This document shows positions 1 through 64,000 of a stretch of DNA of 64,000 nucleotides, piece by piece. How positions within the stretch are numbered: the stretch's first letter is position 1; each line of letters starts with the position of its first letter. The translations under genes were made by a program, and so were the position numbers. The DNA is from Patescibacteria group bacterium (GTDB lineage Bacteria; Patescibacteriota; Patescibacteriia; UBA10025; JAHIVO01). The stretch covers positions 558,503-622,502 of the forward strand of contig JBAZWB010000001.1 of NCBI GenBank assembly GCA_041660605.1. Reading direction: 5' to 3'. The notes beneath the pieces are model-generated. The model had not been told where the DNA came from. It made no database searches and saw nothing but the letters and a program-made list of their open reading frames with translations.

Positions 1-8
1 TATTTTTT

Positions 9-1883
9 TTACAATAGACTTATCGGGTCGCGGTCAATTTGCCAGTCATTTGGTATTTTTGCTATTAATGAACGCAGGCCGGTCTTTTCAAAATCATGGA
101 AAAATTTAACAACCAGATACATCTGCCACTTTCCGCCAGTATAGGGTTTTAAAGGGGTAATAATGGAAATATCCTTTATAATAACCCTCAATTTATTATA
201 TGTTTGTTTTACTTCATTCAGGCAAGCCTGCTTATCGGCATTTTTGTAAGTGAACTTTATCAATCTGCAAAATGGGGGATAATGGTACTCAAGCCTTTCA
301 TGAAGCTCTCGTTCGTAAAATTTATCGTAACGGCCATCATTTAAAGAATTAATTGCCAAATGATCCGGATTATATGTTTGTAATATTATCCTGCCCTGGC
401 ATAAATATTTAATTTTAGAAAGCATTTGCCAGGTTTTTTCTGCAGCCATAAAATCAGGCAAATAAAGGAATGAGTCAGCCGAAATGATACCGGCCAGTGA
501 GATAGTTTCCCAGTCTAGAATATCAAAGGCCATTTCTGTGCCGATGATTATTTCAAAATTATTTGGGATGTTAATTTTTTCCGTATCTTTATCAAGCCTG
601 AATATTTTTTTGTCAGGCCAGCATTTTTTTACCTCATGCTCGACTTTCTGCGTACCGCTGCCGATAAATTTAAAAATTATTCCGGAACATTTTTTGCAAA
701 AAGGAGGCAGATCAGCCTTTCTATTGCAGCTGTGACAAAATAAAAAATTTTCATGCTGGTGAAAAGCAAAAGGCAGCTGGCAATCAGAGCATTTCAAAAC
801 TTCGCCGCAATCCCGGCATAACACTGTTGAAGAACTCCCTTTTTTATTTATGAAAAGAAATATTTTTTTGCGGTTTTTTAAATTTTGATTGACAGCTTCT
901 ATTAAATCTTCCGAAAGTTGCTGGTAATTGCCTTTTTTACGTTCATTTTTTAAATTAATTATCTCCACCGTTTTTCCCTGGTTTTTTGGATGGCAGGTAA
1001 TAACCCCCTTTTTTTTGTACTGCTCAAATGTACTGACTGTAGGAGCGCAGCTTAATTTAAGTAGTTTGCATTGATAAATCTCAGATAATTGCTCTGCTAC
1101 CAGACGCGCATCAAATCTGGGATTTTGATCAGCCTGTTTATGATTTTGATTTTCTTCCTGATCGAGAATTATAAGATCAGGATTTTTTACCGGCGCAAAA
1201 AGCGCCAGTTTCGTTCCGATTATCAGTTTTACCTGGCCAGTCAGAGTTTGATTGTAATTATAGTAAAATTCATTGTTACTAAGCTGACTATGGAAAATTG
1301 CTGTTTTTCCCTTTACCCGGGCTGGAAGCATGTTTGAATATCTGTATATATCATTAATTTTTGGGCAAATTAATAAAATTGTTCCGGCTATTTTTTTTAT
1401 ACACCAATATAACATTTGAGTATATTGCTCACCGGATGCCGGCCAAAATAGAAAATTCTTATCATCTGCATCCGTGACTTTTTTTAGAAAATCTTTTAAT
1501 TCTGGCGCTAGATCAGGCTGCCAAGAGCTTCCGATATCATAAACAACCGTTTTTAATTTCCTTTTTGGAATAGCCGGGAGCATCATTTTTATAACTGTGC
1601 CAGTTGAAACAAAATAATATCTGGAAAGCCATTCAGCCAGTATGATTTGTTCATTGGTCAATATTGGATCTTCCTGGATGATATCGGCCACCTCTTTTAT
1701 TTTTTTACCGGCGATAGCGGTTTGTTTTAATCTGATAACCACGCCTTCGATAAGGGTCTTTCTGAAGGGGATTGATACCAGATAGCCGACTTTCATTGTT
1801 TTAGCCAGGCGTTCGGGAATTTGGTAGTCAAATACTCCCATGTATTTTGGGAAGCGCCGTGATAAGATAATTTCTGCGTACAT
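9..1883 (-). CDS. priA: Primosomal protein N' (PriA replication-restart helicase)
   Basis: 624 aa. Cys-rich zinc-binding insert (CRDCGEVLKCSDCQLPFAFHQHENFLFCHSCNRK...CKKCSG) between helicase lobes, typical of PriA. DExH-like helicase layout. Confidence 0.75.
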   Translation of the reverse strand: MYAEIILSRRFPKYMGVFDYQIPERLAKTMKVGYLVSIPFRKTLIEGVVIRLKQTAIAGKKIKEVADIIQEDPILTNEQIILAEWLSRYYFVSTGTVIKMMLPAIPKRKLKTVVYDIGSSWQPDLAPELKDFLKKVTDADDKNFLFWPASGEQYTQMLYWCIKKIAGTILLICPKINDIYRYSNMLPARVKGKTAIFHSQLSNNEFYYNYNQTLTGQVKLIIGTKLALFAPVKNPDLIILDQEENQNHKQADQNPRFDARLVAEQLSEIYQCKLLKLSCAPTVSTFEQYKKKGVITCHPKNQGKTVEIINLKNERKKGNYQQLSEDLIEAVNQNLKNRKKIFLFINKKGSSSTVLCRDCGEVLKCSDCQLPFAFHQHENFLFCHSCNRKADLPPFCKKCSGIIFKFIGSGTQKVEHEVKKCWPDKKIFRLDKDTEKINIPNNFEIIIGTEMAFDILDWETISLAGIISADSFLYLPDFMAAEKTWQMLSKIKYLCQGRIILQTYNPDHLAINSLNDGRYDKFYERELHERLEYHYPPFCRLIKFTYKNADKQACLNEVKQTYNKLRVIIKDISIITPLKPYTGGKWQMYLVVKFFHDFEKTGLRSLIAKIPNDWQIDRDPISLL

Positions 1884-1913
1884 TTATTAGCAGTTAATTT
1901 ACTTAGAACGAAA

Positions 1914-2432
1914 TCATTTGTGCCTTTCCACGGTAAATCTGAATAGCTCGATTTTTTTATCGCTAGGATCAATATTGCCTTTTTCGCAGCAGATCAGAAA
2001 CTGCTCTTCTGCGGTTTCAACACCGATATCGGGCAGCAGTAAACCCGTGTGTCTGGAGTCGGACCTGACAATTAATCCGTATTTTTCAGGATCGTGATTT
2101 TCTAATGTAAGAATTTTTTCAGGACTGCTTAAAACGTCGACGTTAATATCTAGATTTTCCAGCTCATCTTTGGCCAGGGGAGGGAAACGCGGATCACTGA
2201 AGGCAGCCGAAACTGCATTATTGATTATTTCTGCGGCCATATTTGGCTCAGTAGGCCGGAAAGTTCCGATACATCCGCGCAGGGAATTATCCGATTTATT
2301 GTGTAATGATACAAATACTCCCGCTTGTTTATTCAAAAAAACTTCAGGTAAATTATGCGGGCATGCCAGCATCTTCCCATTTGTTAAATAATGCCTGATC
2401 GAGCTTATTGCCAAATTTGTATAAGTGTCCAT
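1914..2432 (-). CDS. AMMECR1 domain protein (AmmeMemoRadiSam system protein A-like)
   Basis: 172 aa. LRGCIGTF signature of AMMECR1 family. Clustered with radical SAM and MEMO/LigB-like genes. Confidence 0.7.
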   Translation of the reverse strand: MDTYTNLAISSIRHYLTNGKMLACPHNLPEVFLNKQAGVFVSLHNKSDNSLRGCIGTFRPTEPNMAAEIINNAVSAAFSDPRFPPLAKDELENLDINVDVLSSPEKILTLENHDPEKYGLIVRSDSRHTGLLLPDIGVETAEEQFLICCEKGNIDPSDKKIELFRFTVERHK

Positions 2433-2503
2433 GGCCTTATTTTAGCATTATTAGCACAAATAGAAAAAGCCGTAATTAGCGGCTTTTTCAAAATAAATGT
2501 ATT

Positions 2504-3187
2504 TTACAGGTTTGAAAGTAATTTTTTTGAAATAGTGTATTCCGGTTTTACTAACTTCGACAATGTTTGACTGGAAAATAGCTTAGCCAGTAAACTGACC
2601 AGAGAATTCACCGAAACATAGCTTAAAGCAATACCGCCGGTAAACATTACCCTTTCCAGGAAGACTACCGGAATTAGAGCTATCCATACTTCAGACGGCA
2701 GGTTAAACGCATATAAAAAGGCGACCGAACCGACAGCGTGCGCCGTGAAAGTAGCGCCTAAACTGTTAAAGACCAGGCTCCTTTTTATAAATAGAGTGGC
2801 CACTGGTATCAGCCAGTAAAGTGAAAAAAACCAGGCGCCACGGCCGTTTGGGTGCAAATTAAAAAGTATTATGCAGATAATCGGCACGATGGCGATGAGG
2901 CCCCTCTTTTTCCTAAGCCCTAAATAAAAAGCTGCAAAAGCCAACGGGAAGAAACGAACGATAGTAATAAAATCGAGAGTTTGGTGAGTTATAAGTGCAT
3001 TAGTAAATTTAACGGCTATGACAGCTATTGCGCCCCAGATTGAAGCTAGAAACATGCCGATAGCAGGCGCAAAAAAATCAAATAAGCTGAATTTCTGGCC
3101 TGAGCCTACGATATTAGTAAAGGGTATTTGCAATAGCAAAAAACCCAAAATGGTAAACACAGCAATAAACAGAAACTTCTTTTTCAT
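2504..3187 (-). CDS. Polytopic membrane protein (about 6-7 TM), function unknown
   Basis: 227 aa, hydrophobic throughout. Sits inside the AMMECR1/MEMO/rSAM cluster. Confidence 0.45.
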   Translation of the reverse strand: MKKKFLFIAVFTILGFLLLQIPFTNIVGSGQKFSLFDFFAPAIGMFLASIWGAIAVIAVKFTNALITHQTLDFITIVRFFPLAFAAFYLGLRKKRGLIAIVPIICIILFNLHPNGRGAWFFSLYWLIPVATLFIKRSLVFNSLGATFTAHAVGSVAFLYAFNLPSEVWIALIPVVFLERVMFTGGIALSYVSVNSLVSLLAKLFSSQTLSKLVKPEYTISKKLLSNL

Positions 3188-3209
3188 AATTTTTATTAAA
3201 TATTAATAA

Positions 3210-4007
3210 TTATCTTGGAAGCTGGAAATTCACTACTAAATATCCTACACCAAACGGCCCTTCATAAGACAGGATTTCCGGAGTATATTCCGTGGTGTTC
3301 AAAATGCCCAGTAAAATTATCAGTGAGCGTAAGCCGCATTCACCGGCTTCATCTATAAAATCTTCATCCAGAGATTTTATGCCGTTGTGATCTCTAGATT
3401 TTATTTTTTCAATTATCGTTTCGTCGAATTTTTTTGCCCAATGGGAGTATCCGGCCGGAGCATCGGTTGTCAGACGATGAGACATGTCTCCGGAGGCGAT
3501 TACGGCAATTCTCTTTGTATCATTGATAATATCTTCCTGAAGCTTACGTCCTAAATCGTAATGTGCCTGATAGTCGAGCAGGGAATAGGAAATGGGTACG
3601 ATTTTTATTTTATTACTATCAAATAATTTAGTCAAATAATACAGCGGGACGCCAACGCCATGGTCAAGTTTTTCCTGGTGTGTCAGCACAACCGGAATTT
3701 TTGTTTCCAAAATTTCTTTATAATGATGTATCAAGCCTATATCTCCATTCAGCGGGATTTTTATTGACAAATCGCCGAAATCATTGAAATTAATTTCAAA
3801 TTTTGGCGACATATTTATGCTAAAAGCTTCAGGTATAATCTGACCGTGCGGAGAAATCGTAATAATTGTCTCCGGCTTGGAGGCATAAAGCTCTTCCGCC
3901 AGTTTTTGCATTGCTTTAACGGTTTTTTCCACAAATTTCAGATTTTCTTTACCGATTTCCGGGACAATTAATGGCGGATGCGGGGTTAAGGCGCTGAAGA
4001 CTAGCAT
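3210..4007 (-). CDS. MEMO1 / class III extradiol dioxygenase subunit B superfamily protein (AmmeMemoRadiSam system protein B candidate)
   Basis: 265 aa. N-terminal HPPLIVPE (H-x-P), ISPHGQ and SGDMSH motifs resemble the His-ligand motifs of the LigB/MEMO superfamily. Genomic context with AMMECR1 and rSAM. Confidence 0.5.
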   Translation of the reverse strand: MLVFSALTPHPPLIVPEIGKENLKFVEKTVKAMQKLAEELYASKPETIITISPHGQIIPEAFSINMSPKFEINFNDFGDLSIKIPLNGDIGLIHHYKEILETKIPVVLTHQEKLDHGVGVPLYYLTKLFDSNKIKIVPISYSLLDYQAHYDLGRKLQEDIINDTKRIAVIASGDMSHRLTTDAPAGYSHWAKKFDETIIEKIKSRDHNGIKSLDEDFIDEAGECGLRSLIILLGILNTTEYTPEILSYEGPFGVGYLVVNFQLPR

Positions 4008-4010
4008 AAG

Positions 4011-5411
4011 TTATTGTTGATTAATGTCTATAGGGTCACCTTCAAGATGGATTAAAACGGCTTTATCGGTAGTCCAAATGATGTTTTTCCATTGAAATCC
4101 CAGAGCATCGAATGTTTCCTTGCTGGCAATGCCATGGCGTATGCCATTATTAACAAAATAAACACCATGCATTCCAGGCGAAGTGATTAATTCTCCATCT
4201 TTGAAAGTTATAGGATCACCCTGCGGATACTGATCAATCTCGCTTTGTTCTACCACCACGGGCTTGCGGGTAGCAAATCTGTTTTTAAGAATTTCTTTTG
4301 ACCAGATTGATTGTCTGACTCCGTTCTCCACATAAGATATTCCGCCGGTTTCTTTGGACTGCAATAAAACTCCGGTTGGGTAGATACTGCGCATATTTAT
4401 ATTTGGACCGAAGCTATAGGCCGATAATTCAGATTCACTGGCTTTAATAATCTCTTCAGGGTTGAAGCCAATTTCACGAAAAACATCAGGCGACTCAATA
4501 TATCGGCGCTGATCCCCGTCAATCAGATATACCCGGCCAGTTTCATTGGATAGTATCAACGAATAGTTGGCAAACTTGATCGGCGCGCCATCTGGATAAG
4601 CGTTAATATCACTCAGAGAAACCAGAATTATTTTTGATGGATCAAAACGCGAGACCAGGGCAGAACGTGATAAAAATGGCCGTCGTTTGCCGTCTTTAAT
4701 TAAATATACTCCATTTTCTCCCTCAACCTGAACAAGCGAACCGTCGGGATAATGCTTAGTGAACCATTGGTTCCAAAATTTCCAAATGTTAAAATTGGCA
4801 TTATATACATAGGGAGTGTAAGTATATAATGCAGCTGTGGCGTTATTAGCGGGAGTTACTTGATAGCCGTCACCGGTAGTTTTGGTGATTCCGGGACCCC
4901 AGCCGGTAAATGTCCTGCCATATAACTCGAGATCAGCCAAGTAGCTTTCCCTGATTTTTCGGGCTGACCATAAGACTTGATTATAGAAACCCTTATATTT
5001 TGCCACTGCCGGGTCATCTTTTGAGCAGCTGTCGCAGACAGCATAGCCGGTTGCCCAATCAAGCTGAGCTTGACTAGGAGTACTGTCTGTAATCAGACTT
5101 TGTTCTATCTGCATCCTGACCATCAGATATTGGGGATTAATAGTCCACTGGCGTCCGACTTCGTATAGTATTTCAGCAGCTGTTTTTTCATTCCCATTCG
5201 CGTCAGTAGTTTTATATGTTCCCAAAGCGCCTTGTCCGGATAAAAAGTTTTGAATCCTGGCCAACGAAGTGGCATTGGCATTAGTCATATCAATGTCCGA
5301 AATAATGTGATTTGGGTTGAAAGTTACGGCCAAAGCAGTTACCGGAAACATGAAAAAAGCCATGATGCAAATAATAGCGTTTTTTATTATTTTTTTGCTT
5401 GGCATAATCAA
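4011..5411 (-). CDS. Secreted protein with N-terminal signal peptide, about 200-aa N-domain and four tandem about 50-aa repeats
   Basis: 466 aa. Hydrophobic signal (IICIMAFFMFPVTALA). Repeats GVYLIKDGKRRPF / GRVYLIDGDQRRYI / GISYVENGVRQSI / GVYFVNNGIRHGI, each followed by a GF..I.. motif. Confidence 0.45.
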   Translation of the reverse strand: MIMPSKKIIKNAIICIMAFFMFPVTALAVTFNPNHIISDIDMTNANATSLARIQNFLSGQGALGTYKTTDANGNEKTAAEILYEVGRQWTINPQYLMVRMQIEQSLITDSTPSQAQLDWATGYAVCDSCSKDDPAVAKYKGFYNQVLWSARKIRESYLADLELYGRTFTGWGPGITKTTGDGYQVTPANNATAALYTYTPYVYNANFNIWKFWNQWFTKHYPDGSLVQVEGENGVYLIKDGKRRPFLSRSALVSRFDPSKIILVSLSDINAYPDGAPIKFANYSLILSNETGRVYLIDGDQRRYIESPDVFREIGFNPEEIIKASESELSAYSFGPNINMRSIYPTGVLLQSKETGGISYVENGVRQSIWSKEILKNRFATRKPVVVEQSEIDQYPQGDPITFKDGELITSPGMHGVYFVNNGIRHGIASKETFDALGFQWKNIIWTTDKAVLIHLEGDPIDINQQ

Positions 5412-6454
5412 TTAAATAATGGTTTTATCTTATATTGGCACTTAGGGCATTGGCCTTTATTATCGTATCTATCTATATCATAACCAAAACGTCTGATAAC
5501 AATTGTAGCACATTTTGGGCAATATGTGTTTTCAGATTCAAGACCCGGTACATTGCCGGTATAAACGTAATTTAAGCCGGCTTTTTTGCCGATATCCCAG
5601 GCTTTTTTCAGAGTTATTGCTTTGCTTTCTGGCAAATCCTGCAGTTTATATGAGATTTCCGGAGAAAATGAGGAAATATGCCAGGGTGTATCCGGGCCTA
5701 GTTCAGTTAAAATGAAGTCAGCCATTTGACTAAACATTTTTTCATCATCGCTGAGAGTGGGAATAGAAAGCGTGGTAATCTCTATCCAAATGCCGAATTT
5801 TTTCAGCGTTTTTAAATTTTTTAAAATCGGCTGAAGCTTACCGCCGCAGATTTTTAGATAGTCTTTGTCATTAAAAAATTTTAAATCAACATTAATTGCG
5901 TCAAGATAGGGGATGATCAGCTCCAGCGTTTTTTCTGACATATAGCCGTTTGACACCCAGACGTTTTTTATTTTTTTTGATCTAGCCAATTTCATGCAGT
6001 CAAGAGCGTATTCCATCCAGATAGTCGGTTCAGTATAAGTGTAAGCAATGCTCTGGCAATTATTTTTCAAAGCATCGTTGATTACCTGAACTGGCGGCAG
6101 GTTTTCGCCGCTGATTTTCAGATCAGTATAGCCGGTTTGTTTTGAAGCCTGGGAGATTTGCCAGTTCTGACAATTATCACAGCGAAAATTGCACCCAACG
6201 GTGGCTATAGATAAGGCTTTAGAGCCCGGTAAAAAATGAAAAAATGGCTTTTTTTCGATGGGATCAATAGCTTCGGAGATAGCTTTGCCATATACTAACA
6301 GATAAAGTTTCCCATTGTGATTTTCCCGGACCCCGCAAATTCCCCGATGATTAACAAAAATAGCGCAGTGATGGTTGCAGACATGGCATTGCACTTTATT
6401 ATTTTCTAGCTTTTCATAAAGAAGAGCCTCTTTCATGATAATATATTTTAACAT
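5408..6454 (-). CDS. AmmeMemoRadiSam system radical SAM enzyme
   Basis: 348 aa. N-terminal Cys cluster (CHVCNHHCAI...CGVREN) followed by the CNFRCDNC (CX3CX2C) radical SAM motif. Architecture typical of the PFL-activase-like rSAM partner of AMMECR1/MEMO. Confidence 0.8.
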   Translation of the reverse strand: MLKYIIMKEALLYEKLENNKVQCHVCNHHCAIFVNHRGICGVRENHNGKLYLLVYGKAISEAIDPIEKKPFFHFLPGSKALSIATVGCNFRCDNCQNWQISQASKQTGYTDLKISGENLPPVQVINDALKNNCQSIAYTYTEPTIWMEYALDCMKLARSKKIKNVWVSNGYMSEKTLELIIPYLDAINVDLKFFNDKDYLKICGGKLQPILKNLKTLKKFGIWIEITTLSIPTLSDDEKMFSQMADFILTELGPDTPWHISSFSPEISYKLQDLPESKAITLKKAWDIGKKAGLNYVYTGNVPGLESENTYCPKCATIVIRRFGYDIDRYDNKGQCPKCQYKIKPLFN

Positions 6455-6526
6455 ATTCTAATTGGTTGATAAAGCGTAATAATCAGGGTTTTTGTAAAAA
6501 AATGCTTATTAAAGTATAATTTAGCT

Positions 6527-7072
6527 ATGAAAAAAAGGGTCTTTATTGCCATTGATCTGCCGGAAATTTTGAAGCAGGAAATAAAGAAACTGCAGATTAA
6601 ACTGCAAAAATTTAGTTGGCCAGTACGCTGGGAAGAAAAAGAGAAATTGCATTTAACACTTCGTTTTTTAGGTTTAATTGATGAACACCAGATATCAAGC
6701 ATAAGCAGGATCGTCAAAGAAGCAGTAGCTAAATCCGAATCATTTCAACTGTCAGTCGATGGTTTTATCGCATATCCTAATCTAAGATTCCCCAGCGTAA
6801 TTTGTTTGCTGATTGAAGATAGTAAAACCCTTTATAGTTTACAAGGCGAAATTGACAGTACCATTGAAAAACAGAATATCGGTGAAAAAGAACGGCATCC
6901 TTTTTCCGCGCACATTACCATAGGACGAGTAGGAAAAATAAATACAAACTTTCACGCTTTGAACAAAATAGAATTTAAATCAAAATTTGATGTTCAATCA
7001 ATGGAAATAATGGAAAGTAAATTAGATAATGAAGGCAGTAAATATTTTATTTTAAAATCATTCAAATTATAA
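6527..7072 (+). CDS. thpR: RNA 2',3'-cyclic phosphodiesterase / 2'-5' RNA ligase (2H phosphoesterase)
   Basis: 181 aa. Two H-x-T-x motifs (HLTLRFLG and HITIGRV) diagnostic of LigT/ThpR. Confidence 0.75.
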   Translation: MKKRVFIAIDLPEILKQEIKKLQIKLQKFSWPVRWEEKEKLHLTLRFLGLIDEHQISSISRIVKEAVAKSESFQLSVDGFIAYPNLRFPSVICLLIEDSKTLYSLQGEIDSTIEKQNIGEKERHPFSAHITIGRVGKINTNFHALNKIEFKSKFDVQSMEIMESKLDNEGSKYFILKSFKL

Positions 7073-7075
7073 AAA

Positions 7076-7819
7076 ATGGAAATTAGAATATTAGGCGTTA
7101 AAATTGATAATTTTTCTTTAGCTGAAGTTTTGCAAAAAGTAAAAAGTTTTTTAATCAGCAAAAATCAGCATTATATTGTCACCACTAATCCCGAATTTAT
7201 TATGGCCAGCCGCCATGACGATGAATTTAGGAATATTTTGAACAAAGCTGATTTATCCGTGGCTGACGGGATTGGCATTAAATTTGCCGCTAAACATTTG
7301 GGTAATAAATTAAAGGAACGGATAAGTGGTGTTGATTTAATATGGGAAATTTGCCGGATCGCAGAACAAGAAAAAAAATCTGTTTTTTTACTGGGGTCCA
7401 AAAGGGGAGTGCCGGAAACTGCGGCTGTTAAAATTATTCAAAAATTTCCAGATTTAAAGTTAGCCGGCGTTGAGTGTGGTTACCGGCGTTGGCACAGACA
7501 CATGAAAGATGACAAATTAGTGGAAATAATCAACCGCCGCAAGCCGGATGTTTTATTTGTTGCTTTTGGGCAGGTAAAGCAGGAAAAATGGATATATCAT
7601 AATTTGCCTAAAATGCCCTCAATTAAGCTGGCTATGGGCGTTGGCGGGTCATTTGACTATATTTCCGGCAAAACGCGCCGTGCCCCTAAATGGATGCGAA
7701 ATATGGGTCTGGAATGGTTTTTCCGCCTTATTTACCAACCCTGGCGTCTACCGCGTATAATTACCGCAGTATTGAAGTTCAGTCTGGCAGTCAGAAAGTC
7801 AAAAAAACATGAAATTTAA
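7076..7819 (+). CDS. WecB/TagA/CpsF family glycosyltransferase
   Basis: 247 aa. ILGVKIDNFSLAEV...YIVTTNPEFIM N-terminus typical of TagA/WecG. Confidence 0.7.
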   Translation: MEIRILGVKIDNFSLAEVLQKVKSFLISKNQHYIVTTNPEFIMASRHDDEFRNILNKADLSVADGIGIKFAAKHLGNKLKERISGVDLIWEICRIAEQEKKSVFLLGSKRGVPETAAVKIIQKFPDLKLAGVECGYRRWHRHMKDDKLVEIINRRKPDVLFVAFGQVKQEKWIYHNLPKMPSIKLAMGVGGSFDYISGKTRRAPKWMRNMGLEWFFRLIYQPWRLPRIITAVLKFSLAVRKSKKHEI

Positions 7820-8477
7820 ATATTTTGATATTATTTTAGGGTTGTTTGTGGCAGTATTGCTTATTTCAAACATTGCTTCCACAAAAATATTGAAATTAGG
7901 CCCATTTACCTTTGATGGAGGAACTATTTTATTTCCAATAATTTACATTTTTGGCGATATTTTAACTGAAGTGTACGGCTACCGGGCCTCACGCAGGGTT
8001 ATCTGGACAGGTTTTTTTAGCGCTTTACTCATGTCAATTATCTTTATTATTGTTGGCAGGCTACCAGCAGCTGATGGTTGGGTGAATCAGGATGCTTACA
8101 ATAAAATTTTAGGCCTGACTCCCAGAATTGTCACCGCCTCCTTAATTGCATATTTTTGTGGAGAATTTTCCAATTCATTTATTTTAGCCAAAATGAAAAT
8201 ATTTACTAAAGGAAAATATCTTTGGACCAGAACAATCGGTTCAACAATTGTTGGAGAAGGCGCTGATACTATATTATTTGTAGTCATTGCGTTTTTTGGC
8301 ATTCTGCCAATGAGCTTGCTTCTGGCAATAGTTATTTCAAACTACCTTTTTAAAGTCGGATTTGAAATAATTTTAACGCCGGCCACTTACAAAATAGTAG
8401 GTTGGCTGAAAAGAAAAGAAAATTCGGATGTTTATGATACGCAGACAAATTTCAATCCGTTCTCGATAAAAAAATAA
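7809..8477 (+). CDS. yhhQ: Queuosine precursor transporter (YhhQ/DUF165 family)
   Basis: 222 aa. FTFDGGTILFPIIYIFGDILTEVYGY matches the conserved YhhQ N-terminal motif. About 6 TM. Confidence 0.7.
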   Translation: MKFKYFDIILGLFVAVLLISNIASTKILKLGPFTFDGGTILFPIIYIFGDILTEVYGYRASRRVIWTGFFSALLMSIIFIIVGRLPAADGWVNQDAYNKILGLTPRIVTASLIAYFCGEFSNSFILAKMKIFTKGKYLWTRTIGSTIVGEGADTILFVVIAFFGILPMSLLLAIVISNYLFKVGFEIILTPATYKIVGWLKRKENSDVYDTQTNFNPFSIKK

Positions 8478-8599
8478 ACACGATAAAAATTTTCAAATTT
8501 AGTGAAATACCGCACCCCTTCACGATTTCGTATTAATAAGACCGTGCTAATAAATAAATTAAATTAATTAAGAAATAATTGTTTTTAATAATGTCCATC

Positions 8600-8628
8600 T
8601 TGACAGATTTTTCTTATAATAATATACT
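8600..8628 (+). promoter_or_regulatory. Sigma70-type promoter TTGACA-17-TATACT
   Basis: TTGACA at 8600-8605, 17-nt spacer, TATACT at 8623-8628. No ORF follows for about 250 nt. Confidence 0.4.
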
Positions 8629-8890
8629 AAAATTGACAATTGAATAGACGGTAAGTGTTTTCGGAAGCAGTCAAAAAACACTTAAAACAAAAACCAATAT
8701 CCGATAAAGTAGTTGGTTCTTTTACATTCGAAATTAATAATATTTTGCTAGGTGGGACCACTTCTTTGTCTGAGCTGGTATCAAGCAAGGTAGCAGGGAA
8801 AAAAAATTCAGGATTTCCTAGTATCTTTTCTTGAACCGGACCCCTTGGTTTTAAAAAGGCCAGGCCTCAAAAGGAGCTATTCAAAAGGTC

Positions 8891-9112
8891 TTGCCTAGCG
8901 ATATATTATTAATTAACAGCTCGCGTATGCGTACGAAGACAAAAAGGGAACTGATCGAGGACATGAAATTTCAGCAAATGAAAAGGTTCCTCGGCATACA
9001 CCGGGTGAGAAATTATTGTTCCGGCTGCGGTGAGGAAATTCATGAGCCGATTTACTGCCAGGAATGCCAGGCGGAAATCGAAAGGATTAATCTGAGGAAT
9101 CAGTTTAAGTAG
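8891..9112 (+). CDS. Small zinc-ribbon protein (CxxC-x13-CxxC), TTG start in ORF track. ATG alternative at 8936
   Basis: 73 aa. GGAG at 8868-8871 upstream. C-terminal CSGCGEE...CQECQAE. Weak hairpin plus U-rich tail after stop (about 9160-9190). Confidence 0.3.
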   Translation: MPSDILLINSSRMRTKTKRELIEDMKFQQMKRFLGIHRVRNYCSGCGEEIHEPIYCQECQAEIERINLRNQFK

Positions 9113-9206
9113 AAGAAGCGCACCTATAAATTCGAAATTTTGGAGGCCCCAAAAATGATTTTGGGCTGCTTTGGTTATTTAATAATTATTATGATATAAT
9201 TTAAAC

Positions 9207-10928
9207 ATGAAAAGCAGGCTTACATTAATAATTATTATTAGCATAGCCTTTCTTTGGCTGCCTTTAAAATCAGTAAAAGCAGCTGAAATTGTTGATTCTT
9301 TTGAGACCAATATTGAGATCAATAAAGACAGCAGTTTTAAGGTAACTGAGACAATTAATTATGATTTTGGAGATGGCAGCAGCCATGGTATTTACAGGAA
9401 GATCCCTTATAGTTACTCACGAAATTCTGCTAAATACAATATCAGGATGAAGGTTTTATCGGTTACCGATGAAAATGGGAATGCCTGGGAATACACTACC
9501 TCAAGGCTAGGCGGGGAATTATCGATAAAAATTGGAAATTCCAACGTCTATGTGACCGGTAAACACCAATTTAATATTATTTATGAAGTCCAAAGGGCAA
9601 TCAACTATTTTTCAGATCATGATGAACTGTACTGGAATGTAACCGGCGATAAATGGGAAGTGCCGATCAGCTCAGTCGTAGCGCAAATCTTCGTTCCAGG
9701 GAGCGTCAATCAATCAGATTTCAAAATGACATGCTATACTGGTGCATTTGGTTCAGCCGCTCAGAACTGTCAAAATTCAGTTACCGGTGATAACATTGAT
9801 TTCAATGCCGTTGATCTCGGTGCGTATGAGAACCTGAGCGTGGTCCTTGGTTGGCCCAAAGGGATTACTAATAAACCGACATCCAGCCAGCAGGTTGGCT
9901 GGTTCCTTGCAGATAATTGGCCGGTTTTTATCCCATTGTTTTTTCTCATAATTATGTTTTATTTATGGTACACCCGCGGCCGTGACCCGAAAGGTAAAGG
10001 CACTATAGTTCCACAGTATGAACCTGTGGATAAAATCACTGCTGGAGAGTTAGGGACGGTGGTTGATGAAAGAGTTGACTTAAAAGATATCTCTGCCACA
10101 ATAATCCAGTTGGCCGTTAAAGGTTATTTAAAAATCCGGGAGGTCGAAGAAAAAAAGCTATTTAAGAATTCTAAAAATTACGATCTGATAAAGCTAAAGG
10201 AAGCTGATGATAAGTTATTGAAATTTGAAAAATTAGTTTTCAATGGAATTTTTGATTCAAAAAAATCAATAAACATATCTGATTTAAAAAATAAATTCTA
10301 TGTACATCTTAAGGATATTAAACAATCAATGTATGATCTAGTAGTGACAGACGGTTATTTCCCATCCGATCCGGAATCGGTCAGAAGGATTTACTTAGGC
10401 ATATCTGCTTTGATCCTGCCAATTGGTTTTTTTATCTTCATCGGTTTTTCTAACTCCTTAGCCGGATTTAGCATGATCGCTATTGGTATGATCGCTATGA
10501 TATTCTCCCGCGCCATGCCCAGGAGAACGAAGAAAGGTGCCGAAGCGCACGAACATATACTTGGATTCAAATGGTTTTTATCAGTGACCGAAACCGAAAG
10601 ATTAAAGTTTCATAATGCGCCAGATAAATCGCCCAAACAATTTGAAGAATTTTTACCATACGCCATGGCTCTGGGTGTGGAAAACGAATGGGCTAAACAG
10701 TTTGCTGGCATTTATTTGACTCCGCCTGATTGGTATGAGGGACGGGTTGGCACTGCTTTTGGTGCCTGGTATTTAGCCAGTTCACTTGGATCATTTTCCA
10801 CCAATATGAATCAGGCAATGGTTGCTTCTCCCAGAGGAACCTCAACGGCTGGTTTTGGCGGCTCTGGTTTTGGCGGCGGAGGCTTTTCTGGCGGTGGTTT
10901 TGGCGGCGGGGGAGGGGGAAGCTGGTAA
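9207..10928 (+). CDS. DUF2207 domain membrane protein with C-terminal Gly-rich tail
   Basis: 573 aa. Signal peptide, large extracytoplasmic domain, TM segments, GGSGFGGGGFSGGGFGGGGGGSW tail typical of the DUF2207 family. Confidence 0.65.
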   Translation: MKSRLTLIIIISIAFLWLPLKSVKAAEIVDSFETNIEINKDSSFKVTETINYDFGDGSSHGIYRKIPYSYSRNSAKYNIRMKVLSVTDENGNAWEYTTSRLGGELSIKIGNSNVYVTGKHQFNIIYEVQRAINYFSDHDELYWNVTGDKWEVPISSVVAQIFVPGSVNQSDFKMTCYTGAFGSAAQNCQNSVTGDNIDFNAVDLGAYENLSVVLGWPKGITNKPTSSQQVGWFLADNWPVFIPLFFLIIMFYLWYTRGRDPKGKGTIVPQYEPVDKITAGELGTVVDERVDLKDISATIIQLAVKGYLKIREVEEKKLFKNSKNYDLIKLKEADDKLLKFEKLVFNGIFDSKKSINISDLKNKFYVHLKDIKQSMYDLVVTDGYFPSDPESVRRIYLGISALILPIGFFIFIGFSNSLAGFSMIAIGMIAMIFSRAMPRRTKKGAEAHEHILGFKWFLSVTETERLKFHNAPDKSPKQFEEFLPYAMALGVENEWAKQFAGIYLTPPDWYEGRVGTAFGAWYLASSLGSFSTNMNQAMVASPRGTSTAGFGGSGFGGGGFSGGGFGGGGGGSW

Positions 10929-11071
10929 ATCTCATTTTTAACTATAAATTATCCACTTGACATATTCCATATATATGGTAACTTTATGCGAAGCTTAATA
11001 GCACCTTGATATAGTACATTTTTAAGGAATCTTGTCAGCCATAGAAAATCTAATAATTAATTATTAGGACT

Positions 11072-11263
11072 ATGACTTACGAGTTCATGGTCCTTTTTGG
11101 TGGAAGTCTCGTTTTTATTTCGCTGCGGCGCAATAATCACAGTAGGCATTCACGAAAAAGGATACCACAATCACTCAAAATAATCGGCTTTCTTGTCGAG
11201 TTGGCAGTTGTAACAGTCGGAGTTTCTACGTTGATGATTGGATTAATCGGTTTTTTGAGATAG
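11072..11263 (+). CDS. Small hydrophobic protein (2 predicted TM). Possibly non-coding
   Basis: 63 aa. AGGA 4 nt before ATG. Followed by a strong intrinsic terminator. Confidence 0.25.
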   Translation: MTYEFMVLFGGSLVFISLRRNNHSRHSRKRIPQSLKIIGFLVELAVVTVGVSTLMIGLIGFLR

Positions 11264-11270
11264 ATGTGTA

Positions 11271-11310
11271 AAGACTTGGATCTACGGATTCAAGTCTTTT
11301 CTTTTTTAAT
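11271..11310 (+). terminator. Rho-independent terminator
   Basis: AAGACTTG-12 nt loop-CAAGTCTT, then TTCTTTTTT. Confidence 0.6.
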
Positions 11311-11312
11311 GC

Positions 11313-11341
11313 TTGACAAGACCATTCTTTTAGTATATAAT
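11313..11341 (+). promoter_or_regulatory. Consensus sigma70 promoter TTGACA-17-TATAAT
   Basis: TTGACA 11313-11318, 17-nt spacer, TATAAT 11336-11341. Drives the small AbrB-like gene and rlmH. Confidence 0.6.
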
Positions 11342-11385
11342 TAGTATATACTATTTAATTACTAACACTATAAGAACCATATAAC

Positions 11386-11562
11386 ATGACTAAATATCAT
11401 CCGAAAATAACGCGTAAGATCTTCCAAACCGGGAAATATAGTTATATAATTACCATACCCAAAGATTTGATCAGGTATCTGGGATGGCAAAAAGGTGATA
11501 GTATTGAAATGGATGTTGATAAGGCCGGTAAAAAGCTTTTAATTAGTAAATTTAAATTTTAA
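11386..11562 (+). CDS. SpoVT/AbrB (MazE-like swapped-hairpin) DNA-binding protein, 58 aa, not in ORF track
   Basis: Translation MTKYHPKITRKIFQTGKYSYIITIPKDLIRYLGWQKGDSIEMDVDKAGKKLLISKFKF. The ..IPK.....G...GD.V motif is typical of AbrB/MazE antitoxin-like folds. Stop lies 5 nt before the rlmH start. Confidence 0.6.
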   Translation: MTKYHPKITRKIFQTGKYSYIITIPKDLIRYLGWQKGDSIEMDVDKAGKKLLISKFKF

Positions 11563-11567
11563 GAAAT

Positions 11568-12038
11568 ATGCTTAATATAATAATAATCTGTGTTGGTAGC
11601 GTCAAAGAGTCATTTTGGCGGGAGGCAATCAGTGAATATACTAAAAGACTTTCGCCATATGCAAAAATCGAGATCAAAGAAATTCCTGAGGAAAAAATAA
11701 GTAAAATTACCGATCGCCAGAGAATTTTAAAAATTGAAGGAGAGAAAATCAGTAAAGCCATTCCCGATAGGGCATTTATAGTAGCCTTAGAACGGAATGG
11801 CGTAACGTTTAATAGTGTTGAATGGGCAAAAAAACTTGACGAATGGTCTTTACACGGGCAGCAGATAGTTTTTATTATTGGCGGGCCGTTAGGTTTATAC
11901 TCGGAAATACTCAAACGTGCCGCAGTCTTGCTGTCATTTTCTAAAATGACTTTTACCCATCAAATGTCGCAAATTGTACTGCTTGAACAGATTTATCGCG
12001 GAGTAATGATTACACGCGGTAAAATCTACCATTACTAA
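11568..12038 (+). CDS. rlmH: 23S rRNA (pseudouridine1915-N3)-methyltransferase RlmH
   Basis: 156 aa SPOUT methyltransferase. IVFIIGGPLGL and C-terminal LSFSKMTFTHQM motifs. Confidence 0.85.
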   Translation: MLNIIIICVGSVKESFWREAISEYTKRLSPYAKIEIKEIPEEKISKITDRQRILKIEGEKISKAIPDRAFIVALERNGVTFNSVEWAKKLDEWSLHGQQIVFIIGGPLGLYSEILKRAAVLLSFSKMTFTHQMSQIVLLEQIYRGVMITRGKIYHY

Positions 12039-12105
12039 TTATATTTGGCGAAAATTTAAAACATTCCCAAAAGGCGTGTTTTTTGTTAGAATAAATTAAT
12101 ATCCT

Positions 12106-12195
12106 CAGCCAGCCCGCTCCGCTTCGCGGAGCGAGGCCGGGGAGGCTGATCCCCGCCCACCTGCTACCTCAGGTAGCGGGCGCGGCGCCTTTGGC
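12106..12195. other. GC-rich multi-hairpin intergenic element
   Basis: CGCTCCGC-UUCG-GCGGAGCG (cUUCGg tetraloop), flanked by TCAGCC/GGCTGA. A second hairpin follows: CGCCC-acct-GCTACC-tca-GGTAGC-GGGCG. It is the only GC-rich stretch in an AT-rich neighbourhood. Confidence 0.35.
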
Positions 12196-12215
12196 GGAAA
12201 TTAATAAAAATATCA

Positions 12216-13217
12216 ATGAAACTTAGGAATATAACTTTGTTCGCTTCACTGGCAATTATGTTTGCTGCTTTTTTATGGGCTTTTGACGGTGTGGTTCTGA
12301 CTCCATGGGTGCAGAATTTAGGCCTGTCTGATGTGCCCACTTTTGTTTTTATGCTGCATATAACTGCATCAGTTTTTTTAACATATTTTTTAATAAAAAA
12401 ATGGAATGAATTAAAAAACTTACAAAAGCCTGACTGGTTGGCGTTTGTCTTAACGGCCATATTTGGAGGAGCACTCGGTACCATGGCTATTGTTGCCGCC
12501 ATATTGAAAGTTTACAGCGCCGGGATGAATATCAGCGTTGTTTTGCTTTTGCAAAAGATACAGCCAGTTTTTGCTATTTTACTGGCACTGCTGATGCTGA
12601 AAGAAAAGCCCAGGAAAATATTTTATTGGCTGGCTGTTTTATCATTAATTGGCAGTTATTTGCTGACTTTTGGTTTTGCCCGACCTGATCTAAGCGCTCA
12701 GGGTATGCTGATACCAGCGCTATTAGCGATTCTTGCCTCATTTTCGTTCGGTTCTTCAACAGTTTTTTCAAAAAAAGCCATAACTAAAGTCAGTCATGGC
12801 ATGGGTACGGCCCTGAGATTTTTTCTGACTACTTTAATAATGCTAATTGTTATTACGGTAATTTCATTATTAAATCGTGGCGGGATAAATACAACTTATG
12901 CCGGCTTCTCTGGATTTAATGCTTTAAATGGAAATTTAATTGGCGCATTTATCGTTATCGCCCTAACCACCGGCGGTACAGCAATCTTCATCTATTATTG
13001 GGGTCTGAAGAGAGTGCAGGCTACGCGCTCGACAATTTTAGAACTGATGTTTCCTGTTAGTGCCGTGGTGCTGGAATATTTAATTCACGGAAAAGTCCTG
13101 AATTTTGGGCAATGGATAGGAGCAGTTATTGTCGTGGTTTCGATTTATTTTATAGTTCGACCAAAAAATTCCCTCGTTACTAATGGCGCAATTCCTACAA
13201 AAGATCAGCAAATATAA
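12216..13217 (+). CDS. EamA/DMT superfamily transporter
   Basis: 333 aa, about 10 TM, two EamA-like repeats. Confidence 0.65.
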   Translation: MKLRNITLFASLAIMFAAFLWAFDGVVLTPWVQNLGLSDVPTFVFMLHITASVFLTYFLIKKWNELKNLQKPDWLAFVLTAIFGGALGTMAIVAAILKVYSAGMNISVVLLLQKIQPVFAILLALLMLKEKPRKIFYWLAVLSLIGSYLLTFGFARPDLSAQGMLIPALLAILASFSFGSSTVFSKKAITKVSHGMGTALRFFLTTLIMLIVITVISLLNRGGINTTYAGFSGFNALNGNLIGAFIVIALTTGGTAIFIYYWGLKRVQATRSTILELMFPVSAVVLEYLIHGKVLNFGQWIGAVIVVVSIYFIVRPKNSLVTNGAIPTKDQQI

Positions 13218-14835
13218 GCTGGAATTAATATTGGCGGTTATTGTCTTAGCGAGCCGTCTGCCTTTGATGTCAAAATATTTTTACAGCTGGGATGCGGCCC
13301 AGCTTTCTTTGGCATTCAAGCATTTCGATATTTCCATGCACCAGCCGCATCCGCCTGGCTATATTTTATATGTTTTTTTAGGTAAACTGATATTTTATTT
13401 AACAGGCAATGCCAACCTCGCTTATGTAATTTTAAGCATTATCGCCACTATTGTGGCGGCTGTATTATTTTATCATTTACTTAAGCTTTTATTAAAAGAT
13501 ATTCGTACATCATTTTTGATATCTTTAGCGCTGGTTTTTAATCCATATTTTTGGTACTACGGTGAAGTGACTTCAACCTATATATTTGATGCGCTTTTTT
13601 CAATGCTTTTTGTTTATTTTGCAGTATTAATTATAAAAAAAGAGGAATGGCGCTATTTTTATTATTTTTCTGCGGCTCTGGCTTTATCAGGCGGTTTCCG
13701 CCAAAGTATCGTGATTTTATTTGTACCTATGTGGGTCTATTTACTCGTACTGTTTATAATCCGTAAGAATTTTAATTTGAAAAAAATATTGATCAGCTGT
13801 CTAGTTGGGTTGCTATTTTTAGGGGTGTGGCTGGTGCCATTACTAATTATTACCGGCGGTTGGCATGAATGGTGGGGAACTTCACAGTATCAATGGTCAG
13901 CCGCCAGCCAGCCAACTTCTATATTTGCCGACGCCAGTCTGGCAGTAGTGAAAGATAATTTTTTACAAATTGTTAAGGTAAGCTTAGCCGTAATAAATGC
14001 CTGTCTACTTGGAATAATTGCCTTGTTGTTTGGATGGAAAAAATGGCGGAATTTCAGCATAAAAAATCATTTAATCAGAAATCCGCAATTTTATCTTTTT
14101 GTATTATGGCTTGGCGCCTCTTATTTTGTCTATATATTTATGCATTTTGGCAACCGCGGTTATTTGATGACAGTGGTGGCTGCTTTTGTAATTATGCTCT
14201 TAAACCCCATAGTCTGGTTCGCAAAAAATAAATGGGTTATATCATTAATTATAATTATTTTATTGGCCGAAATCGGCAGTTTTCTGGCAATTGATTCTTC
14301 GCTTGTCAGGAATAATAATATATTAAACCGAGTACGCACAAAGATATATAGTTATAATATCTGGAAAAATTATTTCGCTTACCAGGGTATCAGGGGTTTT
14401 GATGATGAAATAGGGGAGTATTTAGTGGCCATTGAAAAATACAATCCTGAAACAACGGCCGTAATGACGCACCACGGTTGGCAGTACCGTTTACCAGGCT
14501 CAGAAACCTGGGTGCGTGATTATACGGAGCTTTTCCGGCATTATAGTTATTACCTGCCTCAATACAGTGTCTATGAAACATTGTGGGGAAATTCGAAAAT
14601 GTTTTTTTATGAAAAAGATCATATAATGTCATTAGTAAGCTCGCAGACAATATCTCTGCCAGCTAAAATAAATAAAATAGTAATCATTGCTGAAGAAATT
14701 GACAGGGATATTATTAAGAAAGACAATATCAAATTTGACGTACTGCCAAGTGGCAGAAAATTATTTTATATTAATTTGTCTGTAGGCAGTGCCCAACCTT
14801 ACGGAAATTATACAATAAATAATAATTTAAAATAA
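13183..14835 (+). CDS. DUF2723-like polytopic membrane protein (putative GT-C fold glycosyltransferase)
   Basis: 550 aa. SWDAAQ...HQPHPPGYILY motif in first extracytoplasmic loop resembles the HPPGYPL motif of DUF2723/PMT-like GT-C enzymes. More than 10 TM. Confidence 0.45.
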   Translation: MAQFLQKISKYKLELILAVIVLASRLPLMSKYFYSWDAAQLSLAFKHFDISMHQPHPPGYILYVFLGKLIFYLTGNANLAYVILSIIATIVAAVLFYHLLKLLLKDIRTSFLISLALVFNPYFWYYGEVTSTYIFDALFSMLFVYFAVLIIKKEEWRYFYYFSAALALSGGFRQSIVILFVPMWVYLLVLFIIRKNFNLKKILISCLVGLLFLGVWLVPLLIITGGWHEWWGTSQYQWSAASQPTSIFADASLAVVKDNFLQIVKVSLAVINACLLGIIALLFGWKKWRNFSIKNHLIRNPQFYLFVLWLGASYFVYIFMHFGNRGYLMTVVAAFVIMLLNPIVWFAKNKWVISLIIIILLAEIGSFLAIDSSLVRNNNILNRVRTKIYSYNIWKNYFAYQGIRGFDDEIGEYLVAIEKYNPETTAVMTHHGWQYRLPGSETWVRDYTELFRHYSYYLPQYSVYETLWGNSKMFFYEKDHIMSLVSSQTISLPAKINKIVIIAEEIDRDIIKKDNIKFDVLPSGRKLFYINLSVGSAQPYGNYTINNNLK

Positions 14836-14848
14836 ATTTGGACTTTTA

Positions 14849-14948
14849 GACCCCCTCGCTTTCGCTCGGGGCAAAATTTTTAGTAGCACTGGGCCCTCAC
14901 TATGCTCGGGGCAGTTTTAGGTCCTTCGCTACGCTCAGGGCGAACATG
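14849..14948. repeat. Three tandem imperfect about 30-bp GC-rich direct repeats, core CCYTCRCTNYGCTCRGGGC
   Basis: GACCCCCTCGCTTTCGCTCGGGGCA / GGGCCCTCACTATGCTCGGGGCA / GTCCTTCGCTACGCTCAGGGCGA. A fourth copy lies at 15346-15368 (TCCCTCACTTTGTTCGGGGCTCC). Confidence 0.45.
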
Positions 14949-14971
14949 CAAATCAAAAATTTGCATGTTCG
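14941..14971 (+). promoter_or_regulatory. Perfect inverted repeat (13-bp arms, 5-bp spacer) overlapping the promoter -35: candidate operator
   Basis: CGAACATGCAAAT-caaaa-ATTTGCATGTTCG. The right arm contains the TTGCAT -35 hexamer. Confidence 0.55.
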
Positions 14972-14989
14972 GTTTTTATTCGGTATAAT
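14961..14989 (+). promoter_or_regulatory. Promoter TTGCAT-17-TATAAT giving a leaderless or near-leaderless transcript
   Basis: TTGCAT 14961-14966, TATAAT 14984-14989, ATG at 14996. Confidence 0.5.
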
Positions 14990-14995
14990 ATAATC

Positions 14996-15280
14996 ATGAC
15001 AGTTATCTATGAAAAGCCACATGAAATAATTCGTGTCTTCGCGGATTTTCAAGTTCCGCACCTTGGAAAAGGTGCGGTGGAGCGTTTTGGGAATGTACGG
15101 CCGGTGGCTTTTTTTTGGGGCGGACGGCGGTATGAAGTAAAAAAAGTCAATCTGATTTTTCGCAAGCAAAGAGGAGACCGTTATGACATTTGCTTCGCGG
15201 TTTCCGATGAGGCCAACGCTTTTGTCTTATCATATAATCCGGAGAGCATGGAGTGGTGGCTGGAGGAAGTACGATGTTAA
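14996..15280 (+). CDS. Small hypothetical protein upstream of Y-family polymerase (candidate UmuD-analogue / YolD-like accessory subunit, unverified)
   Basis: 94 aa. No S24 peptidase Ser/Lys dyad. Positioned as the first gene of the operon with the UmuC-like polymerase. GC-rich like its partner. Confidence 0.45.
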   Translation: MTVIYEKPHEIIRVFADFQVPHLGKGAVERFGNVRPVAFFWGGRRYEVKKVNLIFRKQRGDRYDICFAVSDEANAFVLSYNPESMEWWLEEVRC

Positions 15281-15527
15281 TTAATAGTCACTCTGAGTGC
15301 AACGAAGAGTCACCTGACCTTCGGTCAGGAGATTCTCGCGTCGCTCCCTCACTTTGTTCGGGGCTCCTCAGAATGACAGAAAATGAACCGTTTATATTAT
15401 GCGACGAATTATCCTCCATTTCGACCCCGCATTTTTGATTATTCTATCTGGGTGCGGGGTGTCGCCCCACGGAAGAGAGAATTGTTTATTATAACTGAGT
15501 GCCTCGTGGGGCTCCACATGAATTATT

Positions 15528-16787
15528 ATGAAGCATAAGCGCATTATTTTACATTTTGATATGAATTCATATTTCGCCAGCGTGGAGCAGCAGGCTAACC
15601 CTTTTTTGCGGGGCAAACCGCTGGGAGTATGCTCAACCATGTCATACCGCGGCTGCATTATCGCTTCGTCAAAGGAAGCAAAAAAAGTCGGGATTAAAAC
15701 CGGCTGCCGCGTCAATGAAGCCCTGGAGATTTATAAAGATGTTATCCTGGTGGAAGTTGATCCGCCGAAGTATCGCTCTACTACTCAGCGGATTTTTTCC
15801 TTGTGTGCGGAATACACCGAGCAGATTGAGGCTTACTCCATTGATGAGGCGTTTCTGGATCTGACCGGCACGGTAAGTTCGCTTGAAGAGGCTGAAAAAA
15901 TCGCCAGGGAGATCCAGCTGCGCATTAAAAATGAAATAGGCGAGTGGCTAGGATGTTCAATGGGCATAGCGCCGACGCGCTGGCTGGCTAAATTTGGCAG
16001 CGACACCGCGCCTAAGGGTGGCATTGTTTTATTGGCCAGAGAAAATTTGCATCAGTATTTAAAAGGCCGCGACGTGCAGGAGGCCTGGGGGATTGCCGGA
16101 GCCATGGCCAGCCGCTTGGCAGAGTGCGGTATCTATACTCTTGACCAGCTGGCAGATTATCCGGTGCAGAACCTGATTTCCGTCATGGGCATCCAGGGAT
16201 ATTATTTATGGGCCAACGTGAATGGGATGGAACTGTCCGGCCTGGAGGTGAAGCGGCCGCCTAAGACCATCGGGCATTCGCATGTCCTGAAAAAGCGCAG
16301 TACCGACGCCAAGTTCAATCAGGCAGTGATTATGCGTTTGGCTGAGCGGACGGGCCGGCGCCTGCGCGACCAAGGCCTTGAAGCCCATGGCATCTATTGG
16401 GCTGTACAGTTTGACGACCGCGAAGGGCTCCATGGCAGCAAAAGGCTGGGCTATCCCATGCTGACTACCAGCCAGATCTTTCATTTTGTCTGGCAGACAG
16501 TGGCGCCGGCGGTGGCCAGGAACAAGCCGGGGTTTTTTGCCCTGGGTCTTTTCGGCTTGCGGCCGCAGGTGAACCAACTGTCGCTTTTTAGCGGTAAAAA
16601 AAGGCTGTCGCCGGAATTGTCGCGGGCTTTGGACGAGATAAATAATAAATACGGCGAAGAAACGGTGGTTCAGGGGCCATTGATAAATCTTGACGGCAGG
16701 CATGTGCCTGACCGCGTCGGGTTCAGAAAAACGATGGAAGCGGAGTTCAGCGGTATTGGCAATGAATACATCAGTGAAAGTGACTAG
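15528..16787 (+). CDS. Y-family DNA polymerase (UmuC/PolV-like translesion polymerase)
   Basis: 419 aa. ILHFDMNSYFASVEQ catalytic N-terminus. YRGCIIASSKEAK and SIDEAFLDLTG motifs resemble UmuC more than DinB. GC content far above the genome background. Confidence 0.85.
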   Translation: MKHKRIILHFDMNSYFASVEQQANPFLRGKPLGVCSTMSYRGCIIASSKEAKKVGIKTGCRVNEALEIYKDVILVEVDPPKYRSTTQRIFSLCAEYTEQIEAYSIDEAFLDLTGTVSSLEEAEKIAREIQLRIKNEIGEWLGCSMGIAPTRWLAKFGSDTAPKGGIVLLARENLHQYLKGRDVQEAWGIAGAMASRLAECGIYTLDQLADYPVQNLISVMGIQGYYLWANVNGMELSGLEVKRPPKTIGHSHVLKKRSTDAKFNQAVIMRLAERTGRRLRDQGLEAHGIYWAVQFDDREGLHGSKRLGYPMLTTSQIFHFVWQTVAPAVARNKPGFFALGLFGLRPQVNQLSLFSGKKRLSPELSRALDEINNKYGEETVVQGPLINLDGRHVPDRVGFRKTMEAEFSGIGNEYISESD

Positions 16788-16791
16788 ATGC

Positions 16792-16820
16792 TTGCAAGGG
16801 AAAAATAACTGTGCTATAGT
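16792..16820 (+). promoter_or_regulatory. Promoter TTGCAA-17-TATAGT
   Basis: Lies immediately after the polymerase stop codon (16785-16787). Confidence 0.45.
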
Positions 16821-16826
16821 GCAGGC

Positions 16827-16938
16827 ATGAATATTTTAGCAGCAAATAATAATTGGCAAACTGCCCTGAAAGCTGGGTAGTGTTGTGCTGTTAAAGTAAT
16901 TTATTTGATAAGCACTGCCCAGCTAGGGCAGTTTTTTT
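16827..16938 (+). ncRNA. Candidate about 110-nt small RNA (promoter to terminator, no ORF)
   Basis: Bounded by the TTGCAA-17-TATAGT promoter and the CTGCCC-agcta-GGGCAG-T7 terminator. Internal stem ACUGCCC/GGGUAGU. No start codon or SD. Confidence 0.35.
16915..16938 (+). terminator. Rho-independent terminator
   Basis: CTGCCC agcta GGGCAG followed by TTTTTTT. Confidence 0.65.
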
Positions 16939-16988
16939 GTTATATATATGAGAAAAATATATTTTATGAAAAACAGATGTACGTTTAA

Positions 16989-18257
16989 GTGGCGATTTTC
17001 GTTGAATTATTGTGTTTGATTAATAAATTAATAATTACACTTATGAATTCGCAAAATTTTAAAGTAAAAGCAACTCCTGATAAACTGGGTTTTTTTGGCA
17101 AATATGGCGGACAGCACGTACCCCCGCAGTTAAAGTTAGAATTAGATAAAATTACCTCTGCTTATTTGGCAGCAAAAAAAGATAAGGAATTTCAGGAAGA
17201 ATTAAGTTCATTGCTGAGAGATTACGTCGGCCGGCCGTCTCCATTGTATTTTGCTAAAAATTTAACAAAATATCTGGGTGGTGCGAAAGTGTATTTGAAA
17301 CGTGAGGATTTAAATCATACCGGCGCCCATAAAATCAACCACACATTGGGAGAGGCTTTACTGGCCAAAAGGATGGGGAAAAAGATTTTGCTGGCAGAAA
17401 CAGGAGCTGGGCAGCATGGAGTGGCTCTTTCTACGGCGGCAGTAATAGTAGGCTTGAAAGCGGAAATCCATATGGGTGCGATTGACTACGCCAAACAGCA
17501 TCCAAATGTTGTGCGCATGAAACTGCTGGGAGCGAAAGTCGTAAAAGTTGAAACCGGCGGACGCTGCCTGAAAGATGCGGTTGATAGCGCTTTCAACGCA
17601 TATATGCAGGATTTTGATAATACATTTTTTGGCATTGGTTCGGTTGTCGGTCCGCATCCATATCCGATGATGATCCGTGATTTCCAGTCAGTTGTCGGAC
17701 GCGAAGCGCGCAGGCAGATAATGGAACACACCGGAAAATTGCCTGATTATCTTATTGCCTGCGTTGGCGGAGGTTCAAATGCCATTGGCTTATTCCATGA
17801 ATTCATCGGTGATCAGATAAAAATGATCGGCGTTGAAGCCGGCGGCAGGGGGTTAGCAAAATTAGGCGATCATGCGGCTACCCTAACGCTGGGTCAGCCT
17901 GGCGTGATACATGGCATGTATACTTATCTGCTTCAGGATGAAAAAGGAGAACCGGCGCCGGTGCATTCCATTGCCTCAGGCCTGGATTATCCAGGCATCG
18001 GTCCGGCGCATTCAGAATTTAAAGACACCGGGCGGGTTAGCTATACAGTAGCTAATGATCAGGAAGCACTGGCGGCCTTTCAATTACTTTCAAAAATTGA
18101 AGGCATAATTCCGGCTCTTGAAAGCGCGCATGCCTTGGCGGAAGTGGTTAAATTGGCACCGACGCTAGATAAAAGCAAAGTAATCATACTAAATTTATCC
18201 GGCCGGGGAGACAAGGACGTGGATTATGTAGCAGAGCAGATCGGATTATCAGTATAG
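16989..18257 (+). CDS. trpB: Tryptophan synthase beta-like PLP enzyme (TrpB2 type). Likely true start at 17043
   Basis: [23 protein letters not shown]...[12 protein letters not shown]-lysine region. GGGSNAIG glycine loop. No other trp genes in the window. Confidence 0.85.
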
Positions 18258-18276
18258 ATTATTTATTAATAATAAA

Positions 18277-18312
18277 AGCGGCGTTTTTATAGACGTCGCT
18301 TTTGTTGTTTTT
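18277..18312 (+). terminator. Intrinsic terminator after trpB
   Basis: AGCGGCG-loop-CGUCGCU (one G-U pair) followed by TTTTGTTGTTTTT. Confidence 0.4.
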
Positions 18313-18515
18313 CAGAAAGAACAACGATCGTAATTCCGCTGGCAGCGTTCGGCAGTGAACAGGCGGTTAATGACATCTCTTTGGCCAGAAGTCAGTTTGC
18401 GTCTGCCAAGCTCTGCCTGGATCAGAATTTCCTCTTCCATAGTTTGTATCAGGCGGAGCCATACGCGATCAACCAGTTCTTCGGTAGGCGTTTCCGTCAG
18501 CTTGAATGAAGACAT
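18312..18515 (-). CDS. Small hypothetical protein (67 aa) with strong SD
   Basis: GGAGGT 5 nt upstream of ATG on the minus strand. No recognisable domain. Confidence 0.45.
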   Translation of the reverse strand: MSSFKLTETPTEELVDRVWLRLIQTMEEEILIQAELGRRKLTSGQRDVINRLFTAERCQRNYDRCSF

Positions 18516-18561
18516 AGTACCTCCAATAAATGTTTAATGTGCATATTAAATTTTACATACC

Positions 18562-18583
18562 AAAAAAACGGCTAGTCAGCCGT
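18562..18583 (-). terminator. Rho-independent terminator downstream of the SRAP gene
   Basis: Minus strand reads ACGGCUGACUAGCCGU followed by UUUUUUU. Confidence 0.55.
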
Positions 18584-18733
18584 TTGTGCCTGTAAAACCG
18601 TTTATTTTATAACTTTACGGATACAGCGAAAGACGACTGACTATTTTGGTCAGTTTCTTGCGCGGGCAAAGTTGTAATGTCATTCTCTTCATAACATAGG
18701 AATTTTATAGCATAATCAAATTACTGTCAAATT

Positions 18734-19390
18734 TCATTTGTACAGTTTAATAATTTCAGCTGATTCATTTCTAAACGAATTGACTAATGGTGAAACTTGA
18801 TACATCTGCATCTGGTCATCCGGAAATGGTTTTAATATTTCCAAGGCTACCTCCAGCTGAGCGCTATTGTCTAGCCAAAGCTGCTCATGCTTTGGCGATA
18901 ATATTACCGGCATGCGATCATGCAGTTCGCTGACCATCTGATTCGCCTTAGTAGTGATAATAGAAAACGTGGGGATGGAAAAGCCCTCCTTGTTTTTATA
19001 AAATTCCCAGATGCCGGCAAAGGCAAATGGCTGTTTGCTTTTCAGCATTATTCGATAGGGGATTTTAACATCGTTTTTTCTTTTCCATTCAAAAAAACTG
19101 TCTGCCAGTACCAGGCAACGACGGTTTTTTATGGCATTGCGAAATGACGGTTTTTCAGCTAATGATTCTGCTCTGGCATTGATCAAGCCGCGGCTTTTCT
19201 TATTTTTCATCCAGACGGGCATTAATCCCCATTGCGCCGGTATTATTTCCCTAGGATTACTATTTAAAATTACCGGTAGTTTTTGCGATGGTGCGGCGTT
19301 AAAATGCCTCTTGATGGGCAATTTAAAATGCGCCTGGAACCTATCTTCCAGGATATCGTCTTTTGAAAAAAATGAATACCGTCCGCACAT
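18734..19390 (-). CDS. yedK: SOS response-associated peptidase (SRAP/YedK/HMCES family abasic-site processing protein)
   Basis: 218 aa. Begins MCGRYSFF, with the catalytic Cys2 of the SRAP family. Confidence 0.8.
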   Translation of the reverse strand: MCGRYSFFSKDDILEDRFQAHFKLPIKRHFNAAPSQKLPVILNSNPREIIPAQWGLMPVWMKNKKSRGLINARAESLAEKPSFRNAIKNRRCLVLADSFFEWKRKNDVKIPYRIMLKSKQPFAFAGIWEFYKNKEGFSIPTFSIITTKANQMVSELHDRMPVILSPKHEQLWLDNSAQLEVALEILKPFPDDQMQMYQVSPLVNSFRNESAEIIKLYK

Positions 19391-19470
19391 GACTAAATAA
19401 TGTCATATATACTTGTTTTTGTTAAGTATTCGCATTTGTTTTTTCGCTGAATAAATACTAAAATGTAGGT

Positions 19471-20577
19471 ATGCAAAAACTTGGCAGATTCATCTTTATG
19501 TTATTCGCTGTTTTAACCGCGACTTTGTTGTTGTATGCAGGGGCGCTGGTTTATTTCCAGGGAAATTACGCTCCTTATTTGAATAAAGTCATGACGGTTC
19601 CATTTCTAGAAAGCTCGCCAAAATCAACCATACGCGGCATGCAAAGAGCAATGACGGAAACAGATACTTTGCATTCCGATCTTGAGTTTAAATTTATCAA
19701 AAATTCAGAAAAAAAACCGTATGCCATTCGTACTAAGGCGGATTTTGACGGCGGATTAGCCAATAAATTATTAGGACAGTTAAAAGTGGAAAATGAACTT
19801 GAAATACAAAATTTGACTTATCTTTTTAATTTTGAGTCACGTTCATCTGATAAATATAATTTTTTACGCGTAACTGAAGTACCGGCCATACCTTATCTAG
19901 ATTTGACGGCGATAAAAAATAAATGGTATGAGTACTCCCAGATTAAAAAATTTAGTGAATATAACGACATGATGCTTTCTGCGAAAAGCCTCATTTCCGT
20001 CACTTCTTTTTTTAATAGATTAAATCGTCTGCCAGATGAGTATATTAACGGTAGTATGGTCTATCATTATGAAACAACGATCGACGTTGAAGGGTTAAAC
20101 GGAGCTTATGCCTATTTAAAATCGAAATACCAGCTAAAACAAAATATTAATTTTGACAAGCTGGCTGATTTTAAGTTTGAATTATGGATAGGCAAGAGCA
20201 ATAAGCGCCTGTATCAAATGAAAGCGGAGTATGAAAAAGATTCCAGCTTAATATATTTTTTGATGCAGAATTCCGATTTTAACTCAAAAGTTACTATCGA
20301 GGAACCGACACTAGCTTACGGGTCGCATGATTTTTCTGTTGATCTATTCGGTAAAACTAATTTTTTGGATTTGCCTCTCTTTGGTTATTTAATAAATTTA
20401 GACATGACTAAATTCTTGGCTGACCTTGACCAGGACGGGCTATATAGCGGTTGGGAAAAGATTTTCGGGACAGATCCTCTGAAGGCCGATACTGATGGCG
20501 ATGACTTTATCGATGGTCCGGAAATAATGAATGGGTATAACCCGACAGGCAAAGGCAAATTATTTGTTATTGAATGA
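19471..20577 (+). CDS. Membrane-anchored/secreted hypothetical protein with C-terminal Asp-rich Ca-binding-like motifs
   Basis: 368 aa. N-terminal TM. C-terminal DLDQDGLYSGW...DTDGDDFIDGPE (DxDxDG-like). Confidence 0.45.
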   Translation: MQKLGRFIFMLFAVLTATLLLYAGALVYFQGNYAPYLNKVMTVPFLESSPKSTIRGMQRAMTETDTLHSDLEFKFIKNSEKKPYAIRTKADFDGGLANKLLGQLKVENELEIQNLTYLFNFESRSSDKYNFLRVTEVPAIPYLDLTAIKNKWYEYSQIKKFSEYNDMMLSAKSLISVTSFFNRLNRLPDEYINGSMVYHYETTIDVEGLNGAYAYLKSKYQLKQNINFDKLADFKFELWIGKSNKRLYQMKAEYEKDSSLIYFLMQNSDFNSKVTIEEPTLAYGSHDFSVDLFGKTNFLDLPLFGYLINLDMTKFLADLDQDGLYSGWEKIFGTDPLKADTDGDDFIDGPEIMNGYNPTGKGKLFVIE

Positions 20578-21449
20578 GCAAGAAATCATTTATTAAAAAA
20601 ATTCTTAAAAAAAGACCCAAAATTTCGGATAAAAGTAAATTTGGGCATGTTTTAGTCATCGCCGGTTCGAAATGTATGCCCGGCGCCGCTTTACTGACTG
20701 CCAAGGCGGCTATGAAAGCCGGCGCCGGGCTGGTGACGATGGCGCATCCAAAATCTTTGCTGCCAATTTTTGTCAAATCATTTCATGAAGCCATTCATTT
20801 ACTTTTGCCGGAAACGAAAATTGGCAGTATTGATGAGTCTGCCTGGCGGATAATCGTAAAAAACATCAGCAGATACAATGTCATTGCCCTGGGCCCTGGA
20901 TTAGGCAGGTGCAGGGAGACGGCGCGTTTTGCCATTCAAATAATAAAAAAAGCGGCTCTGCCCCTGGTGATTGACGCTAATGGGCTGAACGCTATGGCAG
21001 AATTAAAAAAAACATGGATATTAAATAAGCGAATTGGCATTACAATACTTACACCGCATCAAGGCGAGCTAAAACGGTTGATTGATAAGCCAATTTCCTG
21101 GATTGCCGGGCATAGATTATCGATAAGCAAGAAATTAGCCAAGGAATGGAATTCTATAATTGTACTGAAAGGAAATGGCACTATTGTATGCAGCCCAGAT
21201 GGACGCGTATTCAAAGATACTTTAGGCGGGCCGGAGTTAGCCACCGCCGGCACGGGCGATGTATTGACCGGCATTATCTCCTCCTTTGTGGCGCAGCATC
21301 CTGGTTGGCCTTTTGAAGCGGTAGTAGCGGCTGTACAAATACACAGTTTGGCCGGACGCTTAGCAAAACGCGATTTAGGCGAATATTCAGTTACCGCCAG
21401 CGATTTGCTGGAGTATCTGCCAAAAGCCTTGACAATTCAGGTGAAATAA
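20574..21449 (+). CDS. nnrD: ADP-dependent NAD(P)H-hydrate dehydratase (YjeF C-terminal domain)
   Basis: 291 aa. GHVLVIAGS...GAALLTAKAAMKAGAGLVT and GTGDVLTGII motifs. Confidence 0.8.
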   Translation: MSKKSFIKKILKKRPKISDKSKFGHVLVIAGSKCMPGAALLTAKAAMKAGAGLVTMAHPKSLLPIFVKSFHEAIHLLLPETKIGSIDESAWRIIVKNISRYNVIALGPGLGRCRETARFAIQIIKKAALPLVIDANGLNAMAELKKTWILNKRIGITILTPHQGELKRLIDKPISWIAGHRLSISKKLAKEWNSIIVLKGNGTIVCSPDGRVFKDTLGGPELATAGTGDVLTGIISSFVAQHPGWPFEAVVAAVQIHSLAGRLAKRDLGEYSVTASDLLEYLPKALTIQVK

Positions 21450-21479
21450 ATTACTGTGAAGTATTCATAAATAATAAAT

Positions 21480-22073
21480 ATGCCAGTACCAATTTTCGAT
21501 CAGCCTGTAGTTACGGAAGTAAAACATACCAAAGAAGCCGAAATCAAGGAAAAAATTTCTCCTTGGGTAATCTTTATTTCTATTCTTTTAATCAGCGTGA
21601 TGATTACTTTCGGTGAATATGCTTTTCGCGATATGAACAGGGTTTTTAATCCAAATTATTCAAATTGCTTTGTTCAGTCGGGCTTTAAACTAGCTTATCC
21701 ATATGTACGCCAGCAAAACAACTCCCCTAAATCCACTTGCGAATTGGAAAAATACGAAAGAGTCAAATTGATATTGCATGCCGATATCGCGGTGCCGATA
21801 ATTTTGGTAAGCTTGGTAGCTTATCTTTTTATACGCAAGCGCACGCTTGCCTCAGCCGGTAAAGCAATATTTTTTTCTATATCAGTCTGGGTTGGCTGGC
21901 TATCAATCAGGATAGTCGGAGAGGGGGAATATTTTTTTGTTAAACATTATCCTCTTTTTGGAAAATATATCGTTTTTTTCACCCTTGCAACTTTATTGAC
22001 TGTATTGATAATATACATCCAAAATAAGGTCAAAAAAGCAACACAAAAACCATTAAATACAAATAACGATTAA
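21480..22073 (+). CDS. Membrane protein, unknown function
   Basis: 197 aa, 4 predicted TM. Confidence 0.4.
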   Translation: MPVPIFDQPVVTEVKHTKEAEIKEKISPWVIFISILLISVMITFGEYAFRDMNRVFNPNYSNCFVQSGFKLAYPYVRQQNNSPKSTCELEKYERVKLILHADIAVPIILVSLVAYLFIRKRTLASAGKAIFFSISVWVGWLSIRIVGEGEYFFVKHYPLFGKYIVFFTLATLLTVLIIYIQNKVKKATQKPLNTNND

Positions 22074-22142
22074 TTATTAAAGGCAGTAATATCAGCGCTA
22101 TGGCTACAATTTTTTTGGCTTTTTTGGTATAATTAAAATGAT

Positions 22143-22637
22143 ATGGAAATAATTTCCTTAAAAATAGGTGACATTTGTCTGGAAAAAACCGACGCTATTG
22201 TCAATGCAGCAAATGATGAGTTAACGCATGGCGGCGGTGTTGCTGGAGCTATCGTTCGAGCCGGTGGAGAAATAATACAGAATGAATCGAATGAGATTGC
22301 ACCAATACTATTGGGACAGGTCGGAGTGACTTCGGCAGGCAGCTTAAGGACGAAATATATAATTCATGCCGCGACAATGCATTTAGGAGAATTGGCTGAA
22401 GAGGAGAATATAAAAAATTCATTGATAAATAGTTTTTTAAAAGCAAAAGATCTTGGGGTAAAATCAATTTCTTTCCCCGCACTTGGAGCTGGCACTGGAG
22501 GCTTCTCATTAGATCGCTGCGCTGAAATAAGTATCTTTTATGCAAAAAAATATCAATCATATTTTAATGAAATCGTTTTTGTCCTATATAGCAAGAAAGC
22601 ATTCAAGGCTTTTCAGAAGTATCTAAAAATCAAATGA
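22143..22637 (+). CDS. Macro domain protein (ADP-ribose binding / O-acetyl-ADP-ribose deacetylase-like)
   Basis: 164 aa. IVNAANDELTHGGGVAGAI and ISFPALGAGTGG motifs. TGgTATAAT extended -10 upstream. Confidence 0.8.
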   Translation: MEIISLKIGDICLEKTDAIVNAANDELTHGGGVAGAIVRAGGEIIQNESNEIAPILLGQVGVTSAGSLRTKYIIHAATMHLGELAEEENIKNSLINSFLKAKDLGVKSISFPALGAGTGGFSLDRCAEISIFYAKKYQSYFNEIVFVLYSKKAFKAFQKYLKIK

Positions 22638-23761
22638 AAAACAAAAAGTTTTTTTATGCTTTAGCCACTTTTGTAGGCACTGTTATCGGCGTCGGTTTGT
22701 TCGGCATACCTTTTGTCGGAGCTCAGGCCGGATTTTCAGTTTTATTATTTTATCTCTTAATTCTGGGAGTTGTTGTAGTTTGCATCAATTTATTTTTTGC
22801 GGAAGTATCCGTTTTTACCAAAGGTTTGCATCGTCTGCCCGGCTACGTAGAGGCTCATTTTGGCATTAATGCCAGAAGGTTTTCGTCAATAGTGCATATT
22901 ACTTCCTTGCTAGCCTCGCTCCTGGCGTATCTGATTATTGGAGGTCAATTTTTAGCTTCTTTTTTCAATGGATCTGTTTATCTTTATACTTTCATTTTTT
23001 TCGTACTTGGCGCCCTGTTGATCTGGCGCGGACAGGGTTCGGTTGGGCCAATTGAATTGGTACTATTGGTTATATTGCTGGCAGTTGTTTTGTTTTTATT
23101 TTTTGCTGGATTTGGAAAGATAAGCGCTGAGAATTTTTCCGGAATTGATTGGAAGTCATTTTTTCTTCCTTACGGCGTCGTCCTGTTTTCTCTATGGGGG
23201 ACTTCCATCATACCAGAAGTCAAGGAAATTTTAGGCAATGATCTGAAAAAATTAAGAAAAGTTTTAATTATTGGCATAATAATTTGCTTAGTGGTCTATA
23301 TATTATTTAGTCTGGTAGTCATCGGTATTTCCGGCCATCAGACTACCAATGAAGCAATTGCCGGACTTCAGGGCAAATTAGGACATTGGGTTTTACTCCT
23401 TGGGTACGCTTTTGGCATTATAACGACTTTTACTTCTTTTATCGCACTGGGTCTGACGGTAAAAAAAGTTTTTTGGTATGATCTGCATCTGCCAAAAGGC
23501 ATATCCTGGCTTTTAGCTTCCTTTATACCGCTTTTCTTTTATATCATCGGATTGCAGAATTTTATAAAAATTATCAGTTTAACTGGGGCAGTCATGCTGG
23601 GAATTGACGGTATCCTGATCACTTTAATGTTCCTGAAAATTATAAAAGAACGAAAAAGCCAAAAATTGGTGCATTTCAGGCTTTTGAGCCTGGCAATATT
23701 GACCCTTTTATCTTTTGGAGTTGTTTTAGAAATTGTTTTTTTCTTCAAGAATAATTTATGA
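22634..23761 (+). CDS. Aromatic amino acid (Trp/Tyr) permease family transporter
   Basis: 375 aa, 11 TM. N-terminal FVGTVIGVGLFGIPFV resembles the TnaB/Mtr/TyrP family. Confidence 0.55.
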   Translation: MKNKKFFYALATFVGTVIGVGLFGIPFVGAQAGFSVLLFYLLILGVVVVCINLFFAEVSVFTKGLHRLPGYVEAHFGINARRFSSIVHITSLLASLLAYLIIGGQFLASFFNGSVYLYTFIFFVLGALLIWRGQGSVGPIELVLLVILLAVVLFLFFAGFGKISAENFSGIDWKSFFLPYGVVLFSLWGTSIIPEVKEILGNDLKKLRKVLIIGIIICLVVYILFSLVVIGISGHQTTNEAIAGLQGKLGHWVLLLGYAFGIITTFTSFIALGLTVKKVFWYDLHLPKGISWLLASFIPLFFYIIGLQNFIKIISLTGAVMLGIDGILITLMFLKIIKERKSQKLVHFRLLSLAILTLLSFGVVLEIVFFFKNNL

Positions 23762-25182
23762 AAAAAGTCATAGTCAGATTTGCCCCTTCGCCGACAGGAT
23801 CATTGCATATTGGCGGACTGCGCACAGCGCTTTTTAACTGGCTCTGGGCCAGGAAAAATATTGGCAAAATAATATTGAGGATTGAAGATACAGACCGTGA
23901 AAGATTTGTTGAAGGAGCGGTGGAAAATATTATTGAGGCCTTGCATTGGTATGGGCTTGATTTTGATGAGGGACCGATTTTTCAGTCAGCGAGAACTGAT
24001 ATTTATAAAAAATATGCAAAGCAGTTAATAGATAAGGGTTTTGCCTATCACTGTTTCTGCTCCAGTGAACGCCTGGATGAGCTGAGAAAGCTGCAGGCAA
24101 TAAATAAGATCGCTTCTCACTATGATGGACATTGCCGTAACTTAACAGCTGGACAAATTGCTGAAAATTTAAAAAATAAAAAACTTTTCGTCATCAGAAT
24201 GAAAGTCCCGCAGACAGGGGCTACTTCATTTGAAGACGAAATTTATGGCCATGTCTCTGTAGAAAATAACAATATAGATGACCAGATTATCGTAAAATCG
24301 GATGGATTTCCGACTTATCATTTGGCTAACGTAGTTGATGACCATGAGATGGAAATATCGCACGTGATCAGAGCTGAGGAATGGCTGCCTTCGACGCCGA
24401 AGCATATTATTCTGTATAATGCCTTTGGCTGGCAGCCGCCGGTGTTTGCGCACTTGCCGATGGTATTAGGCACTGACAGGTCGAAGTTGTCAAAGCGGCA
24501 TGGCGCGGTGGCGGCGCTTTCTTTTCGCGAACAGGGATATTTGCCTGAGGCAATCTTGAACTTCATCGCTTTATTGGGATGGAATCCAAAAAATAACAAG
24601 GAAGTCTTTACTGTAGAGGAGCTAAAAAAAGAGTTTGATCTGAAAAAAGTTAATAAATCAGGCGCGATTTTTAATCTGGAAAAACTCGACTGGCTGAATG
24701 GCTTTTATATCCGTCAGATGGGCATAGATAAATTGACAGAACTTTGCCTGCCGTTTATGCAGAAAAAGCCCGAACTAAAAAAAGCAAAGAGCATCGTCTC
24801 TTTATTCCAGGGACGGATGAAAAAACTGACTGAAGTAGATGAATTGTCGCGCTTCATTTTCAGCAGTTCGCTTGAATACGAAGCGGATTTGCTTATTCCA
24901 AAAAAGGAAACAAAAGGCCCCTGTCTGAATGCTTTGGTTCAAACCAGGGATTATCTGAATTCTCTCAGCGAATCTGATTTTAACAAAAACAGTTTACGGG
25001 ATAAATTCATGGAATTTATTAAAAATAAAGCGCTGAATAATAAAATTGTGCTTTGGCCACTGCGCGTAGCAATAACAGGCCTGGCCTCTTCTCCTGACGT
25101 GTTTGAAGTAGCAGAAGTTCTTGGTAAAGAGGAAGTATTGGCCAGAATAAGCACGGCAATAAATTCTTTGCAAAAAACGTAG
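23758..25182 (+). CDS. gltX: Glutamyl-tRNA synthetase
   Basis: RFAPSPTGSLHIGGLRTALFNW (HIGH region) and KLSKR motif. Confidence 0.9.
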   Translation: MKKVIVRFAPSPTGSLHIGGLRTALFNWLWARKNIGKIILRIEDTDRERFVEGAVENIIEALHWYGLDFDEGPIFQSARTDIYKKYAKQLIDKGFAYHCFCSSERLDELRKLQAINKIASHYDGHCRNLTAGQIAENLKNKKLFVIRMKVPQTGATSFEDEIYGHVSVENNNIDDQIIVKSDGFPTYHLANVVDDHEMEISHVIRAEEWLPSTPKHIILYNAFGWQPPVFAHLPMVLGTDRSKLSKRHGAVAALSFREQGYLPEAILNFIALLGWNPKNNKEVFTVEELKKEFDLKKVNKSGAIFNLEKLDWLNGFYIRQMGIDKLTELCLPFMQKKPELKKAKSIVSLFQGRMKKLTEVDELSRFIFSSSLEYEADLLIPKKETKGPCLNALVQTRDYLNSLSESDFNKNSLRDKFMEFIKNKALNNKIVLWPLRVAITGLASSPDVFEVAEVLGKEEVLARISTAINSLQKT

Positions 25183-25224
25183 ATTTGTGCTATAATTGGC
25201 TTGCTTATATATTCCACTTAAAAA

Positions 25225-26526
25225 ATGGCCAATATATCAAATAAAAATAAAAATCCTTTTGTGGGCTGTATAGTCGGCATAATATTGATTGCCGTATTTT
25301 TGTTAATCCCACAGAATAAAATTATTGCTCAGACTAATACTAACTCTGATACGAATACCAATTCTGATGCAACCCAAAACGACAATGCCGGAACAAATCC
25401 CTCGCTGGAAACTCTTAACTCAGAACTGGATGCCAAGAGAAATGCCATCGATGAATTGAAGAAAAAAACCGATAATTATGAAGCGAATATAAAAATAAAA
25501 CAGCAGGAAACATTGACTTTGCAAAATCAGATGAGCCTGATTGATTTGCAGGTACAGCAGACAGAAAATGATATCGAGACGGTCAAACAGGAAATCGAAA
25601 AGTCAAATTTGGAAATTGAAAGTATCGGCCTGACCATTGATCAAAAACAGGTAGAATTGGATAATAGCAAGGAATTGCTTTCTGAGTACCTGAGATTGAT
25701 AAATAAATACGATCAAAAAACTTCTTTGGAAATTTTCATGGTGAATGACAGTTTTTCACAATTTTTTGATCAGATGAAATACGCCAAGGATCTGGAAAAT
25801 AGCGCTGAAAAAGCCCTGGAAGGAATTAAACAGGCAAAAACAGAATTAGAAAATGAACGTACCGCGAAAGAGTCGAAAAAACAGGAGTTAAGTGATCTTT
25901 CTGAAAAACTATCCACCAGTATTGCTGATTTATCCGGTCAGAAAGAATATAAGAATGAATTGCTTGATGAAACCAAACAATCTGAAGAAAAATTTTTACA
26001 GTTATTAGAAGCAGCCAAGCAGGAGCAGCAGGCAGCTGAAGCAGAGATGAATTCGCTGGAAACAAAAGCGCGCCAGCAGCTGGAAGAGCAGGGGATTGAT
26101 TTAAATATTTCTTCGGTACTGATGTGGCCGGTCAGCCCGACCAGGGGCGTGTCGGCATATTTTCATGATCCGACTTATCCATTCAGAAAGTTATTTGAAC
26201 ATCCAGCCATTGATATCCCTGAGCCGCAGGGCACTCCTATTCGCTCAGCTGATAATGGTTATGTCGTCAGAGCAAAAAATGGAGGCTTGGGGTATAGCTA
26301 TATAATGATTGTTCATAACAATGAAATTTCCACAGTCTATGGGCATGTAAGCAGGATCGATGTGGCCGAAGAGGATTATGTTGTCCGCGGTCAGCAGATC
26401 GGCTTAGTCGGAGGCTTGCCTGGCACGCCTGGCGCAGGACCGTTAACTACAGGATCACATTTGCATTTTGAAGTGCGATCAAACGGTATTCCCGTAAATC
26501 CTCTGGATTATCTGCCGTCATTATAA
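25225..26526 (+). CDS. M23 family metallopeptidase with N-terminal coiled-coil (EnvC-like murein hydrolase activator/endopeptidase)
   Basis: 433 aa. Signal anchor, long coiled coil. C-terminal HxxxD...GSHLHFEVR LytM motifs. Confidence 0.8.
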   Translation: MANISNKNKNPFVGCIVGIILIAVFLLIPQNKIIAQTNTNSDTNTNSDATQNDNAGTNPSLETLNSELDAKRNAIDELKKKTDNYEANIKIKQQETLTLQNQMSLIDLQVQQTENDIETVKQEIEKSNLEIESIGLTIDQKQVELDNSKELLSEYLRLINKYDQKTSLEIFMVNDSFSQFFDQMKYAKDLENSAEKALEGIKQAKTELENERTAKESKKQELSDLSEKLSTSIADLSGQKEYKNELLDETKQSEEKFLQLLEAAKQEQQAAEAEMNSLETKARQQLEEQGIDLNISSVLMWPVSPTRGVSAYFHDPTYPFRKLFEHPAIDIPEPQGTPIRSADNGYVVRAKNGGLGYSYIMIVHNNEISTVYGHVSRIDVAEEDYVVRGQQIGLVGGLPGTPGAGPLTTGSHLHFEVRSNGIPVNPLDYLPSL

Positions 26527-26591
26527 TTCAATTTAAACATCGACCCGATATTTTTATTTTTTGGGAGATTTTTTTTAAATAAATTTTCAGC

Positions 26592-28265
26592 ATGGTTTTC
26601 TTGATAAAAAATTATAAAGTCCTGCATTTTGAGGATGATGATAAGTTGTCAGATATATATAGAAAGGCATTTATCAGAGCAGGCCTTAAATACTGGCGCA
26701 TAAAGAATCCAAAAAAAAATTTTATTGAGCAGGTAGTTAATATCAAGCCGGGAATTATTTTGATGGATACCAGCCTGCCTGGGCAGGACGGGTTTTCTTT
26801 GGCTAAAATACTGCAAAAACACAAGCAAACAAGCAAAATACCCATAGTTGGGCTGTCTGATGTAGAAAGGTCCGTTGGCGTCAGATGGGCGCTGAATCTG
26901 GGTATGTATGATTATTGGATGCATGATATACGACGGCCTGAGAAAATCGCGCAGAAAATATATAAAATTCTAAATCCTGCGCCGTATCCAGACCGTGATT
27001 CATTGATAAGCGTGGGTTGGCTGGCGAAAAAGATAAAATTATTTTTTAAGCATCATCAGGCAATATGGCATTATGCATTAGTCATACTGTTCATGATGTG
27101 CGGACCTGCGATAATTTATTTTAATAATATTTTTATTAAAACGGCCGATGATTTTATTACAAAACTGCCAACCAGACTGAGTGTAGAGTTGCATGCAGTA
27201 AATTTTAGCTGGCAATACCAGGGAGAAAAATTTATCATAGAAAAAACACTGTATGGCAGAATCGACGAATTTTATAAAAACAGTGACTTGAAATTTTTTG
27301 GAGAAAATGATGCTCTTGACGAATACTACAAGTTTTTTTCAACTCAGTTGTCTGCAGGTGGCGACAATACTATTAATGATTTTTCTGAACAAATAATTAA
27401 ACAGGGGAATGAAAGAAATCTTTCTGAGGATCAGCTAGTCGAATTATCAGTCGGTTTTGTTCAGTCTATACCTTTTGATGAAGAAAAAAAGGAGGCTATC
27501 TTGAATGCTCCGGAGGTGTCTGATGGTGATAATCAGTCTGTCCTGGCGGCCGTAAAATCTTCCTGGCCCAGATTTCCTTATGAAACATTGTATGACAATA
27601 AAGGCGTATGCACAGACAAAACATTTTTGGCTATTGCTTTGCTGCAGCAGCTTGGATACGGTACGGCAATTTTTGATTATCAGACTCACATAGCTCCAGC
27701 GGTAAAATGCACTGACACATACTCAAATTTTAATTCAGGCTACTGCATCGCAGAAGTGACCTCGAATGGTTTTTTTATCGGGGAATTACCAGCCATAATG
27801 GATTCTTATGACCAAACCGTGAAAAAAGACGTTACTTATTTTTCCCAAAAAATGTGGAATATCGGCTTAACCGAGGAAATCATCCAAAAACCCAATATAG
27901 TGGCAATCAACGATGGGAAAAGCTATGAAAGAATTTCACAGCATGCTCCGATTTTTTCCGAAATGAATAAAATCGAAAATGAGTTCAACGATTTAAACGC
28001 AAAAATCAGTTTATTGCTGGAAAAAATAAATGCTCTCGAAAAAGAGGTCAAAACGTATAAAGATACAGTTAATGAAATATCAAAAAAACTGCAGACGGAC
28101 AATAGTTTGCAGTTATATTATCAATATGAAGAGGCGGCCAATAAATATAATAGCGCTTTTGAAAAACACGAAGGCGGTATAGCCGAATATGAGGCCTCCC
28201 TGATCAGCCAAAATAAACTGATTACAGAGTATCAGCAGTTATTAATGCAATTGGAAATAAATTGA
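26592..28265 (+). CDS. Receiver (REC)-like domain / TM / transglutaminase-like Cys-protease domain / coiled-coil fusion protein
   Basis: 557 aa. N-terminal HFEDDD...IILMDTSLPGQDG...IPIVGLSDV is CheY-like. One TM (about residues 150-175). GVCTDKTFLAIALLQQLGYGTAIF...THIAPAV is a transglutaminase-core-like Cys/His region. C-terminal heptad-rich about 100 aa. Confidence 0.45.
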   Translation: MVFLIKNYKVLHFEDDDKLSDIYRKAFIRAGLKYWRIKNPKKNFIEQVVNIKPGIILMDTSLPGQDGFSLAKILQKHKQTSKIPIVGLSDVERSVGVRWALNLGMYDYWMHDIRRPEKIAQKIYKILNPAPYPDRDSLISVGWLAKKIKLFFKHHQAIWHYALVILFMMCGPAIIYFNNIFIKTADDFITKLPTRLSVELHAVNFSWQYQGEKFIIEKTLYGRIDEFYKNSDLKFFGENDALDEYYKFFSTQLSAGGDNTINDFSEQIIKQGNERNLSEDQLVELSVGFVQSIPFDEEKKEAILNAPEVSDGDNQSVLAAVKSSWPRFPYETLYDNKGVCTDKTFLAIALLQQLGYGTAIFDYQTHIAPAVKCTDTYSNFNSGYCIAEVTSNGFFIGELPAIMDSYDQTVKKDVTYFSQKMWNIGLTEEIIQKPNIVAINDGKSYERISQHAPIFSEMNKIENEFNDLNAKISLLLEKINALEKEVKTYKDTVNEISKKLQTDNSLQLYYQYEEAANKYNSAFEKHEGGIAEYEASLISQNKLITEYQQLLMQLEIN

Positions 28266-28269
28266 TAGG

Positions 28270-28674
28270 CTACTTATTTTCGAAGTAATACCTGTAAAAA
28301 GTCTCCAGATTCGTCTCTTCTTTTGATTCTATGGCGCAAGCGCAATATTTCTGGCCGTCGTTGAGAATCTCAATGATATTGCGTTTTCCGGTTAAGAGCA
28401 GCTCCCAGGACTGCTGTGCGGTTAAAGTGCCCTTATTTTCCGGGATAACGCATCTTTTTTGCTTGGCTAATTCGCAATAATTAAAGCAGATTGTTTCATC
28501 CCAGCACATCCGTTCATGGGGCTGTTTGCTGAAAATTTTTGTCAGAATCAGCCCTGTCTGCGCGACTACGAAAATAATTATAATAATCCAGAAGGCCCTG
28601 ACTATTTTTTCAAATATCAAATTCAGCCTAGCTTTGGTGGAGATTTTTTTTGGATTATGTATTGTGGGATCCAT
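28270..28674 (-). CDS. Signal-anchored Cys-rich hypothetical protein
   Basis: 134 aa, one N-terminal TM, 6 Cys in the ectodomain. Confidence 0.4.
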   Translation of the reverse strand: MDPTIHNPKKISTKARLNLIFEKIVRAFWIIIIIFVVAQTGLILTKIFSKQPHERMCWDETICFNYCELAKQKRCVIPENKGTLTAQQSWELLLTGKRNIIEILNDGQKYCACAIESKEETNLETFYRYYFENK

Positions 28675-28683
28675 TTATCGGTC

Positions 28684-29070
28684 TTATTGCTTTAGTTTTC
28701 TTTTTTTCTCCCAATTACGCACAGAAGCTTCATCCATGCCGAAATAATGGCCGATTTCATGATGCACTACGCTAAAAATAAGCCGTTTGACTTTTGTTTC
28801 ATCAGCACCAGCGATCAGTTCGATCGATCTTTTGAATATGGTGATTTTATCAGGCAGTACCCCGCTATAATATCCGCTTCTCTTGGTCAGCGGCACTCCC
28901 TGGTATAAGCCCAGCAATATTCTTCCGGATTTGATATATTTTTCATTTGACTGGGCGTTTCTGACATCTTCTTCCACTACAAATGCAAGATTTTCTATTT
29001 TTTTTCTTAGTTCCAGGGGTACTTTCTCAACCGCCTGTTTTACGTATTCTTCGAATTCCTGCAATTCCAT
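28684..29070 (-). CDS. Zincin-like metallopeptidase (HExxH; Zincin_1/DUF1025-like)
   Basis: 128 aa. C-terminal VVHHEIGHYFGMDE. Confidence 0.6.
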   Translation of the reverse strand: MELQEFEEYVKQAVEKVPLELRKKIENLAFVVEEDVRNAQSNEKYIKSGRILLGLYQGVPLTKRSGYYSGVLPDKITIFKRSIELIAGADETKVKRLIFSVVHHEIGHYFGMDEASVRNWEKKRKLKQ

Positions 29071-29082
29071 TTGAAGTTTAAA

Positions 29083-29802
29083 TTAAAATTTGACTGGTAT
29101 CTCCAGCTGTTTTTGATTGGCGTTCAATCCTGAAGGATTTTCATTATTTATAAAAATATTTCCCTGGCTGGTTTGCGGGTCGGAGAATTCCAGCTTCAGT
29201 GTAAACGGCACGAAATCAGTAGTCATCCATTCATCCTGAGCGCTGGCGTTTCCGCTGCCAATGATGGCCCCGTTTGCATTTTTTACAGTTACCGGCATTA
29301 CCGCTTCAAAAAACCAGGTCCCGCGTGCCTGCCCGCTGATAGTAATCGGACTGGAAATTTTTTGATTTGGACGCGGGTTATCAACTTTTATTTCATCTGT
29401 CATTTCCAATTCGTTGCCGATGTTTTGCGTATAAGTCTGGCCACCGGGCACGGCGCATCGGGACGGATAACTTTCCATAACAGGATAGCCGGCAGCCACG
29501 CAATCATCATATGAAGTTATGTTTACCTGAGAATTAGAATTACTAGTATTTACAGATGGGTTTGAATTTTGATTATTTGAATTGCCGCATTTTCCAGTTG
29601 GTGCAAGGGAGGCTGGGTTACCATGCTTCACCCATTGGCTATTACTGCAGACCCAGGTATCCTCTTCGGTATTAAAGCGTACGACTACCAGTATCAGCCC
29701 GGCAATAATGATTATACTGCCCAGGATCAAATAGACTTTTTTTTGTTTTTTTGTTGCTGTCATAATAGCATGAATGTGAATGATTATGCCTTCAATATAC
29801 AT
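29083..29802 (-). CDS. Membrane-anchored protein with C-terminal Gmad2-like Ig-fold domain
   Basis: 239 aa. PITISGQARGTWFFEAVMPVTVKNANGAIIGSGNASAQDEWMTTDFVPFTLKLEF resembles the Gmad2 domain. Ser/Asn-rich linker. Confidence 0.45.
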   Translation of the reverse strand: MYIEGIIIHIHAIMTATKKQKKVYLILGSIIIIAGLILVVVRFNTEEDTWVCSNSQWVKHGNPASLAPTGKCGNSNNQNSNPSVNTSNSNSQVNITSYDDCVAAGYPVMESYPSRCAVPGGQTYTQNIGNELEMTDEIKVDNPRPNQKISSPITISGQARGTWFFEAVMPVTVKNANGAIIGSGNASAQDEWMTTDFVPFTLKLEFSDPQTSQGNIFINNENPSGLNANQKQLEIPVKF

Positions 29803-29829
29803 TTATTTAAATGAGATGGCAATGATTGA

Positions 29830-29858
29830 TTGACATTATTACCGGCATCTGATAAGTT
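29830..29858 (+). promoter_or_regulatory. Possible promoter TTGACA-17-TAAGTT (weak -10)
   Basis: TTGACA 29830-29835. Would start an about 130-nt leader ending at the 29974-29997 terminator. Confidence 0.3.
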
Positions 29859-29965
29859 TATTCCATATGATTTGGTTAAATAAAGTTATCTCAGAAAAAT
29901 ATTACCGTAGTGCTTTTGTCACACTTCAGAAGCGACGGTAATTATATTTGTTAAATCTAGTTATT

Positions 29966-29997
29966 AAAAATACCGCCATCTGAAGGCGGTTTTTTTG
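29966..29997. terminator. Intrinsic terminator (A-tract, CCGCC-7nt-GGCGG, T7), bidirectional in form
   Basis: AAAAATA-CCGCC-atctgaa-GGCGG-TTTTTTT, located 25 nt upstream of the SD of the 30023 ORF. Confidence 0.6.
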
Positions 29998-30022
29998 TAA
30001 TTCTAAAATCCTGGAGGAAAAG

Positions 30023-30244
30023 ATGAAACAAACACAAAAACAGCACGTTACCGGCAAGCGTACGTTTAAAAAGGAAGGAAGGGTTTTTTGCAAATGTTCT
30101 TGCGGGTTCACCCATCCGGTAGAACCTGATGGTACAATTTGTTTTGGCAATGGGCTTGATGAAGCAGGCCATATTCGGCCACTGCAAAGTGATCATCGTG
30201 ATCAGCTTTATCTCATGTCCACGCCCAAACCATATGAGTATTAG
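30023..30244 (+). CDS. Small Cys-containing protein (73 aa)
   Basis: GGAGG SD 6 nt before ATG. CKCSCGF...CFGNG. Strong terminator immediately after. Confidence 0.5.
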   Translation: MKQTQKQHVTGKRTFKKEGRVFCKCSCGFTHPVEPDGTICFGNGLDEAGHIRPLQSDHRDQLYLMSTPKPYEY

Positions 30245-30262
30245 TAGTTGACTTAAAATAAT

Positions 30263-30296
30263 ACGGAGAAAGTTATTGGCTTTCTCCGTTTTTTGT
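30263..30296 (+). terminator. Rho-independent terminator
   Basis: ACGGAGAAAG-ttattgg-CTTTCTCCGT followed by TTTTTT. Confidence 0.7.
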
Positions 30297-30379
30297 AGCA
30301 AAGTCTTGGTGTACTGATTGGGAAGTCAAACATTGATGCAATCCCGTTGATTGCTTGTCTAAACATTTTAGAATCCTTT

Positions 30380-30844
30380 CTAATATGAGTTGCCCCGGTT
30401 TTCAGACGGTTTCACTCCTGCTTTGGTATTGCCGTTCTCCAGGCGGAAAAAGGCAATCTTAGATACTATCGTACCAATATAGGGGAGGAGTACCAAAATA
30501 CAGGTTTCCATCATCCTCTTTGATACGCAGTATCTGCTATGCGTACTGAATTCGACGATAAACATCATTAGCAGAGTCAACCACCAGCCAATGACGAAAA
30601 GTTCACCTCTGCGCTTTTTAGTGTTTCTCCTTAACCAACGGTCTACCTCTTTGCGCAGAACATAGATCAGGATTAACAGCAAATAAGCGAATGGCATACT
30701 GCCCGGAATGCTGAAGTTGTCGAAGTGCAGAAATTCCAGTAAGCACATGGCAAATTGCACTACAGTCCAAATGCTAAGGAACCAAAAGATGCAGCTTAGC
30801 TTTTTGACTGATTTACATACCGACCCGTTTGGCGATTTTGACAT
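30380..30844 (-). CDS. 4-TM membrane protein, unknown function
   Basis: 154 aa. AAAGGAG SD upstream on the minus strand. Confidence 0.5.
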   Translation of the reverse strand: MSKSPNGSVCKSVKKLSCIFWFLSIWTVVQFAMCLLEFLHFDNFSIPGSMPFAYLLLILIYVLRKEVDRWLRRNTKKRRGELFVIGWWLTLLMMFIVEFSTHSRYCVSKRMMETCILVLLPYIGTIVSKIAFFRLENGNTKAGVKPSENRGNSY

Positions 30845-31249
30845 TTCGAATCACTCCTTTCACGATTGTCCCACCTAGCTGTTCCAGAGCGAATGTCAGT
30901 CGCATTAAATACAACAAAAATTGGCACCAAGACTTTGTAAACGTGCTGTTTTTCTTTGTATTAAATTAATATTACATTGTAAGCCCAATGTAGCAAAAAA
31001 TCAAGACCCCTAAAGTGCATAAGCTGTTCATTAGTCTGTTTTTTGGCTGAGTTGAGGCTTGAATTATAGTACTTTTTATTAATCAAAATTGTTTTCTAAT
31101 AACGAGATAAAATAAGATTCGAAAGCAATAATGTCATAGCAGTTACAATATACCGCGTACTAGGGGGTTGTTTTTTTATGGGTAATTTATTAATATATTT
31201 ATATCAGGCATGTTTTAATCTTTTTTTGTACCTTTATTTGGAGGATTTC

Positions 31250-31411
31250 ATGAAAAATGGTGGAGATTCCAGAAACTTAGTCTCTAAAACGGGAAATCGA
31301 CAAGTAGGTCAGCCCCGAAAGTGCGACAATACTCCTGGCTCGCGTGCGTGCAAAGATTGCCAAAAAAAACAGTCATCTGTATGCAGAGATTGCCGGGCTG
31401 AAGGTAAGTAA
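31250..31411 (+). CDS. Small basic Cys-rich peptide (53 aa; 6 Cys as CxnCxxC...CxxC)
   Basis: GGAGG SD 6 nt before the internal ATG (the ORF track starts earlier, at 31178). Sequence MKNGGDSRNLVSKTGNRQVGQPRKCDNTPGSRACKDCQKKQSSVCRDCRAEGK. Hairpin plus U-tract after the stop. Promoter TTGTTT-17-TAATAT about 60 nt upstream. Confidence 0.45.
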   Translation: MKNGGDSRNLVSKTGNRQVGQPRKCDNTPGSRACKDCQKKQSSVCRDCRAEGK

Positions 31412-31426
31412 AATGAAACAGAACAT

Positions 31427-31460
31427 AGTGGAGCCGCGATAGGTGGTTCCACTTTTATTT
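31427..31460 (+). terminator. Intrinsic terminator after the Cys-rich peptide gene
   Basis: AGUGGAG...UUCCACU stem followed by UUUUAUUU. Confidence 0.45.
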
Positions 31461-31500
31461 AATATGAATCATTGAGCACTACGTTTTTAATAAAGACTAA

Positions 31501-31758
31501 CTATTTTTTTAGCCAAAGCGCTTTGAATAACGACAAGGTAAGGGTGGAAAGCAGAAACGCCACTGCCGGTACAATGGCATTGAGCCAGGGATGCGGCAGT
31601 TTGGCAAACAGGAAAAATACCACGATTACCAGGTAAGTCAGAATTAAAATAATAACTTTCCTGATCCAACTGGTTTCCCAAGCTTTATCAGCTTCTACAC
31701 GCCGGTTGCGGGCGTTAATTTCATTGATTTGATTTTGCAGATCGTCGATAGTAGTCAT
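31501..31758 (-). CDS. Small membrane protein (N-terminal amphipathic/coiled segment + 2 TM)
   Basis: 85 aa. Confidence 0.4.
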   Translation of the reverse strand: MTTIDDLQNQINEINARNRRVEADKAWETSWIRKVIILILTYLVIVVFFLFAKLPHPWLNAIVPAVAFLLSTLTLSLFKALWLKK

Positions 31759-31761
31759 AAT

Positions 31762-32226
31762 TTATGGTTTTAATAAAGGTTCCATTGTAGTATTGTGCTG
31801 AAGTGTTTGTTTTCTGTGATAAGTGTACCATTCACTGATGATAATGTAGGCAACGGAAACAATCCATTCAAGTAGCGGCCATTGAAGTAATAAGTATAAT
31901 AATATAACCGAAAAAATAAAAAATACAAAGGGAAGCGCCCAAGTGCTCATATGTATCGCTAGGGATGGCTGTTGTCGTTGAAGGCTAGTAACATTGTGCC
32001 AAATTGTATTCACTATAATACCCAGGACGGCAACGGCAATCATCAATAGTGTGCCAATCCAGAATATTCCGTTATTGTTTAGTACGCCGTTTGTGCCGAA
32101 TAAGTAGAGAAATACCGGTGCCGATAACGCAAGATATAGCACGCGCAGTAAGATTGTAAAAACAATATTAAGATTTTTAATACGCGATCGCAACTGTTCA
32201 GGTGAAATATTTTTAGTTTCGTTCAT
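31762..32226 (-). CDS. 4-TM membrane protein
   Basis: 154 aa. Confidence 0.4.
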   Translation of the reverse strand: MNETKNISPEQLRSRIKNLNIVFTILLRVLYLALSAPVFLYLFGTNGVLNNNGIFWIGTLLMIAVAVLGIIVNTIWHNVTSLQRQQPSLAIHMSTWALPFVFFIFSVILLYLLLQWPLLEWIVSVAYIIISEWYTYHRKQTLQHNTTMEPLLKP

Positions 32227-32303
32227 GGCGATGTAAATTACAATTAATTATTTTTTTGGCTTATTTTTGCCACTGGAAGAAAGTAGCTTTTAGGAGGTAT
32301 ATG

Positions 32304-32945
32304 TTATTTAAGTAAATTAATAATCTCCAAATGATCTTTAATTATATAATCCGGATGAAAAGCTTGCAATGAATCCAGCGAATAAAATTTTTCATGTTCT
32401 GGAGGATGATAAAGAGCTACCTGGCATTTCATCGATTTAGCGGCTTGAATGTCATTTGCGGCGTCTCCGATTACCAAGACATTTACCGGATCAACGCCGG
32501 CTTTATGGGCAAGAGTTTGAAAAATTATCGGTTTTTCAAACGGGCAATCGTCATAGCTTAAAATTACCTTGAAATATTGCTTAAGTTTAAAACGTTCCAA
32601 CGCTAGTTCAAAATTTGTTTGGCGCGCCAAAGAGCCAAGGCAAATGGTATAACCTTGATTTGTAAGTGCTTTTAAAGTCTCAATAATGTTTTTGTGTAAT
32701 TCAGCCTTTCTAAATCCTAGTCGTGCGCCTTCGTGATAATAATTTGAAAATGCCTCAACGTCTTTTATGCCAAAATTATGAGCGGCCACTTCATTCACAA
32801 TATTAAAGCACTTGCTGATAATTTCCTCGTCAGATGCTTCCAAGCCAAATTTGGCTATCGTTTTTCTGTATGCTTTTAGATGCCAGGGCAGAGTATCGAG
32901 TATTGTGCCGTCAAAATCGTAGATAATTGCTTGCGGTTTTTTCAT
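32304..32945 (-). CDS. HAD-IA family hydrolase (beta-phosphoglucomutase/phosphatase-like)
   Basis: 213 aa. IIYDFDGTILDT motif I. Downstream S/T, K and DD motifs. Confidence 0.75.
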   Translation of the reverse strand: MKKPQAIIYDFDGTILDTLPWHLKAYRKTIAKFGLEASDEEIISKCFNIVNEVAAHNFGIKDVEAFSNYYHEGARLGFRKAELHKNIIETLKALTNQGYTICLGSLARQTNFELALERFKLKQYFKVILSYDDCPFEKPIIFQTLAHKAGVDPVNVLVIGDAANDIQAAKSMKCQVALYHPPEHEKFYSLDSLQAFHPDYIIKDHLEIINLLK

Positions 32946-33002
32946 ACGTCAATAGATATTATTTTAAGAATATTTATATTTATTAATTTATTATATTAGG
33001 TA

Positions 33003-33031
33003 TTGACAATTATTAAGAGAAATGATAGATT
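33003..33031 (+). promoter_or_regulatory. Promoter TTGACA-17-TAGATT
   Basis: TTGACA 33003-33008. Followed by a GGAGG SD at 33061 and ATG at 33072. Confidence 0.45.
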
Positions 33032-33071
33032 ATGTCGATATATTGAACCTTATATTAGTTTGGAGGAAAAA

Positions 33072-33452
33072 ATGCCAGAAACGATCGAGCAATGCTGTTC
33101 AGTACCAAAATGGCATTGGTATAACATCATGAGTGATCTTGACGTGCAAGGGGGTTTGCCTGGTGTAGTCATCGATCCACTTTCGGTTGAAGAGTGTGGT
33201 TGTGGCGGTACGACCACGGCTGGTACAAAGTTTTACATAACCTGGGTCAAGGACAAGTTTCTCCTTTTGAGCGTATCTCAGCAGGAGCAGGCGCTTGTCG
33301 ACGCATTCGCCAAAGTCGTTGGGTATCAACCATTTTGCCGGTATATCTCTACTAAGGGTGGTTTGCTCACGATTGAGTGGGACAAGCAGGATCCGACTGG
33401 TCGGTATTCTGAACTTGAAACTGAGGGTGTAAAAGATCTGCAGTGTCTTTAA
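33072..33452 (+). CDS. Hypothetical protein (126 aa from SD-preceded ATG; the ORF track starts at 33003)
   Basis: Strong SD GGAGGaaaaaATG. Cys motifs CCS and CGCGG. No recognised domain. Confidence 0.5.
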   Translation: MPETIEQCCSVPKWHWYNIMSDLDVQGGLPGVVIDPLSVEECGCGGTTTAGTKFYITWVKDKFLLLSVSQQEQALVDAFAKVVGYQPFCRYISTKGGLLTIEWDKQDPTGRYSELETEGVKDLQCL

Positions 33453-33473
33453 TAACTCTCACTAAGAAGGTTT

Positions 33474-33507
33474 GATCGTCCTGATGGGTATCGGGACGAT
33501 CTTTTTT
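33474..33507 (+). terminator. Rho-independent terminator
   Basis: GATCGTCC-12nt-GGACGATC followed by TTTTTT. Confidence 0.6.
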
Positions 33508-33511
33508 ATAA

Positions 33512-34570
33512 TTAAAACCCAAACCCGCGTTCCAATTTTTCATACCCGCCTCCAGGCAAAGAGCGGTAATAGCCTGAACCCTGCGGACCGCCGTCCCACT
33601 GGGAATTAAGCGGGGCTTCGTAATGCTCGCCGGTGGTTGGTGAATATACATTTTCATAACCCATGATCGCCTCCGTCCATTTATCCGACAGCGATACCTC
33701 GGGATTATCAGCACTATCAGAAGGGTCTGGCGTAGAAACGTCAACGCTGGAAGTTACCGGCCGCAGCTGTGAAACGCACCGGATGGTTAAAGCAACCGAA
33801 AAGGGGAGTGCGCCGCTAGAATCCCATTTATCGTTTGGCGTGTCCGCCATATATACTGACACCACATACGTGGTTGGGTCACTAAAATTATATGTCTTAT
33901 AAATAATCGCTCCTTGCCTGCCGGTTGAAGTAGTGAAATCGCGCTGGATAAAACCCTCGTAAATATCTTTTGGCTCACCAAGCGTAAAACCGCCGCTGGT
34001 AAAAGAACCGGTAAACGCATAGCTCAGCCAAGCGGTTAAAAACGATTCAGCGTCCGGATACATATATTTATACACCACGGCAATGCCCCAACCGGCGTGT
34101 TGGGATTTATCCGGCGAATACAGGTCTGTGCCGGTGCTTTCCGCGTTGCCGGTAAATGACCAATCTTCCGGCGCCAGTGCCTGGCAATGACCGGTTTGTT
34201 TTTCAATCAATTGAACAGCCGTATCATTTATTGTTTTGGCGGCGATTATGACATTCTGCTGATTTGAATTAACTGCTGTGTTAATTACAGTTTGATTCGT
34301 GTTGCCGTTGGTTTGCACGACTACCTGGCTGGCGTTAGTATTGCCGTTAACATTAGTATTTTGATTGGCAATAGTATTATTTACAACCGTAATATCTGAG
34401 TTTGCATTACTATTGGCGACTACGATAGATTTGTTTGATTCATTTGAATTTTTATTTGTTTTCATAAGCACAACTACGACGACAGCCAGTCCGATAATTA
34501 TAATTGCCATTACCAGTAAAATGATTTTAATGTTCTTTGGTGAATTTTTGATCGGGTTTTGATCTGGCAT
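33512..34570 (-). CDS. Membrane-anchored protein with Asn/Thr-rich low-complexity linker and C-terminal globular domain
   Basis: 352 aa. N-terminal TM. An N/T/V-rich stretch of about 90 aa. Confidence 0.45.
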   Translation of the reverse strand: MPDQNPIKNSPKNIKIILLVMAIIIIGLAVVVVVLMKTNKNSNESNKSIVVANSNANSDITVVNNTIANQNTNVNGNTNASQVVVQTNGNTNQTVINTAVNSNQQNVIIAAKTINDTAVQLIEKQTGHCQALAPEDWSFTGNAESTGTDLYSPDKSQHAGWGIAVVYKYMYPDAESFLTAWLSYAFTGSFTSGGFTLGEPKDIYEGFIQRDFTTSTGRQGAIIYKTYNFSDPTTYVVSVYMADTPNDKWDSSGALPFSVALTIRCVSQLRPVTSSVDVSTPDPSDSADNPEVSLSDKWTEAIMGYENVYSPTTGEHYEAPLNSQWDGGPQGSGYYRSLPGGGYEKLERGFGF

Positions 34571-34579
34571 AAATATTAA

Positions 34580-35353
34580 TTAATATTTTAGCGTATTTTT
34601 AATTATTTCAATTAATTTATCGTGTATTATTCCATTGGAGATTAAACCGCCTTTTGTCGGACCATCGTATTTTTGATCATTGCCGAACATATCGGTAACT
34701 TTACCTCCGGCTTCTTCAATAATGATTTTTTGCGCGGCAATGTCCCAGGGCGTGTTATGCGGAAATATATTGGCTACCGCTTCGCCACTGGCCACCAGAG
34801 CGCCTAAATAAGAAGTAGAGCCGGTTTGCATATTCATGCCCAATGAAATCAATTTAGTAACGGTGCCTGTCAGATCGTAGGTTGAATTATTCCAGACACA
34901 GATGCCGATTAAATTTCTGGAAATTGCCGCAACTTTTGAAACATGGATTTGTTCGTCATTCAAAAAAGCCCCTTTATTTTTTTCGGCAAAATAAAGACGG
35001 TCTGTAAATGGATTATAAATTACTCCTAATATTGGCTGGCCGTTCCTTAACAATGCAAGAGTGAAACAACAAACAGTCATTCCCGCAGAAAACGGTATGG
35101 TGCCGTCCAGAGGATCGCAAATCCAGACATACTCCGCTTTTTCGCTAAAACTTCCGCCTTCCTCACCGATAAAACCGTGGTTGGGAAATTCTTTCTTAAT
35201 GCTGTTTAATACCAAAAGATTTACTGTCTTGTCCACAATAGTCACAGGGGATTCATCGTGCTTGATTTCAATCTCGTGTTTGGTATTAAAATGCTGAGAA
35301 ATTATTTTACCGGCTTGCTCGGCCAGAGAAAGAGAAAAAGATTTGGGAGTCAT
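34580..35353 (-). CDS. Inositol monophosphatase / FIG family phosphatase (SuhB/CysQ-like)
   Basis: 257 aa. GEEGG and WICDPLDGT metal-binding motifs. Confidence 0.8.
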   Translation of the reverse strand: MTPKSFSLSLAEQAGKIISQHFNTKHEIEIKHDESPVTIVDKTVNLLVLNSIKKEFPNHGFIGEEGGSFSEKAEYVWICDPLDGTIPFSAGMTVCCFTLALLRNGQPILGVIYNPFTDRLYFAEKNKGAFLNDEQIHVSKVAAISRNLIGICVWNNSTYDLTGTVTKLISLGMNMQTGSTSYLGALVASGEAVANIFPHNTPWDIAAQKIIIEEAGGKVTDMFGNDQKYDGPTKGGLISNGIIHDKLIEIIKNTLKY

Positions 35354-35436
35354 AGTTTATTTAAGTTTAATATTTGTTTGAATATTCTTACGTGTCCGTC
35401 GAAGTAAAGCATAGGTGGAAGAATATTAGAATGTGA

Positions 35437-35468
35437 TATAGGAACGTTCGTCCGAACGTTCGAATGTT
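35437..35468 (-). promoter_or_regulatory. Conserved palindromic element A (tandem CGAACGTTCG-like sites), candidate operator/promoter module
   Basis: ATAGGAACGTTCGTCCGAACGTTCGAATGTTA, about 85 nt upstream of the IMPase-like gene start. Near-identical copy at 37488-37521. Confidence 0.45.
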
Positions 35469-35486
35469 ATTTTAAAGCGAATAATA

Positions 35487-36230
35487 TTATTTCTTTCTTG
35501 CCATAATTAAAATAGTTTTAATGGGAATTCGGATGGTTTTAGGATATTGATTAAGTTTTTGATGCAATTCAGCCAATGCCTGCTTCTTTCGTTTTTTAGA
35601 TAACGCCAGATACCAGGAAAATGATGTTTGCATGCTGATATAATCCGCTCTGCCCATTCGTATAGTTCGTCGGTACTCTTTGGTTGTTGCGTCAGTAAAA
35701 TTATGATGCCGTTTTAATCGTTGTATTATCTCTATTGCTTTTCCACCTTTGGCTGAGGAGTATTTTTTGTGCAGTTTCATGGCCCATTTGCCAATACCTT
35801 TATTATAATAATTAAAGTTCCAGAAGAGCGCCAGTACACCGCCGGGTTTGAGCAAAGCGCGGGTTTTGGTGAATTGAATGCCGGGCTTGATCCAATGAAA
35901 CGATTGCGCTGAATAAATAAGCTTAAAGTGGTTTTTCGGTAGTTTAATATTCTCAAATTGGCCGATTATGTACTTCATCCGCTGGTAGCGCTTTAATTTC
36001 TCTTTCGCGATACTGACCAGCTCCCGGCTAATGTCATTCGCAATTAAATGATTGCTGTAACGCACGAACGGTAGTGTTGCTTTTCCTGTACCAATCCCAA
36101 TTTCCAAAACCGGATCATTTTTTGTCAATTTACTGTATCTAATAATATCGCGAAAAAGGGGATCAGGGTACCCAAGCCGAGCCTTATCATATTGTTTTGG
36201 TATAGTGCTGAATGTTTCCTTGAGTTTCAC
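35487..36230 (-). CDS. Class I SAM-dependent methyltransferase
   Basis: 247 aa. VLEIGIGTGKATLPF glycine-rich SAM motif I, and acidic motif II. Confidence 0.75.
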   Translation of the reverse strand: MKLKETFSTIPKQYDKARLGYPDPLFRDIIRYSKLTKNDPVLEIGIGTGKATLPFVRYSNHLIANDISRELVSIAKEKLKRYQRMKYIIGQFENIKLPKNHFKLIYSAQSFHWIKPGIQFTKTRALLKPGGVLALFWNFNYYNKGIGKWAMKLHKKYSSAKGGKAIEIIQRLKRHHNFTDATTKEYRRTIRMGRADYISMQTSFSWYLALSKKRKKQALAELHQKLNQYPKTIRIPIKTILIMARKK

Positions 36231-36231
36231 G

Positions 36232-36939
36232 TTAAATTATTTTATTTGTTTTTGGTGAATGTAGTAATATTTTGTTTGTAATCAGACTTAGAGCGTATGT
36301 GACTAAAGATGCGCCTATTAACATATTTATTATAAGATGTAGCCATGCATGGTTAATTATAATCAAAGTTATCGTTTCTGCCATACTAGTATTGTTTTTT
36401 TGTAATTCTAAAAAATAATCTGATACTCTGGGAGTAAGCACTAAAAAAAGAATTAAAAATAAAACTATAAATCCCACAACTACAGTTTTATTTACACTCC
36501 ATTTAAATTTATCCTTTAGCCAGATAAAAAAGCCGACACATAAAGGTAGCCAGCCTATCTGTATAAAGAAATAAAGGATGATCTTATCTACATCATGAAA
36601 AAAAGTTTCCACACTATCAGCAATGCCCGGGATAATATACGACACAATTATAAGTATTGTTCCGGTTACCCAGTAACCTATAAAAATACCACAACTTAAC
36701 ATAACTAATGAATCAAATAAAGTATGTGTTTTTGAAAATCTTAAATAAATTGTTAAGGTTATAATTCCTAAAATCAATCCAATTAAATGGGGTAAAAAAG
36801 TAATTAAATTTGCATTTTGAATAAATAAGGTAAAGGTTCCTATAGCAATATATATTGAGGTAAATCCAAGCAATATGCCAAGGCAAATGTTACTAATATT
36901 CCGTTTTAAGTTGCTAAAATTTTCATTTGCTAATTGCAT
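36232..36939 (-). CDS. Polytopic membrane protein, unknown
   Basis: 235 aa, about 7 TM. Confidence 0.4.
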   Translation of the reverse strand: MQLANENFSNLKRNISNICLGILLGFTSIYIAIGTFTLFIQNANLITFLPHLIGLILGIITLTIYLRFSKTHTLFDSLVMLSCGIFIGYWVTGTILIIVSYIIPGIADSVETFFHDVDKIILYFFIQIGWLPLCVGFFIWLKDKFKWSVNKTVVVGFIVLFLILFLVLTPRVSDYFLELQKNNTSMAETITLIIINHAWLHLIINMLIGASLVTYALSLITNKILLHSPKTNKII

Positions 36940-36951
36940 ATTATTTATGAA

Positions 36952-37470
36952 TTATATATTTAATAATTTATTTGCCTGCAATAAAAATTCCAAGTCCCGT
37001 GCAAGTATAAAATTTCCATCATAATCAATCGGTTTATCGTTCTGCAGTAATTTTATTGCTTGGGGTAAGGGAGTCCACACTACTTCAAATTTACCATCTT
37101 TTTCCCATTTTGAAAGTTTTAGTTGTTTTTGTTCACCGACTGTTTTAACGATGTAGCAATATGATCGTCGATGTTCCTTTCGTTTGTCTTTGTATTCATC
37201 AATATATCCCAATTCAGAAGTAATTTTAACGTCATAGCCAACTTCTTCAAGACATTCGCGCAAGCAAGCTTGTTCGGATGTTTCTCCAGGTTCGATAGTA
37301 CCACCAGGAAGCTTGTGAATTTGATAAACGCCGGTTTTCATCAGCGCAACGTTATTTTGTATATCAAATATAACAGCACGGCTAGATTCTTGAAATGTAT
37401 AATTATTGCGTTTAATATCCTTAGCGTTTGGAAATAGATCTGAATCAGTTATTGTTTTTAAATGGGTCAT
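36952..37470 (-). CDS. NUDIX hydrolase
   Basis: 172 aa. Nudix box GGTIEPGETSEQACLRECLEEVGY. Confidence 0.8.
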   Translation of the reverse strand: MTHLKTITDSDLFPNAKDIKRNNYTFQESSRAVIFDIQNNVALMKTGVYQIHKLPGGTIEPGETSEQACLRECLEEVGYDVKITSELGYIDEYKDKRKEHRRSYCYIVKTVGEQKQLKLSKWEKDGKFEVVWTPLPQAIKLLQNDKPIDYDGNFILARDLEFLLQANKLLNI

Positions 37471-37487
37471 TTATGGTAGTTAATGTC

Positions 37488-37521
37488 ATAGGAACGTTCG
37501 CACGAACGTTCGAACGTGTTA
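37488..37521 (-). promoter_or_regulatory. Conserved palindromic element B (tandem CGAACGTTCG sites), candidate operator/promoter module
   Basis: ATAGGAACGTTCGCACGAACGTTCGAACGTGTTA, 18-50 nt upstream of the NUDIX start. It fills the 58-bp gap between the HD gene stop and the NUDIX start. Confidence 0.45.
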
Positions 37522-37528
37522 AATCATT

Positions 37529-38677
37529 TTAAAAATTTTTCTCAAGCGCTTTATAAAGCACTCCAAAATCAACCCCGCAGATTATTTTCCCAGCGTACAT
37601 ATGTGTCAGACTGATCCGCGCCTCGGATAATTTCTTGTTTGTTATGCCGTTTTGCAAAGCTAAATACGCTTCGAGGTAAGCAGCCAAGTGATCAATGGCT
37701 TTGATTAGATCGCCGTTTCGAAGAATGCGCCCGTTTTTTTCTTGTACCGTGAATTCATTTACCGTGAAGTATTTGATATCCTCGGCAATATTCGGAGGCA
37801 AGAGGGGATAGACCCGTCGCTTCATTTCATCATGTTCAAATTTTTTGACAAGATCTGACATTTTACCGACTTGTTTGATAGGCCGGATAACATCTCTGGT
37901 TAATGCTTCCGGAAGGTCATGGAACAAAGCGGTAAAGAAATTGTTAAAACAAACATCAACTTCGTCATTCCTGCTTTTGAGGAGATAGGTGATAATGGCC
38001 ACGATCAACATGTGGCCAAGGACTGATGTTTCCGGCACACGGTAAGTGTGGCTCCAACGTATCTGATACCGGAGCTGTCCGCACAGCTGGATGAAACGTC
38101 TGAGCTTTGGATCATTTTCAACTTCTTTTGCTGATTTGAGATGGCTGGTAGCTTTTTTAATGCTGGCCGTCAGATCCTGCTCAATCTCGGCGATGTCATA
38201 TCCGTCCGGGTTTGTCCGCTGGATAACGACAAATTCTTCCCAAGAAGCCAGGTAGTTAGCCGCGTCCATGATGCGGTGGTAGATCGTCGGAGCGTTTATC
38301 TTATCCAGGAGGTATTTTTCGTAGGCATCCAGGAATTTTTTATCAATAAAATATTGGTCTAATTCTTCTTTTGAATAATTAATCAGTTCTTTGTACGTTT
38401 TTACGTCTTTCTCTATCCGGTGGAATAATTGAGGTTTGAAATCCGTCAGGGTTAATCTTTGGAGAAACTCAAACACCCCGGCCTCAATCAGTTTGTGCCA
38501 GTCAAATGATTTTACCGGGCTCATTTTGCCGATCAAATAGGCGATAATGAATTTCTGGGCCTGCTTGTCTATTTCGCGGAAATCCACCGCGCGCACCTGG
38601 TCATTCCAGCGCTTGAGAAACGCGGCGTTGTAGAGGTAGAGGAGGAATTTATAATTAATAGTTTTGAGTTGAGGCAT
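37529..38677 (-). CDS. HD-domain phosphohydrolase (YfbR-like 5'-deoxynucleotidase core) with about 200-aa N-terminal extension
   Basis: 382 aa. SVLGHMLIVAIITYLL ... ALFHDLPEALTRDVIRPIK matches the YfbR H...HD...D pattern. Confidence 0.55.
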   Translation of the reverse strand: MPQLKTINYKFLLYLYNAAFLKRWNDQVRAVDFREIDKQAQKFIIAYLIGKMSPVKSFDWHKLIEAGVFEFLQRLTLTDFKPQLFHRIEKDVKTYKELINYSKEELDQYFIDKKFLDAYEKYLLDKINAPTIYHRIMDAANYLASWEEFVVIQRTNPDGYDIAEIEQDLTASIKKATSHLKSAKEVENDPKLRRFIQLCGQLRYQIRWSHTYRVPETSVLGHMLIVAIITYLLKSRNDEVDVCFNNFFTALFHDLPEALTRDVIRPIKQVGKMSDLVKKFEHDEMKRRVYPLLPPNIAEDIKYFTVNEFTVQEKNGRILRNGDLIKAIDHLAAYLEAYLALQNGITNKKLSEARISLTHMYAGKIICGVDFGVLYKALEKNF

Positions 38678-38748
38678 TTAAATAGTATTTATTATGAGGA
38701 AATAAATATGCCCAAGCAATGGGAGATAGGGAAGGTTATGTGGGCATG

Positions 38749-39402
38749 TTAATTGGAAAAATCAATTATGCTAATTATTGGATTATTTTTCGTTCCATCC
38801 CAATTAATTTCAATATCTGCTTTCAAAAATGATCCACGTTTTTCATTTAATTCTAACACTATGTACGTCTTCCCTGGATTAAGTGTAGACCATTTGGATA
38901 TTTCTCTCCCTGCAGATAATGCAAGCTGTAGCATAGGTGATTCATTTTTTGGCATAATTAAGTTAGCAATATCAAGACTAACTTCCTGTTGGGGGTATAT
39001 GTTTCTATAAAGTCGATTTGAATGTAACTGACTATGTGTCCAAAAAAGTGGTAAAGGAATATATTTAGGCTGTTTCCCATCAGAATCAATTTTTTTTATA
39101 ATATTTGCTTCAACGTCACTCGCTGAGATATAGCTCGTATTTTTTATTGATAATCTAACTACTTTAAGCCAAATTTGTTGCTCGATAGTATTACTACCAA
39201 ATGGTCTTAATTTCGGTTTGTGTAATGTTTTAAACCATTCAGAAGATATTGCAACAACAACCGCACTAATCCCAAGAAAAATGGTTCCAACTGCTGTCCA
39301 CTCTTGAGAGGTCCATTGAATAATGTATTTTAATCCTATAACAAGGTAGATTAAAATTACACCAATTATTAGAACAGATAATATTCCTTTATTCCACGAC
39401 AT
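38749..39402 (-). CDS. 2-TM membrane protein with C-terminal soluble domain, unknown (integrase-adjacent)
   Basis: 217 aa. Confidence 0.4.
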   Translation of the reverse strand: MSWNKGILSVLIIGVILIYLVIGLKYIIQWTSQEWTAVGTIFLGISAVVVAISSEWFKTLHKPKLRPFGSNTIEQQIWLKVVRLSIKNTSYISASDVEANIIKKIDSDGKQPKYIPLPLFWTHSQLHSNRLYRNIYPQQEVSLDIANLIMPKNESPMLQLALSAGREISKWSTLNPGKTYIVLELNEKRGSFLKADIEINWDGTKNNPIISIIDFSN

Positions 39403-39415
39403 ATATTTTTAACTA

Positions 39416-40348
39416 TTATTTTTCCAACGGATGATATTTGCGATGCGATCGTTCAGCATATTTATCAGAAGCATTAACGTAACGAGTAGTAGTATCTAAT
39501 GATTCATGGCCAAGCAGTATTTGAATGGCGGCGGGGCTTGCTCCATTTTCTGCCAAGTAAGTGGCAAAACCGTGGCGCAGGCTATGAGCCGAAGTGGGCA
39601 CATTGATTCTTAAACGCTCGCGGTATTGTTTTATTTTCATTTGCAGATAATTATTTGAGACCCGGGCGTCTCCGGAAGCGGCATTGGCCCCGCGATAGGG
39701 GATAAAGAGCGCAGGATGGTTGTCGCCTCTTGAACGCAGATATTTTTCCAAAATTAATTTAGCTCTGTCAGTCAGATAAACAAACCTCTGCTTGCGTCCT
39801 TTGCCCTCGATGAATATCTTGCCGGAATTGTCTATCTGGTTCTTATTTAATTTTATCAGTTCTGAAATGCGCATGCCAGTGGCAAACAGGACTTCCAACA
39901 TAGCCCGGTTGCGCAGAGCCACATCTTTATTTTTTTCAAATTCGCTGGGGGATTCAATCAGCCTGACAATGTCAATTAATTCGGCTACCTGCGGATGCTT
40001 CTTGATAGTCTTGGTTAATCTGACCATTTGAGGCGAAATTGGCGTGGGATAGTCATTATCTATTAAATACTTCAGAAAAGACCGTAAAACCGACAACATC
40101 CGGTTAATAGAGTAAAAATTGAGCTTTTTAAGGCCTTTTTGGTCTTGGGCTGTCATTCTATCACGTGAGGTAAGGAAAGCCTTATACAGCTCAATATCGC
40201 GCTTCTGGAGGGCCTTGAAAGTCTTTTTAGCCTCATTATCAATATAGTGCTCAAAGACCTGCAGATCCCGTTCGTAGTTATAGATAGTCTCGTCGGAGTA
40301 GTTGTTTGTTTTAATATTTAATAAGAAATCGTCTAAGTGTGGAAGCAT
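39416..40348 (-). CDS. Tyrosine site-specific recombinase (XerC/XerD/phage integrase family)
   Basis: 310 aa. R...AHSLRHGFAT...LLGHESLDTTTRYV catalytic R-H-R-Y motifs. Confidence 0.8.
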   Translation of the reverse strand: MLPHLDDFLLNIKTNNYSDETIYNYERDLQVFEHYIDNEAKKTFKALQKRDIELYKAFLTSRDRMTAQDQKGLKKLNFYSINRMLSVLRSFLKYLIDNDYPTPISPQMVRLTKTIKKHPQVAELIDIVRLIESPSEFEKNKDVALRNRAMLEVLFATGMRISELIKLNKNQIDNSGKIFIEGKGRKQRFVYLTDRAKLILEKYLRSRGDNHPALFIPYRGANAASGDARVSNNYLQMKIKQYRERLRINVPTSAHSLRHGFATYLAENGASPAAIQILLGHESLDTTTRYVNASDKYAERSHRKYHPLEK

Positions 40349-40556
40349 ATATTATTAATTATCGGCTAAGCCATACATATTGTTAATAGGGTAGTTTCTG
40401 GCTATTTTAACGGAGTGTAAGGGTTATTATACCTAGTTATACCTTTAGCATAACATGGGCGTTTTTATAGGTCAATTCAATTATATAATAAAAGGTCTTC
40501 CGGAGTGAATCAGAAGACCTTATCAACTTATTTAATCTTGTAGTAGGTCGTAGGAA

Positions 40557-40796
40557 TTAACTGCGTATTGTTTCCAGGTTTATACCGGCAATAAGATAGA
40601 AAGTTCCATCAACTTCCAAACCGGGCTTGCTTTCCTGGCCAATACCGGTCAATAGACCCATTACCCAGGCTGGCTTACATCCAGCTGCTGGCCTGAAAGA
40701 AAATGCCACTCTATCACCAACCGTGATTGCCTCAAATGACAATCTTTTATCCAGATCTCCCTTTGTCGCTTCTACCATCGTTTCCACTTCAGACAT
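40557..40796 (-). CDS. Small hypothetical protein (79 aa) with strong promoter, SD and terminator
   Basis: TTGACT-17-TAAATT promoter and AGGAGG SD upstream on the minus strand. Terminator hairpin GGTCTTC...GAAGACC downstream (40490-40525). Confidence 0.5.
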   Translation of the reverse strand: MSEVETMVEATKGDLDKRLSFEAITVGDRVAFSFRPAAGCKPAWVMGLLTGIGQESKPGLEVDGTFYLIAGINLETIRS

Positions 40797-40862
40797 TTAG
40801 TCCTCCTGACTAAAGTACTATAATATTATAACAATTTAGTATTATTTTTGTATTTAGTCAAG

Positions 40863-40898
40863 CTAAAAAGAACAGATCCAAAAAATGGAACTGTTCTT
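40863..40898 (-). terminator. Rho-independent terminator after the DUF4342 gene
   Basis: Minus strand reads AAGAACAG-15nt-CUGUUCUU followed by UUU. Confidence 0.5.
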
Positions 40899-40922
40899 AA
40901 AAATATATAAAACTTCTTATTT

Positions 40923-41177
40923 CTATTCTTTGATTTTTATAACTTCAATCGTACAATTTGTGACGATAGCCGCCAAAGCGCCTACTGCCGCTAAGATAGG
41001 GAGAAGAATAGCGCCAACCGTGGCAAAGGTCACTGGTATCTCAATCAGCTGATTCCCCTTCTCATTTTTAATGATTAGCTTCCTGACATTTCCCTCGTGG
41101 ATAAGCTTTTTAACCGTCTTAAGAAGCTGATCTCCCGTTACTTTTAATTCCTCTTTGATTGTTTTTTCTTCCGCCAT
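40923..41177 (-). CDS. DUF4342 family small protein
   Basis: 84 aa. KKLIHEGNVRKLIIKNEKGNQLIEIPVTFATVGAILLPILAAVGALAAIVTNCTIEV is typical of DUF4342. Confidence 0.6.
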   Translation of the reverse strand: MAEEKTIKEELKVTGDQLLKTVKKLIHEGNVRKLIIKNEKGNQLIEIPVTFATVGAILLPILAAVGALAAIVTNCTIEVIKIKE

Positions 41178-41501
41178 ATTATTTAGATTAAATATTAATA
41201 TCCGTATATAAATTATATCTTTTTTTTACTTAATAAATCAAATCATTGGACATCAAATAATTATTGGTAATATATTAGTTAATACAAAAATATCAATTTA
41301 AATCCCCTATTTATCCTGATTTAAGCAATAATAAGATAATAAATATGAATTTAATTTTGGCTAATTTTAGCTAATTATAAGGGATTAATTGTTTTTCCAC
41401 AGCAATTTAAGTCAATAAACATAGCGTTTTCCTGCAAATTTGCTATACTTACTGCATCAAAAGGTTGTTTTTTATAAACTAATAAATAAGGAATAAACGA
41501 A

Positions 41502-41783
41502 ATGGCAAAAATGACCAAGTCTCAATTAATGACTACCCTGGCCGAAAAGTCAGGCTTAGCCAAAAAAGACGTCGTAAAATTCATGGACATTCTGGTAGAA
41601 GTTGCTTATGGCGAAGTCAAAAGCAACGGTGAATTCACTATCCCAGGTGTCGGCAAGTTAGTTAAGAAAAACCGGGCTGCACGCCAGGGCCGCAACCCAG
41701 CTACCGGTGAAACTATTCAGATCCCGGCTAAAACTGTTGTCAAATTCCGCGTAGCCAAGGCTGCCAAAGAAGCAATTCTTTAA
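41502..41783 (+). CDS. hup: HU family nucleoid-associated DNA-binding protein
   Basis: 93 aa. GEFTIPGVGKLVKKNRAARQGRNPATGETIQIPAKTVVKFR with the beta-arm signature. Confidence 0.9.
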   Translation: MAKMTKSQLMTTLAEKSGLAKKDVVKFMDILVEVAYGEVKSNGEFTIPGVGKLVKKNRAARQGRNPATGETIQIPAKTVVKFRVAKAAKEAIL

Positions 41784-41794
41784 ACAACCGATAT

Positions 41795-41830
41795 AAAACA
41801 AAACCCTCAAATTCGAGGGTTTTGTTTTTG
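41795..41830 (+). terminator. Rho-independent terminator after hup
   Basis: AAAACAAAACCCTC-aaattc-GAGGGTTTTGTTTT, then TG. Confidence 0.8.
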
Positions 41831-41950
41831 GCTAAATCCGTGCTTAGCAAGTGCAAGGATCATTGCCGCAAGTTGGACATGGACCTGTCATAATTAATAT
41901 GATTAATTATTTTCTTGATATATCGTGAATATATTATATCAGAAAAAATT

Positions 41951-41976
41951 AATAAAAAAAAGAGGCGTTAGCCTCT
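41951..41976 (-). terminator. Intrinsic terminator (minus strand)
   Basis: Minus strand reads AGAGGC-uaac-GCCUCU followed by U9. Confidence 0.5.
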
Positions 41977-41978
41977 TG

Positions 41979-42176
41979 TCAGTTGATTACGATCGTGAAA
42001 TTGTGATCGACGGTATTAGCTCCATAGATTTGAGCCTGCCTTACCGCCTCAACTATACCTAGCAGTGATTGTGGAAAAGAACCAATGGGCTGGAGAAATC
42101 CTCTGATGTATAAATCCAGTACTAGTTTGGATACTGGGTTTACCCTAAAGTATGCCCTTGCAGAATATGTTGCCAT
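41979..42176 (-). CDS. Hypothetical small protein (65 aa)
   Basis: ORF only. No motifs found. Confidence 0.3.
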   Translation of the reverse strand: MATYSARAYFRVNPVSKLVLDLYIRGFLQPIGSFPQSLLGIVEAVRQAQIYGANTVDHNFTIVIN

Positions 42177-42293
42177 GCAACCTCCCTTAATTGCAAAGTT
42201 ACAAATACTAATTAGTATATATTAGCAGTTTAGATGAATCTGTCAACGTCTGTGGCTGATAGCCAATTCATTTGGCTTGTCTGATTTTCCGTC

Positions 42294-42743
42294 TTAAGTC
42301 AATAGATGATTATATAAAATTAACAATAATCCGATATATAGTGCCTGTGAAAGCAGGCCCAGGCTGGTGGCAAACCGGCCGTGAAATTCATGCTGCATCA
42401 AACCATGAAAAAAATATAGTTTTTTGAATATCCTTCTGCCTTTGGCAAAAAATTTTGCCGCTGTAAGCATGTCAGGCAGTAAGGAAAAAAACACTGCCAA
42501 AGTAATGCTTATTATTCTTTCAGGAAAAATTGCCAGAAAAGCGATATATATCAGGATCGAACATATGGCGTCCGGAATCAGCTTGGCCAGTTCCCTAGCG
42601 CTGAGATTTTTTGGTTCAAAATTCCAGTGAGGCCATTTATCCAGCAGGAAGTGGGAGGAAAATGACGCCAGGCTGCCCAAAAATGGATTTTCAATTTGCT
42701 GGCCGATAATGCATCCGGTAACAGTATGCGCTAGTATTATCAT
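42294..42743 (-). CDS. DUF457/YdjM-like membrane-bound metal-dependent hydrolase family protein
   Basis: 149 aa. N-terminal MIILAHTVTGCIIG (M..H...G...G) and SHFLLDKWPH motif resemble the YdjM family. Confidence 0.45.
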   Translation of the reverse strand: MIILAHTVTGCIIGQQIENPFLGSLASFSSHFLLDKWPHWNFEPKNLSARELAKLIPDAICSILIYIAFLAIFPERIISITLAVFFSLLPDMLTAAKFFAKGRRIFKKLYFFHGLMQHEFHGRFATSLGLLSQALYIGLLLILYNHLLT

Positions 42744-42749
42744 AGTGTA

Positions 42750-43631
42750 TTATTTAAGATAAACCCTGTCCCCTATCCTTAGGTCTATGTATTCGTTGGC
42801 CGGTGCGACTCCCGCTTTTTCATCGAGAACCCGTATTAATTTGTTGATTTGCGTGCTTACGTCTTTTGTTAGGTCAAAATATATGGCATAGCCGGCATCG
42901 GTGTGGACATTGAATTGACGGGATACGGAACTGTTTGTCTGAGGCGCTGATGCCGTAGCGGAGGCAGGAGGAAGCGAATAAGAAGTGACTGTAAATTTAT
43001 TAATAGCAATAATATTGCTGATAATCTCCATAATAGCGGTGATTTCATTTTTATCCATGATTTTCTGTCCAGGCACGACTGCGGATGGCGATTCGTCAAT
43101 AATCAAGGGTAACCCGATTGCCTGCTCTTTCTGGTCTATTTTAGATGAAATATTGCCATTCCCTTCCAGATAAAAATAATTATTTGCGGATTGTAATATC
43201 AGTATTGGTTTTTTTTCTTCTATGGTGACTGTCAAAGTATCAGGCAGCTTTTTTTTGACTGTTACTGATTGCGGATCATATTGGGAGGAAATATTTTTTT
43301 TCAGCCAATTTTTATCAAATAATAAGATATTGCTTTGCTTAAATATCAAGAATTTTGACTGTTGAATTTGCCATTTGATGAATTTGTTCTCAATAATTTT
43401 AGCGTTTTTATTATCGATTCCGCTGATATTTATTATTTTTATCTGCAGCCACGGTGAATAGAATAAAACGTAAATTATGGAAAAAAATATTAGGATAGCT
43501 AGCCAGGCAAAAAGGCTGATTTTTTCAATGACAAAGGCCTGCCAGTTTTTTTTAGTAAATAGCGGATTGCGGTAGTTAGGCGCATTACTGGATTCGGAAT
43601 TCATCTTATTTTTGCGAAAATCCCAGCGCAT
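42750..43631 (-). CDS. ftsQ: Cell division protein FtsQ/DivIB-like (TM + POTRA)
   Basis: 293 aa. Single TM after a basic N-terminus. Lies immediately downstream of ddl, as in dcw clusters. Confidence 0.5.
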   Translation of the reverse strand: MRWDFRKNKMNSESSNAPNYRNPLFTKKNWQAFVIEKISLFAWLAILIFFSIIYVLFYSPWLQIKIINISGIDNKNAKIIENKFIKWQIQQSKFLIFKQSNILLFDKNWLKKNISSQYDPQSVTVKKKLPDTLTVTIEEKKPILILQSANNYFYLEGNGNISSKIDQKEQAIGLPLIIDESPSAVVPGQKIMDKNEITAIMEIISNIIAINKFTVTSYSLPPASATASAPQTNSSVSRQFNVHTDAGYAIYFDLTKDVSTQINKLIRVLDEKAGVAPANEYIDLRIGDRVYLK

Positions 43632-43688
43632 AAATTTAACTCTGGCAATCGATTGCCAGCCTGAAAAAAATATTAGTTACGGATATTT

Positions 43689-44822
43689 TTATTTTTGATA
43701 CCACCTGGCTTTGGGCTTATAACTCGTAGATAAGTCGGATTTTTCCCGATGTTTTTCTATTGCCAGCGTGATGAGTTTTTCAATTAATTTATCATATGAC
43801 AACCCAGTCGCCTGCCATAATTTTGGATACATGGAAATTGAAGTAAAACCAGGAATGGTATTAACTTCAGACAGATATATTTTATTTTGATTGCCGAGTA
43901 GAAAATCAACGCGTGCCATGCCTGAACAATCGATTGATTTGAAAGCATTTATGGCATATTTCCTCAATTTGCTGCTCAGATCTTTTGGCAAATCAGCCGG
44001 AATATTTATTTGTGATTTTCCATCTACGTACTTGGCATCGTAATCGTAAAATTCGTTGGAGGCAAAAACCTCGCCAGGCAGGGAGGCTGAAGGATTATCA
44101 TTGCCCAGAACTGCGATTTCAATCTCTCGCGGTTTTAGTACGGCTTTTTCGGCAATTATTTTTTTATCGTACAAAAATGCCAGATTGATGGCCTCATTGA
44201 GTTCATTAAAATTTTTTACTTTTGAAATGCCGACGGAAGACCCTAAATTTGCCGGCTTTATGAATATCGGATAGCCCAGGCCACTAATTTTTTTAAAAAC
44301 GAAAATTTTATTATTTTTAAATTCATACTTCGTAAAAAAGACAAACGGCACTACCGGCAGTCCTGAATTTTTGAAGATAATTTTCTGTATTGTTTTATCC
44401 ATGCCTACTGCCGAGGCCAAAACGTTGGCGCCAATATAAGGTATATCCGCCAGCTCCAGCAATCCCTGAATAGTCCCATCTTCGCCAAAAGTACCGTGCA
44501 AAACAGGGAAAACAACATCCAGCTTCTTTTCCGTTATCGGCTTAGTAATCCCCTTAGCCCCTTTAATAGCTACCAAAGATTTTTTTGTTGAATCAGGCGT
44601 TATTATTTTCAGCGTGTCGGCGGCCTTAAAGGATCCTTTTTTCAGGATTTTCAACGGATTATTTTGAGTCAGCCATGTCCCCTGTTTGGTGATGCCGATT
44701 GGTACTACTTCATATTTTTTTTCATCCAGGGCTTTTATCACAGACTCCGCTGAAGCTATGGATACTTCGTGTTCACCGGATCGCCCGCCAAAAATTACGC
44801 CAATGCGTATTTTTTTTGCCAT
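43689..44822 (-). CDS. ddl: D-alanine--D-alanine ligase
   Basis: [26 protein letters not shown]-terminus and ATP-grasp motifs. The ORF track's 5' extension to 44993 overlaps another ORF and is probably not translated. Confidence 0.85.
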
Positions 44823-44832
44823 AATGTATTTT

Positions 44833-45051
44833 TTATTTCTGAGTTTTTTCAATATCTTTATATTGCTCCCACATTTCCAGGCCCTCAATAAATTCTTCAT
44901 GGCCAGCGTCGGTACCGGCCAGGCAGGAAGTGCATTCCCCGAATACTTCACCTGCTTTGTACTCTTTTTTAAAACCGCAGGGTACGCAGACATAATGGCT
45001 TGATTCGGGAACCTGGTCTCCTTTATTGAAAGTTTGTTTTTTTTCCGGCAT
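44833..45051 (-). CDS. Small zinc-ribbon protein (72 aa) between alr and ddl
   Basis: YVCVPCGF...CTSCLAG (CxxC-x16-CxxC). Fits exactly between the alr stop and the ddl start. Confidence 0.5.
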
Positions 45052-45056
45052 ATATT

Positions 45057-46199
45057 TTATTTAATAATCTGTCTGGGCATTAAAGGATTGATTCTGGTTA
45101 CTATTTCATAATTAATCGTGTTAATTTTTTTTGCCAAATCATCTGCCGTGACAGAGAGTTTTCCCGACTGGCCTATTAATATGACTTTATCTCCTGCTTT
45201 GACGTTTTTCAGGCTGGTAACGTCTACCATGGACAGATTCATGCAAATTCTTCCCCTGATTTTGCATTTTTTATTGTTTATCAATACTTCTCCGCAATTT
45301 GAAAGCCGGCGATCATAGCCATCCCAGTATCCAACAGGAATGACAGCAATCTTCATTCGTTTATTTGCCGAAAAAGTTCCGGAATACCCAATTTTTGTGC
45401 CTCTGGGTATTCTCTTTATCTGGATTATTCTGGTGTACCACGATAAGGCAGGGATGAGTTTTATTCTTTTTTTAATATTACGGGTAAATTTCGCGCTATT
45501 TTCGATAGACGAAAGACCATAAGCTGAAATGCCGATCCTAACCAGATTAAAAAAACTCTGGGGGTTAAGCAAGGCCGCTGCTGAACAAGCCAAGTGCTTG
45601 TAATGAATTACAATGCCCTGCTCCTCAATTTCTTTTATTACTTTTTTAAAAATAATAATTTGCTTGTTAGTTATGGACTGGTCAGGATTTTCTGCATCGG
45701 AAAAGTGCGAAAATATTCCCTCAATTTGTATATTCTTGAGCTGGCTAATTGCGGTAACGGTTTTTACAGTTTCTGAGGGCATTAATCCCAGCCTGGTGGT
45801 GCCGGTATCTATTTTTATGTGTAGTCTAGCTGTTTTTTTAAGCCGTTGTGCAATTAATGAAATTCTTTTGGCTGCTTGATATCCGTAAATTGCCAAAGAA
45901 ATATCCTTTTTTACAGCCAGTGGCAAAAGTCCAGGGTTAAAAAAACTCAAAACCAATATTTTCGATTTAATTTTGTTATTGCGTAAACTAAGCGCTTCCT
46001 CCAAATTAACTGTCCCGAGCCACTTCACGCTGGCAGCACCGAATATTTTAGCGCACTGAACCAGCCCATGCCCGTAGGCATTTGATTTTACCACTGCCAT
46101 TAACTGAGTCTCTTTTGGAAGATATCGGAAAAATTCCTTGATATTGTGCGTAAGTGCCGTTTTTGATATCTCTATCCAGGTTATTTCTGCTTGTTTCAT
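45057..46199 (-). CDS. alr: Alanine racemase
   Basis: AVVKSNAYGHG PLP-lysine motif. 380 aa. Confidence 0.85.
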   Translation of the reverse strand: MKQAEITWIEISKTALTHNIKEFFRYLPKETQLMAVVKSNAYGHGLVQCAKIFGAASVKWLGTVNLEEALSLRNNKIKSKILVLSFFNPGLLPLAVKKDISLAIYGYQAAKRISLIAQRLKKTARLHIKIDTGTTRLGLMPSETVKTVTAISQLKNIQIEGIFSHFSDAENPDQSITNKQIIIFKKVIKEIEEQGIVIHYKHLACSAAALLNPQSFFNLVRIGISAYGLSSIENSAKFTRNIKKRIKLIPALSWYTRIIQIKRIPRGTKIGYSGTFSANKRMKIAVIPVGYWDGYDRRLSNCGEVLINNKKCKIRGRICMNLSMVDVTSLKNVKAGDKVILIGQSGKLSVTADDLAKKINTINYEIVTRINPLMPRQIIK

Positions 46200-47461
46200 T
46201 TTTTTCTGATTTCGGTAAAGTTACAAAATTTATGCAATTTTTCCGGTACTTTTACTGAGCTGTCTTCCTGTTGGCAGTTTTCAATGATTGATAATAAAGT
46301 CCTTGGCGTGATAGCAGTGGCATTTAGAATATGCGGAAAATAAAGTATATTTTCCTTATCTCTGTATTTAATATTGTTCCTTCTGGCCTGAAAATCTGTG
46401 CAATTTGAAGCGGAATGAGTCTCTCTGTATTTATTCTCAGACGGCATCCAACATTCCAGATCTATTACTTTTGCTGAGGGCTTAGGCAGATCGCCGGTAC
46501 AAACCATCAGTAGCTGATAAGGCAATCCCAAGCCTTCAATAATCGTTTTCTGAATTCCAAGGAGTTCCTCAAATATTTCCCAGGAGTTCTGCGGAGCAGA
46601 AATGACCACCATTTCCTGCTTATCAAACTGATGCACTCTCAGAATGCCCTTAGTATCTTTTCCATAACTGCCTGCTTCCCTCCGAAAACAACTGGAAAAA
46701 GTCGTATAGCGCAGCGGCAATTCTGATGATTTTAATATTTCATCACTATGGTACGGCAAAAGAGCATGTTCACCAGTACCAACTAAATAAAGCTTATCTT
46801 TGCTGATAAAATACGCTTCCTGCCCTTCTGTATAGGAATTATAGCCGGAATTATGCATTACCTCTTCTTTCACCAATGAAGGGCTGTAAAAAGGGATAAA
46901 GTTCTCCTTAAGCAGTATTTCCAAAGTGTATTGGATTAGGGCATTCCATAATAATGCTCCTTCTTTCTTTAAATAACCAAACCTCGGACCGCTGACTTTT
47001 GCTGCACGCTTAGTATCAATAATATCCAAATTTTCAGCAATTTCCAGATAACTTTTTGGTTTAAAGCTAAACTTTGGCAAGTTACCGATTTTTTTTATGA
47101 CTTTGTTCTCGCTTTCGTCTTTTCCGACATTAACGTCTTCTGCTGGTAAATTTGGCAAATCCAGTGTCAGTTTTTGCAAAGCAGATTTTATATTTTTTAT
47201 TTCTTCCTCCAGCTTAGCTTCTTGCGCCGTTAGATCCGTTAACTGTTGGATTTTTTCAACTTTTTCTTCTTTGGTAAATTTGCTGATATTTTTATTAAAA
47301 GAATTTTTTTGGTTTTTTAATTCTTCAATCTTCTGCAAATTTTCCCGATACTGTTTATCATGCTCGATTATTTCTGTAATAGCAACATCCTTTACATTAC
47401 GTTTTTTAAAAGCCTGTCTGAAGAAATCAGTATTTTTTCGCAATAATTTAATATCAATCAT
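46196..47461 (-). CDS. serS: Seryl-tRNA synthetase
   Basis: N-terminal coiled-coil arm. Class II motifs including FRREAGSYGKDTKGILRVHQFDKQE. Confidence 0.9.
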   Translation of the reverse strand: MIDIKLLRKNTDFFRQAFKKRNVKDVAITEIIEHDKQYRENLQKIEELKNQKNSFNKNISKFTKEEKVEKIQQLTDLTAQEAKLEEEIKNIKSALQKLTLDLPNLPAEDVNVGKDESENKVIKKIGNLPKFSFKPKSYLEIAENLDIIDTKRAAKVSGPRFGYLKKEGALLWNALIQYTLEILLKENFIPFYSPSLVKEEVMHNSGYNSYTEGQEAYFISKDKLYLVGTGEHALLPYHSDEILKSSELPLRYTTFSSCFRREAGSYGKDTKGILRVHQFDKQEMVVISAPQNSWEIFEELLGIQKTIIEGLGLPYQLLMVCTGDLPKPSAKVIDLECWMPSENKYRETHSASNCTDFQARRNNIKYRDKENILYFPHILNATAITPRTLLSIIENCQQEDSSVKVPEKLHKFCNFTEIRKK

Positions 47462-47467
47462 ATAATT

Positions 47468-47932
47468 TTATTTATTGTCACTGGCGTCTTCCGGGGTAGC
47501 AACTACTTTTTTTTCAAATCTATGTTCAATCCGGCCAAGTATAACTAAGACAATTAATGATCCGACTGTGGCTGAAATTGCCAGGAAGTAATATCCTAAT
47601 CCTACGGCCATGCCGATGGCAGCTACTACCCATATGCTGGCAGCTGTAGTCAAACCATGGACAGATCCCCTGCCCTGGATTATCGCCCCAGCGCCGAGAA
47701 AACCAATACCGGTAACTATTTGTCCGACAATCCGGCCGATATCAGCGCCTCCATTAATGTTAAAATCGTAGAATATATTCAGTGCAACTAAAGAAATAAT
47801 AGTAGAACCCAATCCTACTAAAACATTCGTTCGAAAACCGGCCGGTTTATGGTAATGTTTTCTCTCTAATCCAATTAAACCGCACAGGATGATGGATAAA
47901 ACGATTCGTAGAATAATAGTCGGGTTGTCCAT
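47468..47932 (-). CDS. MgtC/SapB family membrane protein
   Basis: 154 aa. GLERKHYHKPAGFRTNVLVGLGSTII. Confidence 0.7.
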   Translation of the reverse strand: MDNPTIILRIVLSIILCGLIGLERKHYHKPAGFRTNVLVGLGSTIISLVALNIFYDFNINGGADIGRIVGQIVTGIGFLGAGAIIQGRGSVHGLTTAASIWVVAAIGMAVGLGYYFLAISATVGSLIVLVILGRIEHRFEKKVVATPEDASDNK

Positions 47933-47947
47933 ATTTTTATAAATTAT

Positions 47948-48514
47948 TTATAATCCTAAATCATTGGCAATATTTTTCATTCCTGCTAGCACGTTGCCTA
48001 TATGTTCATCAATGGTTTGACCCAGAATTTCTGCGCCTTTATAAATTTCTACCCTTTTTACCGTTTTGGCAAAAGCTTTGTCTTTCAGTTTTTTCTTGAT
48101 TGATTTTATCTCAACTTCACTGAGAATTTTATGAGGCTTGACTAAAGCTACCGCAACGATAAAACCGCATAATTCATCTACGGCAAAAATGGTTTTTTTG
48201 AGAGCGGTATCCAATGATATTCCTGTATGCGCAGAGTGTGCCAGTATCGCTTCTGTAAATTCATCAGAATATCTTTCTTTTTTTAAAATTTCAACTCCTT
48301 TGTATGGATGATCTTTCGGTTCGGGGTATTTTTCATAATCAAAATCATGAAGCAGTCCGACATTCCCCCAATAAGTTTCATTTTCATGAAATTTTTTTGC
48401 GTAGCATTTCATCGCTGCCTCCACGGCGAGCATGTGTTTTATAAGGTTCTGATTGGTAACGTATTTGTTTAATAATTTAACGCACTTTTCCCTGTTGATA
48501 TCAATTTCGTTCAT
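47948..48514 (-). CDS. HD (HDIG-like) domain phosphohydrolase
   Basis: 188 aa. H...GLLHDFDY...H...D pattern. Confidence 0.65.
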   Translation of the reverse strand: MNEIDINREKCVKLLNKYVTNQNLIKHMLAVEAAMKCYAKKFHENETYWGNVGLLHDFDYEKYPEPKDHPYKGVEILKKERYSDEFTEAILAHSAHTGISLDTALKKTIFAVDELCGFIVAVALVKPHKILSEVEIKSIKKKLKDKAFAKTVKRVEIYKGAEILGQTIDEHIGNVLAGMKNIANDLGL

Positions 48515-48515
48515 T

Positions 48516-49973
48516 TTACTTTTTTGGTTTAAGCGTAGGAAAAAGAATAATTTCTTTGATCGAATGAGATCCTGTCAGCAAAGCTACCAGACGATCTATG
48601 CCTATGCCAATGCCGGCAGTTGGAGGCATCCCATATTCTAGCGCTTCGATATACTCCAAGTCGATTCTTTGGGCTTCATGGTCGCCCTGCTTTCTGAGTT
48701 TTTCCTGATCCAGAAATCTTTCTTTTTGATCAGCCGGATCATTCAATTCTGAAAAGGCATTGCATAATTCTTTGCCAGCCGCAACCAGTTGAAATCTCTC
48801 TACGTAACCATTCTCATTTTCTTTGCGTTTTGCCAATGGAGAAAGTTCTATCGGATAATCAGTGATAAAAGTGGGTTGTACTAAATTTGGCAGGATGAGT
48901 GCTTTAAAAATTTCATCAAGCATTTTAGGTCTGCTGGAATTTGCCGGCACATCAAGCTTTTTATTTTTTACAAATTTTGTTAATTCATCTTTTTCAATAT
49001 CTATCTCAGCAAATTTTTTACAGGCTTCTTTAAAATTCAATTTTTGGAAAGGCGGGGTAAAGTTAATCTTGTTCTTTTCAAATTCAATCTCAGGAGAGCC
49101 AAATACTTCAGTGAGCAGATCAAATAACAGCTTTTCGGTGAAATTCATAAGTTTGATGTAATCCCAGTAAGCTGCATAAAATTCAACTTGCGTAAATTCA
49201 GGATTATGATTCCGATCGATTCCTTCATTGCGGAAACAACGTGCTATTTCAAAGACTTTTTCAAAACCGCCGATAATCAGCCTTTTTAAATATAATTCCG
49301 GGGCGATACGGAGGTATAAATCGCAATCAAGGCTATTGTGATGAGTTTTAAAAGGCTCGGCATTTGCGCCTCCCGGTATTGTCTGTAAAATTGGCGTTTC
49401 TACTTCTAAAAAACCGGCATTTTCCAGCAGGCTTCTCAATGTCTTTATTATCTTTGAGCGCAAAGAAAAATTGTTTTTGACAGACGGATTGACGATCAGA
49501 TCCAAATATCTCTGACGGTAGCGTATTTCAACATCCGAAAGGCCGTGCCATTTTTCCGGCAAAGGCCTTAGTGATTTGCTGATCAAGGCAAAAGTTTTTA
49601 TCTGCAGGGTCTTTTCGCCTTTTTTTGTTTTGAATAAATTCCCGGAAGCGCTGATGAAGTCGCCAATATCAAGAAAGTTAGACATTTGTTCGTAAGATTG
49701 CTGACCAACCACATCTTTTTTATAATATACCTGCATTGAATCAGTACCATCGGCAATATGCATGAAAGTTGAACCGCCATGTCCGCGAATGCTCTTGATT
49801 CTTCCGACAATGCCGAACTCCTCACCGGACATTTCTAGCTTATTGAAATTGAGCAATAATTCATGGATTGTCGATGACCTTTGAGCTTTAGCTGGGTAAG
49901 GATTAATGCCATTTTTCTTAACCTGCCGTGTTTTTTCTTGCCTAAATTTGATTTCTTCTTCAAGACGGGACAT
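48516..49973 (-). CDS. lysS: Lysyl-tRNA synthetase (class II)
   Basis: N-terminal OB fold. FRNEGIDRNHNPEFTQVEFY motif 2. Confidence 0.9.
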   Translation of the reverse strand: MSRLEEEIKFRQEKTRQVKKNGINPYPAKAQRSSTIHELLLNFNKLEMSGEEFGIVGRIKSIRGHGGSTFMHIADGTDSMQVYYKKDVVGQQSYEQMSNFLDIGDFISASGNLFKTKKGEKTLQIKTFALISKSLRPLPEKWHGLSDVEIRYRQRYLDLIVNPSVKNNFSLRSKIIKTLRSLLENAGFLEVETPILQTIPGGANAEPFKTHHNSLDCDLYLRIAPELYLKRLIIGGFEKVFEIARCFRNEGIDRNHNPEFTQVEFYAAYWDYIKLMNFTEKLLFDLLTEVFGSPEIEFEKNKINFTPPFQKLNFKEACKKFAEIDIEKDELTKFVKNKKLDVPANSSRPKMLDEIFKALILPNLVQPTFITDYPIELSPLAKRKENENGYVERFQLVAAGKELCNAFSELNDPADQKERFLDQEKLRKQGDHEAQRIDLEYIEALEYGMPPTAGIGIGIDRLVALLTGSHSIKEIILFPTLKPKK

Positions 49974-50065
49974 ATATTTTTATTATAAATATTGACTTAA
50001 TAATAACAAAAAACGGGCTTTTTTACAAGATTAAACCCGCCTTTGCGATTGACTTGGATTGCTAA

Positions 50066-50530
50066 TTATATAATAGCGATAATTTTAAATTTTTTACTGC
50101 CCTGGGGAACCTTTATTTCGATCGTATCGCCTGTTTTTTTGCCTAAAAATGCCTTACCCAGAGGCGATTCATTTGATATTTTGCCTCGGGAGGGGTCAGC
50201 TTCATTTGAGCCAACTATATAATATTCTTTAGTTTTATCGTCTTCGCTAATTTTAATCTTTGAACCGACTCGGACCTCGCCAGTGGCTTTTGACTGTTTG
50301 ATAATTGTAGCATTCTTGATGATTGATTCGATTTCTAAAACGCGGCCTTCCGCAAATGATTGCTCATTCTTCGCTTCAACATATTCTGCATTTTCGGACA
50401 AATCTCCAAGTTCTTTTGCTTCCTGAATTCTTTCGGCGATTTCTTTGCGTTTGGTCGTTTTTAATTCACTCAATTCATGCTTTAATTTATCTAAGCCGTC
50501 TTTAGTTATAAAAGTATTTTGTTCAGTCAT
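50066..50530 (-). CDS. greA: Transcription elongation factor GreA
   Basis: 154 aa. LGDLSENAEY acidic coiled-coil tip and C-terminal FKBP-like domain. Confidence 0.9.
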   Translation of the reverse strand: MTEQNTFITKDGLDKLKHELSELKTTKRKEIAERIQEAKELGDLSENAEYVEAKNEQSFAEGRVLEIESIIKNATIIKQSKATGEVRVGSKIKISEDDKTKEYYIVGSNEADPSRGKISNESPLGKAFLGKKTGDTIEIKVPQGSKKFKIIAII

Positions 50531-50628
50531 TTTTTATTAATATAAAAATCAACAAAATAAAAACCTCATTAAATAATGAAGCATCAATTTTATTATTTTA
50601 TTATCTATCTTTTATCTTAAGCAAATTA

Positions 50629-50658
50629 TTTATATAATTTTTGCCGCCTACTGTCAAG
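50629..50658 (-). promoter_or_regulatory. Promoter TTGACA-18-TATAAA upstream of greA
   Basis: Read on the minus strand from the reverse complement of 50629-50658. Confidence 0.35.
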
Positions 50659-50675
50659 GCAGTTATCCACAGTAT

Positions 50676-52598
50676 TTATTCTGCAATGTTGAACCAAGCT
50701 TTTAAACCTTCGCGTGCTACAGGTAAAGCGCTTAAGTGTCCTTCGCCTCCGCCTTCGATAACTACGGTTATGGCAATTTCAGGGTTATCATAAGGGGCAT
50801 AACAGGTAAACCAGCCATGGGACTTACCTTCATTGCCAAATTGCGCCGTACCGGTCTTTCCGGCAACAGCCACCGGAAAATTGTTCAATATACTTGAGCT
50901 GCCCGTAGTTACACCTTGTCTTAGGCCCTCCTGTACGATACGGATATTTTGTGATGAAATAAAATTATTACGTATAATTTCCGGTACAAGATCCGATGAA
51001 GTGTTATTTTTTTGATTTAAAAAAGATTTAATTAAATACGGTCTGTAAAATGTTCCGCCATTTGCTATGGTTGCAGTATATGAAGCCACCTGAAGTGGCG
51101 TTACCAGAAGGTCTCCCTGGCCGATGGCCAGATGATAAGTATCTCCGATGTACCATGGCTCTCCTTTTGTCTTTTCTTTCCAATCTTTATCCGGGAGAAA
51201 TCCGCTAGCCTCACCAGGCAAATCAATACCTAGCGGAGAATTTAATCCAAATAAAGACAGGTATTTCTTGATTTTTTCGACTCCTAAGCCTGTAAAATTA
51301 TTGTTATCACCTCCCCCGATCATATAGAAGTAGGTATTTACAGATTCAGCCAAAGCTTTTTTTATATCCGTAACTCCATGTCCGCCGGCTTTCCAGTCTG
51401 GAAAAAACCATTTATCAATTTGAATTCCGCCAGAACTTAGAAATGTAGTATATTCATTGACTATGCCTTCTTGCAGAGCCGCAGAAGCAATTAATGGTTT
51501 AATCGTTGAGCCAGAAGGATATTCAGCGGAAATCGACCGGTCAAATAAGGGACGCTCCGGATTTGAAATTATGTTATTGTATTCATCAGATGAGACGCCC
51601 AGAGTAAAATTATTGTCATTAAATGACGGGTATGAAACTAAGGCAAGCACTTCTCCTGTTTTTGGGTCAATAGCGACCGCAGAACCTCCGGTAGCTGATT
51701 TATTAACCTTTAGTTCATTTTCAAGGGCATTATATAAAGCTGACTGAAGTTTTTCGTCCAGGGTGAGGGTTAAATTTCTTCCTTGTGTTGGCTGTGTTTC
51801 CGCAACTACCTTTTTTTCTTTACCAAAGGAATCTACCTCAATTTCTTTCTTACCTTTTTCGCCTTTTAATTCAGATTCATAATATGATTCCAGGCCAGAC
51901 TTTCCCACATAATCATCCAAAGTGTAATTGTCTAATGTTTTATATTCTTCAGTGGTTAATTTTCCCACATAACCTAAAACATGTGAAAATGAAAAATCAT
52001 TTGAATATTTTCTGAAACTGTCAGTTTTCAAACCTATACCCGGCCAATTACTACTGGATATTTTCAGTAATATTGCCTGATCATATGGGATATGATCCGC
52101 CAAGACAACCGGCTGATATGATGTCGCATCAGCAGCGCTGATTGTCTCTTTTAATTTTTGGAAGTCGATTTTTAATATTGAAGAGATCTTATCAATAATA
52201 TTATTTTTTTCAGCTTCATTATTTGTAAAATCAGCAGGTATAAGTTGTAAAACGAAGTTGGGTATATTATAGGCCAATACATTACCGTTTCTGTCAAGAA
52301 TATTCCCACGCGGTGCTTTGATCTCCTCAACTCTGATTCTGTTTTCTTCAGCAGCCAATTTATATTCATCGCCACGTATGATCTGCAGATAACCGGTACG
52401 AAAAAAAAGTACAGAGAAAAAGATAATTATAATAATAAAAAACCATCGAAGTTTGCTTAGGTCGAAGTTTAAGGAAATATGCTCTTCATTGCTCGAAAAA
52501 GGACTGATTAAATCGTCATCGGGCGCATCTATCCGATATTTTTTCTGTTCACCTTCTTCGTCAAAAGTGGTATCAATTTCAAAAATGTTTTTTTTCAT
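50676..52598 (-). CDS. mrdA: Penicillin-binding protein 2 (elongasome transpeptidase)
   Basis: 640 aa. N-terminal TM, STIKP (SxxK), SSG and KTGTAQ motifs. Downstream of mreBCD. Confidence 0.85.
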   Translation of the reverse strand: MKKNIFEIDTTFDEEGEQKKYRIDAPDDDLISPFSSNEEHISLNFDLSKLRWFFIIIIIFFSVLFFRTGYLQIIRGDEYKLAAEENRIRVEEIKAPRGNILDRNGNVLAYNIPNFVLQLIPADFTNNEAEKNNIIDKISSILKIDFQKLKETISAADATSYQPVVLADHIPYDQAILLKISSSNWPGIGLKTDSFRKYSNDFSFSHVLGYVGKLTTEEYKTLDNYTLDDYVGKSGLESYYESELKGEKGKKEIEVDSFGKEKKVVAETQPTQGRNLTLTLDEKLQSALYNALENELKVNKSATGGSAVAIDPKTGEVLALVSYPSFNDNNFTLGVSSDEYNNIISNPERPLFDRSISAEYPSGSTIKPLIASAALQEGIVNEYTTFLSSGGIQIDKWFFPDWKAGGHGVTDIKKALAESVNTYFYMIGGGDNNNFTGLGVEKIKKYLSLFGLNSPLGIDLPGEASGFLPDKDWKEKTKGEPWYIGDTYHLAIGQGDLLVTPLQVASYTATIANGGTFYRPYLIKSFLNQKNNTSSDLVPEIIRNNFISSQNIRIVQEGLRQGVTTGSSSILNNFPVAVAGKTGTAQFGNEGKSHGWFTCYAPYDNPEIAITVVIEGGGEGHLSALPVAREGLKAWFNIAE

Positions 52599-53125
52599 TA
52601 GACACTAAAAATGAATTTATTTCTAAATTTTGTTTTTATAAATTTTAAAGAAAAGTAAATTATTGACATTAAAATTATCTGGAAGGCTAGTTGAATAATT
52701 AAATTATTTAAATAACTAGGGTTTAGCTTTATGGTAAAATCATTCCAACCTAACCAATAAAAAATATTCGTAAATGACCATAGTACTAAATTATATACCA
52801 GCAATGAAACTATGATAGCCAAAATGAGTGTAAAAATTGACTTATGAGCAATAAATTTAATGAAAATTACATGCATGACAGGCACAGTGGCCGCTAGTGA
52901 GAGAGTTATTATACCAAAACTAAATGGCGAGTAAATATCTAGCACCAGACCAGAGATAATGGCAAATATAAGTGCTGTTTTATAATCCTTTAAAATGGAG
53001 AATAAAACAACCATAAGAACTATTAGGTTAAGATATTGATTGAAAATATTAAATTCAAATAAAAAGCTAATCTGAAAAAGCGCGATTAAAATTGCAAAAA
53101 TGCCAAAAGTTATCCATTTAGTCAT
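52598..53125 (-). CDS. mreD: Rod shape-determining protein MreD (by position; polytopic membrane)
   Basis: 175 aa, 5 TM, between mreC and mrdA. Confidence 0.5.
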   Translation of the reverse strand: MTKWITFGIFAILIALFQISFLFEFNIFNQYLNLIVLMVVLFSILKDYKTALIFAIISGLVLDIYSPFSFGIITLSLAATVPVMHVIFIKFIAHKSIFTLILAIIVSLLVYNLVLWSFTNIFYWLGWNDFTIKLNPSYLNNLIIQLAFQIILMSIIYFSLKFIKTKFRNKFIFSV

Positions 53126-53933
53126 TATAAGGTAATATTACGGTTATAATAGAAATTTTTTCATAATCAACGGGAGGCTCAACGATTGCCTGCTGAAATA
53201 ACTCTCCCGTGATCGAAGTCTTTTCTTTTATAATTCCAATAATCAAATTTGAAGGGATAAAATCTTCCAGGCCAGAGGTGATAATTGTCTGACCAATATC
53301 AAGCGGCTGATTTTGCGGTATTAGCTCCATCTGCAATGCAATGCCGAATTGTCCTTTGACGATACCCGGCGTTTTCGCCTCATTTTGAGTGATAGCGCTA
53401 AATTGGCTGCGGTTATCATTTAACAACATGACGATTGATGTATTTTCATTAACATCGATAATTTTTCCAATCAAAATACCGCTATTAACCATTACCGGGT
53501 AACCGATTTTTATGCCGTCTCTGTTTCCTTTGTTGATGACGACGGCTTTCAATGTTTGATCAGAATTTCTGCCGACTACTTTTCCAATCACAGAATTATA
53601 ATTATGCTCGGTGACAAAGTTCAATTGTTCTTCGATAAGTTTGCTGTCTTCAATTTTCTGTTTTAAATCCCCATTTTCAACCATCAAATTTGCAATTGTG
53701 TTCTTAAATTCATCATTTTCTCTTTTCAGTCTTTGCACGCTGGAAAAATATACTGATATGTTTTTTATCTGCTGCGCTCCTTGAGAAAAAAATGTTTGCA
53801 CTGGACGAAAAACAGTTGTGGCGACATTTTCTACAGGTCCGAGAGCGTTTATTCTGTATAAAAAAACTATCACTATTATTCCAGTGATACTAATAAATAT
53901 AATCCCCCACTTCGATCTGATGAATTTCCGCAT
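53118..53933 (-). CDS. mreC: Rod shape-determining protein MreC
   Basis: 271 aa. N-terminal TM, coiled coil, beta-rich C-domain. Confidence 0.7.
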   Translation of the reverse strand: MRKFIRSKWGIIFISITGIIVIVFLYRINALGPVENVATTVFRPVQTFFSQGAQQIKNISVYFSSVQRLKRENDEFKNTIANLMVENGDLKQKIEDSKLIEEQLNFVTEHNYNSVIGKVVGRNSDQTLKAVVINKGNRDGIKIGYPVMVNSGILIGKIIDVNENTSIVMLLNDNRSQFSAITQNEAKTPGIVKGQFGIALQMELIPQNQPLDIGQTIITSGLEDFIPSNLIIGIIKEKTSITGELFQQAIVEPPVDYEKISIITVILPYND

Positions 53934-53935
53934 TG

Positions 53936-54997
53936 TTAATCAGTTAATTTATCTTCATTAGCGGAGGAGGACAAAATTTCCTGTAAATTTTCCAAATCAT
54001 CAAGAACAATTCCCGTGCCTCTGACCACGGCGGTCAAGGGATCGTCAGTTACATGAACAGGAATTTTCGTCTCTTGTTTTATCAGGGTATCCAATCCTTT
54101 CAATAAAGCGCCTCCACCTGACAGTACAATCCCCCGTTCAAAAATATCTGCCACTAATTCCGGTGGTGTAATTTCTATAGTGGATTTGATATTTTCAACT
54201 ATCATACGAAGTGACCTGGAAATAGCTTCCCTGATTTGATTTCCATTAATAATTACTTCTTTTGGCAAGCCCGAGATCAAATCTCTGCCTCGCATTGTTG
54301 ACTCAAACGGATCATCTGAAGCTAATGCTGAGCCAATCTTTATTTTTATGTTTTCTGCCGTACGTTCTCCAAGTAGTAAGTTGAAATGATCACGAGCATA
54401 TTGAATAATATTTTGATCAAATTCATCGCCTGCTATCCTTAATGATTTCCAGGTAATCACGCCACCAAGGGAAATTACGGCGATTTCCGTTGTACCTCCG
54501 CCAATATCAACTATCATATTTCCTGCTGCATCTTGTATCGGTAATCTGGCACCGATAGCTGCGGCCATCGGTTCTTCTATCAGAAAGGCTTCCCTGGCGC
54601 CGGCGTTCAGACAGGCATCTTCGACCGCTTTTCTTTCGACTTCCGTAACGCCAAGAGGCAAACCAATAACAATGCGCGGGCGTGGAAGGATAGAAAAACT
54701 CTCTTTGTGTACCTTATCAATGAAGTATTTCAGCATTTTTTCTGTAACTTCAAAATCAGAAATCACTCCATCCACCAAAGGTTTAGAAGCGACGATATGC
54801 GCCGGCGTCTTGCCAATCATTTTCCTTGCTTCCTCGCCAACTGCGAGAATCTGATCATTGCGAATGTTGATGGCCACAACTGATGGTTCATTTATTACGA
54901 TTCCCTTATCTTTTACATAGACAAGCGTATTAGCAGTCCCGAGATCAATACCCATGTCTTTTGAAAATTTTCCAAAAAAGTTGTTAAAAAGTGACAC
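53936..54997 (-). CDS. mreB: Rod shape-determining protein MreB
   Basis: MGIDLGTANTLVYVKDKGIVINEPSVVA actin-fold phosphate-1 motif. Confidence 0.9.
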   Translation of the reverse strand: MSLFNNFFGKFSKDMGIDLGTANTLVYVKDKGIVINEPSVVAINIRNDQILAVGEEARKMIGKTPAHIVASKPLVDGVISDFEVTEKMLKYFIDKVHKESFSILPRPRIVIGLPLGVTEVERKAVEDACLNAGAREAFLIEEPMAAAIGARLPIQDAAGNMIVDIGGGTTEIAVISLGGVITWKSLRIAGDEFDQNIIQYARDHFNLLLGERTAENIKIKIGSALASDDPFESTMRGRDLISGLPKEVIINGNQIREAISRSLRMIVENIKSTIEITPPELVADIFERGIVLSGGGALLKGLDTLIKQETKIPVHVTDDPLTAVVRGTGIVLDDLENLQEILSSSANEDKLTD

Positions 54998-56234
54998 TGT
55001 ATGTTTCTTTAATTATTTTAACTAAATTTGAAAGGCTCACAAGCCTGCTTTTTTCAGACAGGCGATTTTTTATTTCGATCTGTTCGCCAGTTTTTTCGCT
55101 GATTATTCCTCGCAAACTGATACCAATGAGGTCCGCGTCATTTAATTTTACTCCAGGTGAAAGATCCCGATCGTCAAATAATAATTCAATATTTTCTTTT
55201 TCGCAGATAACGATAGTTTCATTAAGCAATTTTTGGTTTATTTTTTTCCCTAGATTTAGCAAGTGCAGATGAAAAGGGCTGACAGACGCAGGCCAGGCTA
55301 TTCCTTTTTTGTCATTATTTATTTCAACGATTGCGCCCATTAATCTTCCTAATCCTATCCCATAACAACCCATTATTATTGGTTTTTTTTGGCCATTCAT
55401 GTCCGTATAATTTAGCTCAAAGGCATCTGAAAATTTTGATTTTAGCGGAAATATATTGCCTACTTCGATAGCGCATTTTTTTACTAATTTTGTGCCATGG
55501 CATTTAGGACAGGTTTTTTGGCTATCAATTATCTCACTGTTAATAGCCACCTGGCATTTTTCGCATAAATAGATCGTATCTTCACCGGCGTCGGTAATAG
55601 TTTGAAATTCATGTGAATATTGGGAAAAGCTTCCCCCTGAAGCATAAGTCAGAAAAGTGTCATGGCCAATGCCAGCCAGCCTAAAAATATCCTGATAAGC
55701 CTGTTGCATTTTAGCGTAATAATTTTCGAAATCTTTTTCATCTAAATGAAATGAATACAGATCTTTCATCAAGAATTCTCTGCTTCTGAGTATTCCTGAT
55801 TTAGCTCTTAGCTCATTCCGAAATTTAGTTTGTATTTGATAAAGATATATCGGTAAATCTTTGCGTGACTGGATGTATTGTTTAACCAGCGGGACGATGA
55901 TTTCTTCATGACTCTGGCCTAATAAAATTTTTTTATCTTTTTCATTATTTAGATAATAAAGTACGTCAATATTTTCCCGTCCGGTTTTGAGATAATTTTC
56001 AACTGGATGTAAGGCAGGCATAAATAATTCCTGCCCGCCGTTCTCATTCATTTTATCTCTGATGATATTTTCAATTTTTTTTATCACTTTAAGGCCTAAA
56101 GGCAAATAGGTATATACACCAGACATCAATTTATTGACATATCCGGCCTGCACTAACAATTGCGAGTTTCTTGAAATCTCATTCTTTGGAGCGGTTTTTT
56201 GAGTTCTAAAAATGTAATTAGTCAGTCTAATCAT
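54984..56234 (-). CDS. proS: Prolyl-tRNA synthetase, short form lacking the INS editing domain, with C-terminal Cys4 zinc-ribbon insertion
   Basis: 416 aa. LLVQAGYVNKLMSGVYTYLPLGLKVIKKIENIIRDKM. CEKC...CPKC near the C-terminus. Confidence 0.85.
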   Translation of the reverse strand: MIRLTNYIFRTQKTAPKNEISRNSQLLVQAGYVNKLMSGVYTYLPLGLKVIKKIENIIRDKMNENGGQELFMPALHPVENYLKTGRENIDVLYYLNNEKDKKILLGQSHEEIIVPLVKQYIQSRKDLPIYLYQIQTKFRNELRAKSGILRSREFLMKDLYSFHLDEKDFENYYAKMQQAYQDIFRLAGIGHDTFLTYASGGSFSQYSHEFQTITDAGEDTIYLCEKCQVAINSEIIDSQKTCPKCHGTKLVKKCAIEVGNIFPLKSKFSDAFELNYTDMNGQKKPIIMGCYGIGLGRLMGAIVEINNDKKGIAWPASVSPFHLHLLNLGKKINQKLLNETIVICEKENIELLFDDRDLSPGVKLNDADLIGISLRGIISEKTGEQIEIKNRLSEKSRLVSLSNLVKIIKETYSVTF

Positions 56235-56238
56235 CTTA

Positions 56239-57405
56239 TTAAAATAAATTACTAAAGAAGCTGGAAATATTACTGCTGAATCTTGTGAGATCTTTGAAGG
56301 TAATAAAAAGCACTAGGCCCATCAAGAGCATAAAACCGACGCTGTGAATAGTAGCTTCAATCCTTTGATTTACCGGACGTCCTCTGAATTTTTCAATAAC
56401 TAAAAATAGTACCCTGCCTCCATCCAGTGCCGGAAAAGGGATATAGTTCAAAATCGCCAGATTAATCGACAAGATTGCTGTAAATTGCAGCAAATATATA
56501 AAACCGAGTTTTGCGACTTTTCCGGTTAAAATTGCGATACCTACGGGACCAGCAACATCTGCACTTAATTGCTGCTGAACAATAAGGTTTTTAAACAATT
56601 CATAAAAAGCAACGACAATTTGCCAGGTTATTGAAAGTGTAGTCTTTACGCCCATCCAAATGGCGTAATACCATGGGTAACTGACTAAGCCTGTTTCAAC
56701 TAGCCAGGTGCCGATTTTTCCTTTTCCATTATTATCGAGATCAATTGGCGTTATCGTTTTTTGTAAAATTTCATTTCCGCGTTTTACTTCTATGCTAATT
56801 TCTTTATTCAGCGCCGGCTGAGTGGAATTTTGAAAATTTTGAATATTAGTAACCGGTAGGCCATTTATTTTTTCTATAATGTCCCCTACCTGGAGATCCG
56901 AATTTTTAGCTGGACTGTTTTCCTGTATTTGAGCAATTTGAATATTATGATTTTTAATTTTTGCCAATGGTGATGCGTTATTATCAATGGCCGTAGGCAA
57001 GCCTATAAAAAAACCGATAGTAAGTAAGATCATGGCGAAAATAATATTCATAGCCACACCGGCGGACAGTACGGTCGCTCGTTTCCATATTTTTTTTGTG
57101 GCAAAACTATCTTTATCAGTCAAATTTTCGCCCTGTTCACCTTTTATTTTTACAAATCCTCCAAAAGGGATCCAGTTAATTGAATATATGATATTTTTAT
57201 TTTCTTTATCCTTGATTTTTCCAAAAATAATATTAAATTTTTTGGAATTTGTGCGCCGTTGTAAGCCGATCATTCTCGGCGGATAGCCAAAACCGAATTC
57301 CTCCACACCAATTCCCATTTTTCTGGCAGTTACAAAATGGCCTAATTCGTGTACAAAAATTACTAAACTAAGTACAACTAATAATATTATTATAGTTACT
57401 ATCAT
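56239..57405 (-). CDS. rseP: RIP zinc metalloprotease RseP (site-2 protease, M50 + PDZ)
   Basis: HELGHF HExxH in TM1. PDZ segment. Start moved to the internal Met to avoid overlap with frr. Confidence 0.8.
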   Translation of the reverse strand: MIVTIIILLVVLSLVIFVHELGHFVTARKMGIGVEEFGFGYPPRMIGLQRRTNSKKFNIIFGKIKDKENKNIIYSINWIPFGGFVKIKGEQGENLTDKDSFATKKIWKRATVLSAGVAMNIIFAMILLTIGFFIGLPTAIDNNASPLAKIKNHNIQIAQIQENSPAKNSDLQVGDIIEKINGLPVTNIQNFQNSTQPALNKEISIEVKRGNEILQKTITPIDLDNNGKGKIGTWLVETGLVSYPWYYAIWMGVKTTLSITWQIVVAFYELFKNLIVQQQLSADVAGPVGIAILTGKVAKLGFIYLLQFTAILSINLAILNYIPFPALDGGRVLFLVIEKFRGRPVNQRIEATIHSVGFMLLMGLVLFITFKDLTRFSSNISSFFSNLF

Positions 57406-57406
57406 T

Positions 57407-57958
57407 TTATATTGACATAATTTCTTTTTCTTTCTCTTCCCCAATTGCCGTAATTGAACTATTGTATTTATCGACTATGTTCTGCAATTCCTTTTGTTCT
57501 TTGAACATTTGATCTTCTGATATTTTAGCGTTATTTTTCTGTTCTTTCAGAATTTTCCAGATTTCTTCTCTTGAATTTCTTATGCTTACTTTAGTTTCTT
57601 CAATTTTATGTTTTACCACTTTTGTCAATTCCCTTCTCCTCTCTTCCGTCAAAGACGGTATTGGCAGACGCAGTGAATCGCCGTCATTTACCGGGTTTAA
57701 GCCCAATGGTGAAGATTGTATGGCTTTTTCAATGTCTTTTAGCGCATTTTTATCCCAGGGCTGGATAACTAAAAGTTTTGCGTCGGGGACGTTTATACTG
57801 GCAATTTGCTTAAGCGGGGTTTTGGTACCGTAATAATCAACCATTATATCTTCAACCAAGGAAGGATTTGCCCGGCCGGTTCTGATATTGGAAAGCTCTT
57901 TCTTCAAATGATCAATTGTTTTTTCAAATTGTCCTTGTTTTTCATTAAAAATTGTCAT
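57407..57958 (-). CDS. frr: Ribosome recycling factor
   Basis: 183 aa. NIRTGRANPSLVEDIMVDYYG. Confidence 0.9.
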   Translation of the reverse strand: MTIFNEKQGQFEKTIDHLKKELSNIRTGRANPSLVEDIMVDYYGTKTPLKQIASINVPDAKLLVIQPWDKNALKDIEKAIQSSPLGLNPVNDGDSLRLPIPSLTEERRRELTKVVKHKIEETKVSIRNSREEIWKILKEQKNNAKISEDQMFKEQKELQNIVDKYNSSITAIGEEKEKEIMSI

Positions 57959-57959
57959 A

Positions 57960-59006
57960 TTATTTGGTTTGTGGTTTTTTAGTTCCTAAATAAATTATAT
58001 TAGCGTCAGATGGATTTGAAATCATATAATTAATTACTCGGCTGGTCGGAACGGTTTTTAATGTCTCCCAAAATTTTCCGCCGTCTATGGTTTTATACAG
58101 AATATTGTCAACTGAAAATATGACTTCATTAAGATTATTTTTATTATAAACAATTGGCACCATCGGAACTCTTTTAAAATTGAATAAGGTCGGTATTTCT
58201 TCCCAGGCATTGCCACCGTCGGTGCATTTATAAATGCCCATATTAGTCCCGATGAAAAAATATTCGGTATTTGGATCAAAATTTATGAATAAGATTCTTA
58301 AATCCTTTTTTAATTTGAATAACCCTTTGCTTATATCAGTCCAGTCATTTCCGGCATTAGTGCTTTTACTAAGTCCTTTATTGGTCCAGGCATATAAAGT
58401 ATTCGAATTTATATTACTTAAATAAAGATTTAAAATTTGCGGCTTTTTCCAGTTTAAAAGTTCCCAGGTATTTCCGTAATCAGTACTTTTAATAATTCCC
58501 GTTGTGGTGGCTGCATATACAATGCTGGCGTCAAACGGATCGGCAATTAAACTAACTAAATTTTGACTGGGCCTTTTTTCATAATACGTATCAAACCAGG
58601 TTTTCATACCATCAACGGTCTTGGAAATTTTTGAACCCTGGGTGACGTAAATTACATTATTATTAAGATTATTTATCGCTATGCTTTTGTAAGTTCCTGA
58701 TGTTAAAGTGGTTTTTTGCCAGTTTTCTCCACCGTCAGCAGACTTATAAACGCCTTGGCCGCTGGAATTAAGATAAATCGTGTCTTTATCATTTGAATCA
58801 AATTTCATGAATCGTATTTCAAGATTACCAATATTTCCAGTTTTTTCACCATTATTTAATATTGAATTCTTCGTACTCCAGCTTTTCCCGAAGTCATTTG
58901 ATTTGAAGACGCCGCCGTCAATTTTAACTGGCTTGCTGGTTTGTAATACGCACCCGGATATGAAAGCCAATGATAAGATTAAAACAACGGTAGATATTTT
59001 TTTCAT
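57960..59006 (-). CDS. Lipoprotein with BNR/sortilin-like repeat beta-propeller
   Basis: Lipobox FISGC. Seven repeats of the form K-[ST]-x-D-x-G-x-x-W (KSNDFGKSW, KSADGGENW, KSTDYGNTW, and others). Confidence 0.6.
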   Translation of the reverse strand: MKKISTVVLILSLAFISGCVLQTSKPVKIDGGVFKSNDFGKSWSTKNSILNNGEKTGNIGNLEIRFMKFDSNDKDTIYLNSSGQGVYKSADGGENWQKTTLTSGTYKSIAINNLNNNVIYVTQGSKISKTVDGMKTWFDTYYEKRPSQNLVSLIADPFDASIVYAATTTGIIKSTDYGNTWELLNWKKPQILNLYLSNINSNTLYAWTNKGLSKSTNAGNDWTDISKGLFKLKKDLRILFINFDPNTEYFFIGTNMGIYKCTDGGNAWEEIPTLFNFKRVPMVPIVYNKNNLNEVIFSVDNILYKTIDGGKFWETLKTVPTSRVINYMISNPSDANIIYLGTKKPQTK

Positions 59007-59011
59007 AAAAT

Positions 59012-60019
59012 TTAAATTTTCAGTATTAAATTTTCCATTACAAGATTTGGATTTGATGATTTACTAATTAGTATTTTAGAAAAATTTATTTCTTTAATAA
59101 TATTGACTATTTTTTCAAAATTTATTTTTTTTGAAATACTTAATATTTTCTGTTTGTAAAAAATATTAGTTAACTCATTATTTTTATAATAGCATAGCAA
59201 GAAATCCCGATAAATTGAAAGCCAAATATCTAATAATTCCTTATATAACGAAACATCTTTTTTGATCTTAAAGATACCGATTATCCCGTTTAAAATGGAA
59301 AATTTATCATTAATATTGGAATTTATAATTTCAAACAAAAGGTCCAAGCTATCCTTTTTTTCATTAATTATTGCGTCTGTACTTAAAATTATTTTTGCCA
59401 GACCGGGACGCCCCATGCATAAATGGGCAATATCATTGGCTTTATTCTTATCATTACCTTGCATGATCAGCCAATTTTCAATATTTATCGTTGAAACAAG
59501 ATTAAATTTAATACTTTGGCATCTGGAAATAATCGTTTTAGGCAGTAAATGCAGATTATTCGCAATTAAAATGATAATAGTATTGGACGAAGGCTCCTCA
59601 AGAGTTTTCAAAAGCGCATTGGCAGCTTCTTCTGACATTAATTCAGCATGGTCGATTATAGCCACCTTATAGTTAGTTAAAAATGATCTTAGGGAAAGCT
59701 TTCTCTGCAATTCGCGAATTTGCTCAATCGTAATTTTCTGCTTATCGCTTTCTTTTTTAACAATGGAAATATCAGCATGAATGTTTTTCTCGATTTGCTC
59801 GCAAGCCGGGCAAGAAAGGCACGGTTTTTTATTTTTACTTGCCTGGCATAATAAGGAAGTTGCGGCATACTTAGCCATAGTAAACTTGCCGAGATGATCA
59901 GGCCCATGGAATAGATAGGCGTGGGACATATTCTGCAATGTCAGTGATAGCTGCAGGTAATTCTTTATTTGGCTATTCCCCAGCAATGGCCAATGATAGT
60001 AGTTTTTTTGATTATCCAT
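59012..60019 (-). CDS. holB: DNA polymerase III delta' subunit (clamp-loader AAA+)
   Basis: 335 aa. HAYLFHGPDHLGK Walker-A-like. CLSCPAC zinc module. SRC-like sensor region. Confidence 0.75.
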   Translation of the reverse strand: MDNQKNYYHWPLLGNSQIKNYLQLSLTLQNMSHAYLFHGPDHLGKFTMAKYAATSLLCQASKNKKPCLSCPACEQIEKNIHADISIVKKESDKQKITIEQIRELQRKLSLRSFLTNYKVAIIDHAELMSEEAANALLKTLEEPSSNTIIILIANNLHLLPKTIISRCQSIKFNLVSTINIENWLIMQGNDKNKANDIAHLCMGRPGLAKIILSTDAIINEKKDSLDLLFEIINSNINDKFSILNGIIGIFKIKKDVSLYKELLDIWLSIYRDFLLCYYKNNELTNIFYKQKILSISKKINFEKIVNIIKEINFSKILISKSSNPNLVMENLILKI

Positions 60020-60133
60020 AAGCTAATAAAAAATTCTCCTGCTTAAATCAGTATAATATAAAATAACATAAACAGGTATATTTTGCAAGTATGCAAAAAA
60101 CAGACATTCTAGAAGATAGATACCAATGCTGTA

Positions 60134-61321
60134 TTACGCAAAGAGGGTTTTTATTTGTTTTGCGCTAGTTTCCCAGGAATATTTAATTATATTTTTAAGA
60201 CCATTCTGAATCATTAATGATCTTAGTTTCTTGTCATTTATGAGGGTATCGATTGATTGCGCTAAATTCTCTAAATTATCAGGGTTTATTAGCAAGGCGG
60301 CATTTCCGCTTACTTCCTTCATTGCCCCAAAATTTGATGTAATAACAGGTATTTGACAGGCCATAGCTTCGATAATAGGTATGCCAAAGCCTTCATACCT
60401 TGAAGGAAAAACAAATAAATCTGCAGCATTCATGATGTAAGGCAAATCATTCTCTCCAACCCATCCGGGCATGATGATTTTTTCATTTAAATTTAAATTA
60501 TCAATCAATTTTTTTATTTCACTGAATCCATTACCTGGGTTACCGATCAAAATAAGTTTATGGCTGTTTTTTATTTTTTTAATAAAAATTGAAAACGCTT
60601 TTATTAATTCAATTGTTCCTTTTTTATACTCAAGTCTTCCAATATTAAGTAAAAAGGGTGTTGTAATTTGATACTTCTTTAAAACTGATTTAATTTTCTC
60701 AAGATTGTCAATTTTTTTATAATCTTGATTGAAGCCATTATAAATCACCTTGATTTTGTCCGGATTAACATGAAATTTATCAATTATTTGAATTTTGGAA
60801 AAATTTGATACTGTGACTATAGTTTTTGCTTTTAAAGCTAATCTGGTTGACCAGCGATGATAATCCAATTCATTATTACTATACCTTCCTAAGGTAAATA
60901 CTTTAACCAAGATATAAATAATTCTTTTGATCAGGCTATTGTCTGGGCCTATTAATTTTTGGGAATAAAATTCTGGATTATTTTCAAAACCAACGTCGTG
61001 CAAAGTGGCAATCGTATTGCTGGGATGAATGATGGGAATCGTATGCGCTGAAACGTAAAGAACATCAACTTCATGGAAAAGCATCTCCCAACTTAATCGC
61101 AGTTGCGTCCATAAGTATTTAGGATTCCATTTCAGCACTTTATTTTTAAAATTAACAGGAAGAACGGATAAATCGCCAATCAGCGGTTCTTTTGAATATA
61201 AAATATACTGATCATGCGGATCAGCAATCTTTTTTAATTCCTGGATAATATGGTAAGAAACCCACTCAGTTCCAGTTTTTTTTTGAATATTGGCTCTGGA
61301 AGCATCAATCCCGATAAGCAT
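60134..61321 (-). CDS. GT4 family glycosyltransferase
   Basis: 395 aa. EGFGIPIIEAMACQIPVITSNFGAMKEV (E-x7-E motif). Confidence 0.8.
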   Translation of the reverse strand: MLIGIDASRANIQKKTGTEWVSYHIIQELKKIADPHDQYILYSKEPLIGDLSVLPVNFKNKVLKWNPKYLWTQLRLSWEMLFHEVDVLYVSAHTIPIIHPSNTIATLHDVGFENNPEFYSQKLIGPDNSLIKRIIYILVKVFTLGRYSNNELDYHRWSTRLALKAKTIVTVSNFSKIQIIDKFHVNPDKIKVIYNGFNQDYKKIDNLEKIKSVLKKYQITTPFLLNIGRLEYKKGTIELIKAFSIFIKKIKNSHKLILIGNPGNGFSEIKKLIDNLNLNEKIIMPGWVGENDLPYIMNAADLFVFPSRYEGFGIPIIEAMACQIPVITSNFGAMKEVSGNAALLINPDNLENLAQSIDTLINDKKLRSLMIQNGLKNIIKYSWETSAKQIKTLFA

Positions 61322-62329
61322 TTATTTGGTCGATAAGATACTTTTTTTATATGATTCTAAATTTTCCAGAGCGACACCAGTTCCCTTGGCTACACATAAA
61401 TGAGCGTCATCAGCCAGAAAAGCCGGAATACCAGTAGCTTGCGATAATAATTTGTCCATGTTCTTAAGCAATGACGTACCACCGGATAAGACCATTCCTT
61501 TGTCCATTATATCAGCGGATAATTCCGGAGGAGTTTCCTGCAAAACGGATTTTACAGCCTGGATAATGCCGGCTAATTCATCCTGAATAGCTTCTGTCAC
61601 GTCATCGCTTTCTACGGTTACTATTTTTGGCAAACCCTGCACGGAATCACGCCCTCTGATTTCTGTAAATAATTTTTCTTCCAACGGCAAGGCCGAGCCA
61701 ACGCTTATTTTTAAATCTTCCGCAGTCCTTTCGCCAATATTTAAATTATATTTTTTTCTGATAAATTCTTGTATGGCCGCGTCTAGTTTATTCCCCCCAA
61801 TTCTTACCGATGCGTTTGCCACGATGCCACCAAGCGATATTATCGCCACTTCCGAGGTGCCACCGCCCATATCTACTATCATATGGCCTGAAGCCGAACC
61901 AATGGGTATATTTGCGCCGATAGCGGCGGCAATAGGCTCTTTTATTATATAAGCCGCTTTAGCGCCTGCCTGAAGGGTCGCTTCAATGACTGCGCGCCTC
62001 TCGGTCGAGGTAATGCCAGCCGGCACTGCAATCATAACCTCCGGCCGGAAAAAGCGTACGCCCCCTAGCGCCTTATTGATAAAATATTTAATCATAGCCT
62101 GGGTAGTTTTGTAATCTGCGATCACGCCGTCTTTCAGCGGTCTTGAAGCAACTATAGTATCGGGAGTGCGGCCTAACATTTCCTTGGCTTCATTACCTAC
62201 GGCCATGACTTTTTTGTCAATCAAAGAGATAGCCACTACCGAAGGCTCATTAATTACAATGCCTCGCCCAGGTATATAAACTAAGGAGTATGTTGTGCCT
62301 AGATCTATTCCAAGTTTTCTGGAAAACAT
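61322..62329 (-). CDS. MreB-like actin homologue (second paralog)
   Basis: LGIDLGTTYSLVYIPGRGIVINEPSVVA. About 50 percent identity by eye to the mreB at 53936-54997. Confidence 0.8.
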   Translation of the reverse strand: MFSRKLGIDLGTTYSLVYIPGRGIVINEPSVVAISLIDKKVMAVGNEAKEMLGRTPDTIVASRPLKDGVIADYKTTQAMIKYFINKALGGVRFFRPEVMIAVPAGITSTERRAVIEATLQAGAKAAYIIKEPIAAAIGANIPIGSASGHMIVDMGGGTSEVAIISLGGIVANASVRIGGNKLDAAIQEFIRKKYNLNIGERTAEDLKISVGSALPLEEKLFTEIRGRDSVQGLPKIVTVESDDVTEAIQDELAGIIQAVKSVLQETPPELSADIMDKGMVLSGGTSLLKNMDKLLSQATGIPAFLADDAHLCVAKGTGVALENLESYKKSILSTK

Positions 62330-62332
62330 ATG

Positions 62333-63814
62333 CTATTCTGTAATTATATTTAAATCTTTTGAAAGTTTTGTGTTAATCAATATATCATTACCCGGTCTTT
62401 CGTCAATACCCTCAACGCCAGATACTTTTGAAATTTTTCTATCCAGTTTAAAGTTGATGGTCGTGGCGTAATCTGAAGTGCCAGGCTGTTTCTGTACCAT
62501 TAAAGAATAACTGCCATTTTTTAATTGGTTTCTTACGCTTTCTGGCAATGAATATCTGAAATGCAGTGATTTTTGCTCTCCTGGCTCGATACAGATAAAT
62601 GTGCCAAAAACTGTTTTATTTAATTCTTCCAATGTTTCAACGCTCCCCTTGTCGTTTAACTTGCAGTCAACCATTTGACCTTCACTCATAATAAGTTTGG
62701 CACCCAGTGGCACGTAAATTCTTGTATAAGTGCGATAGCGGGTAGTTTTCCAGGTGATTGAACCGGTATTATTATAATTGATAGTTAAATCCGCAATCAG
62801 ATTATTACTATCTTTTTGGACTGAGTAAGAAATACTTCTTTCAATCGTTGAATCTGTTTTTAAACTGGCGAGATTTGCGTCAATTACGGAAAAATAGTCT
62901 CCAGTGGTTTCATAAATTTTTCCTCCCCAATTTTCTTTATTTACATAATTTTCAATATAGCTATCCTTGATATAAACCAAGAGTTGCTTTTCATCAATAT
63001 TTTTTGAAATTACCGTCCATAAGTCGGGCCACTTGCTTTTTGGCAGATCCAAGACTTTTTCCAGAATTTTTGAAGATAAAGTTCCGATAATTTCTTTTCT
63101 TTCTGACTCAGCCAGTCCCTGTCGCAGAAAACCCTGTTCAACTTGATATTGCAATGTTTCAACTAAATTTGATGAATTAAAAGAAAGGCCATTAACCTTG
63201 ATATCACCAGTTAAAGTCAGCAAAGACTGGATAAATGATGGAGTTACGGCAATGATACCGTCAATATTGTTCTCGGGGCCTTTCTCCTGATGATAGAACC
63301 ACTCCGCCTTCTGCGCAGTTGTAGGAAAATCAGGTGACCAATTGGAATCTCTGAAATACCACTGATGGATAGCATTGTAGCGCGTCAGAGGCCAGGGTGG
63401 TTCTACGTTAAGCCAGGCTTCAGCAGGCTTATCCAGATTATAGGAATTATCGGTATTGAATTCTTTAATATCGCCGTCTTTAACCTTTAAAATTCCATAA
63501 GTACCAATAAAACCGCCAGTCGGACGCAGTTCAGTATTATTCTGCAGCAAGAATAAATATGTTTTTTGATCAGGATAGCCAGCGATGGAGGGGATTATTT
63601 GGCTGGCAGAAATACCTTCATCAAGCGCTTTTTGTAATTCACCGGATTTTTCTTTTAATGGAGTGATGATATTTTCTATTTTATTTATCAATCCTTTCTC
63701 CGGAATAGCGTCAATTTTTTCAACCGCAATGTCAATTGATTTTTTTGCGTCTTCCAGTTTTGGTTTTGCTTCATAAATATTCTGCATTAATTGATGAGTC
63801 TCCTCATCACTCAA
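62333..63814 (-). CDS. DUF4012 domain protein (possibly N-terminally longer, toward or past the window end)
   Basis: ELRPTGGFIGTYG motif characteristic of DUF4012. 493 aa from the first Met. Confidence 0.55.
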   Translation of the reverse strand: MSDEETHQLMQNIYEAKPKLEDAKKSIDIAVEKIDAIPEKGLINKIENIITPLKEKSGELQKALDEGISASQIIPSIAGYPDQKTYLFLLQNNTELRPTGGFIGTYGILKVKDGDIKEFNTDNSYNLDKPAEAWLNVEPPWPLTRYNAIHQWYFRDSNWSPDFPTTAQKAEWFYHQEKGPENNIDGIIAVTPSFIQSLLTLTGDIKVNGLSFNSSNLVETLQYQVEQGFLRQGLAESERKEIIGTLSSKILEKVLDLPKSKWPDLWTVISKNIDEKQLLVYIKDSYIENYVNKENWGGKIYETTGDYFSVIDANLASLKTDSTIERSISYSVQKDSNNLIADLTINYNNTGSITWKTTRYRTYTRIYVPLGAKLIMSEGQMVDCKLNDKGSVETLEELNKTVFGTFICIEPGEQKSLHFRYSLPESVRNQLKNGSYSLMVQKQPGTSDYATTINFKLDRKISKVSGVEGIDERPGNDILINTKLSKDLNIITE

Positions 63815-64000
63815 GCTATTTAAACTGATATCGTCATTTTTTTGCAGAGGAGTAATAATGTCGATGGCTAAATCATTTACGGTGGCAATTGCATTTCCGG
63901 CATTTAATCCTGTTTGTAGTAAATTGTCTAAAGCGGAAACCTGAGTGCCTAAAAATGGAATATATTTAATCCAGCGTAATTTATTAAAATCATTGCTGGC

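Follow-up and report, generated by a model that had tools for sequence, protein, structure and literature searches.

The locus described here raises the question whether two genes lying among those of a radical SAM enzyme, a MEMO/LigB-superfamily protein and an AMMECR1 protein are partners of this trio and point to a substrate in the cell envelope. In the window, which is the whole 64-kb stretch of DNA that was analysed, five co-directional genes of the ORF list span 1914-6454 on the minus strand. They encode, in this order, the radical SAM enzyme, a secreted four-repeat protein, a LigB-like protein, a membrane protein and AMMECR1, which is the layout that the original prediction had given. 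The gaps are 3 nt between the secreted-protein and LigB-like genes, 22 nt between the LigB-like and membrane genes, 71 nt between the membrane gene and AMMECR1 and 30 nt between AMMECR1 and the helicase gene priA (9-1883, minus strand). PriA starts the priA-def-fmt backbone that is conserved 3' of the block in relatives; the three genes were found downstream in five related loci, and PriA was within 5 kb after the LigB-like gene in 59 of 76 loci. The five-gene arrangement is not due to chance, since the same order, including PriA, was found again in at least nine other species genomes. The three trio genes lie within 4.5 kb on one strand and, non-contiguous as they are, constitute a conserved gene system. 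The three-enzyme system itself is already known, and what is new is its arrangement here. We consider it fairly probable that a genuine LigB-type trio is interleaved at this locus with two genes from other functional modules.

The radical SAM enzyme (5408-6454, minus strand, 348 aa) scored 335.6 bits against TIGR04337, where the cut-off is 220, matching profile positions 4-333 of 349, and 67.6 bits against PF04055. It carries an N-terminal cysteine cluster (CHVCNHHC...C), the SAM-cluster motif CNFRCDNC and a C-terminal CPKC...CPKC; a search for solved relatives gave none. AMMECR1 (1914-2432, minus strand, 172 aa) reached 126.3 bits against TIGR04335 (cut-off 99) and 152.8 bits against PF01871, and holds the motif SLRGCIGTF with the conserved cysteine of LRGCIGTF. 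Its solved relatives PH0010, ST0229 and MM0484 are all labelled hypothetical. Both family assignments thus held in the HMM check, and the motifs that had been quoted for these two proteins and for the middle protein were all present. Just upstream of the radical SAM start, a sigma-70-like promoter was matched by consensus at 6445-6472 on the minus strand (TTATCA-16-TAAAAT with TG), in a region where the consensus scan gave no more promoter-like matches than expected from shuffled sequence. As far as the chemistry can be predicted, the PflA/activase-like radical SAM enzyme would generate a 5'-deoxyadenosyl radical, and AMMECR1 with its conserved cysteine and the LigB-like metalloenzyme with its intact His/His/Glu-type site would act in the same cytoplasmic pathway. 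According to a published prediction, its product may be a modified RNA base (or isoprenoid).

The family placement of the middle protein (3210-4007, minus strand, 265 aa) had been called uncertain between MEMO and LigB, and the profiles indeed left room for both. It matched PF02900 over its full length with 151.2 bits, above the gathering score, and PF01875 (Memo) with 46.9 bits. Against TIGR04336 it scored 43.7 bits (cut-off 26), over profile positions 103-250 of 270 only. Its first histidine motif is TPHPP, the H-x-P form found in LigB. In the public annotation it is named 'AmmeMemoRadiSam system protein B'. The window resembles the AmmeMemoRadiSam system (TIGR04335/TIGR04336/TIGR04337) in a radical SAM enzyme and AMMECR1 above the curated cut-offs and a B component above the low cut-off of TIGR04336, but its B component is LigB-type (PF02900) rather than Memo-type (PF01875).

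Among the Pfam families, the middle protein matches PF02900 by far best, and its closest solved structures are DOPA dioxygenases, among them 4,5-DOPA dioxygenases, and TK2203. This would fit a common LigB/DODA dioxygenase that cleaves aromatic rings and is merely adjacent to AMMECR1 and the radical SAM gene and unrelated to them, but such an origin is extremely unlikely given the relatives of the protein. All 10 long relatives tested were LigB+AMMECR1 fusions of 433-477 aa, and their N-terminal domains were 39-45% identical to the full length of the window's LigB-like protein. The fusion gene adjoined a full-length homolog of the same radical SAM enzyme in six loci and on one JGI contig. The NCBIfam dioxygenase equivalogs were all far below their cut-offs for the middle protein (HpaD, for example, 44.8 bits against 316), and no aromatic-degradation genes were found near the LigB-like gene in the window and in the related loci inspected. 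Judged by its sequence, the middle protein is LigB-type and no stray dioxygenase, and the proposed tie to the system was borne out. A neighbourhood of AMMECR1, a 'ring-opening dioxygenase' and a radical SAM protein, as well as the LigB::AMMECR1 fusion, had been reported in 2007 (Balaji & Aravind, PMC2034487). The same three protein families occur here, but in the window the LigB-like and AMMECR1 proteins are encoded by separate genes 0.8 kb apart with the membrane gene between them, and the 1.4-kb secreted-protein gene parts the radical SAM gene from the LigB-like gene.

The conserved residues of the LigB-like protein also followed the presence of the other two enzymes, which again speaks against an unrelated dioxygenase. 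Candidate metal or catalytic residues are H10, H54, D115, H116, H177, E223, C224 and E249, of which H10, H54, H177 and E249 were invariant or nearly so among the relatives; the positions of a His/His/Glu-type ligand set are present. At 49 loci anchored on the secreted protein, the radical SAM and AMMECR1 genes varied together: both were present at 19 loci and neither at 26, four had the radical SAM gene only and none AMMECR1 only, with absence scored within about 8 kb of the locus. The set H10/H54/D115/H116/H177/E223/E249 was intact in 18 of 18 loci with both partners versus 3 of 26 with neither. The partnerless proteins had lost H116 and/or E223, and H116 was often replaced by Tyr.

The secreted or membrane-anchored protein is encoded at 4011-5411 on the minus strand and has 466 aa when started from TTG 5411 or 464 aa from ATG 5405. 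The ATG is the start in the public annotation and also agrees better with the family alignment. An overlap of its start with the radical SAM stop codon at 5408-5411 had been described; it exists with the TTG, while the ATG leaves a 2-nt spacer after the stop codon (5410-5408), and with either start the two genes are tightly packed. The N-terminus (MPSKKIIKNAIICIMAFFMFPVTALAV) resembles a signal peptide or membrane anchor. The four repeats that had been noticed are real: they are about 60 aa long (residues ~219-466), align with each other and were modelled as four similar beta-rich modules (AlphaFold model, pLDDT 90). In Foldseek searches of the PDB, the protein matched EccB1, EccB3 and EccB5 with E-values of 2e-8 to 7e-5 and probabilities of 0.99-1.0, the best matches being EccB1/EccB5 with 2e-8. 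The N-terminal domain matched the AtlE, LytB, Atl and SagB glucosaminidases with E-values of 4e-3 to 9e-2 and probabilities of 0.9-1.0. Sequence searches gave no Pfam (PF01832 included) or PDB match and no annotated PHROG; the repeats scored 92.8 bits against phrog_9616, and weak PF05108 matches were seen in 11 of 33 family members.

At the level of the fold, the protein is thus predicted to combine a GH73-autolysin-like domain with four EccB-like repeats. It shares with the GH73 autolysins (S. aureus AtlE/Atl/SagB, S. pneumoniae LytB) the predicted N-terminal fold and a helix motif, Q-x-E-Q-S, whose invariant Glu E101 was retained whether the trio was present or not. It differs from them in lacking a PF01832 or PDB sequence match, its hydrolase activity being a prediction from the fold. 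With EccB of type VII secretion it has the four C-terminal repeats, a membership at fold level only, and an N-terminal anchor in common, but no type VII secretion genes accompany it in the window. The protein could therefore be an extracytoplasmic lysozyme/GH73-like peptidoglycan hydrolase held at the wall by its four EccB/PlyCB-like repeats.

Whether the inserted genes co-occur with the trio was answered differently for the two genes. The secreted-protein gene is no lineage-specific insertion. In 92 of 95 loci it immediately preceded the LigB-like gene, whether or not the radical SAM and AMMECR1 genes were there, and all radical SAM-bearing Patescibacteria loci had it between the radical SAM and LigB-like genes; the membrane gene is dealt with below. 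The junction of the secreted-protein and LigB-like genes has a median gap of 10 nt with eight 4-nt overlaps, and with 92/95 it is more conserved than that of LigB and PriA (59/76) and the most conserved of the region. This exceeds what passive synteny usually gives. The secreted protein has at least 2056 homologs, and all labels that name an organism refer to Patescibacteria/Parcubacteria or an unclassified 'bacterium'. In two loci its gene was found with priA-def-fmt and without any trio gene.

Such a junction is what one would expect if the LigB-like enzyme formed a functional pair with the secreted GH73/EccB-repeat protein in Patescibacteria, with the radical SAM enzyme and AMMECR1 optional and the membrane gene unrelated. 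Roles in wall turnover, muropeptide processing or lipid-carrier processing are examples of what a pair of this kind might do. Even where the secreted proteins are as little as about 40% identical, the two genes remain adjacent and their junctions are very short or overlap, and the adjacency survives in the 26 of 49 loci without radical SAM and AMMECR1 genes. We nevertheless regard a functional pair as doubtful. The compartments differ, the secreted protein having a signal or anchor sequence and the LigB-like protein none, and in the loci examined outside Patescibacteria no homolog of the secreted protein was near the LigB-like/AMMECR1/radical SAM system. The loss of H116 and/or E223 in partnerless LigB-like proteins, while the invariant residues of the secreted protein stay fixed, argues for independent constraints. 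In addition, the Amidase_3 gene near the fusions reflects the rplM-rpsI-cwlD synteny of Firmicutes. In the preferred reading of interleaved modules, the secreted-protein gene would belong to a super-operon of housekeeping character that also contains the LigB-like gene, priA, def and fmt, and its adjacency to the LigB-like gene would most likely reflect transcriptional or translational coupling and not shared chemistry.

An envelope-associated substrate, as far as the secreted protein hints at it, is a conjecture, because this protein is equally present without the radical SAM enzyme and AMMECR1 and absent from the versions outside Patescibacteria, and because ClpB is also inserted into the trio, in 8 loci. 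That the LigB-like enzyme, joined by the radical SAM enzyme and AMMECR1 in loci that have them, uses a cell-envelope precursor or a wall-derived fragment as substrate and has the secreted protein as a true partner is rather unlikely in our judgement. If it were true, the near-universal coupling of the secreted-protein and LigB-like genes in Patescibacteria would offer a first physiological clue to what the Memo/LigB-AMMECR1-radical SAM system does.

The polytopic membrane protein (2504-3187, minus strand, 227 aa) gave a model with a pLDDT of 88, whose top 16 Foldseek matches in the PDB were all ECF S components (FolT, RibU, ThiT, BioY) with E-values of 0.06-1.9. It carries an extra N-terminal helix and a beta-hairpin compared to these. 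The window protein had no Pfam (PF12822 included) or NCBIfam match, and the best PF12822 score among 25 family members was 27.8 bits in one of them, versus a cut-off of 30.7. As with the GH73 assignment (E-value 4e-3), the ECF-S assignment (6e-2) is a prediction from a fold match with a weak E-value, and the sequence searches gave support to neither.

The family has 1072 homologs in 405 species genomes, DPANN archaea included. At 80 sampled loci, FolC (identified by TIGR01499, 353-355 bits) was a neighbour in 22 and a CofE-like gene (PF01996) in 26, and the two sets were disjoint. In Chlamydia, a CofE homolog replaces FolC (PMC1971073). Since the family is beside FolC or a CofE/FolC2-like ligase and never beside both, the membrane protein is probably a folate-type importer. 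A clustering of folT with folC is known from Firmicutes. The predicted fold and the neighbouring ligase are similar to those of the ECF S components, but the family has no significant sequence similarity to them and no ABC or EcfT-like family (EcfT/EcfA) among its conserved neighbours. The protein may thus be an ECF-S-like importer that works alone, with folate or a related cofactor that can be glutamylated as its likeliest substrate. In other lineages, the FolC or CofE/FolC2-type gamma-glutamyl ligase encoded next to it would trap the imported cofactor; the 64 kb of the window contain neither FolC nor a CofE-like gene.

The original prediction had taken the membrane protein as a possible partner of the trio. 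The gene was present in none of the 49 loci anchored on the secreted protein, and only the sub-clade of the window, which is Kerfeldbacteria-like, has it within the trio block, between the LigB-like gene and AMMECR1. The membrane gene is a lineage-specific insertion unrelated to the trio, an outcome that the original prediction itself had named as counting against it, and an envelope-associated substrate as hinted by this gene is not supported. With this, it is very unlikely that both inserted genes are dedicated partners of a system acting on an envelope-associated substrate that the membrane and secreted proteins handle. The co-directional and tight packing of the five genes and the order kept in the related genomes would agree with such a system, and the Memo clade was reportedly linked by Burroughs et al. 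in 2019, among other things, to isoprenoid modification, which counts in the same direction. Against this stand the absence of the membrane gene from all 49 loci and the association of its family with FolC or CofE-like genes in other phyla and archaea. Outside Patescibacteria, moreover, the LigB::AMMECR1 fusion and the radical SAM gene occur without either inserted gene, and ClpB is equally embedded.

A further point against dedicated partners is a terminator-like hairpin between the membrane gene and AMMECR1 (2463-2489, minus strand), which also sets the window, with its non-contiguous genes, apart from the AmmeMemoRadiSam system, as it separates the B and A genes. The consensus scan located it 15 nt past the membrane-gene stop codon as GAAAAAGCCG-loop-CGGCTTTTTC with a T-rich tail behind it. 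In 15 of 17 related loci, the same site has a hairpin of different sequence but likewise with a T-run, at -8 kcal/mol or lower, compared to 2 of 102 random windows. As the membrane gene would end its transcription unit at this conserved hairpin, AMMECR1 and priA probably form a separate or read-through unit.

The gene block comprises six tightly packed minus-strand genes between positions 9 and 6454. These encode the radical SAM enzyme (rSAM, 5408-6454), a secreted protein (466-aa ORF, 4011-5411), a protein of 265 residues from the LigB/Memo superfamily (3210-4007), a membrane protein of 227 residues (2504-3187), AMMECR1 (1914-2432) and PriA (9-1883). All motifs quoted in the original prediction were found in the window sequence. 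The overlap that it had described between the rSAM stop codon and the start of the next gene exists only with a TTG start; from the annotated ATG at 5405, which yields 464 residues, the secreted-protein gene begins 2 nt past the stop codon. The window belongs to a Patescibacteria MAG, and its nearest named relatives are Candidatus Kerfeldbacteria.

The family assignment of the trio was tested with HMM profiles. The rSAM scored 335.6 bits against TIGR04337 (cut-off 220) and AMMECR1 126.3 bits against TIGR04335 (cut-off 99). The LigB-like protein matched PF02900 (LigB) over its full length with 151 bits and PF01875 (Memo) with 47 bits, and reached 43.7 bits against TIGR04336, which has a low cut-off of 26 and was covered only at profile positions 103-250. 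Its closest solved sequences were DOPA 4,5-dioxygenases and the archaeal LigB-like TK2203. The family of this middle protein, which the original prediction had left ambiguous, is thereby resolved as LigB-type, and the H-x-P in the first motif fits. In Patescibacteria the B component of the trio is LigB-type; a second Memo/LigB paralog was not found in the 64-kb window.

An exhaustive HMMER search with the LigB-like protein gave 2451 representatives, and the best 150 were inspected for length. Sixteen of these were 433-477 residues long, and all 10 long relatives that were scanned were fusions of LigB with AMMECR1. The fusion proteins align across the whole LigB-like domain with 39-45% identity to the window protein. 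Their genes directly adjoin a full-length homolog of the window rSAM in the homologous loci L087-89, L170/171 and L173 and in one JGI contig. A 2007 publication had already linked AMMECR1 to a radical SAM enzyme and a ring-opening dioxygenase, described the fusion as well, and proposed an uncharacterised RNA base modification (PMC2034487). The fusions, the rSAM adjacency and this earlier publication together show that the trio is genuine, previously described and of the LigB-type form, with a middle gene that is linked to AMMECR1.

Co-occurrence was scored in 49 LigB-containing loci that were evaluable on both sides, with presence determined at the locus. Both rSAM and AMMECR1 were present in 19 loci and neither in 26, while rSAM alone was seen in 4, which came from the metagenome sample, and AMMECR1 alone in none. 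Apart from these 4 of 49 rSAM-only loci, the two genes behave as one unit that is gained and lost together. The LigB-like protein kept the complete residue set H10, H54, D115, H116, H177, E223 and E249 in 18 of 18 loci with both partners, compared to 3 of 26 loci with neither. In the latter, the commonest change of H116 was to Tyr, and E223 was replaced by Gln, Ala, Val or Leu. This residue co-variation is independent support for a functional link between the rSAM, the LigB-like protein and AMMECR1. The possibility that the middle gene is a plain LigB dioxygenase, unrelated to the system, was rejected on the strength of the AMMECR1 fusions together with the co-variation. Some close relatives (L004, L008, L009, L012, L014, L015, L017, L021, L084 and L120) have the full residue set yet no rSAM or AMMECR1 at the locus; they represent either recent losses or genomes that encode the partners elsewhere. 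A diverged LigB-like subtype without rSAM and AMMECR1 was also observed (L081, L091-L096, L104-L163), in which H116 is Tyr, E223 is changed and sometimes H54 or H177 is lost. It still lies directly behind the secreted-protein gene and may have an altered or decaying function.

For the secreted and the membrane protein, searches of Pfam, NCBIfam, PHROGs and PDB (the last with phmmer and profiles) returned nothing usable for a family assignment. The secreted protein carries a signal or anchor helix at its N-terminus, and its model reached a pLDDT of 90. The N-terminal domain matched the GH73 autolysins AtlE, LytB, Atl and SagB with a probability of 0.9-1.0 (E 4e-3 to 9e-2), and the four C-terminal repeats of about 60 residues matched EccB repeat domains in the fold comparison (E 2e-8); sequence-level support for these fold matches was not found. 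The Glu of the Q-x-E-Q-S motif (E101) is invariant. A repeat pair (window 4011-4750) matched phrog_9616, an unannotated phage family, with 92.8 bits. Phage proteins thus carry these repeats as well, which would fit a module that binds the wall. With fold-level confidence, the secreted protein is a putative wall-bound peptidoglycan hydrolase.

The junction between the secreted-protein gene and the LigB-like gene was surveyed in 95 loci whose downstream sequence was long enough. In 92 of them the LigB-like gene came directly next, with a median gap of 10 nt and a 4-nt overlap in eight, and the adjacency persisted even where the secreted protein was only about 40% identical. The secreted-protein gene is no local insertion, and what stands out in the block as truly unexplained is its near-obligate link to the LigB-like gene. 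A true envelope link between the two may exist, but we consider it rather unlikely. The conserved residues of the secreted protein were unchanged with or without the trio. The block mostly runs on into priA-def-fmt, with PriA next in 59 of 76 loci, and the secreted-protein gene stands beside priA without any trio gene in L082/83. In 8 loci ClpB intervenes between rSAM and the gene for the secreted protein, which indicates that housekeeping genes can sit inside the trio. We favour operon or translational coupling over an envelope link; the adjacency would then probably reflect the position of both genes within a frozen housekeeping super-operon. In loci of the Falkowbacteria type a full ClpB gene was seen inside the trio (L085 111-6981; L086 1853-6990). 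A peptidoglycan link outside the Patescibacteria, suggested by Amidase_3 upstream of the LigB-AMMECR1 fusion in L087 and L170, was rejected, as this is the Firmicutes rplM-rpsI-cwlD block.

Conservation of the system of AMMECR1, Memo/LigB and radical SAM enzyme extends from bacteria to humans. In humans, AMMECR1 and MEMO1 are linked to disease, and the system has no known reaction. The LigB-type B component, the paired rSAM and AMMECR1, the residue set and the coupling of the secreted gene sharpen what is testable about the trio.

The membrane protein had been proposed as an embedded partner of the trio. Among the 80 best loci of its family, the gene was near trio genes only in the approximately 25 closest relatives, and a separate, independent survey that started from the secreted protein found it inside the block in 0 of the 49 loci that could be evaluated. 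This absence identifies it as a sub-clade-specific insertion, and it is removed as a false lead for trio function. Elsewhere the family lies near a FolC gene (22 of 80 loci; TIGR01499, 353-355 bits) or a PF01996 gene of the CofE/F420-ligase family (26 of 80). The two sets (observed in L023-L080) are disjoint, and most of these neighbours are adjacent. One CofE-like neighbour was closest to the NCBIfam entry 'putative folate metabolism gamma-glutamate ligase', and in Chlamydia a CofE homolog (FolC2) replaces FolC (PMC1971073). FolC and the CofE/FolC2-type ligase thus appear to be interchangeable partners of the membrane family. Neither gene was found within the 64-kb window. The sister clade L014-L028 has the order LigB-CofE-membrane (e.g. 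L014 6309-8687), and this CofE-like gene is missing from the clade of the window.

The membrane protein had no Pfam or NCBIfam match. Its family is well conserved and comprises 1072 homologs with the invariant motifs H112-P-x-G-R, G-x-T-F-T-A-H and E-R and was found in 405 genomes, scanned with one genome per species, including Parcubacteria, Microgenomates, Saccharibacteria and DPANN archaea (Micrarchaeota, Iainarchaeota). In the AlphaFold model (pLDDT 88), the top 16 PDB matches were all ECF S components (FolT, RibU, ThiT, BioY), with weak E-values of 0.06-1.9 and a target-normalised TM-score of up to 0.63; lower-ranked hits were noise. From fold and neighbours we infer that the protein is a solitary importer that resembles an S component and takes up folate or another glutamylatable cofactor related to it. 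This suggests that an unannotated membrane family common to Patescibacteria and DPANN archaea is a new folate-type uptake family, a strong candidate for supplying these host-dependent auxotrophs with folate-type cofactors. In Micrarchaeota, a full-length rSAM of the AmmeMemoRadiSam type (scoring about 540 bits with the rSAM profile of Patescibacteria; L069 13772-14863, L070 14406-15419, L072 11047-11430) is encoded on the strand opposite to the membrane and FolC genes, at a distance of about 5 kb, and no AMMECR1 or LigB-like gene was seen within the fetched stretch.

Past the stop codon of the membrane gene, a hairpin with a T-run was found at window 2463-2489. An equivalent hairpin and T-run with other stem sequences was present in 15 of 17 related loci, compared to 2 of 102 random windows. 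This conservation suggests that the genes from rSAM to the membrane protein and AMMECR1-priA form separate or read-through transcription units.

Divergently upstream of rSAM, on the plus strand at 6527-7819, are genes for a LigT-like 2'-5' RNA ligase/phosphoesterase and a WecG/TagA glycosyltransferase; WecG, and in some loci LigT, are syntenic in relatives (L081, L082, L086). Several loci of the Patescibacteria type (L001, L002, L010, L011, L013 and others) sit in records titled 'uncultured Gammaproteobacteria bacterium', and L025 in one titled 'Pirellulales'; taxonomy taken from such titles looks unreliable. A Vut_1/YhhQ-type vitamin (queuosine-precursor) uptake transporter (7809-8477, plus strand; PF02592, 180 bits) is a second putative salvage transporter less than 5 kb from the block. 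It is followed at 9207-10928 on the same strand by an ORF for a membrane protein of 573 residues; it has a signal peptide, and its C-terminal tail is long and Gly-rich (GGSGFGGGGFSGGGFGGGGGGSW).

Follow-up and report, generated by a model that had tools for sequence, protein, structure and literature searches.

A protein of 557 residues, encoded by a Patescibacteria group bacterium, combines four parts in one polypeptide: a receiver domain (REC, residues 9-127), an N-in transmembrane (TM) helix (157-181), a DUF553/transglutaminase-like ectodomain (186-447) and a helical hairpin (448-556). The reading I favour, at a probability of roughly 40%, is that this is a cysteine peptidase or transamidase of the cell surface, and that the cytoplasmic receiver would determine how it self-associates or where it is placed.

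The gene lies in a 64,000-nucleotide stretch of DNA (the window), in which tRNA and Rfam scans detected nothing. An initial annotation, made from the letters of the window, had proposed the order receiver, TM helix, transglutaminase-like domain and coiled coil, and every element held up in profile, topology and conservation checks (Table 1). The accompanying label, 'one-component', is loose: the receiver is an input domain, and a sensor is absent. The further suggestion that such an architecture is undescribed agrees with the literature on DUF553, on receivers combined with transglutaminase-like domains and on membrane-anchored response regulators, in which I found no published account of it.

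Table 1. Features of the gene, its product and the upstream neighbour, with positions in the window.
Feature	Position	Strand	Basis or remark
Upstream neighbour, membrane-anchored coiled-coil M23 metallopeptidase	25225..26526	+	Pfam M23, NCBIfam EnvC-like coiled coil; context only
Complete gene, 557-aa REC-TM-transglutaminase-like-coiled-coil protein	26592..28265	+	ORF list; stop codon included
Cytoplasmic REC domain, residues 9-127	26616..26972	+	PF00072, PDB receiver matches, Foldseek, residue conservation
Asp59 codon	26766-26768	+	Phospho-acceptor position of REC
His111 codon	26922-26924	+	Occupies conserved-Lys position of REC
Variable basic proline-containing linker, residues 130-156	26979..27059	+	Length, conservation, pLDDT
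Single TM helix, residues 157-181, predicted cytoplasmic N-terminus	27060..27134	+	Hydropathy, flank charges, family-wide positive-inside bias
Predicted extracytoplasmic N-terminal subdomain, residues 186-320, beta-hairpin and helices, FVQ(291)SIP.D motif	27147..27551	+	AF2 ectodomain model, conservation
Transglutaminase/papain-like catalytic core, residues 321-400, including PYE(331)	27552..27791	+	DUF553, Foldseek, AF2, conservation
Cys340 codon	27609-27611	+	Catalytic core
His366 codon	27687-27689	+	Catalytic core
Glu388 codon	27753-27755	+	Catalytic core
Variable loop and closing beta-strand, residues 401-447	27792..27932	+	pLDDT, conservation
Predicted extracytoplasmic antiparallel helical hairpin (coiled-coil tail), residues 448-556	27933..28259	+	AF2, heptad scan, weak coiled-coil-type Pfam matches

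The gene family and the putative membrane-anchored enzyme

The gene is a single uninterrupted frame of 557 codons in the list of open reading frames, and the identical protein (P0001) is recorded on at least four contigs from several assemblies under the NCBI name 'response regulator [Patescibacteria group bacterium]'. Its full-length AF2 model has a mean pLDDT of 81.9. Five further clusters, at 34-43% identity, share the continuous REC-TM-ectodomain architecture. Found in six independent clusters, in three species-representative genomes and in several assemblies, the fusion is real and inherited.

The module of TM helix, ectodomain and hairpin belongs to a large and mostly REC-less family of at least 1,242 proteins from Patescibacteria and archaea, the latter including Methanosarcina, DPANN and others. 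Receivers are scarce within it: the REC-bearing clusters number six among 1.84 billion representatives, and only three of the 141 family loci found in 185,579 species genomes carry one. In other family members the place of the receiver is taken by small cytoplasmic modules unrelated to it, zinc ribbons among them. A profile of REC, linker and TM helix, searched for other fusions of this receiver subfamily, returned only a member annotated as split (P0132) and nothing else better than E 1e-4. Judged by this distribution, the receiver is a rare N-terminal add-on to a widespread surface module, acquired in one small Patescibacteria clade. Since most family members have no cytoplasmic domain, regulation would not be intrinsic to the enzyme.

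The single TM helix that had been proposed is the sole hydrophobic segment of the protein and gives its only Kyte-Doolittle peak above 1.6. Lysines and arginines number four against one across its flanks (+4/0 on the N-terminal flank), and the charge bias across the family points to an N-in orientation in 133 members and against it in 38. A single signal-anchor helix is present in 204 of 263 family members, with a median stub of 8.5 residues, and family fusions to extracytoplasmic modules (SecDF-P1-head, TSP3) agree with the same orientation. The protein is thus predicted, from flank charges and family-wide bias alike, to be a type-II (N-in/C-out) membrane protein.

Between the receiver and the helix, the linker that follows the invariant Pro129 is 11-26 residues long among the six REC-bearing members, with a column conservation of 0.27 (0.69 in REC) and a pLDDT of 44-52. 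It looks like a short, variable and flexible tether, so that a signalling architecture, if this is one, need not mean rigid transmembrane allostery.

The ectodomain was modelled by AF2 with a pTM of 0.83. The Cys/His region in which the initial annotation had seen a likeness to transglutaminase-like proteases, GVC(340)TD...H(366)IAPAV, falls within a match to DUF553 (PF04473) that scores 21.6 bits for the window protein, marginally above the cut-off of 20.5, and 22.9 bits for the isolated ectodomain. Of 19 relatives, 18 match DUF553 (best 4e-9), and eight of the 19 also match Transglut_core. Foldseek matches with signal were all transglutaminase-like (3isr, the best at E 6e-4, LapG, PNGase, NAT, Rad4, menin, TglA and PeiP), distant as they are, with TM-scores of 0.2-0.34. 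More remote comparisons gave little: hhalign of the ectodomain profile against the core of human TG2 was not significant (probability 0.08%), the sole returned segment pairing Cys340 with Cys277, and two ectodomain profiles searched against PDB sequences returned only noise (M18 aminopeptidase, CLK3, GdmF, E >= 0.2). From the profile and fold matches, the ectodomain is placed in the DUF553 branch of the transglutaminase/papain-like superfamily.

Conservation within the family singles out the putative active site. Cys340, whose conservation had been named as a test of the assignment, is present in 261 of 263 relatives, and the triple Cys340-His366-Glu388 is complete in 257. In the AF2 models Cys340 begins a helix (340-353), His366 stands just before a strand (367-373) and Glu388 follows another (384-386). 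Gln291 of the FVQ(291)SIP.D motif is likewise kept in 257 of 263. Given the complete set of three residues, the ectodomain is most likely an active thiol enzyme that works on the cell envelope as a predicted peptidase, isopeptidase or transamidase. Two further cysteines, Cys373 and Cys385, occur together in 208 members and are both missing from 23, and Cys385 never occurs without Cys373, a pattern that I count as support for an extracytoplasmic location. The region that closes the domain (401-447) is poorly conserved; its pLDDT is low at residues 402-406 and again at 420-430, ahead of a strand (435-440).

The heptad-rich tail noted initially was recovered by a heptad scan, and AF2 gives it as two long helices (448-503 and 506-556) with pLDDT of about 90-96. 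Patescibacteria relatives have this hairpin with or without REC, whereas the archaeal members inspected end in a different, non-coiled-coil region.

An atypical receiver and what it may do

The CheY-like hallmarks reported for the N-terminal part are all in place: HFEDDD at residues 12-17, IILMDTSLPGQDG at 55-67 and IPIVGLSDV at 83-91. The profile search that had been proposed matches PF00072 over residues 11-113 at 35.9 bits, above the gathering cut-off of 30.2, and 108 PDB receiver sequences were matched at E <= 1 (best 3.5e-6). The AF2 receiver, for which the alignment was five sequences deep, resembles DivK, RR468 and PhoB in Foldseek at target TM-scores of 0.7-0.8, and the top structural matches to the receiver and the next helix are of WspR type (3i5a, 3bre).

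Whether the acceptor aspartate is conserved had been raised as a further test. Asp59, which follows beta3 and aligns with CheY Asp57, is invariant in all six REC-bearing members, as are Glu14, Ser89 and Tyr108, at an overall identity of just 34-43%. Ser89 stands at the end of beta4, and Tyr108 is the aromatic switch in beta5. The second residue of the metal-binding acidic pair after beta1, Asp15, is kept in five of the six, P0004 having Asn instead, and P0005 has a degenerate PxxDG loop. Column conservation, averaging 0.69 over REC, is highest on the alpha4-beta5 face (0.73). This face, together with the four invariant residues, suggests that the domain is under selection as a receiver.

Measured against its signature positions, however, the receiver is atypical. 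HMMER alignments to PDB receivers put His111 in the place of the near-universal lysine (CheY Lys109) at the end of beta5, a change that the initial annotation had overlooked. The histidine is invariant in all six members, and the cis-proline that should follow is missing, its place being taken by D, K, S, T or G. The nearest relatives of the domain are REC-REC(-TM) proteins of the Candidate Phyla Radiation (CPR; P0179, P0215, P0243, P0245 and P0269), in which the acceptor is often lost to Asn, Ser or Gly. With the lysine replaced throughout and these relatives partly degenerate, phosphotransfer is not assured.

The absence of a histidine kinase from the window, claimed at the outset, was borne out: no H-box was found in the six frames, and phmmer searches with EnvZ and HK853 came back empty (positive control E 1e-17). 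Nor was a kinase found within about 6-10 kb at five homologous loci.

What does a receiver of this kind do on the inner face of the membrane? The domain may be a pseudo-receiver that has kept the fold and lost phosphotransfer. It would then serve constitutively as a dimerisation or docking module in the cytoplasm (for cytoskeletal or divisome proteins, for example) that fixes the site or stoichiometry of the enzyme, and nothing would be switched. The loss of the Lys-Pro motif in all six members fits this, as do the acceptors of the REC-REC(-TM) proteins, the lack of a kinase at every locus examined and the use of the same position by zinc ribbons elsewhere in the family. The AF2 model also leans this way: residues 91-120 (alpha4-beta5) have a pLDDT of only 61-71 and a non-canonical secondary-structure call, many Foldseek matches are tight over the first ~80 residues only, and the non-phosphorylated receiver of FrzS is near the top of the list. 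However, Asp59, Glu14, Ser89 and Tyr108, which serve the phosphorylation chemistry and the Y-T coupling, are invariant across six divergent members, which would be difficult to account for unless the active site were under selection. The histidine could in principle provide the positive charge of the lysine, and orphan response regulators with kinases encoded elsewhere are common. I regard a pure anchor as somewhat unlikely.

If the receiver is instead the regulatory input to a surface enzyme, as I favour, its state would depend on whether Asp59 is phosphorylated, by an unlinked kinase or a small phosphodonor, or on some equivalent conformational switch. The altered state would change receiver self-association, and this in turn the oligomeric state or lateral placement of helix, ectodomain and hairpin, so that the enzyme outside would be switched or repositioned. 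The effect outside is assigned to oligomeric state or placement because the tether is short and flexible, with no rigid helix. Such a protein would exert 'inside-out' control within one polypeptide. A surface protein would be a likelier substrate than peptidoglycan itself, since this ectodomain family is also widespread among archaea that lack murein. Speaking against this mechanism are the flexible linker, a poor conduit for allostery, the change from lysine to His111 and the lack of a kinase in the loci examined.

A bolder version of the same idea would make this the first response regulator with an extracellular output. Phosphorylation of Asp59 in the cytoplasm would make the single-pass membrane protein oligomerise and so switch an extracellular transglutaminase-like protease or cross-linking enzyme that remodels surface proteins (attachment structures, for instance) on an ultra-small and probably episymbiotic cell, and the His-for-Lys exchange would mark a distinct coupling of phosphorylation to alpha4-beta5. 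I consider this rather unlikely in its full form.

The neighbouring peptidase and the remaining alternatives

The gene does follow a coiled-coil M23 peptidase, as first reported (Pfam M23 83.7 bits; EnvC-like N-terminal part E 2.8e-8), with intact zinc motifs HxxxD (HPAID) and HxH (HLH). The two genes are on the same strand, 65 bp apart, with no terminator-like site between them. The pair might accordingly be a set of cell-wall hydrolases, an M23 endopeptidase and a thiol peptidase that remodel peptidoglycan together and are gated from the cytoplasm in the manner of FtsEX-EnvC or FtsEX-PcsB, with the receiver in place of the ABC ATPase. Several observations are in keeping with this. Upstream genes were examined in five REC-bearing genomes, and four of these (the window, P0002, P0003 and P0005) have M23 next to the fusion gene. 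The window contains many genes for wall and shape (MreB, a PBP transpeptidase, Ddl, Alr), sortase, SpoIID and VanW/PG-binding genes are near P0004, and the fold relatives of the ectodomain include the pseudomurein isopeptidase PeiP. However, the adjacency belongs to a syntenic block of about seven genes, with gltX and genes for a permease and a macro-domain protein among them, and shared ancestry is enough to account for it. The M23 gene is missing at P0004 and is nearby at just one of about 77 REC-less family loci, and clustering of neighbours at 76 family loci found none that recurs in more than six. Because of the block, and because almost none of the REC-less relatives has M23 next to it, the neighbour is weak evidence for function; the adjacency is, by gene order, lineage synteny with no family-wide link, and M23 as a functional partner at the family level is rejected. 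The abundance of the family in archaea without murein and the lack of an ABC-signature protein in the window also speak against a gated hydrolase pair, which I find quite improbable.

Alternatively, the direction could be reversed, the ectodomain sensing a ligand or substrate and the receiver serving as output, with occupancy changing how available the receiver is to take up phosphate as a sink or to pair with a cytoplasmic protein. Transglutaminase-fold binding modules (Rad4, menin) are in the list of fold matches, a membrane-tethered receiver with no cytoplasmic effector could be a phosphate sink, and the REC-REC-TM proteins of related genomes occur without any ectodomain. The flexible linker speaks against transmission in this direction too, the near-universal Cys-His-Glu set points to catalysis rather than mere binding, and receivers in known systems are inputs. 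An outside-in device is, on balance, very improbable. That a gene-calling or assembly error joined a small response regulator gene to a membrane protein gene, as the annotation of one member (L087) as two genes 5 nt apart (P0132 and P0006) might suggest, is effectively refuted by the uninterrupted frame, the independent assemblies and the five further clusters described above, and a separate ectodomain gene would have no anchor, the only TM helix being between the two parts.

Related systems and what the fusion may mean

The closest functional analogy to the proposed inside-out control is LapD-LapG of Pseudomonas fluorescens, in which c-di-GMP governs a periplasmic cysteine protease of the bacterial transglutaminase-like type (PMC3032545, PMC4359373). 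In both, if the proposal holds, a cytoplasmic signalling state would govern an extracytoplasmic protease of transglutaminase fold with a Cys-His-acid set at the cell surface, and LapG structures are among the fold matches of the ectodomain, if weakly (4u65_E, E 0.011; 4fgo, E 0.049). However, Lap divides the task between a receptor and a separate, free protease, with control by sequestration, whereas the REC fusion is one polypeptide. The Lap input is c-di-GMP on a degenerate EAL domain, relayed by HAMP, rather than a receiver, and LapG belongs to a separate family with a Cys-His-Asp set and calcium, in contrast to the Cys-His-Glu of this DUF553 ectodomain. No adhesin or type I secretion genes were found beside the REC fusion, and no HAMP or GGDEF-EAL receptor domains in the protein or among the called genes of the loci.

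DUF553 (PF04473), an uncharacterised family with no solved structure, is family 3 of the transglutaminase-like superfamily of Makarova, Aravind and Koonin (1999; summary in PMC10318531). The ectodomain shares its Cys/His core above the Pfam cut-off, with relatives from Methanosarcina and other archaea in the same sequence family; the third residue of the set is Glu rather than Asp. Typical members of the family have a signal anchor only, to which Patescibacteria add the hairpin and just the six clusters the receiver. Another thiol protease of the same superfamily that is widespread in the CPR is CPR-C4, a conserved cysteine protease of ~215 residues with a vasohibin-like fold, crystallised as a homodimer. 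Its triad is Cys-His-Leu(carbonyl), it binds zinc at one site, and neither a membrane anchor nor a receiver is described for it (PMC9108980). It is not among the fold matches of the ectodomain (only VASH1, at E about 0.9), and its different triad, size and fold neighbours rule it out as the identity of this protein.

On the receiver side, CheB, WspR/PleD and RssB likewise place a CheY-like receiver ahead of an enzyme domain. Their outputs, however, are cytoplasmic and packed on or rigidly linked to the receiver, whereas the REC fusion has a TM helix, a flexible tether and a predicted external enzyme, and also His for the conserved Lys. The retention of the fold with altered signature positions recalls pseudo-receivers of the FrzS type. 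The CPR REC-REC(-TM) proteins have the motifs ILHFEDD, MPxMDGF and TPxEV in common with the fusion, and a hydrophobic anchor closes three of the five, but most of them retain the Lys while the Asp is frequently lost, the reverse of the REC-fusion clade, and none of them has the ectodomain. The nearest precedent for a receiver with a membrane-anchored output is MetOD3, a barely characterised output domain of archaeal response regulators from methanogens (Galperin et al., 2018, PMC5847659). Receiver-membrane fusions of narrow phyletic range therefore exist, but MetOD3 is a different domain, without a recognised enzyme fold or evidence of an extracytoplasmic catalytic domain.

FtsEX-EnvC and FtsEX-PcsB offer a looser analogy, that of coiled-coil hydrolases outside the membrane controlled from the cytoplasm, and an EnvC-like M23 protein is encoded next door. 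PcsB joins a coiled coil to a papain-like (CHAP) thiol peptidase, whereas here the enzyme precedes the coiled coil and is of a different family, and the M23 link is not conserved family-wide. No FtsE/FtsX was found, in that a regular-expression search detected no ABC signature motif in window ORFs of at least 100 aa.

The outputs catalogued in censuses of response regulators bind DNA, RNA or proteins or are cytoplasmic enzymes, and a literature search found no report of a receiver wired across the membrane to an extracytoplasmic enzyme. In the public databases searched, the fusion is confined to six clusters from uncultured organisms, and the domain may be a pseudo-receiver. If the receiver is functional, two-component signalling would extend to the direct control of the cell surface by a single polypeptide, an 'inside-out' logic known so far mainly from the multi-protein, c-di-GMP-driven Lap system. 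It would also offer the first regulatory handle on the large family of DUF553-like surface thiol enzymes, common to Patescibacteria and to methanogenic and DPANN archaea, all of them lineages in which little is understood of the cell surface and of attachment to hosts.

Domain architecture and topology

REC-TGL (P0001), whose sequence recurs identically in several public assemblies, one with a contig of ~0.96 Mb, carries the NCBI name 'response regulator [Patescibacteria group bacterium]'. The initial annotation had placed a CheY-like receiver at its N-terminus, and this holds: Pfam Response_reg matches residues 11-113 with 35.9 bits (gathering score 30.2), numerous NCBIfam response-regulator models cover this region too, and PDB receiver sequences match it with a best E-value of 3.5e-6. 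The receiver as modelled by AF2 within the full-length protein (mean pLDDT 81.9) can be superposed on DivK, RR468 and PhoB, at TM-scores of 0.7-0.8 when normalised to the target, and WspR-type proteins are among the top structural matches, aligned over the receiver and the next helix (171 columns).

I aligned the five full-length homologues (P0001-P0005) and a sixth, split member with reference sequences of CheY, PhoB and Spo0F. Asp59, the counterpart of the CheY acceptor Asp57 and the putative phospho-acceptor anticipated at the outset, is invariant in all six members, as are Glu14 (CheY Asp12), Ser89 (Thr87) and Tyr108 (Tyr106); Asp15 (Asp13) is present in five of the six. An equally invariant His111 occupies the position of CheY Lys109, and the cis-Pro after it is missing. 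The alpha4-beta5 face is the usual dimer and output surface of receivers. In this clade it is the best-conserved part of the domain (0.73; whole receiver 0.69), its segment has invariant residues peculiar to the clade (Gly96, Arg98, Trp99, Ala100, Asn102 and Trp109), and it is modelled less confidently (pLDDT 61-71). With the signature residues kept, Lys replaced by His and an atypical alpha4-beta5 segment, this is a receiver that apparently retains its phosphorylation chemistry and has an unusual switch and output face.

P0001 has exactly one hydrophobic segment (residues 157-181), flanked on its N-side by four K+R and no acidic residues. Among 263 relatives, 204 have a single helix right before the domain and none behind it, and the K+R count favours the N-side in 133 members and the C-side in 38; the cytoplasmic stub of relatives (median 8.5 residues) is signal-anchor-like, and one archaeal relative starts with a lipoprotein-like signal. 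The pair Cys373/Cys385 is nearly invariant (both in 208 members, neither in 23, Cys385 never alone) and behaves like a disulfide. The single helix, the charge bias, the stubs, the Cys pair and the extracytoplasmic fusion partners of some relatives put the receiver in the cytoplasm and every residue past 181 outside, in agreement with the one helix and outward ectodomain first proposed.

The transglutaminase-like assignment of this ectodomain also stands. Pfam DUF553 ('Transglutaminase-like domain'), family 3 in the 1999 definition of the superfamily (PMC10318531), matches P0001 marginally, at 21.6 bits (cut-off 20.5) or 22.9 bits when the ectodomain is scored alone, and among 19 relatives it matches 18 (best 4e-9) and Transglut_core 8. 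Residues 186-452 were modelled by AF2 with a pTM of 0.83 and a confident core, and every Foldseek match with signal in the PDB has a transglutaminase/papain-like fold, all of them distant (TM-scores 0.2-0.34): the best is 3isr, a putative cysteine protease (E 6e-4, probability 0.96), and further matches are LapG, PNGase, arylamine N-acetyltransferases, Rad4, menin, TglA and the pseudomurein isopeptidase PeiP. The heptad-rich tail noted earlier is modelled as two long helices (448-503 and 506-556, pLDDT ~90-96) that form an antiparallel hairpin of clear heptad character. The hairpin is found in Patescibacteria relatives with or without a receiver, and the archaeal members inspected have a different, non-coiled-coil C-terminal region in its place; some Methanosarcina members are labelled CARDB domain-containing in UniRef.

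Distribution of the fusion and its relatives

An ectodomain profile search returned at least 1,242 proteins, from Patescibacteria, Methanosarcina, DPANN archaea and others. A full-length profile, searched exhaustively with HMMER against 1.84 billion cluster representatives, gave end-to-end matches only to P0001-P0005, plus P0132; a profile of receiver, linker and helix found nothing further better than E 1e-4, and the receiver is included in three of 141 family loci from 185,579 species-representative genomes. P0132 and P0006 are neighbours on a single contig, 5 nt apart, and are therefore counted as one interrupted gene, the sixth member. This gene (locus L087, JGI contig Ga0451423_084458, 664-2246), in which P0132 supplies the receiver, helix and ectodomain start and P0006 the remainder, either became a pseudogene recently or was sequenced wrongly; the contig ends in a phage-integrase fragment. 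The six members and the cluster and genome counts thus show a fusion that is real, inherited and rare.

The nearest relatives of the receiver are REC-REC proteins (P0179, P0215, P0243, P0245 and P0269), apparently specific to the CPR, which share with it the motifs ILHFEDD, MPxMDGF and TPxEV. They mostly keep the beta5 Lys, several of their REC domains show Asn, Ser or Gly where the acceptor Asp is expected, and a hydrophobic C-terminal anchor is present in three of the five proteins; they may be membrane-tethered pseudo-receivers. The surface module of transglutaminase-like domain and coiled coil is highly portable: its N-terminal partners in some relatives are an MFS transporter or the extracytoplasmic SecDF-P1-head domains and bacterial TSP3 calcium-binding repeats, and in others cytoplasmic zinc ribbons precede the helix. 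P0167, P0171, P0178, P0136, P0202 and P0222 are the proteins with these N-terminal fusions.

Genomic neighbourhood

Features of the window around the REC-TGL gene and elsewhere
Feature	Position	Strand	Remarks
PriA-like ORF	9-1883	-	624 aa; sole match at E <= 0.001 is the PriA 3'-DNA-binding domain
Segment of raised G+C	16001-18000		local G+C up to 0.475 vs ~0.38; covers the end of the IMS (Y-family polymerase) gene and a PALP-family gene
Membrane-anchored coiled-coil M23 peptidase, EnvC-like	25225-26526	+	HxxxD and HxH zinc ligands intact
REC-TGL (P0001)	26592-28265	+	single unbroken ORF, 557 codons
Three small genes converging on REC-TGL	28270-29802	-	next three rows
Membrane protein	within 28270-29802	-	134 aa, four Cys, no family
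Zincin_1 metallopeptidase-like protein	within 28270-29802	-	76.7 bits
Membrane-anchored Gmad2 Ig-like protein	within 28270-29802	-	51.5 bits

The window (G+C ~38%) has the gene content typical of a small Patescibacteria genome (MreB, PBP transpeptidase, Ddl, Alr, aminoacyl-tRNA synthetases, RRF); tRNA and Rfam scans of it gave no match. Walker A (G.{4}GK[ST]) is absent from all its ORFs of at least 100 aa, and the PriA-like ORF may encode a divergent or degenerate helicase core.

As initially reported, the window holds no histidine kinase: no H-box occurs in its six frames, and phmmer with EnvZ and HK853 sequences (which detect each other at E 1e-17) found no match in 926 ORFs taken from the window and from the other five loci that bear the receiver. 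The window also has no second receiver.

The M23 gene, which probably encodes a working endopeptidase rather than a degenerate EnvC- or NlpD-type activator, lies 65 bp upstream of REC-TGL with no terminator-like site between. The order Carb_kinase, an uncharacterised gene, Macro, permease, GltX, M23, REC-TGL is found in the window and at the P0005 and P0002 loci, and its permease-to-REC-TGL part recurs at P0003, whose short contig extends no further. The order does not recur at P0004; the flanking genes there are for a sortase and for queuosine synthesis. M23 is nearby in just one of ~77 receiver-less loci, and no neighbour is common to more than six of 76. The adjacency that had been pointed out is thus genuine but uninformative, being best explained by shared ancestry of the syntenic block. 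A Gmad2 gene also lies downstream of the P0005 homologue. At P0004 (L002/L009), the single REC-TGL locus not in the block, the sortase gene is divergent, with SpoIID, VanW/PG_binding_4 and polysaccharide-synthesis genes no more than 8 kb away, an envelope-related neighbourhood unlike the syntenic block in composition.

Proposed mode of action and known systems

The evidence establishes the architecture, the topology, the family of each domain, active-site residues conserved on either side of the membrane and the rarity of the fusion; from it I infer how the two halves would communicate. Behind the invariant Pro129, the linker is short (11-26 residues), proline-containing, poorly conserved (0.27 vs 0.69 for the receiver) and of pLDDT <55. 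These features make transmission through a rigid helix less likely and favour control by tethering or oligomerisation: shifts in receiver self-association would shift the number of helix-ectodomain-hairpin units that assemble, or their location. The main rival is a pseudo-receiver that serves for fixed docking or dimerisation, as the Lys-to-His change, the degenerate REC relatives and the lack of a nearby kinase would suggest, but the strict conservation of Asp59, Glu14, Ser89 and Tyr108 speaks against it. Because the family also occurs in archaea without murein, a cell-surface protein would be a likelier substrate than peptidoglycan.

The nearest functional analogue is LapD/LapG, in which cytoplasmic c-di-GMP controls a periplasmic transglutaminase-like protease (PMC3032545, PMC4359373); membership of that system is rejected, as REC-TGL lacks a receptor of the HAMP, GGDEF or EAL kind and differs in protease family. 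Response regulators with enzymatic output have a like domain order, but here the enzyme is outside the cell. Receiver-membrane fusions exist, as in the uncharacterised membrane-anchored archaeal output domain MetOD3 (PMC5847659), which is unrelated, and the transglutaminase-like protease CPR-C4 comes from the same radiation but from another family (PMC9108980). A literature search of incomplete coverage found no description of the REC-TM-transglutaminase-like architecture, consistent with the initial claim; public annotation already says response regulator.

The initial observation is therefore confirmed and its interpretation supported, with the caveats of an atypical receiver, a flexible linker and an uninformative M23 neighbour. 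I rate REC-TGL as a putative response regulator whose enzymatic output is new in being extracytoplasmic or, equally, as a surface enzyme of the DUF553 family to which a new regulatory domain has been added in the cytoplasm. Its reach is limited, since the fusion is rare, the hosts are uncultured and receiver phosphorylation is putative. REC-TGL would surprise a specialist in two-component signalling, and it is a testable entry into an uncharacterised family of surface enzymes.

Follow-up and report, generated by a model that had tools for sequence, protein, structure and literature searches.

The DNA analysed here is a 64-kb stretch (hereafter the window) of a contig from a member of the Patescibacteria (CPR) whose genome is small (~1 Mb). 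Between positions 34580 and 40348 a first-pass annotation had placed seven minus-strand open reading frames (ORFs), all of which appear in our ORF list at exactly those coordinates, and family searches together with motifs bear out its domain calls: recombinase, 2-TM protein, HD protein, NUDIX hydrolase, 7-TM protein, SAM-dependent methyltransferase (MTase) and IMPase. From high to low coordinates, the features are:

40349..40556, minus strand: conserved non-coding block upstream of xer, promoter/leader-like (three-genome alignment)
39416..40348, minus strand: Xer-type tyrosine recombinase, 310 aa (Phage_integrase plus SAM-like N-domain)
38749..39402, minus strand: protein of 217 aa whose N-terminus carries two TM helices, in the slot between xer and HD
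37529-38677, minus strand: HD protein, whole gene, 382 aa (HD_3/YfbR-like at aa 195-345)
38108..38677, minus strand: HD N-terminal domain, aa 1-190, putative degenerate YfbR-like fold (profile and fold search)
37529..38107, minus strand: HD C-terminal domain, aa 191-382, predicted catalytically intact YfbR-like phosphohydrolase (PF13023, PF12917)
37488..37517, no strand assigned: predicted operator copy A, core 37492-37511, separating the HD stop codon from the NUDIX start codon
36952..37470, minus strand: NUDIX hydrolase, 172 aa, heading operator unit 1 (PF00293 at 2.3e-16)
36232..36939, minus strand: orphan membrane protein, 6-7 TM segments, 235 aa (hydropathy scan)
35487..36230, minus strand: class I SAM-dependent MTase, small-molecule type, 247 aa (Methyltransf_25/11/12)
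35438..35467, no strand assigned: predicted operator copy B, core 35442-35461, past the MTase stop codon and ahead of the IMPase gene
34580..35353, minus strand: IMPase/FBPase-family putative sugar-phosphate phosphatase, 257 aa, heading operator unit 2 (PF00459, E 4.9e-55)
33512..34570, minus strand: protein of 352 aa, membrane-anchored, its linker rich in N, T and V (ORF, single N-terminal TM segment)

The recombinase matches the XerC (E 9.5e-56), XerD and XerA models of NCBIfam over its full length, every score being below the equivalog cut-off. Among solved structures XerD (1a0p) and XerA come closest to it, and the catalytic residues (R, H-x-x-R, H and Y) align. Orthologs 75-86% identical lie upstream of HD in relatives L003, L004 and L209. 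In all, four genomes have xer upstream of HD, and in both of those whose contigs extend that far it adjoins HU/DUF4342; the order HU-DUF4342-x-Xer recurs in L003. In the block upstream of xer 61 columns are invariant, GGTATAATAnCnCTTACAC and CCCTAT among them, and our scan gives promoter-like and terminator-like matches there. With XerC/XerD/XerA systems the host protein has in common its full-length similarity, catalytic residues, size (~300 aa), SAM-like N-domain and conserved chromosomal position; it differs in scoring below the equivalog cut-offs, in having a variable slot directly downstream and in that a search found no dif site. Dimer-resolution systems with a single recombinase include XerS, XerH and XerA (PMC1914069, PMC3325230, PMC2958812). 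The protein is probably a housekeeping chromosome-dimer resolvase. Mobility, which the first-pass annotation had read from the recombinase, finds no support: a repeat search detected no att-like direct repeats flanking the gene run, no tRNA gene was found at the locus, GC stays inside the range of the window with no composition shift, there is no mobile-element cargo, and contigs read from independent assemblies show the locus with the same genes around it. With a recombinase that resembles Xer and shares synteny with core genes, and with signs of mobility missing, the region is probably not a mobile element.

Next to xer, the 217-aa 2-TM protein has no family match in Pfam, NCBIfam, PADLOC or PHROG and belongs to a sparse family (115 representative clusters) with members in unrelated contexts. 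The slot that it occupies is variable and has defence-flavoured content in relatives, differing in every one of them (TIR plus DUF1905, six small ORFs, or NYN); the TIR protein matches PDC-S66 (7e-20) and ThsB (1e-8), and the NYN protein is a nuclease.

Turning to the HD protein, its C-terminal domain matches PF13023 at 5.5e-23 and PF12917 at 5.9e-17, aligns to OxsA and YfbR and has a predicted fold that matches HDDC2, YfbR and OxsA; H222, H253-D254, E257, D262, D329 and R207-W208 are invariant across 30 homologs. As in the YfbR/HDDC2/OxsA 5'-(deoxy)nucleotidases, the H...HD...D ligands, the catalytic Glu, the RW pair and the Asp that corresponds to YfbR D77 are present; the full-length model has pLDDT 87.8 and pTM 0.90. 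For the N-terminal domain, said earlier to be novel and without recognisable motifs, the latter part holds for Pfam and NCBIfam, neither of which gave a match to aa 1-190, but profile and fold searches do see an HD domain. Its profile matches the HD phosphohydrolase Lin2634 (3mzo, E 0.008), and an AF2 model of this domain only (pLDDT 80.9) has OxsA, Lin2634 and YfbR as top Foldseek matches (probability 1.0, TM 0.52-0.62, E about 0.03). The motifs RWND, DKQAQK and LTDFKP replace RW, H and HD, and the metal-binding histidines are gone. By these predictions the domain is a second, degenerate YfbR-like HD fold; the case for domain duplication rests on a weak profile match plus fold similarity, because hhalign gave no significant similarity between the N- and C-domains. 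Nor is the fold, once predicted, a new one, or the family rare: 2,984 homologs have 95-100% query coverage, and at least 594 species genomes, from many phyla, carry the ~380-aa tandem-HD architecture. While YfbR is a ~190-aa dimerising subunit, the host protein is one 382-aa chain with two HD folds, the N-terminal copy lacking histidines, and reaches 40.7 bits on the YfbR equivalog model against a cut-off of 122. No solved structure of the tandem-HD family was among the structural matches. We infer a fused pseudo-dimer in which the C-domain, keeping all metal and substrate residues, would act as the catalyst, probably as a (deoxy)nucleoside 5'-monophosphate phosphohydrolase, and the N-domain, with RW kept and histidines lost, would probably serve as a structural or regulatory partner like the second subunit in YfbR dimers.

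Among the remaining proteins, NUDIX has a canonical NUDIX box from G57 and a weak match to the MutT NCBIfam model (1e-7). The orphan 7-TM protein has no family match and, among 5.8 billion proteins, matches itself alone; no stretch nearby is lower in GC than its gene (0.305). In the MTase, motif I reads LEIGIGTG, and among solved structures the HvrF MTase comes closest (E 2.8e-10). The IMPase carries the GEE, DPLDGT and WDIAA motifs and finds its best solved relative in the dual-specificity IMPase/FBPase of Thermotoga maritima (TM1415, 2p3n, E 6e-36 over the whole length), an enzyme with archaeal relatives, and all metal-binding motifs are present; HisN and CysQ models match as well, below their cut-offs. 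The gene for the 352-aa protein, which is without family match in Pfam, NCBIfam, PADLOC and PHROG, is probably co-transcribed with that of the IMPase (9-nt gap).

HD and IMPase cluster in 5 of 6 loci from the close Patescibacteria clade, NUDIX in 2 and MTase in 3. IMPase orthologs (48-52% identical) adjoin or lie near HD in L003, L004, L209 and L211, L003 has an MTase ortholog (57%) 2.6 kb downstream of HD, and the closest NUDIX homolog (63%) sits inside an IMPase-x-NUDIX-x-x-HD cluster of L211. Judged from gene order, this repeated clustering of HD, IMPase, NUDIX and MTase argues for some functional link among the hydrolases. The HD/IMPase clustering is, however, confined to this clade: in a census of 80 HD loci from other phyla, whose neighbours matched 207 Pfam families, no HD neighbour was recurrent and none of the four partner families was among the 25 most frequent. 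A conserved system of these enzymes thus finds no support, in view of those loci and of the orphan 7-TM protein.

Could the recombinase nonetheless be an accessory integrase or cassette recombinase that serves the adjacent slot, as in an integron- or IMEX-like hotspot, rather than a dimer resolvase? The different and partly defence-type slot content in each relative would fit, as would the strongly conserved non-coding block upstream of xer, the scores below XerC/D equivalog cut-offs and the additional matches to XerA and integron-integrase models. Against this, integron-integrase models give 70 bits as compared to 189 for XerC/D (NCBIfam), the slot is not framed by repeated recombination sites, just 13 and 71 nt separate xer from the 2-TM gene and the latter from HD, and the slot comparison rests on four genomes, so to our minds such a role is improbable. 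An integrase-borne mobile island, with HD, NUDIX, MTase and IMPase forming an undescribed nucleotide-pool system for defence or counter-defence, is largely refuted and we give it very little credence. Defence islands do contain domains of the HD, NUDIX and MTase types, the MTase matches mad2 (2.6e-16) and NUDIX matches PDC-S07 (4e-9) in PADLOC, the xer-adjacent slot of relatives holds TIR and NYN proteins, and HD, IMPase and NUDIX are clustered again in L211. Yet these PADLOC-DB 2.0 matches are generic and stay at the domain level, HD, 2-TM, 7-TM, IMPase and Xer have none, and the host components co-occur in one clade only, with an orphan among them and with neither a conserved HD neighbour in other phyla nor att repeats, a tRNA or a GC shift around a recombinase that is Xer-like and syntenic with core genes. 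Moreover, the HD family is found in 2 of 50,697 phage records, and in the one examined the gene lies at the edge of a prophage.

The palindrome GAACGTTCG-NN-CGAACGTTC occurs in exactly two copies in the window (35442-35461 and 37492-37511; 0 expected from shuffles), both within a 30-nt direct repeat (90% identical), one upstream of IMPase and one upstream of NUDIX-7TM-MTase. Copy A follows a TAAAAT hexamer by 14 nt and precedes the NUDIX ATG by 21 nt; copy B is 7 nt downstream of a TAAAAT hexamer, a geometry as in the LacI-linked sites described below. The proposal of a shared palindromic operator before these two units is thus upheld, the palindrome being real, exact and promoter-proximal, and a small regulon of two units under one common predicted operator is supported. 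The same palindrome is present on at least 119 metagenome contigs, 84 of which encode a LacI homolog (LacI HTH and Peripla_BP domains confirmed by Pfam); in 82 of the 119 the LacI gene starts a median 23 nt downstream of it, with a -10-like hexamer 6-7 nt upstream. Elsewhere, 41 of 88 genes directly downstream of the palindrome are LacI regulators, and neighbours in the LacI-linked loci include sugar ABC transporters, GH65, GH13 and beta-PGM-like HADs. Compared with these autoregulated operators from sugar loci of uncultured bacteria (WWGCGAACGTTCG-NN-CGAACGTTCGCWW), the host palindrome has all 18 specified core bases, AACGTT cores and a position 6-7 nt downstream of a -10-like hexamer; it differs in one outer consensus base (GGAACG versus GCGAACG), in its targets (NUDIX, 7-TM, MTase and IMPase instead of sugar transporters and glycosidases) and in that no LacI-family gene adjoins the sites or lies within the window. 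Homologs of the window's NUDIX, IMPase and MTase are absent from the LacI-linked loci, and the palindrome is absent from all close relatives. Because 82 of 119 contigs place it before a LacI gene in sugar-utilisation loci, the palindrome looks like a LacI-type, metabolite-responsive operator rather than an SOS box.

The idea of a damage-inducible nucleotide-sanitising regulon would instead make it a LexA box. Gram-positive LexA boxes read GAAC-N4-GTTC, the palindrome does hold GAAC and GTTC tetramers (and can also be read as GTTC-N4-GAAC), and NUDIX enzymes, whose MutT match is weak here, include MutT-type sanitisers. The spacing is wrong for such a box, however, as the tetramers abut (GAACGTTC); of the 88 genes directly downstream elsewhere 41 are LacI regulators, the setting there is one of sugar genes, and the 25 most frequent families directly downstream include no SOS function; no palindrome is linked to lexA or recA in the window, and no matching LexA motif for the phylum was found in the literature. 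Damage induction is therefore extremely unlikely. Rather less far-fetched, albeit still unlikely, the 30-nt repeats may not be protein operators but RNA hairpins (for termination, processing or stability) or recombination scars from insertion of NUDIX-7TM-MTase. Each repeat lies 18-26 nt past the preceding gene's stop codon and forms an 8-bp hairpin (-10.4 or -11.8 kcal/mol), a terminator-like scan picks one copy, on the non-coding strand, and the repeats exactly bracket a 2,050-bp block that relatives lack between HD and IMPase. On the coding strand, however, the hairpins lack a trailing U-tract, folding gives modest z-scores (-3.0 and -1.8), and a promoter-proximal position before LacI with conserved -10 spacing, seen in unrelated organisms on 82 of 119 contigs, is the signature of a DNA operator. 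Scar and operator are, in any case, compatible with each other, as a promoter-operator segment could have been duplicated.

Taken together, we lean towards a region of ordinary core chromosome, with Xer and a phosphohydrolase cluster under LacI-type operators, that is neither a mobile nor a defence module. Core-gene synteny and an HD N-domain unassociated with its partners, named in the first-pass annotation as speaking against its own interpretation, are largely what we see, and from that interpretation the shared-operator regulon and the clade clustering remain, while mobility, a novel N-domain, a conserved system, defence and damage induction do not. In the reading we favour, housekeeping xer would be followed by a variable slot (the 2-TM protein here) and then by a clade-conserved pair of tandem-HD and IMPase/FBPase, which in the host lineage would be divided by a 2-kb insert of NUDIX, orphan 7-TM and MTase. 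The palindrome, just downstream of the TAAAAT -10-like hexamer, is most likely bound by a LacI-family repressor whose gene would lie at another place in the ~1-Mb genome. This repressor would block transcription initiation or promoter clearance and come off in response to a small-molecule effector, for which a sugar or a sugar phosphate is the likeliest candidate. As a by-product, the analysis brings to light a widespread tandem-HD family for which we found no characterised member in the literature. For the host itself, with its reduced biosynthesis, the net role may be to salvage nucleotides and sugar phosphates by way of a set of phosphohydrolases that responds to a metabolite.

The seven minus-strand open reading frames between 34580 and 40348 all lie at the exact positions claimed in the first-pass annotation, and the domain calls made there are backed by Pfam and NCBIfam plus a direct check of motifs:

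34580-35353, minus strand, IMPase family protein (PF00459, E 4.9e-55, 187 bits)
35487-36230, minus strand, class I SAM methyltransferase (MTase; Methyltransf_25/11, motif I present)
36232-36939, minus strand, membrane protein without family (7-TM; 6-7 hydrophobic segments)
36952-37470, minus strand, NUDIX hydrolase (PF00293, canonical box)
37529-38677, minus strand, HD protein of 382 aa (HD_3/YfbR-like at aa 195-345; aa 1-190 without Pfam match)
38749-39402, minus strand, 2-TM protein without family (two N-terminal TM segments)
39416-40348, minus strand, tyrosine recombinase (xer; Phage_integrase plus SAM-like N-domain)

In the motif check, GTIEPGETSEQACLRECLEEVGY at residue 57 of the NUDIX protein fits the GX5EX7REUXEEXGU box, and the IMPase carries the metal-binding motifs GEE at 63, DPLDGT at 80 and WDIAA at 203; its nearest solved relative is a dual-specificity IMPase/FBPase-type enzyme from Thermotoga. 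The 7-TM protein returned zero homologs, and the family of the 2-TM protein is sparse and seen in unrelated contexts.

That a shared palindrome gates two units of this run, as had been proposed, is borne out by two exact copies, one before NUDIX-7TM-MTase and one before IMPase, and we regard the regulon as real:

37492-37511, core of operator copy A, before NUDIX, exact palindrome GAACGTTCG-NN-CGAACGTTC
35442-35461, core of operator copy B, before IMPase, exact palindrome GAACGTTCG-NN-CGAACGTTC

Within the window the palindrome is restricted to these two sites, with none expected by chance, and each copy lies inside a 30-nt direct repeat (90% identity between the repeats). On the coding strand it is preceded by a TAAAAT hexamer at 7 nt (IMPase) or 14 nt (NUDIX) and followed by the start codon after ~90 nt and 21 nt, respectively; both sites occupy a promoter position overlapping the transcription start region, as expected of a LacI operator. 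The exact palindrome also occurs in at least 119 public-metagenome contigs, and the extended consensus among those listed is WWGCGAACGTTCG-NN-CGAACGTTCGCWW. A LacI-family homolog is encoded in 84 of the 119 listed contigs, and in 82 of the 119 the palindrome is followed, at a median distance of 23 nt, by the start of the LacI gene, so that the same sequence precedes the LacI genes themselves, as autoregulation would have it. Upstream of these LacI-linked sites, 71/82 have a hexamer that agrees with TATAAT in 5 or 6 bases (modal gap 6-7 nt), and Pfam finds a LacI HTH and a periplasmic-binding-protein domain in the linked genes. Elsewhere the palindrome is surrounded by genes for sugar ABC transporters (28/109 binding proteins, 20/109 permeases), GH65 phosphorylases, beta-phosphoglucomutase-like HADs and GH13 amylases. 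Taken together, LacI linkage, -10-like spacing and sugar genes are characteristic of a LacI-type repressor that is autoregulated and responds to sugar; judged from sequence, the palindrome elsewhere would be its putative operator. No LacI-family gene is encoded in the 64-kb window, the palindrome is missing from the relatives (L003, L004, L061, L209-L212), and no homologs of the window's enzymes occur in the LacI-linked loci of the listed contigs. Some of the metagenome loci (L178, L205, L188, L116) have the CGAACGTTCGCC unit repeated in tandem, in three or four copies.

Two other readings of the palindrome have to be weighed against a LacI-type operator. A damage-inducible regulon had been suggested, but the tetramers of the palindrome abut, so it is no GAAC-N4-GTTC box, and no SOS-type gene families are among those most often found downstream of or around it elsewhere; on architecture as well as on the genes that it precedes we reject a LexA (SOS) box, and the suggestion lapses. 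Less probably, the palindromes may be RNA-level elements or insertion scars, given that each copy closely follows a stop codon and that the two enclose the inserted 2-kb block (NUDIX-7TM-MTase between HD and IMPase), although the hairpins that they could form are modest and without U-tracts. Scans with promoter and terminator consensus sequences gave no enrichment over shuffles. Literature searches with the motif string returned CpG-oligonucleotide papers only, and those on LexA or LacI in Patescibacteria nothing relevant.

The N-terminal domain of the HD protein had been called novel. By profile and model it is instead a degenerate YfbR-like HD fold, and its architecture occurs in at least 594 species. 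The profile of the N-domain alone matches the Listeria HD phosphohydrolase Lin2634 (E 0.008) over almost its full length, and structure prediction, which had been recommended for this domain, gave a known fold: the top matches to the AlphaFold model of the N-domain alone (pLDDT 80.9) are all YfbR-like HD proteins, namely OxsA, Lin2634 and YfbR (probability 1.0, TM 0.52-0.62). In the full-length model (pLDDT 87.8, pTM 0.90) one half resembles HDDC2, YfbR and OxsA. Since alignment of the N half to the C half by hhalign found no significant similarity (probability ~1%), the claim of a duplication rests on the Lin2634 profile match and the fold searches. The C-domain retains all catalytic and substrate residues of YfbR/OxsA (R207-W208, H222, H253-D254, E257, D262, D329), with H222, H253-D254, E257 and D329 invariant in 30 homologs and aligned to YfbR and OxsA; the N-domain motifs (RWND, DKQA(H/Q)K, LTD(L/F)KP) are parallel but histidine-free, and across the 30 aligned sequences the two domains are equally conserved. 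While the protein passes Pfam domain cut-offs (PF12917 test), it reaches just 40.7 bits against the YfbR equivalog NF003009, whose cut-off is 122, and whereas YfbR is a single-domain homodimer subunit of ~190-200 aa, we are dealing here with one 382-aa chain and two HD-like folds. On the strength of the conserved C-domain residues, the Lin2634 match and the fold matches, we take the HD protein for two HD folds joined in a single chain, the one predicted to be catalytic and the other degenerate, and we infer that the two pack as in the YfbR homodimer. A further reading, which we consider improbable, would make the tandem-HD family (~380 aa) a pseudo-heterodimeric nucleotidase, its histidine-less N-domain serving as an allosteric nucleotide sensor. 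Literature searches on tandem YfbR-like proteins found nothing relevant.

Homologs of the HD protein number at least 2,984, the best 120 of which show 95-100% query coverage and 42-68% identity and span Omnitrophota, Planctomycetota (Scalindua), Chloroflexota, Nitrospirota, Desulfobacterota, Actinomycetota and Patescibacteria; the species count comes from species-representative genomes, with 594 of the 600 pattern matches listed confirmed as tandem-HD relatives. A PHROG with no assigned function, phrog_30941, also matches the protein strongly (2.4e-63). In the phage collection, however, the family gene is found in just two H. pylori prophage-derived records and, in the one inspected, at the edge beyond the integrase, so we rejected a phage origin; the family is essentially cellular. 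The inspected record (L213, Helicobacter phage Pt11444_1, PQ159899.1) encodes at 5965-7185 a 406-aa tandem-HD homolog (36% identity, 98% coverage) at its extreme end, past the integrase and adjoining a Fic gene. A gene of this type probably accounts for phrog_30941, the family being present in Helicobacter as well.

The run had also been taken for a mobile, integrase-borne island, and here our data point the other way. The recombinase matches the NCBIfam models of XerC (E 9.5e-56, aa 8-308), XerD and XerA full-length, albeit with scores under the equivalog cut-offs (XerC 189 vs 335 bits; XerD 176 vs 330) of models mostly from well-studied phyla. XerD and XerA are its best solved relatives, with catalytic Arg, His-x-x-Arg, His and Tyr aligned, and the alignment to XerD 1a0p includes the ATGMRISE, HSLRHGFAT and LGHESLDTTTRY motifs. 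In three relatives (L003, L004, L209; GC 0.39 to 0.51) a Xer ortholog lies upstream of the HD ortholog, at 79%, 75% and 86% identity to the window protein (the last a C-terminal fragment), a range above that of the HD (59-68%) and IMPase (48-52%) orthologs. As vertical inheritance predicts, the chromosomal context is conserved: HU and DUF4342 are upstream in both the window and L003, and the genes beyond the recombinase comprise AspRS, SerRS, Alr, Ddl, an FtsQ-like POTRA protein, HU and DUF4342. In the contigs inspected, drawn from independent assemblies, the locus has the same gene neighbours. The direct-repeat search around the run that had been called for found no att-like repeats, just 16-17-nt AT-rich chance repeats; there are no tRNA, tmRNA or Rfam elements within the 64-kb window, and the GC of the run (0.31-0.41) stays inside the window range (0.29-0.50). 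PHROG matches of the run proteins are generic and include no mobile-element cargo, those to 'integrase' being uninformative because any tyrosine recombinase yields them. With a recombinase that is Xer-like and syntenic, we see no sign of mobility. The dif sites of E. coli or B. subtilis have no match in the window at up to 8 substitutions, and matches to the XerD arm are noise in AT-rich DNA; literature searches on Xer/dif in CPR bacteria found nothing relevant. The maximum of cumulative GC skew falls at ~43-44 kb, within a few kb of xer, which as a terminus mark is only suggestive; gene orientation switches at ~6.5 kb (divergent) and ~28.3 kb (28270, convergent), neither coinciding with that maximum. 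At 15001-17000 of the window GC rises to 0.47-0.50 (vs ~0.38) over two ~420-aa plus-strand ORFs without Rfam match.

A role in phage defence fares no better. PADLOC gave partial domain matches only, to the MTase (mad2) and NUDIX (PDC-S07), none to HD, IMPase, 2-TM, 7-TM or Xer, and no system-level match for any window protein; nor do the components co-occur outside the clade.

Gene order around the HD gene, with the coordinates of the slot between xer and HD

Window (slot 38749-39402): Xer-2TM-HD-(operator)-NUDIX-7TM-MTase-(operator)-IMPase
L003 (slot 4174-5379): Xer-TIR-DUF1905-HD-x-IMPase-GNAT-x-Prx-MTase-x-MTase
L004 (slot 2266-6530): Xer-(six small ORFs)-MTase-HD-IMPase
L209 (slot 151-651): Xer-NYN-HD-IMPase
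L211: IMPase-x-NUDIX-x-x-HD
L210: x-x-HD-(NAD-binding protein)

The slot holds different genes in each relative: the 2-TM gene in the window, TIR plus DUF1905 in L003, six small ORFs plus an MTase in L004 and an NYN nuclease in L209. PADLOC recognises the TIR (PDC-S66/ThsB-like) and NYN proteins of the relatives, and the slot has the look of a small hotspot for accessory or defence genes. That it is a recombinase-serviced integration hotspot after a single xer gene, swapping small accessory or defence cargo (TIR, NYN, 2-TM) by analogy with dif-adjacent IMEX insertion or a one-slot integron, strikes us as improbable; if it were, the recombination or regulatory site would include the non-coding block upstream of xer. 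This block (40349-40556, minus strand; counterparts at ~3000-3218 of L003 and ~880-1061 of L004) spans ~200 nt and has 61 invariant columns across the three genomes, including TTGACC, GGTATAATAnCnCTTACAC and AAAAnnCCCTAT, even though the proteins are just 75-79% identical. Its possible roles are those of a strong promoter with a leader, a site for a regulator, or a site for the recombinase itself.

As for the run forming a module, the idea stands in part. Inside the close clade, HD and IMPase occur together at 5/6 loci, with NUDIX at 2/6 and MTase at 3/6, whereas tblastn over 80 loci of other phyla turned up hardly any homolog of IMPase, MTase, NUDIX or Xer at up to 10 kb from HD, and no neighbour recurs there; the constant company of NUDIX and MTase, about which the first-pass annotation had asked, is thus not seen. 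A Pfam census of 150 immediate HD neighbours gave 207 families, the commonest in 5/150; the 25 most frequent include none of the four partner families. We also rejected NUDIX-7TM-MTase as a conserved cassette, the 7-TM gene being an orphan and the NUDIX relatives having other neighbours. In a further Patescibacteria genome (L061), the direct neighbour of the HD ortholog (7108-7746) is an ortholog, at 57% identity, of the HAD-family hydrolase 1.6 kb downstream of the run (32304-32945, minus strand), which adds to the loose grouping of phosphatases near HD. The window (31507-31758, minus strand) and L003 (10002-10265) also share a small protein of ~84-87 aa (77% identity), which in L003 sits between two methyltransferase genes, a further piece of common but rearranged gene order. 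One Chloroflexota locus (L006, 4564-9215) has its HD ortholog near NAD kinase, GNAT, NUDIX and MTase, resembling the Patescibacteria cluster; this arrangement did not recur in the 80-locus census.

We propose that the genes would form three transcription units: xer-2TM(-HD), transcribed from the conserved promoter region upstream of xer, NUDIX-7TM-MTase, and IMPase together with the gene for the membrane-anchored 352-aa protein downstream of it. A LacI-type repressor, sitting at the transcription start region, would keep each of the latter two off, and a sugar-like effector freeing that repressor would switch both on. From their sequences four enzymes are predicted to be active: NUDIX as a pyrophosphohydrolase, the HD protein as a monophosphate phosphohydrolase of YfbR type whose partner domain is degenerate, IMPase as a sugar-phosphate phosphatase of IMPase/FBPase type and MTase as a small-molecule methyltransferase. 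Together, and with substrates and pathway inferred, they would suit salvage or housecleaning in an organism whose biosynthesis is reduced. Of the earlier interpretation, the regulon and the clade-level clustering survive, while mobility, N-domain novelty, defence and SOS control do not. As the evidence points to something more ordinary than a new mobile nucleotide-pool-manipulating system, a false lead is removed.

What remains of wider use is threefold. The variable, partly defence-flavoured slot beside xer could be studied at low cost by comparing CPR genomes. A family so far labelled merely 'HD domain-containing protein', albeit large, can now be described as a catalytic plus a degenerate HD pair, which supplies biochemistry with a concrete hypothesis. 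Finally, a putative 20-bp operator associates disaccharide and maltodextrin loci of numerous uncultured bacteria with a subfamily of LacI-family regulators, and its presence before NUDIX and IMPase genes in a CPR genome, where regulators are very few, hints that sugar availability may control the expression of phosphohydrolases.
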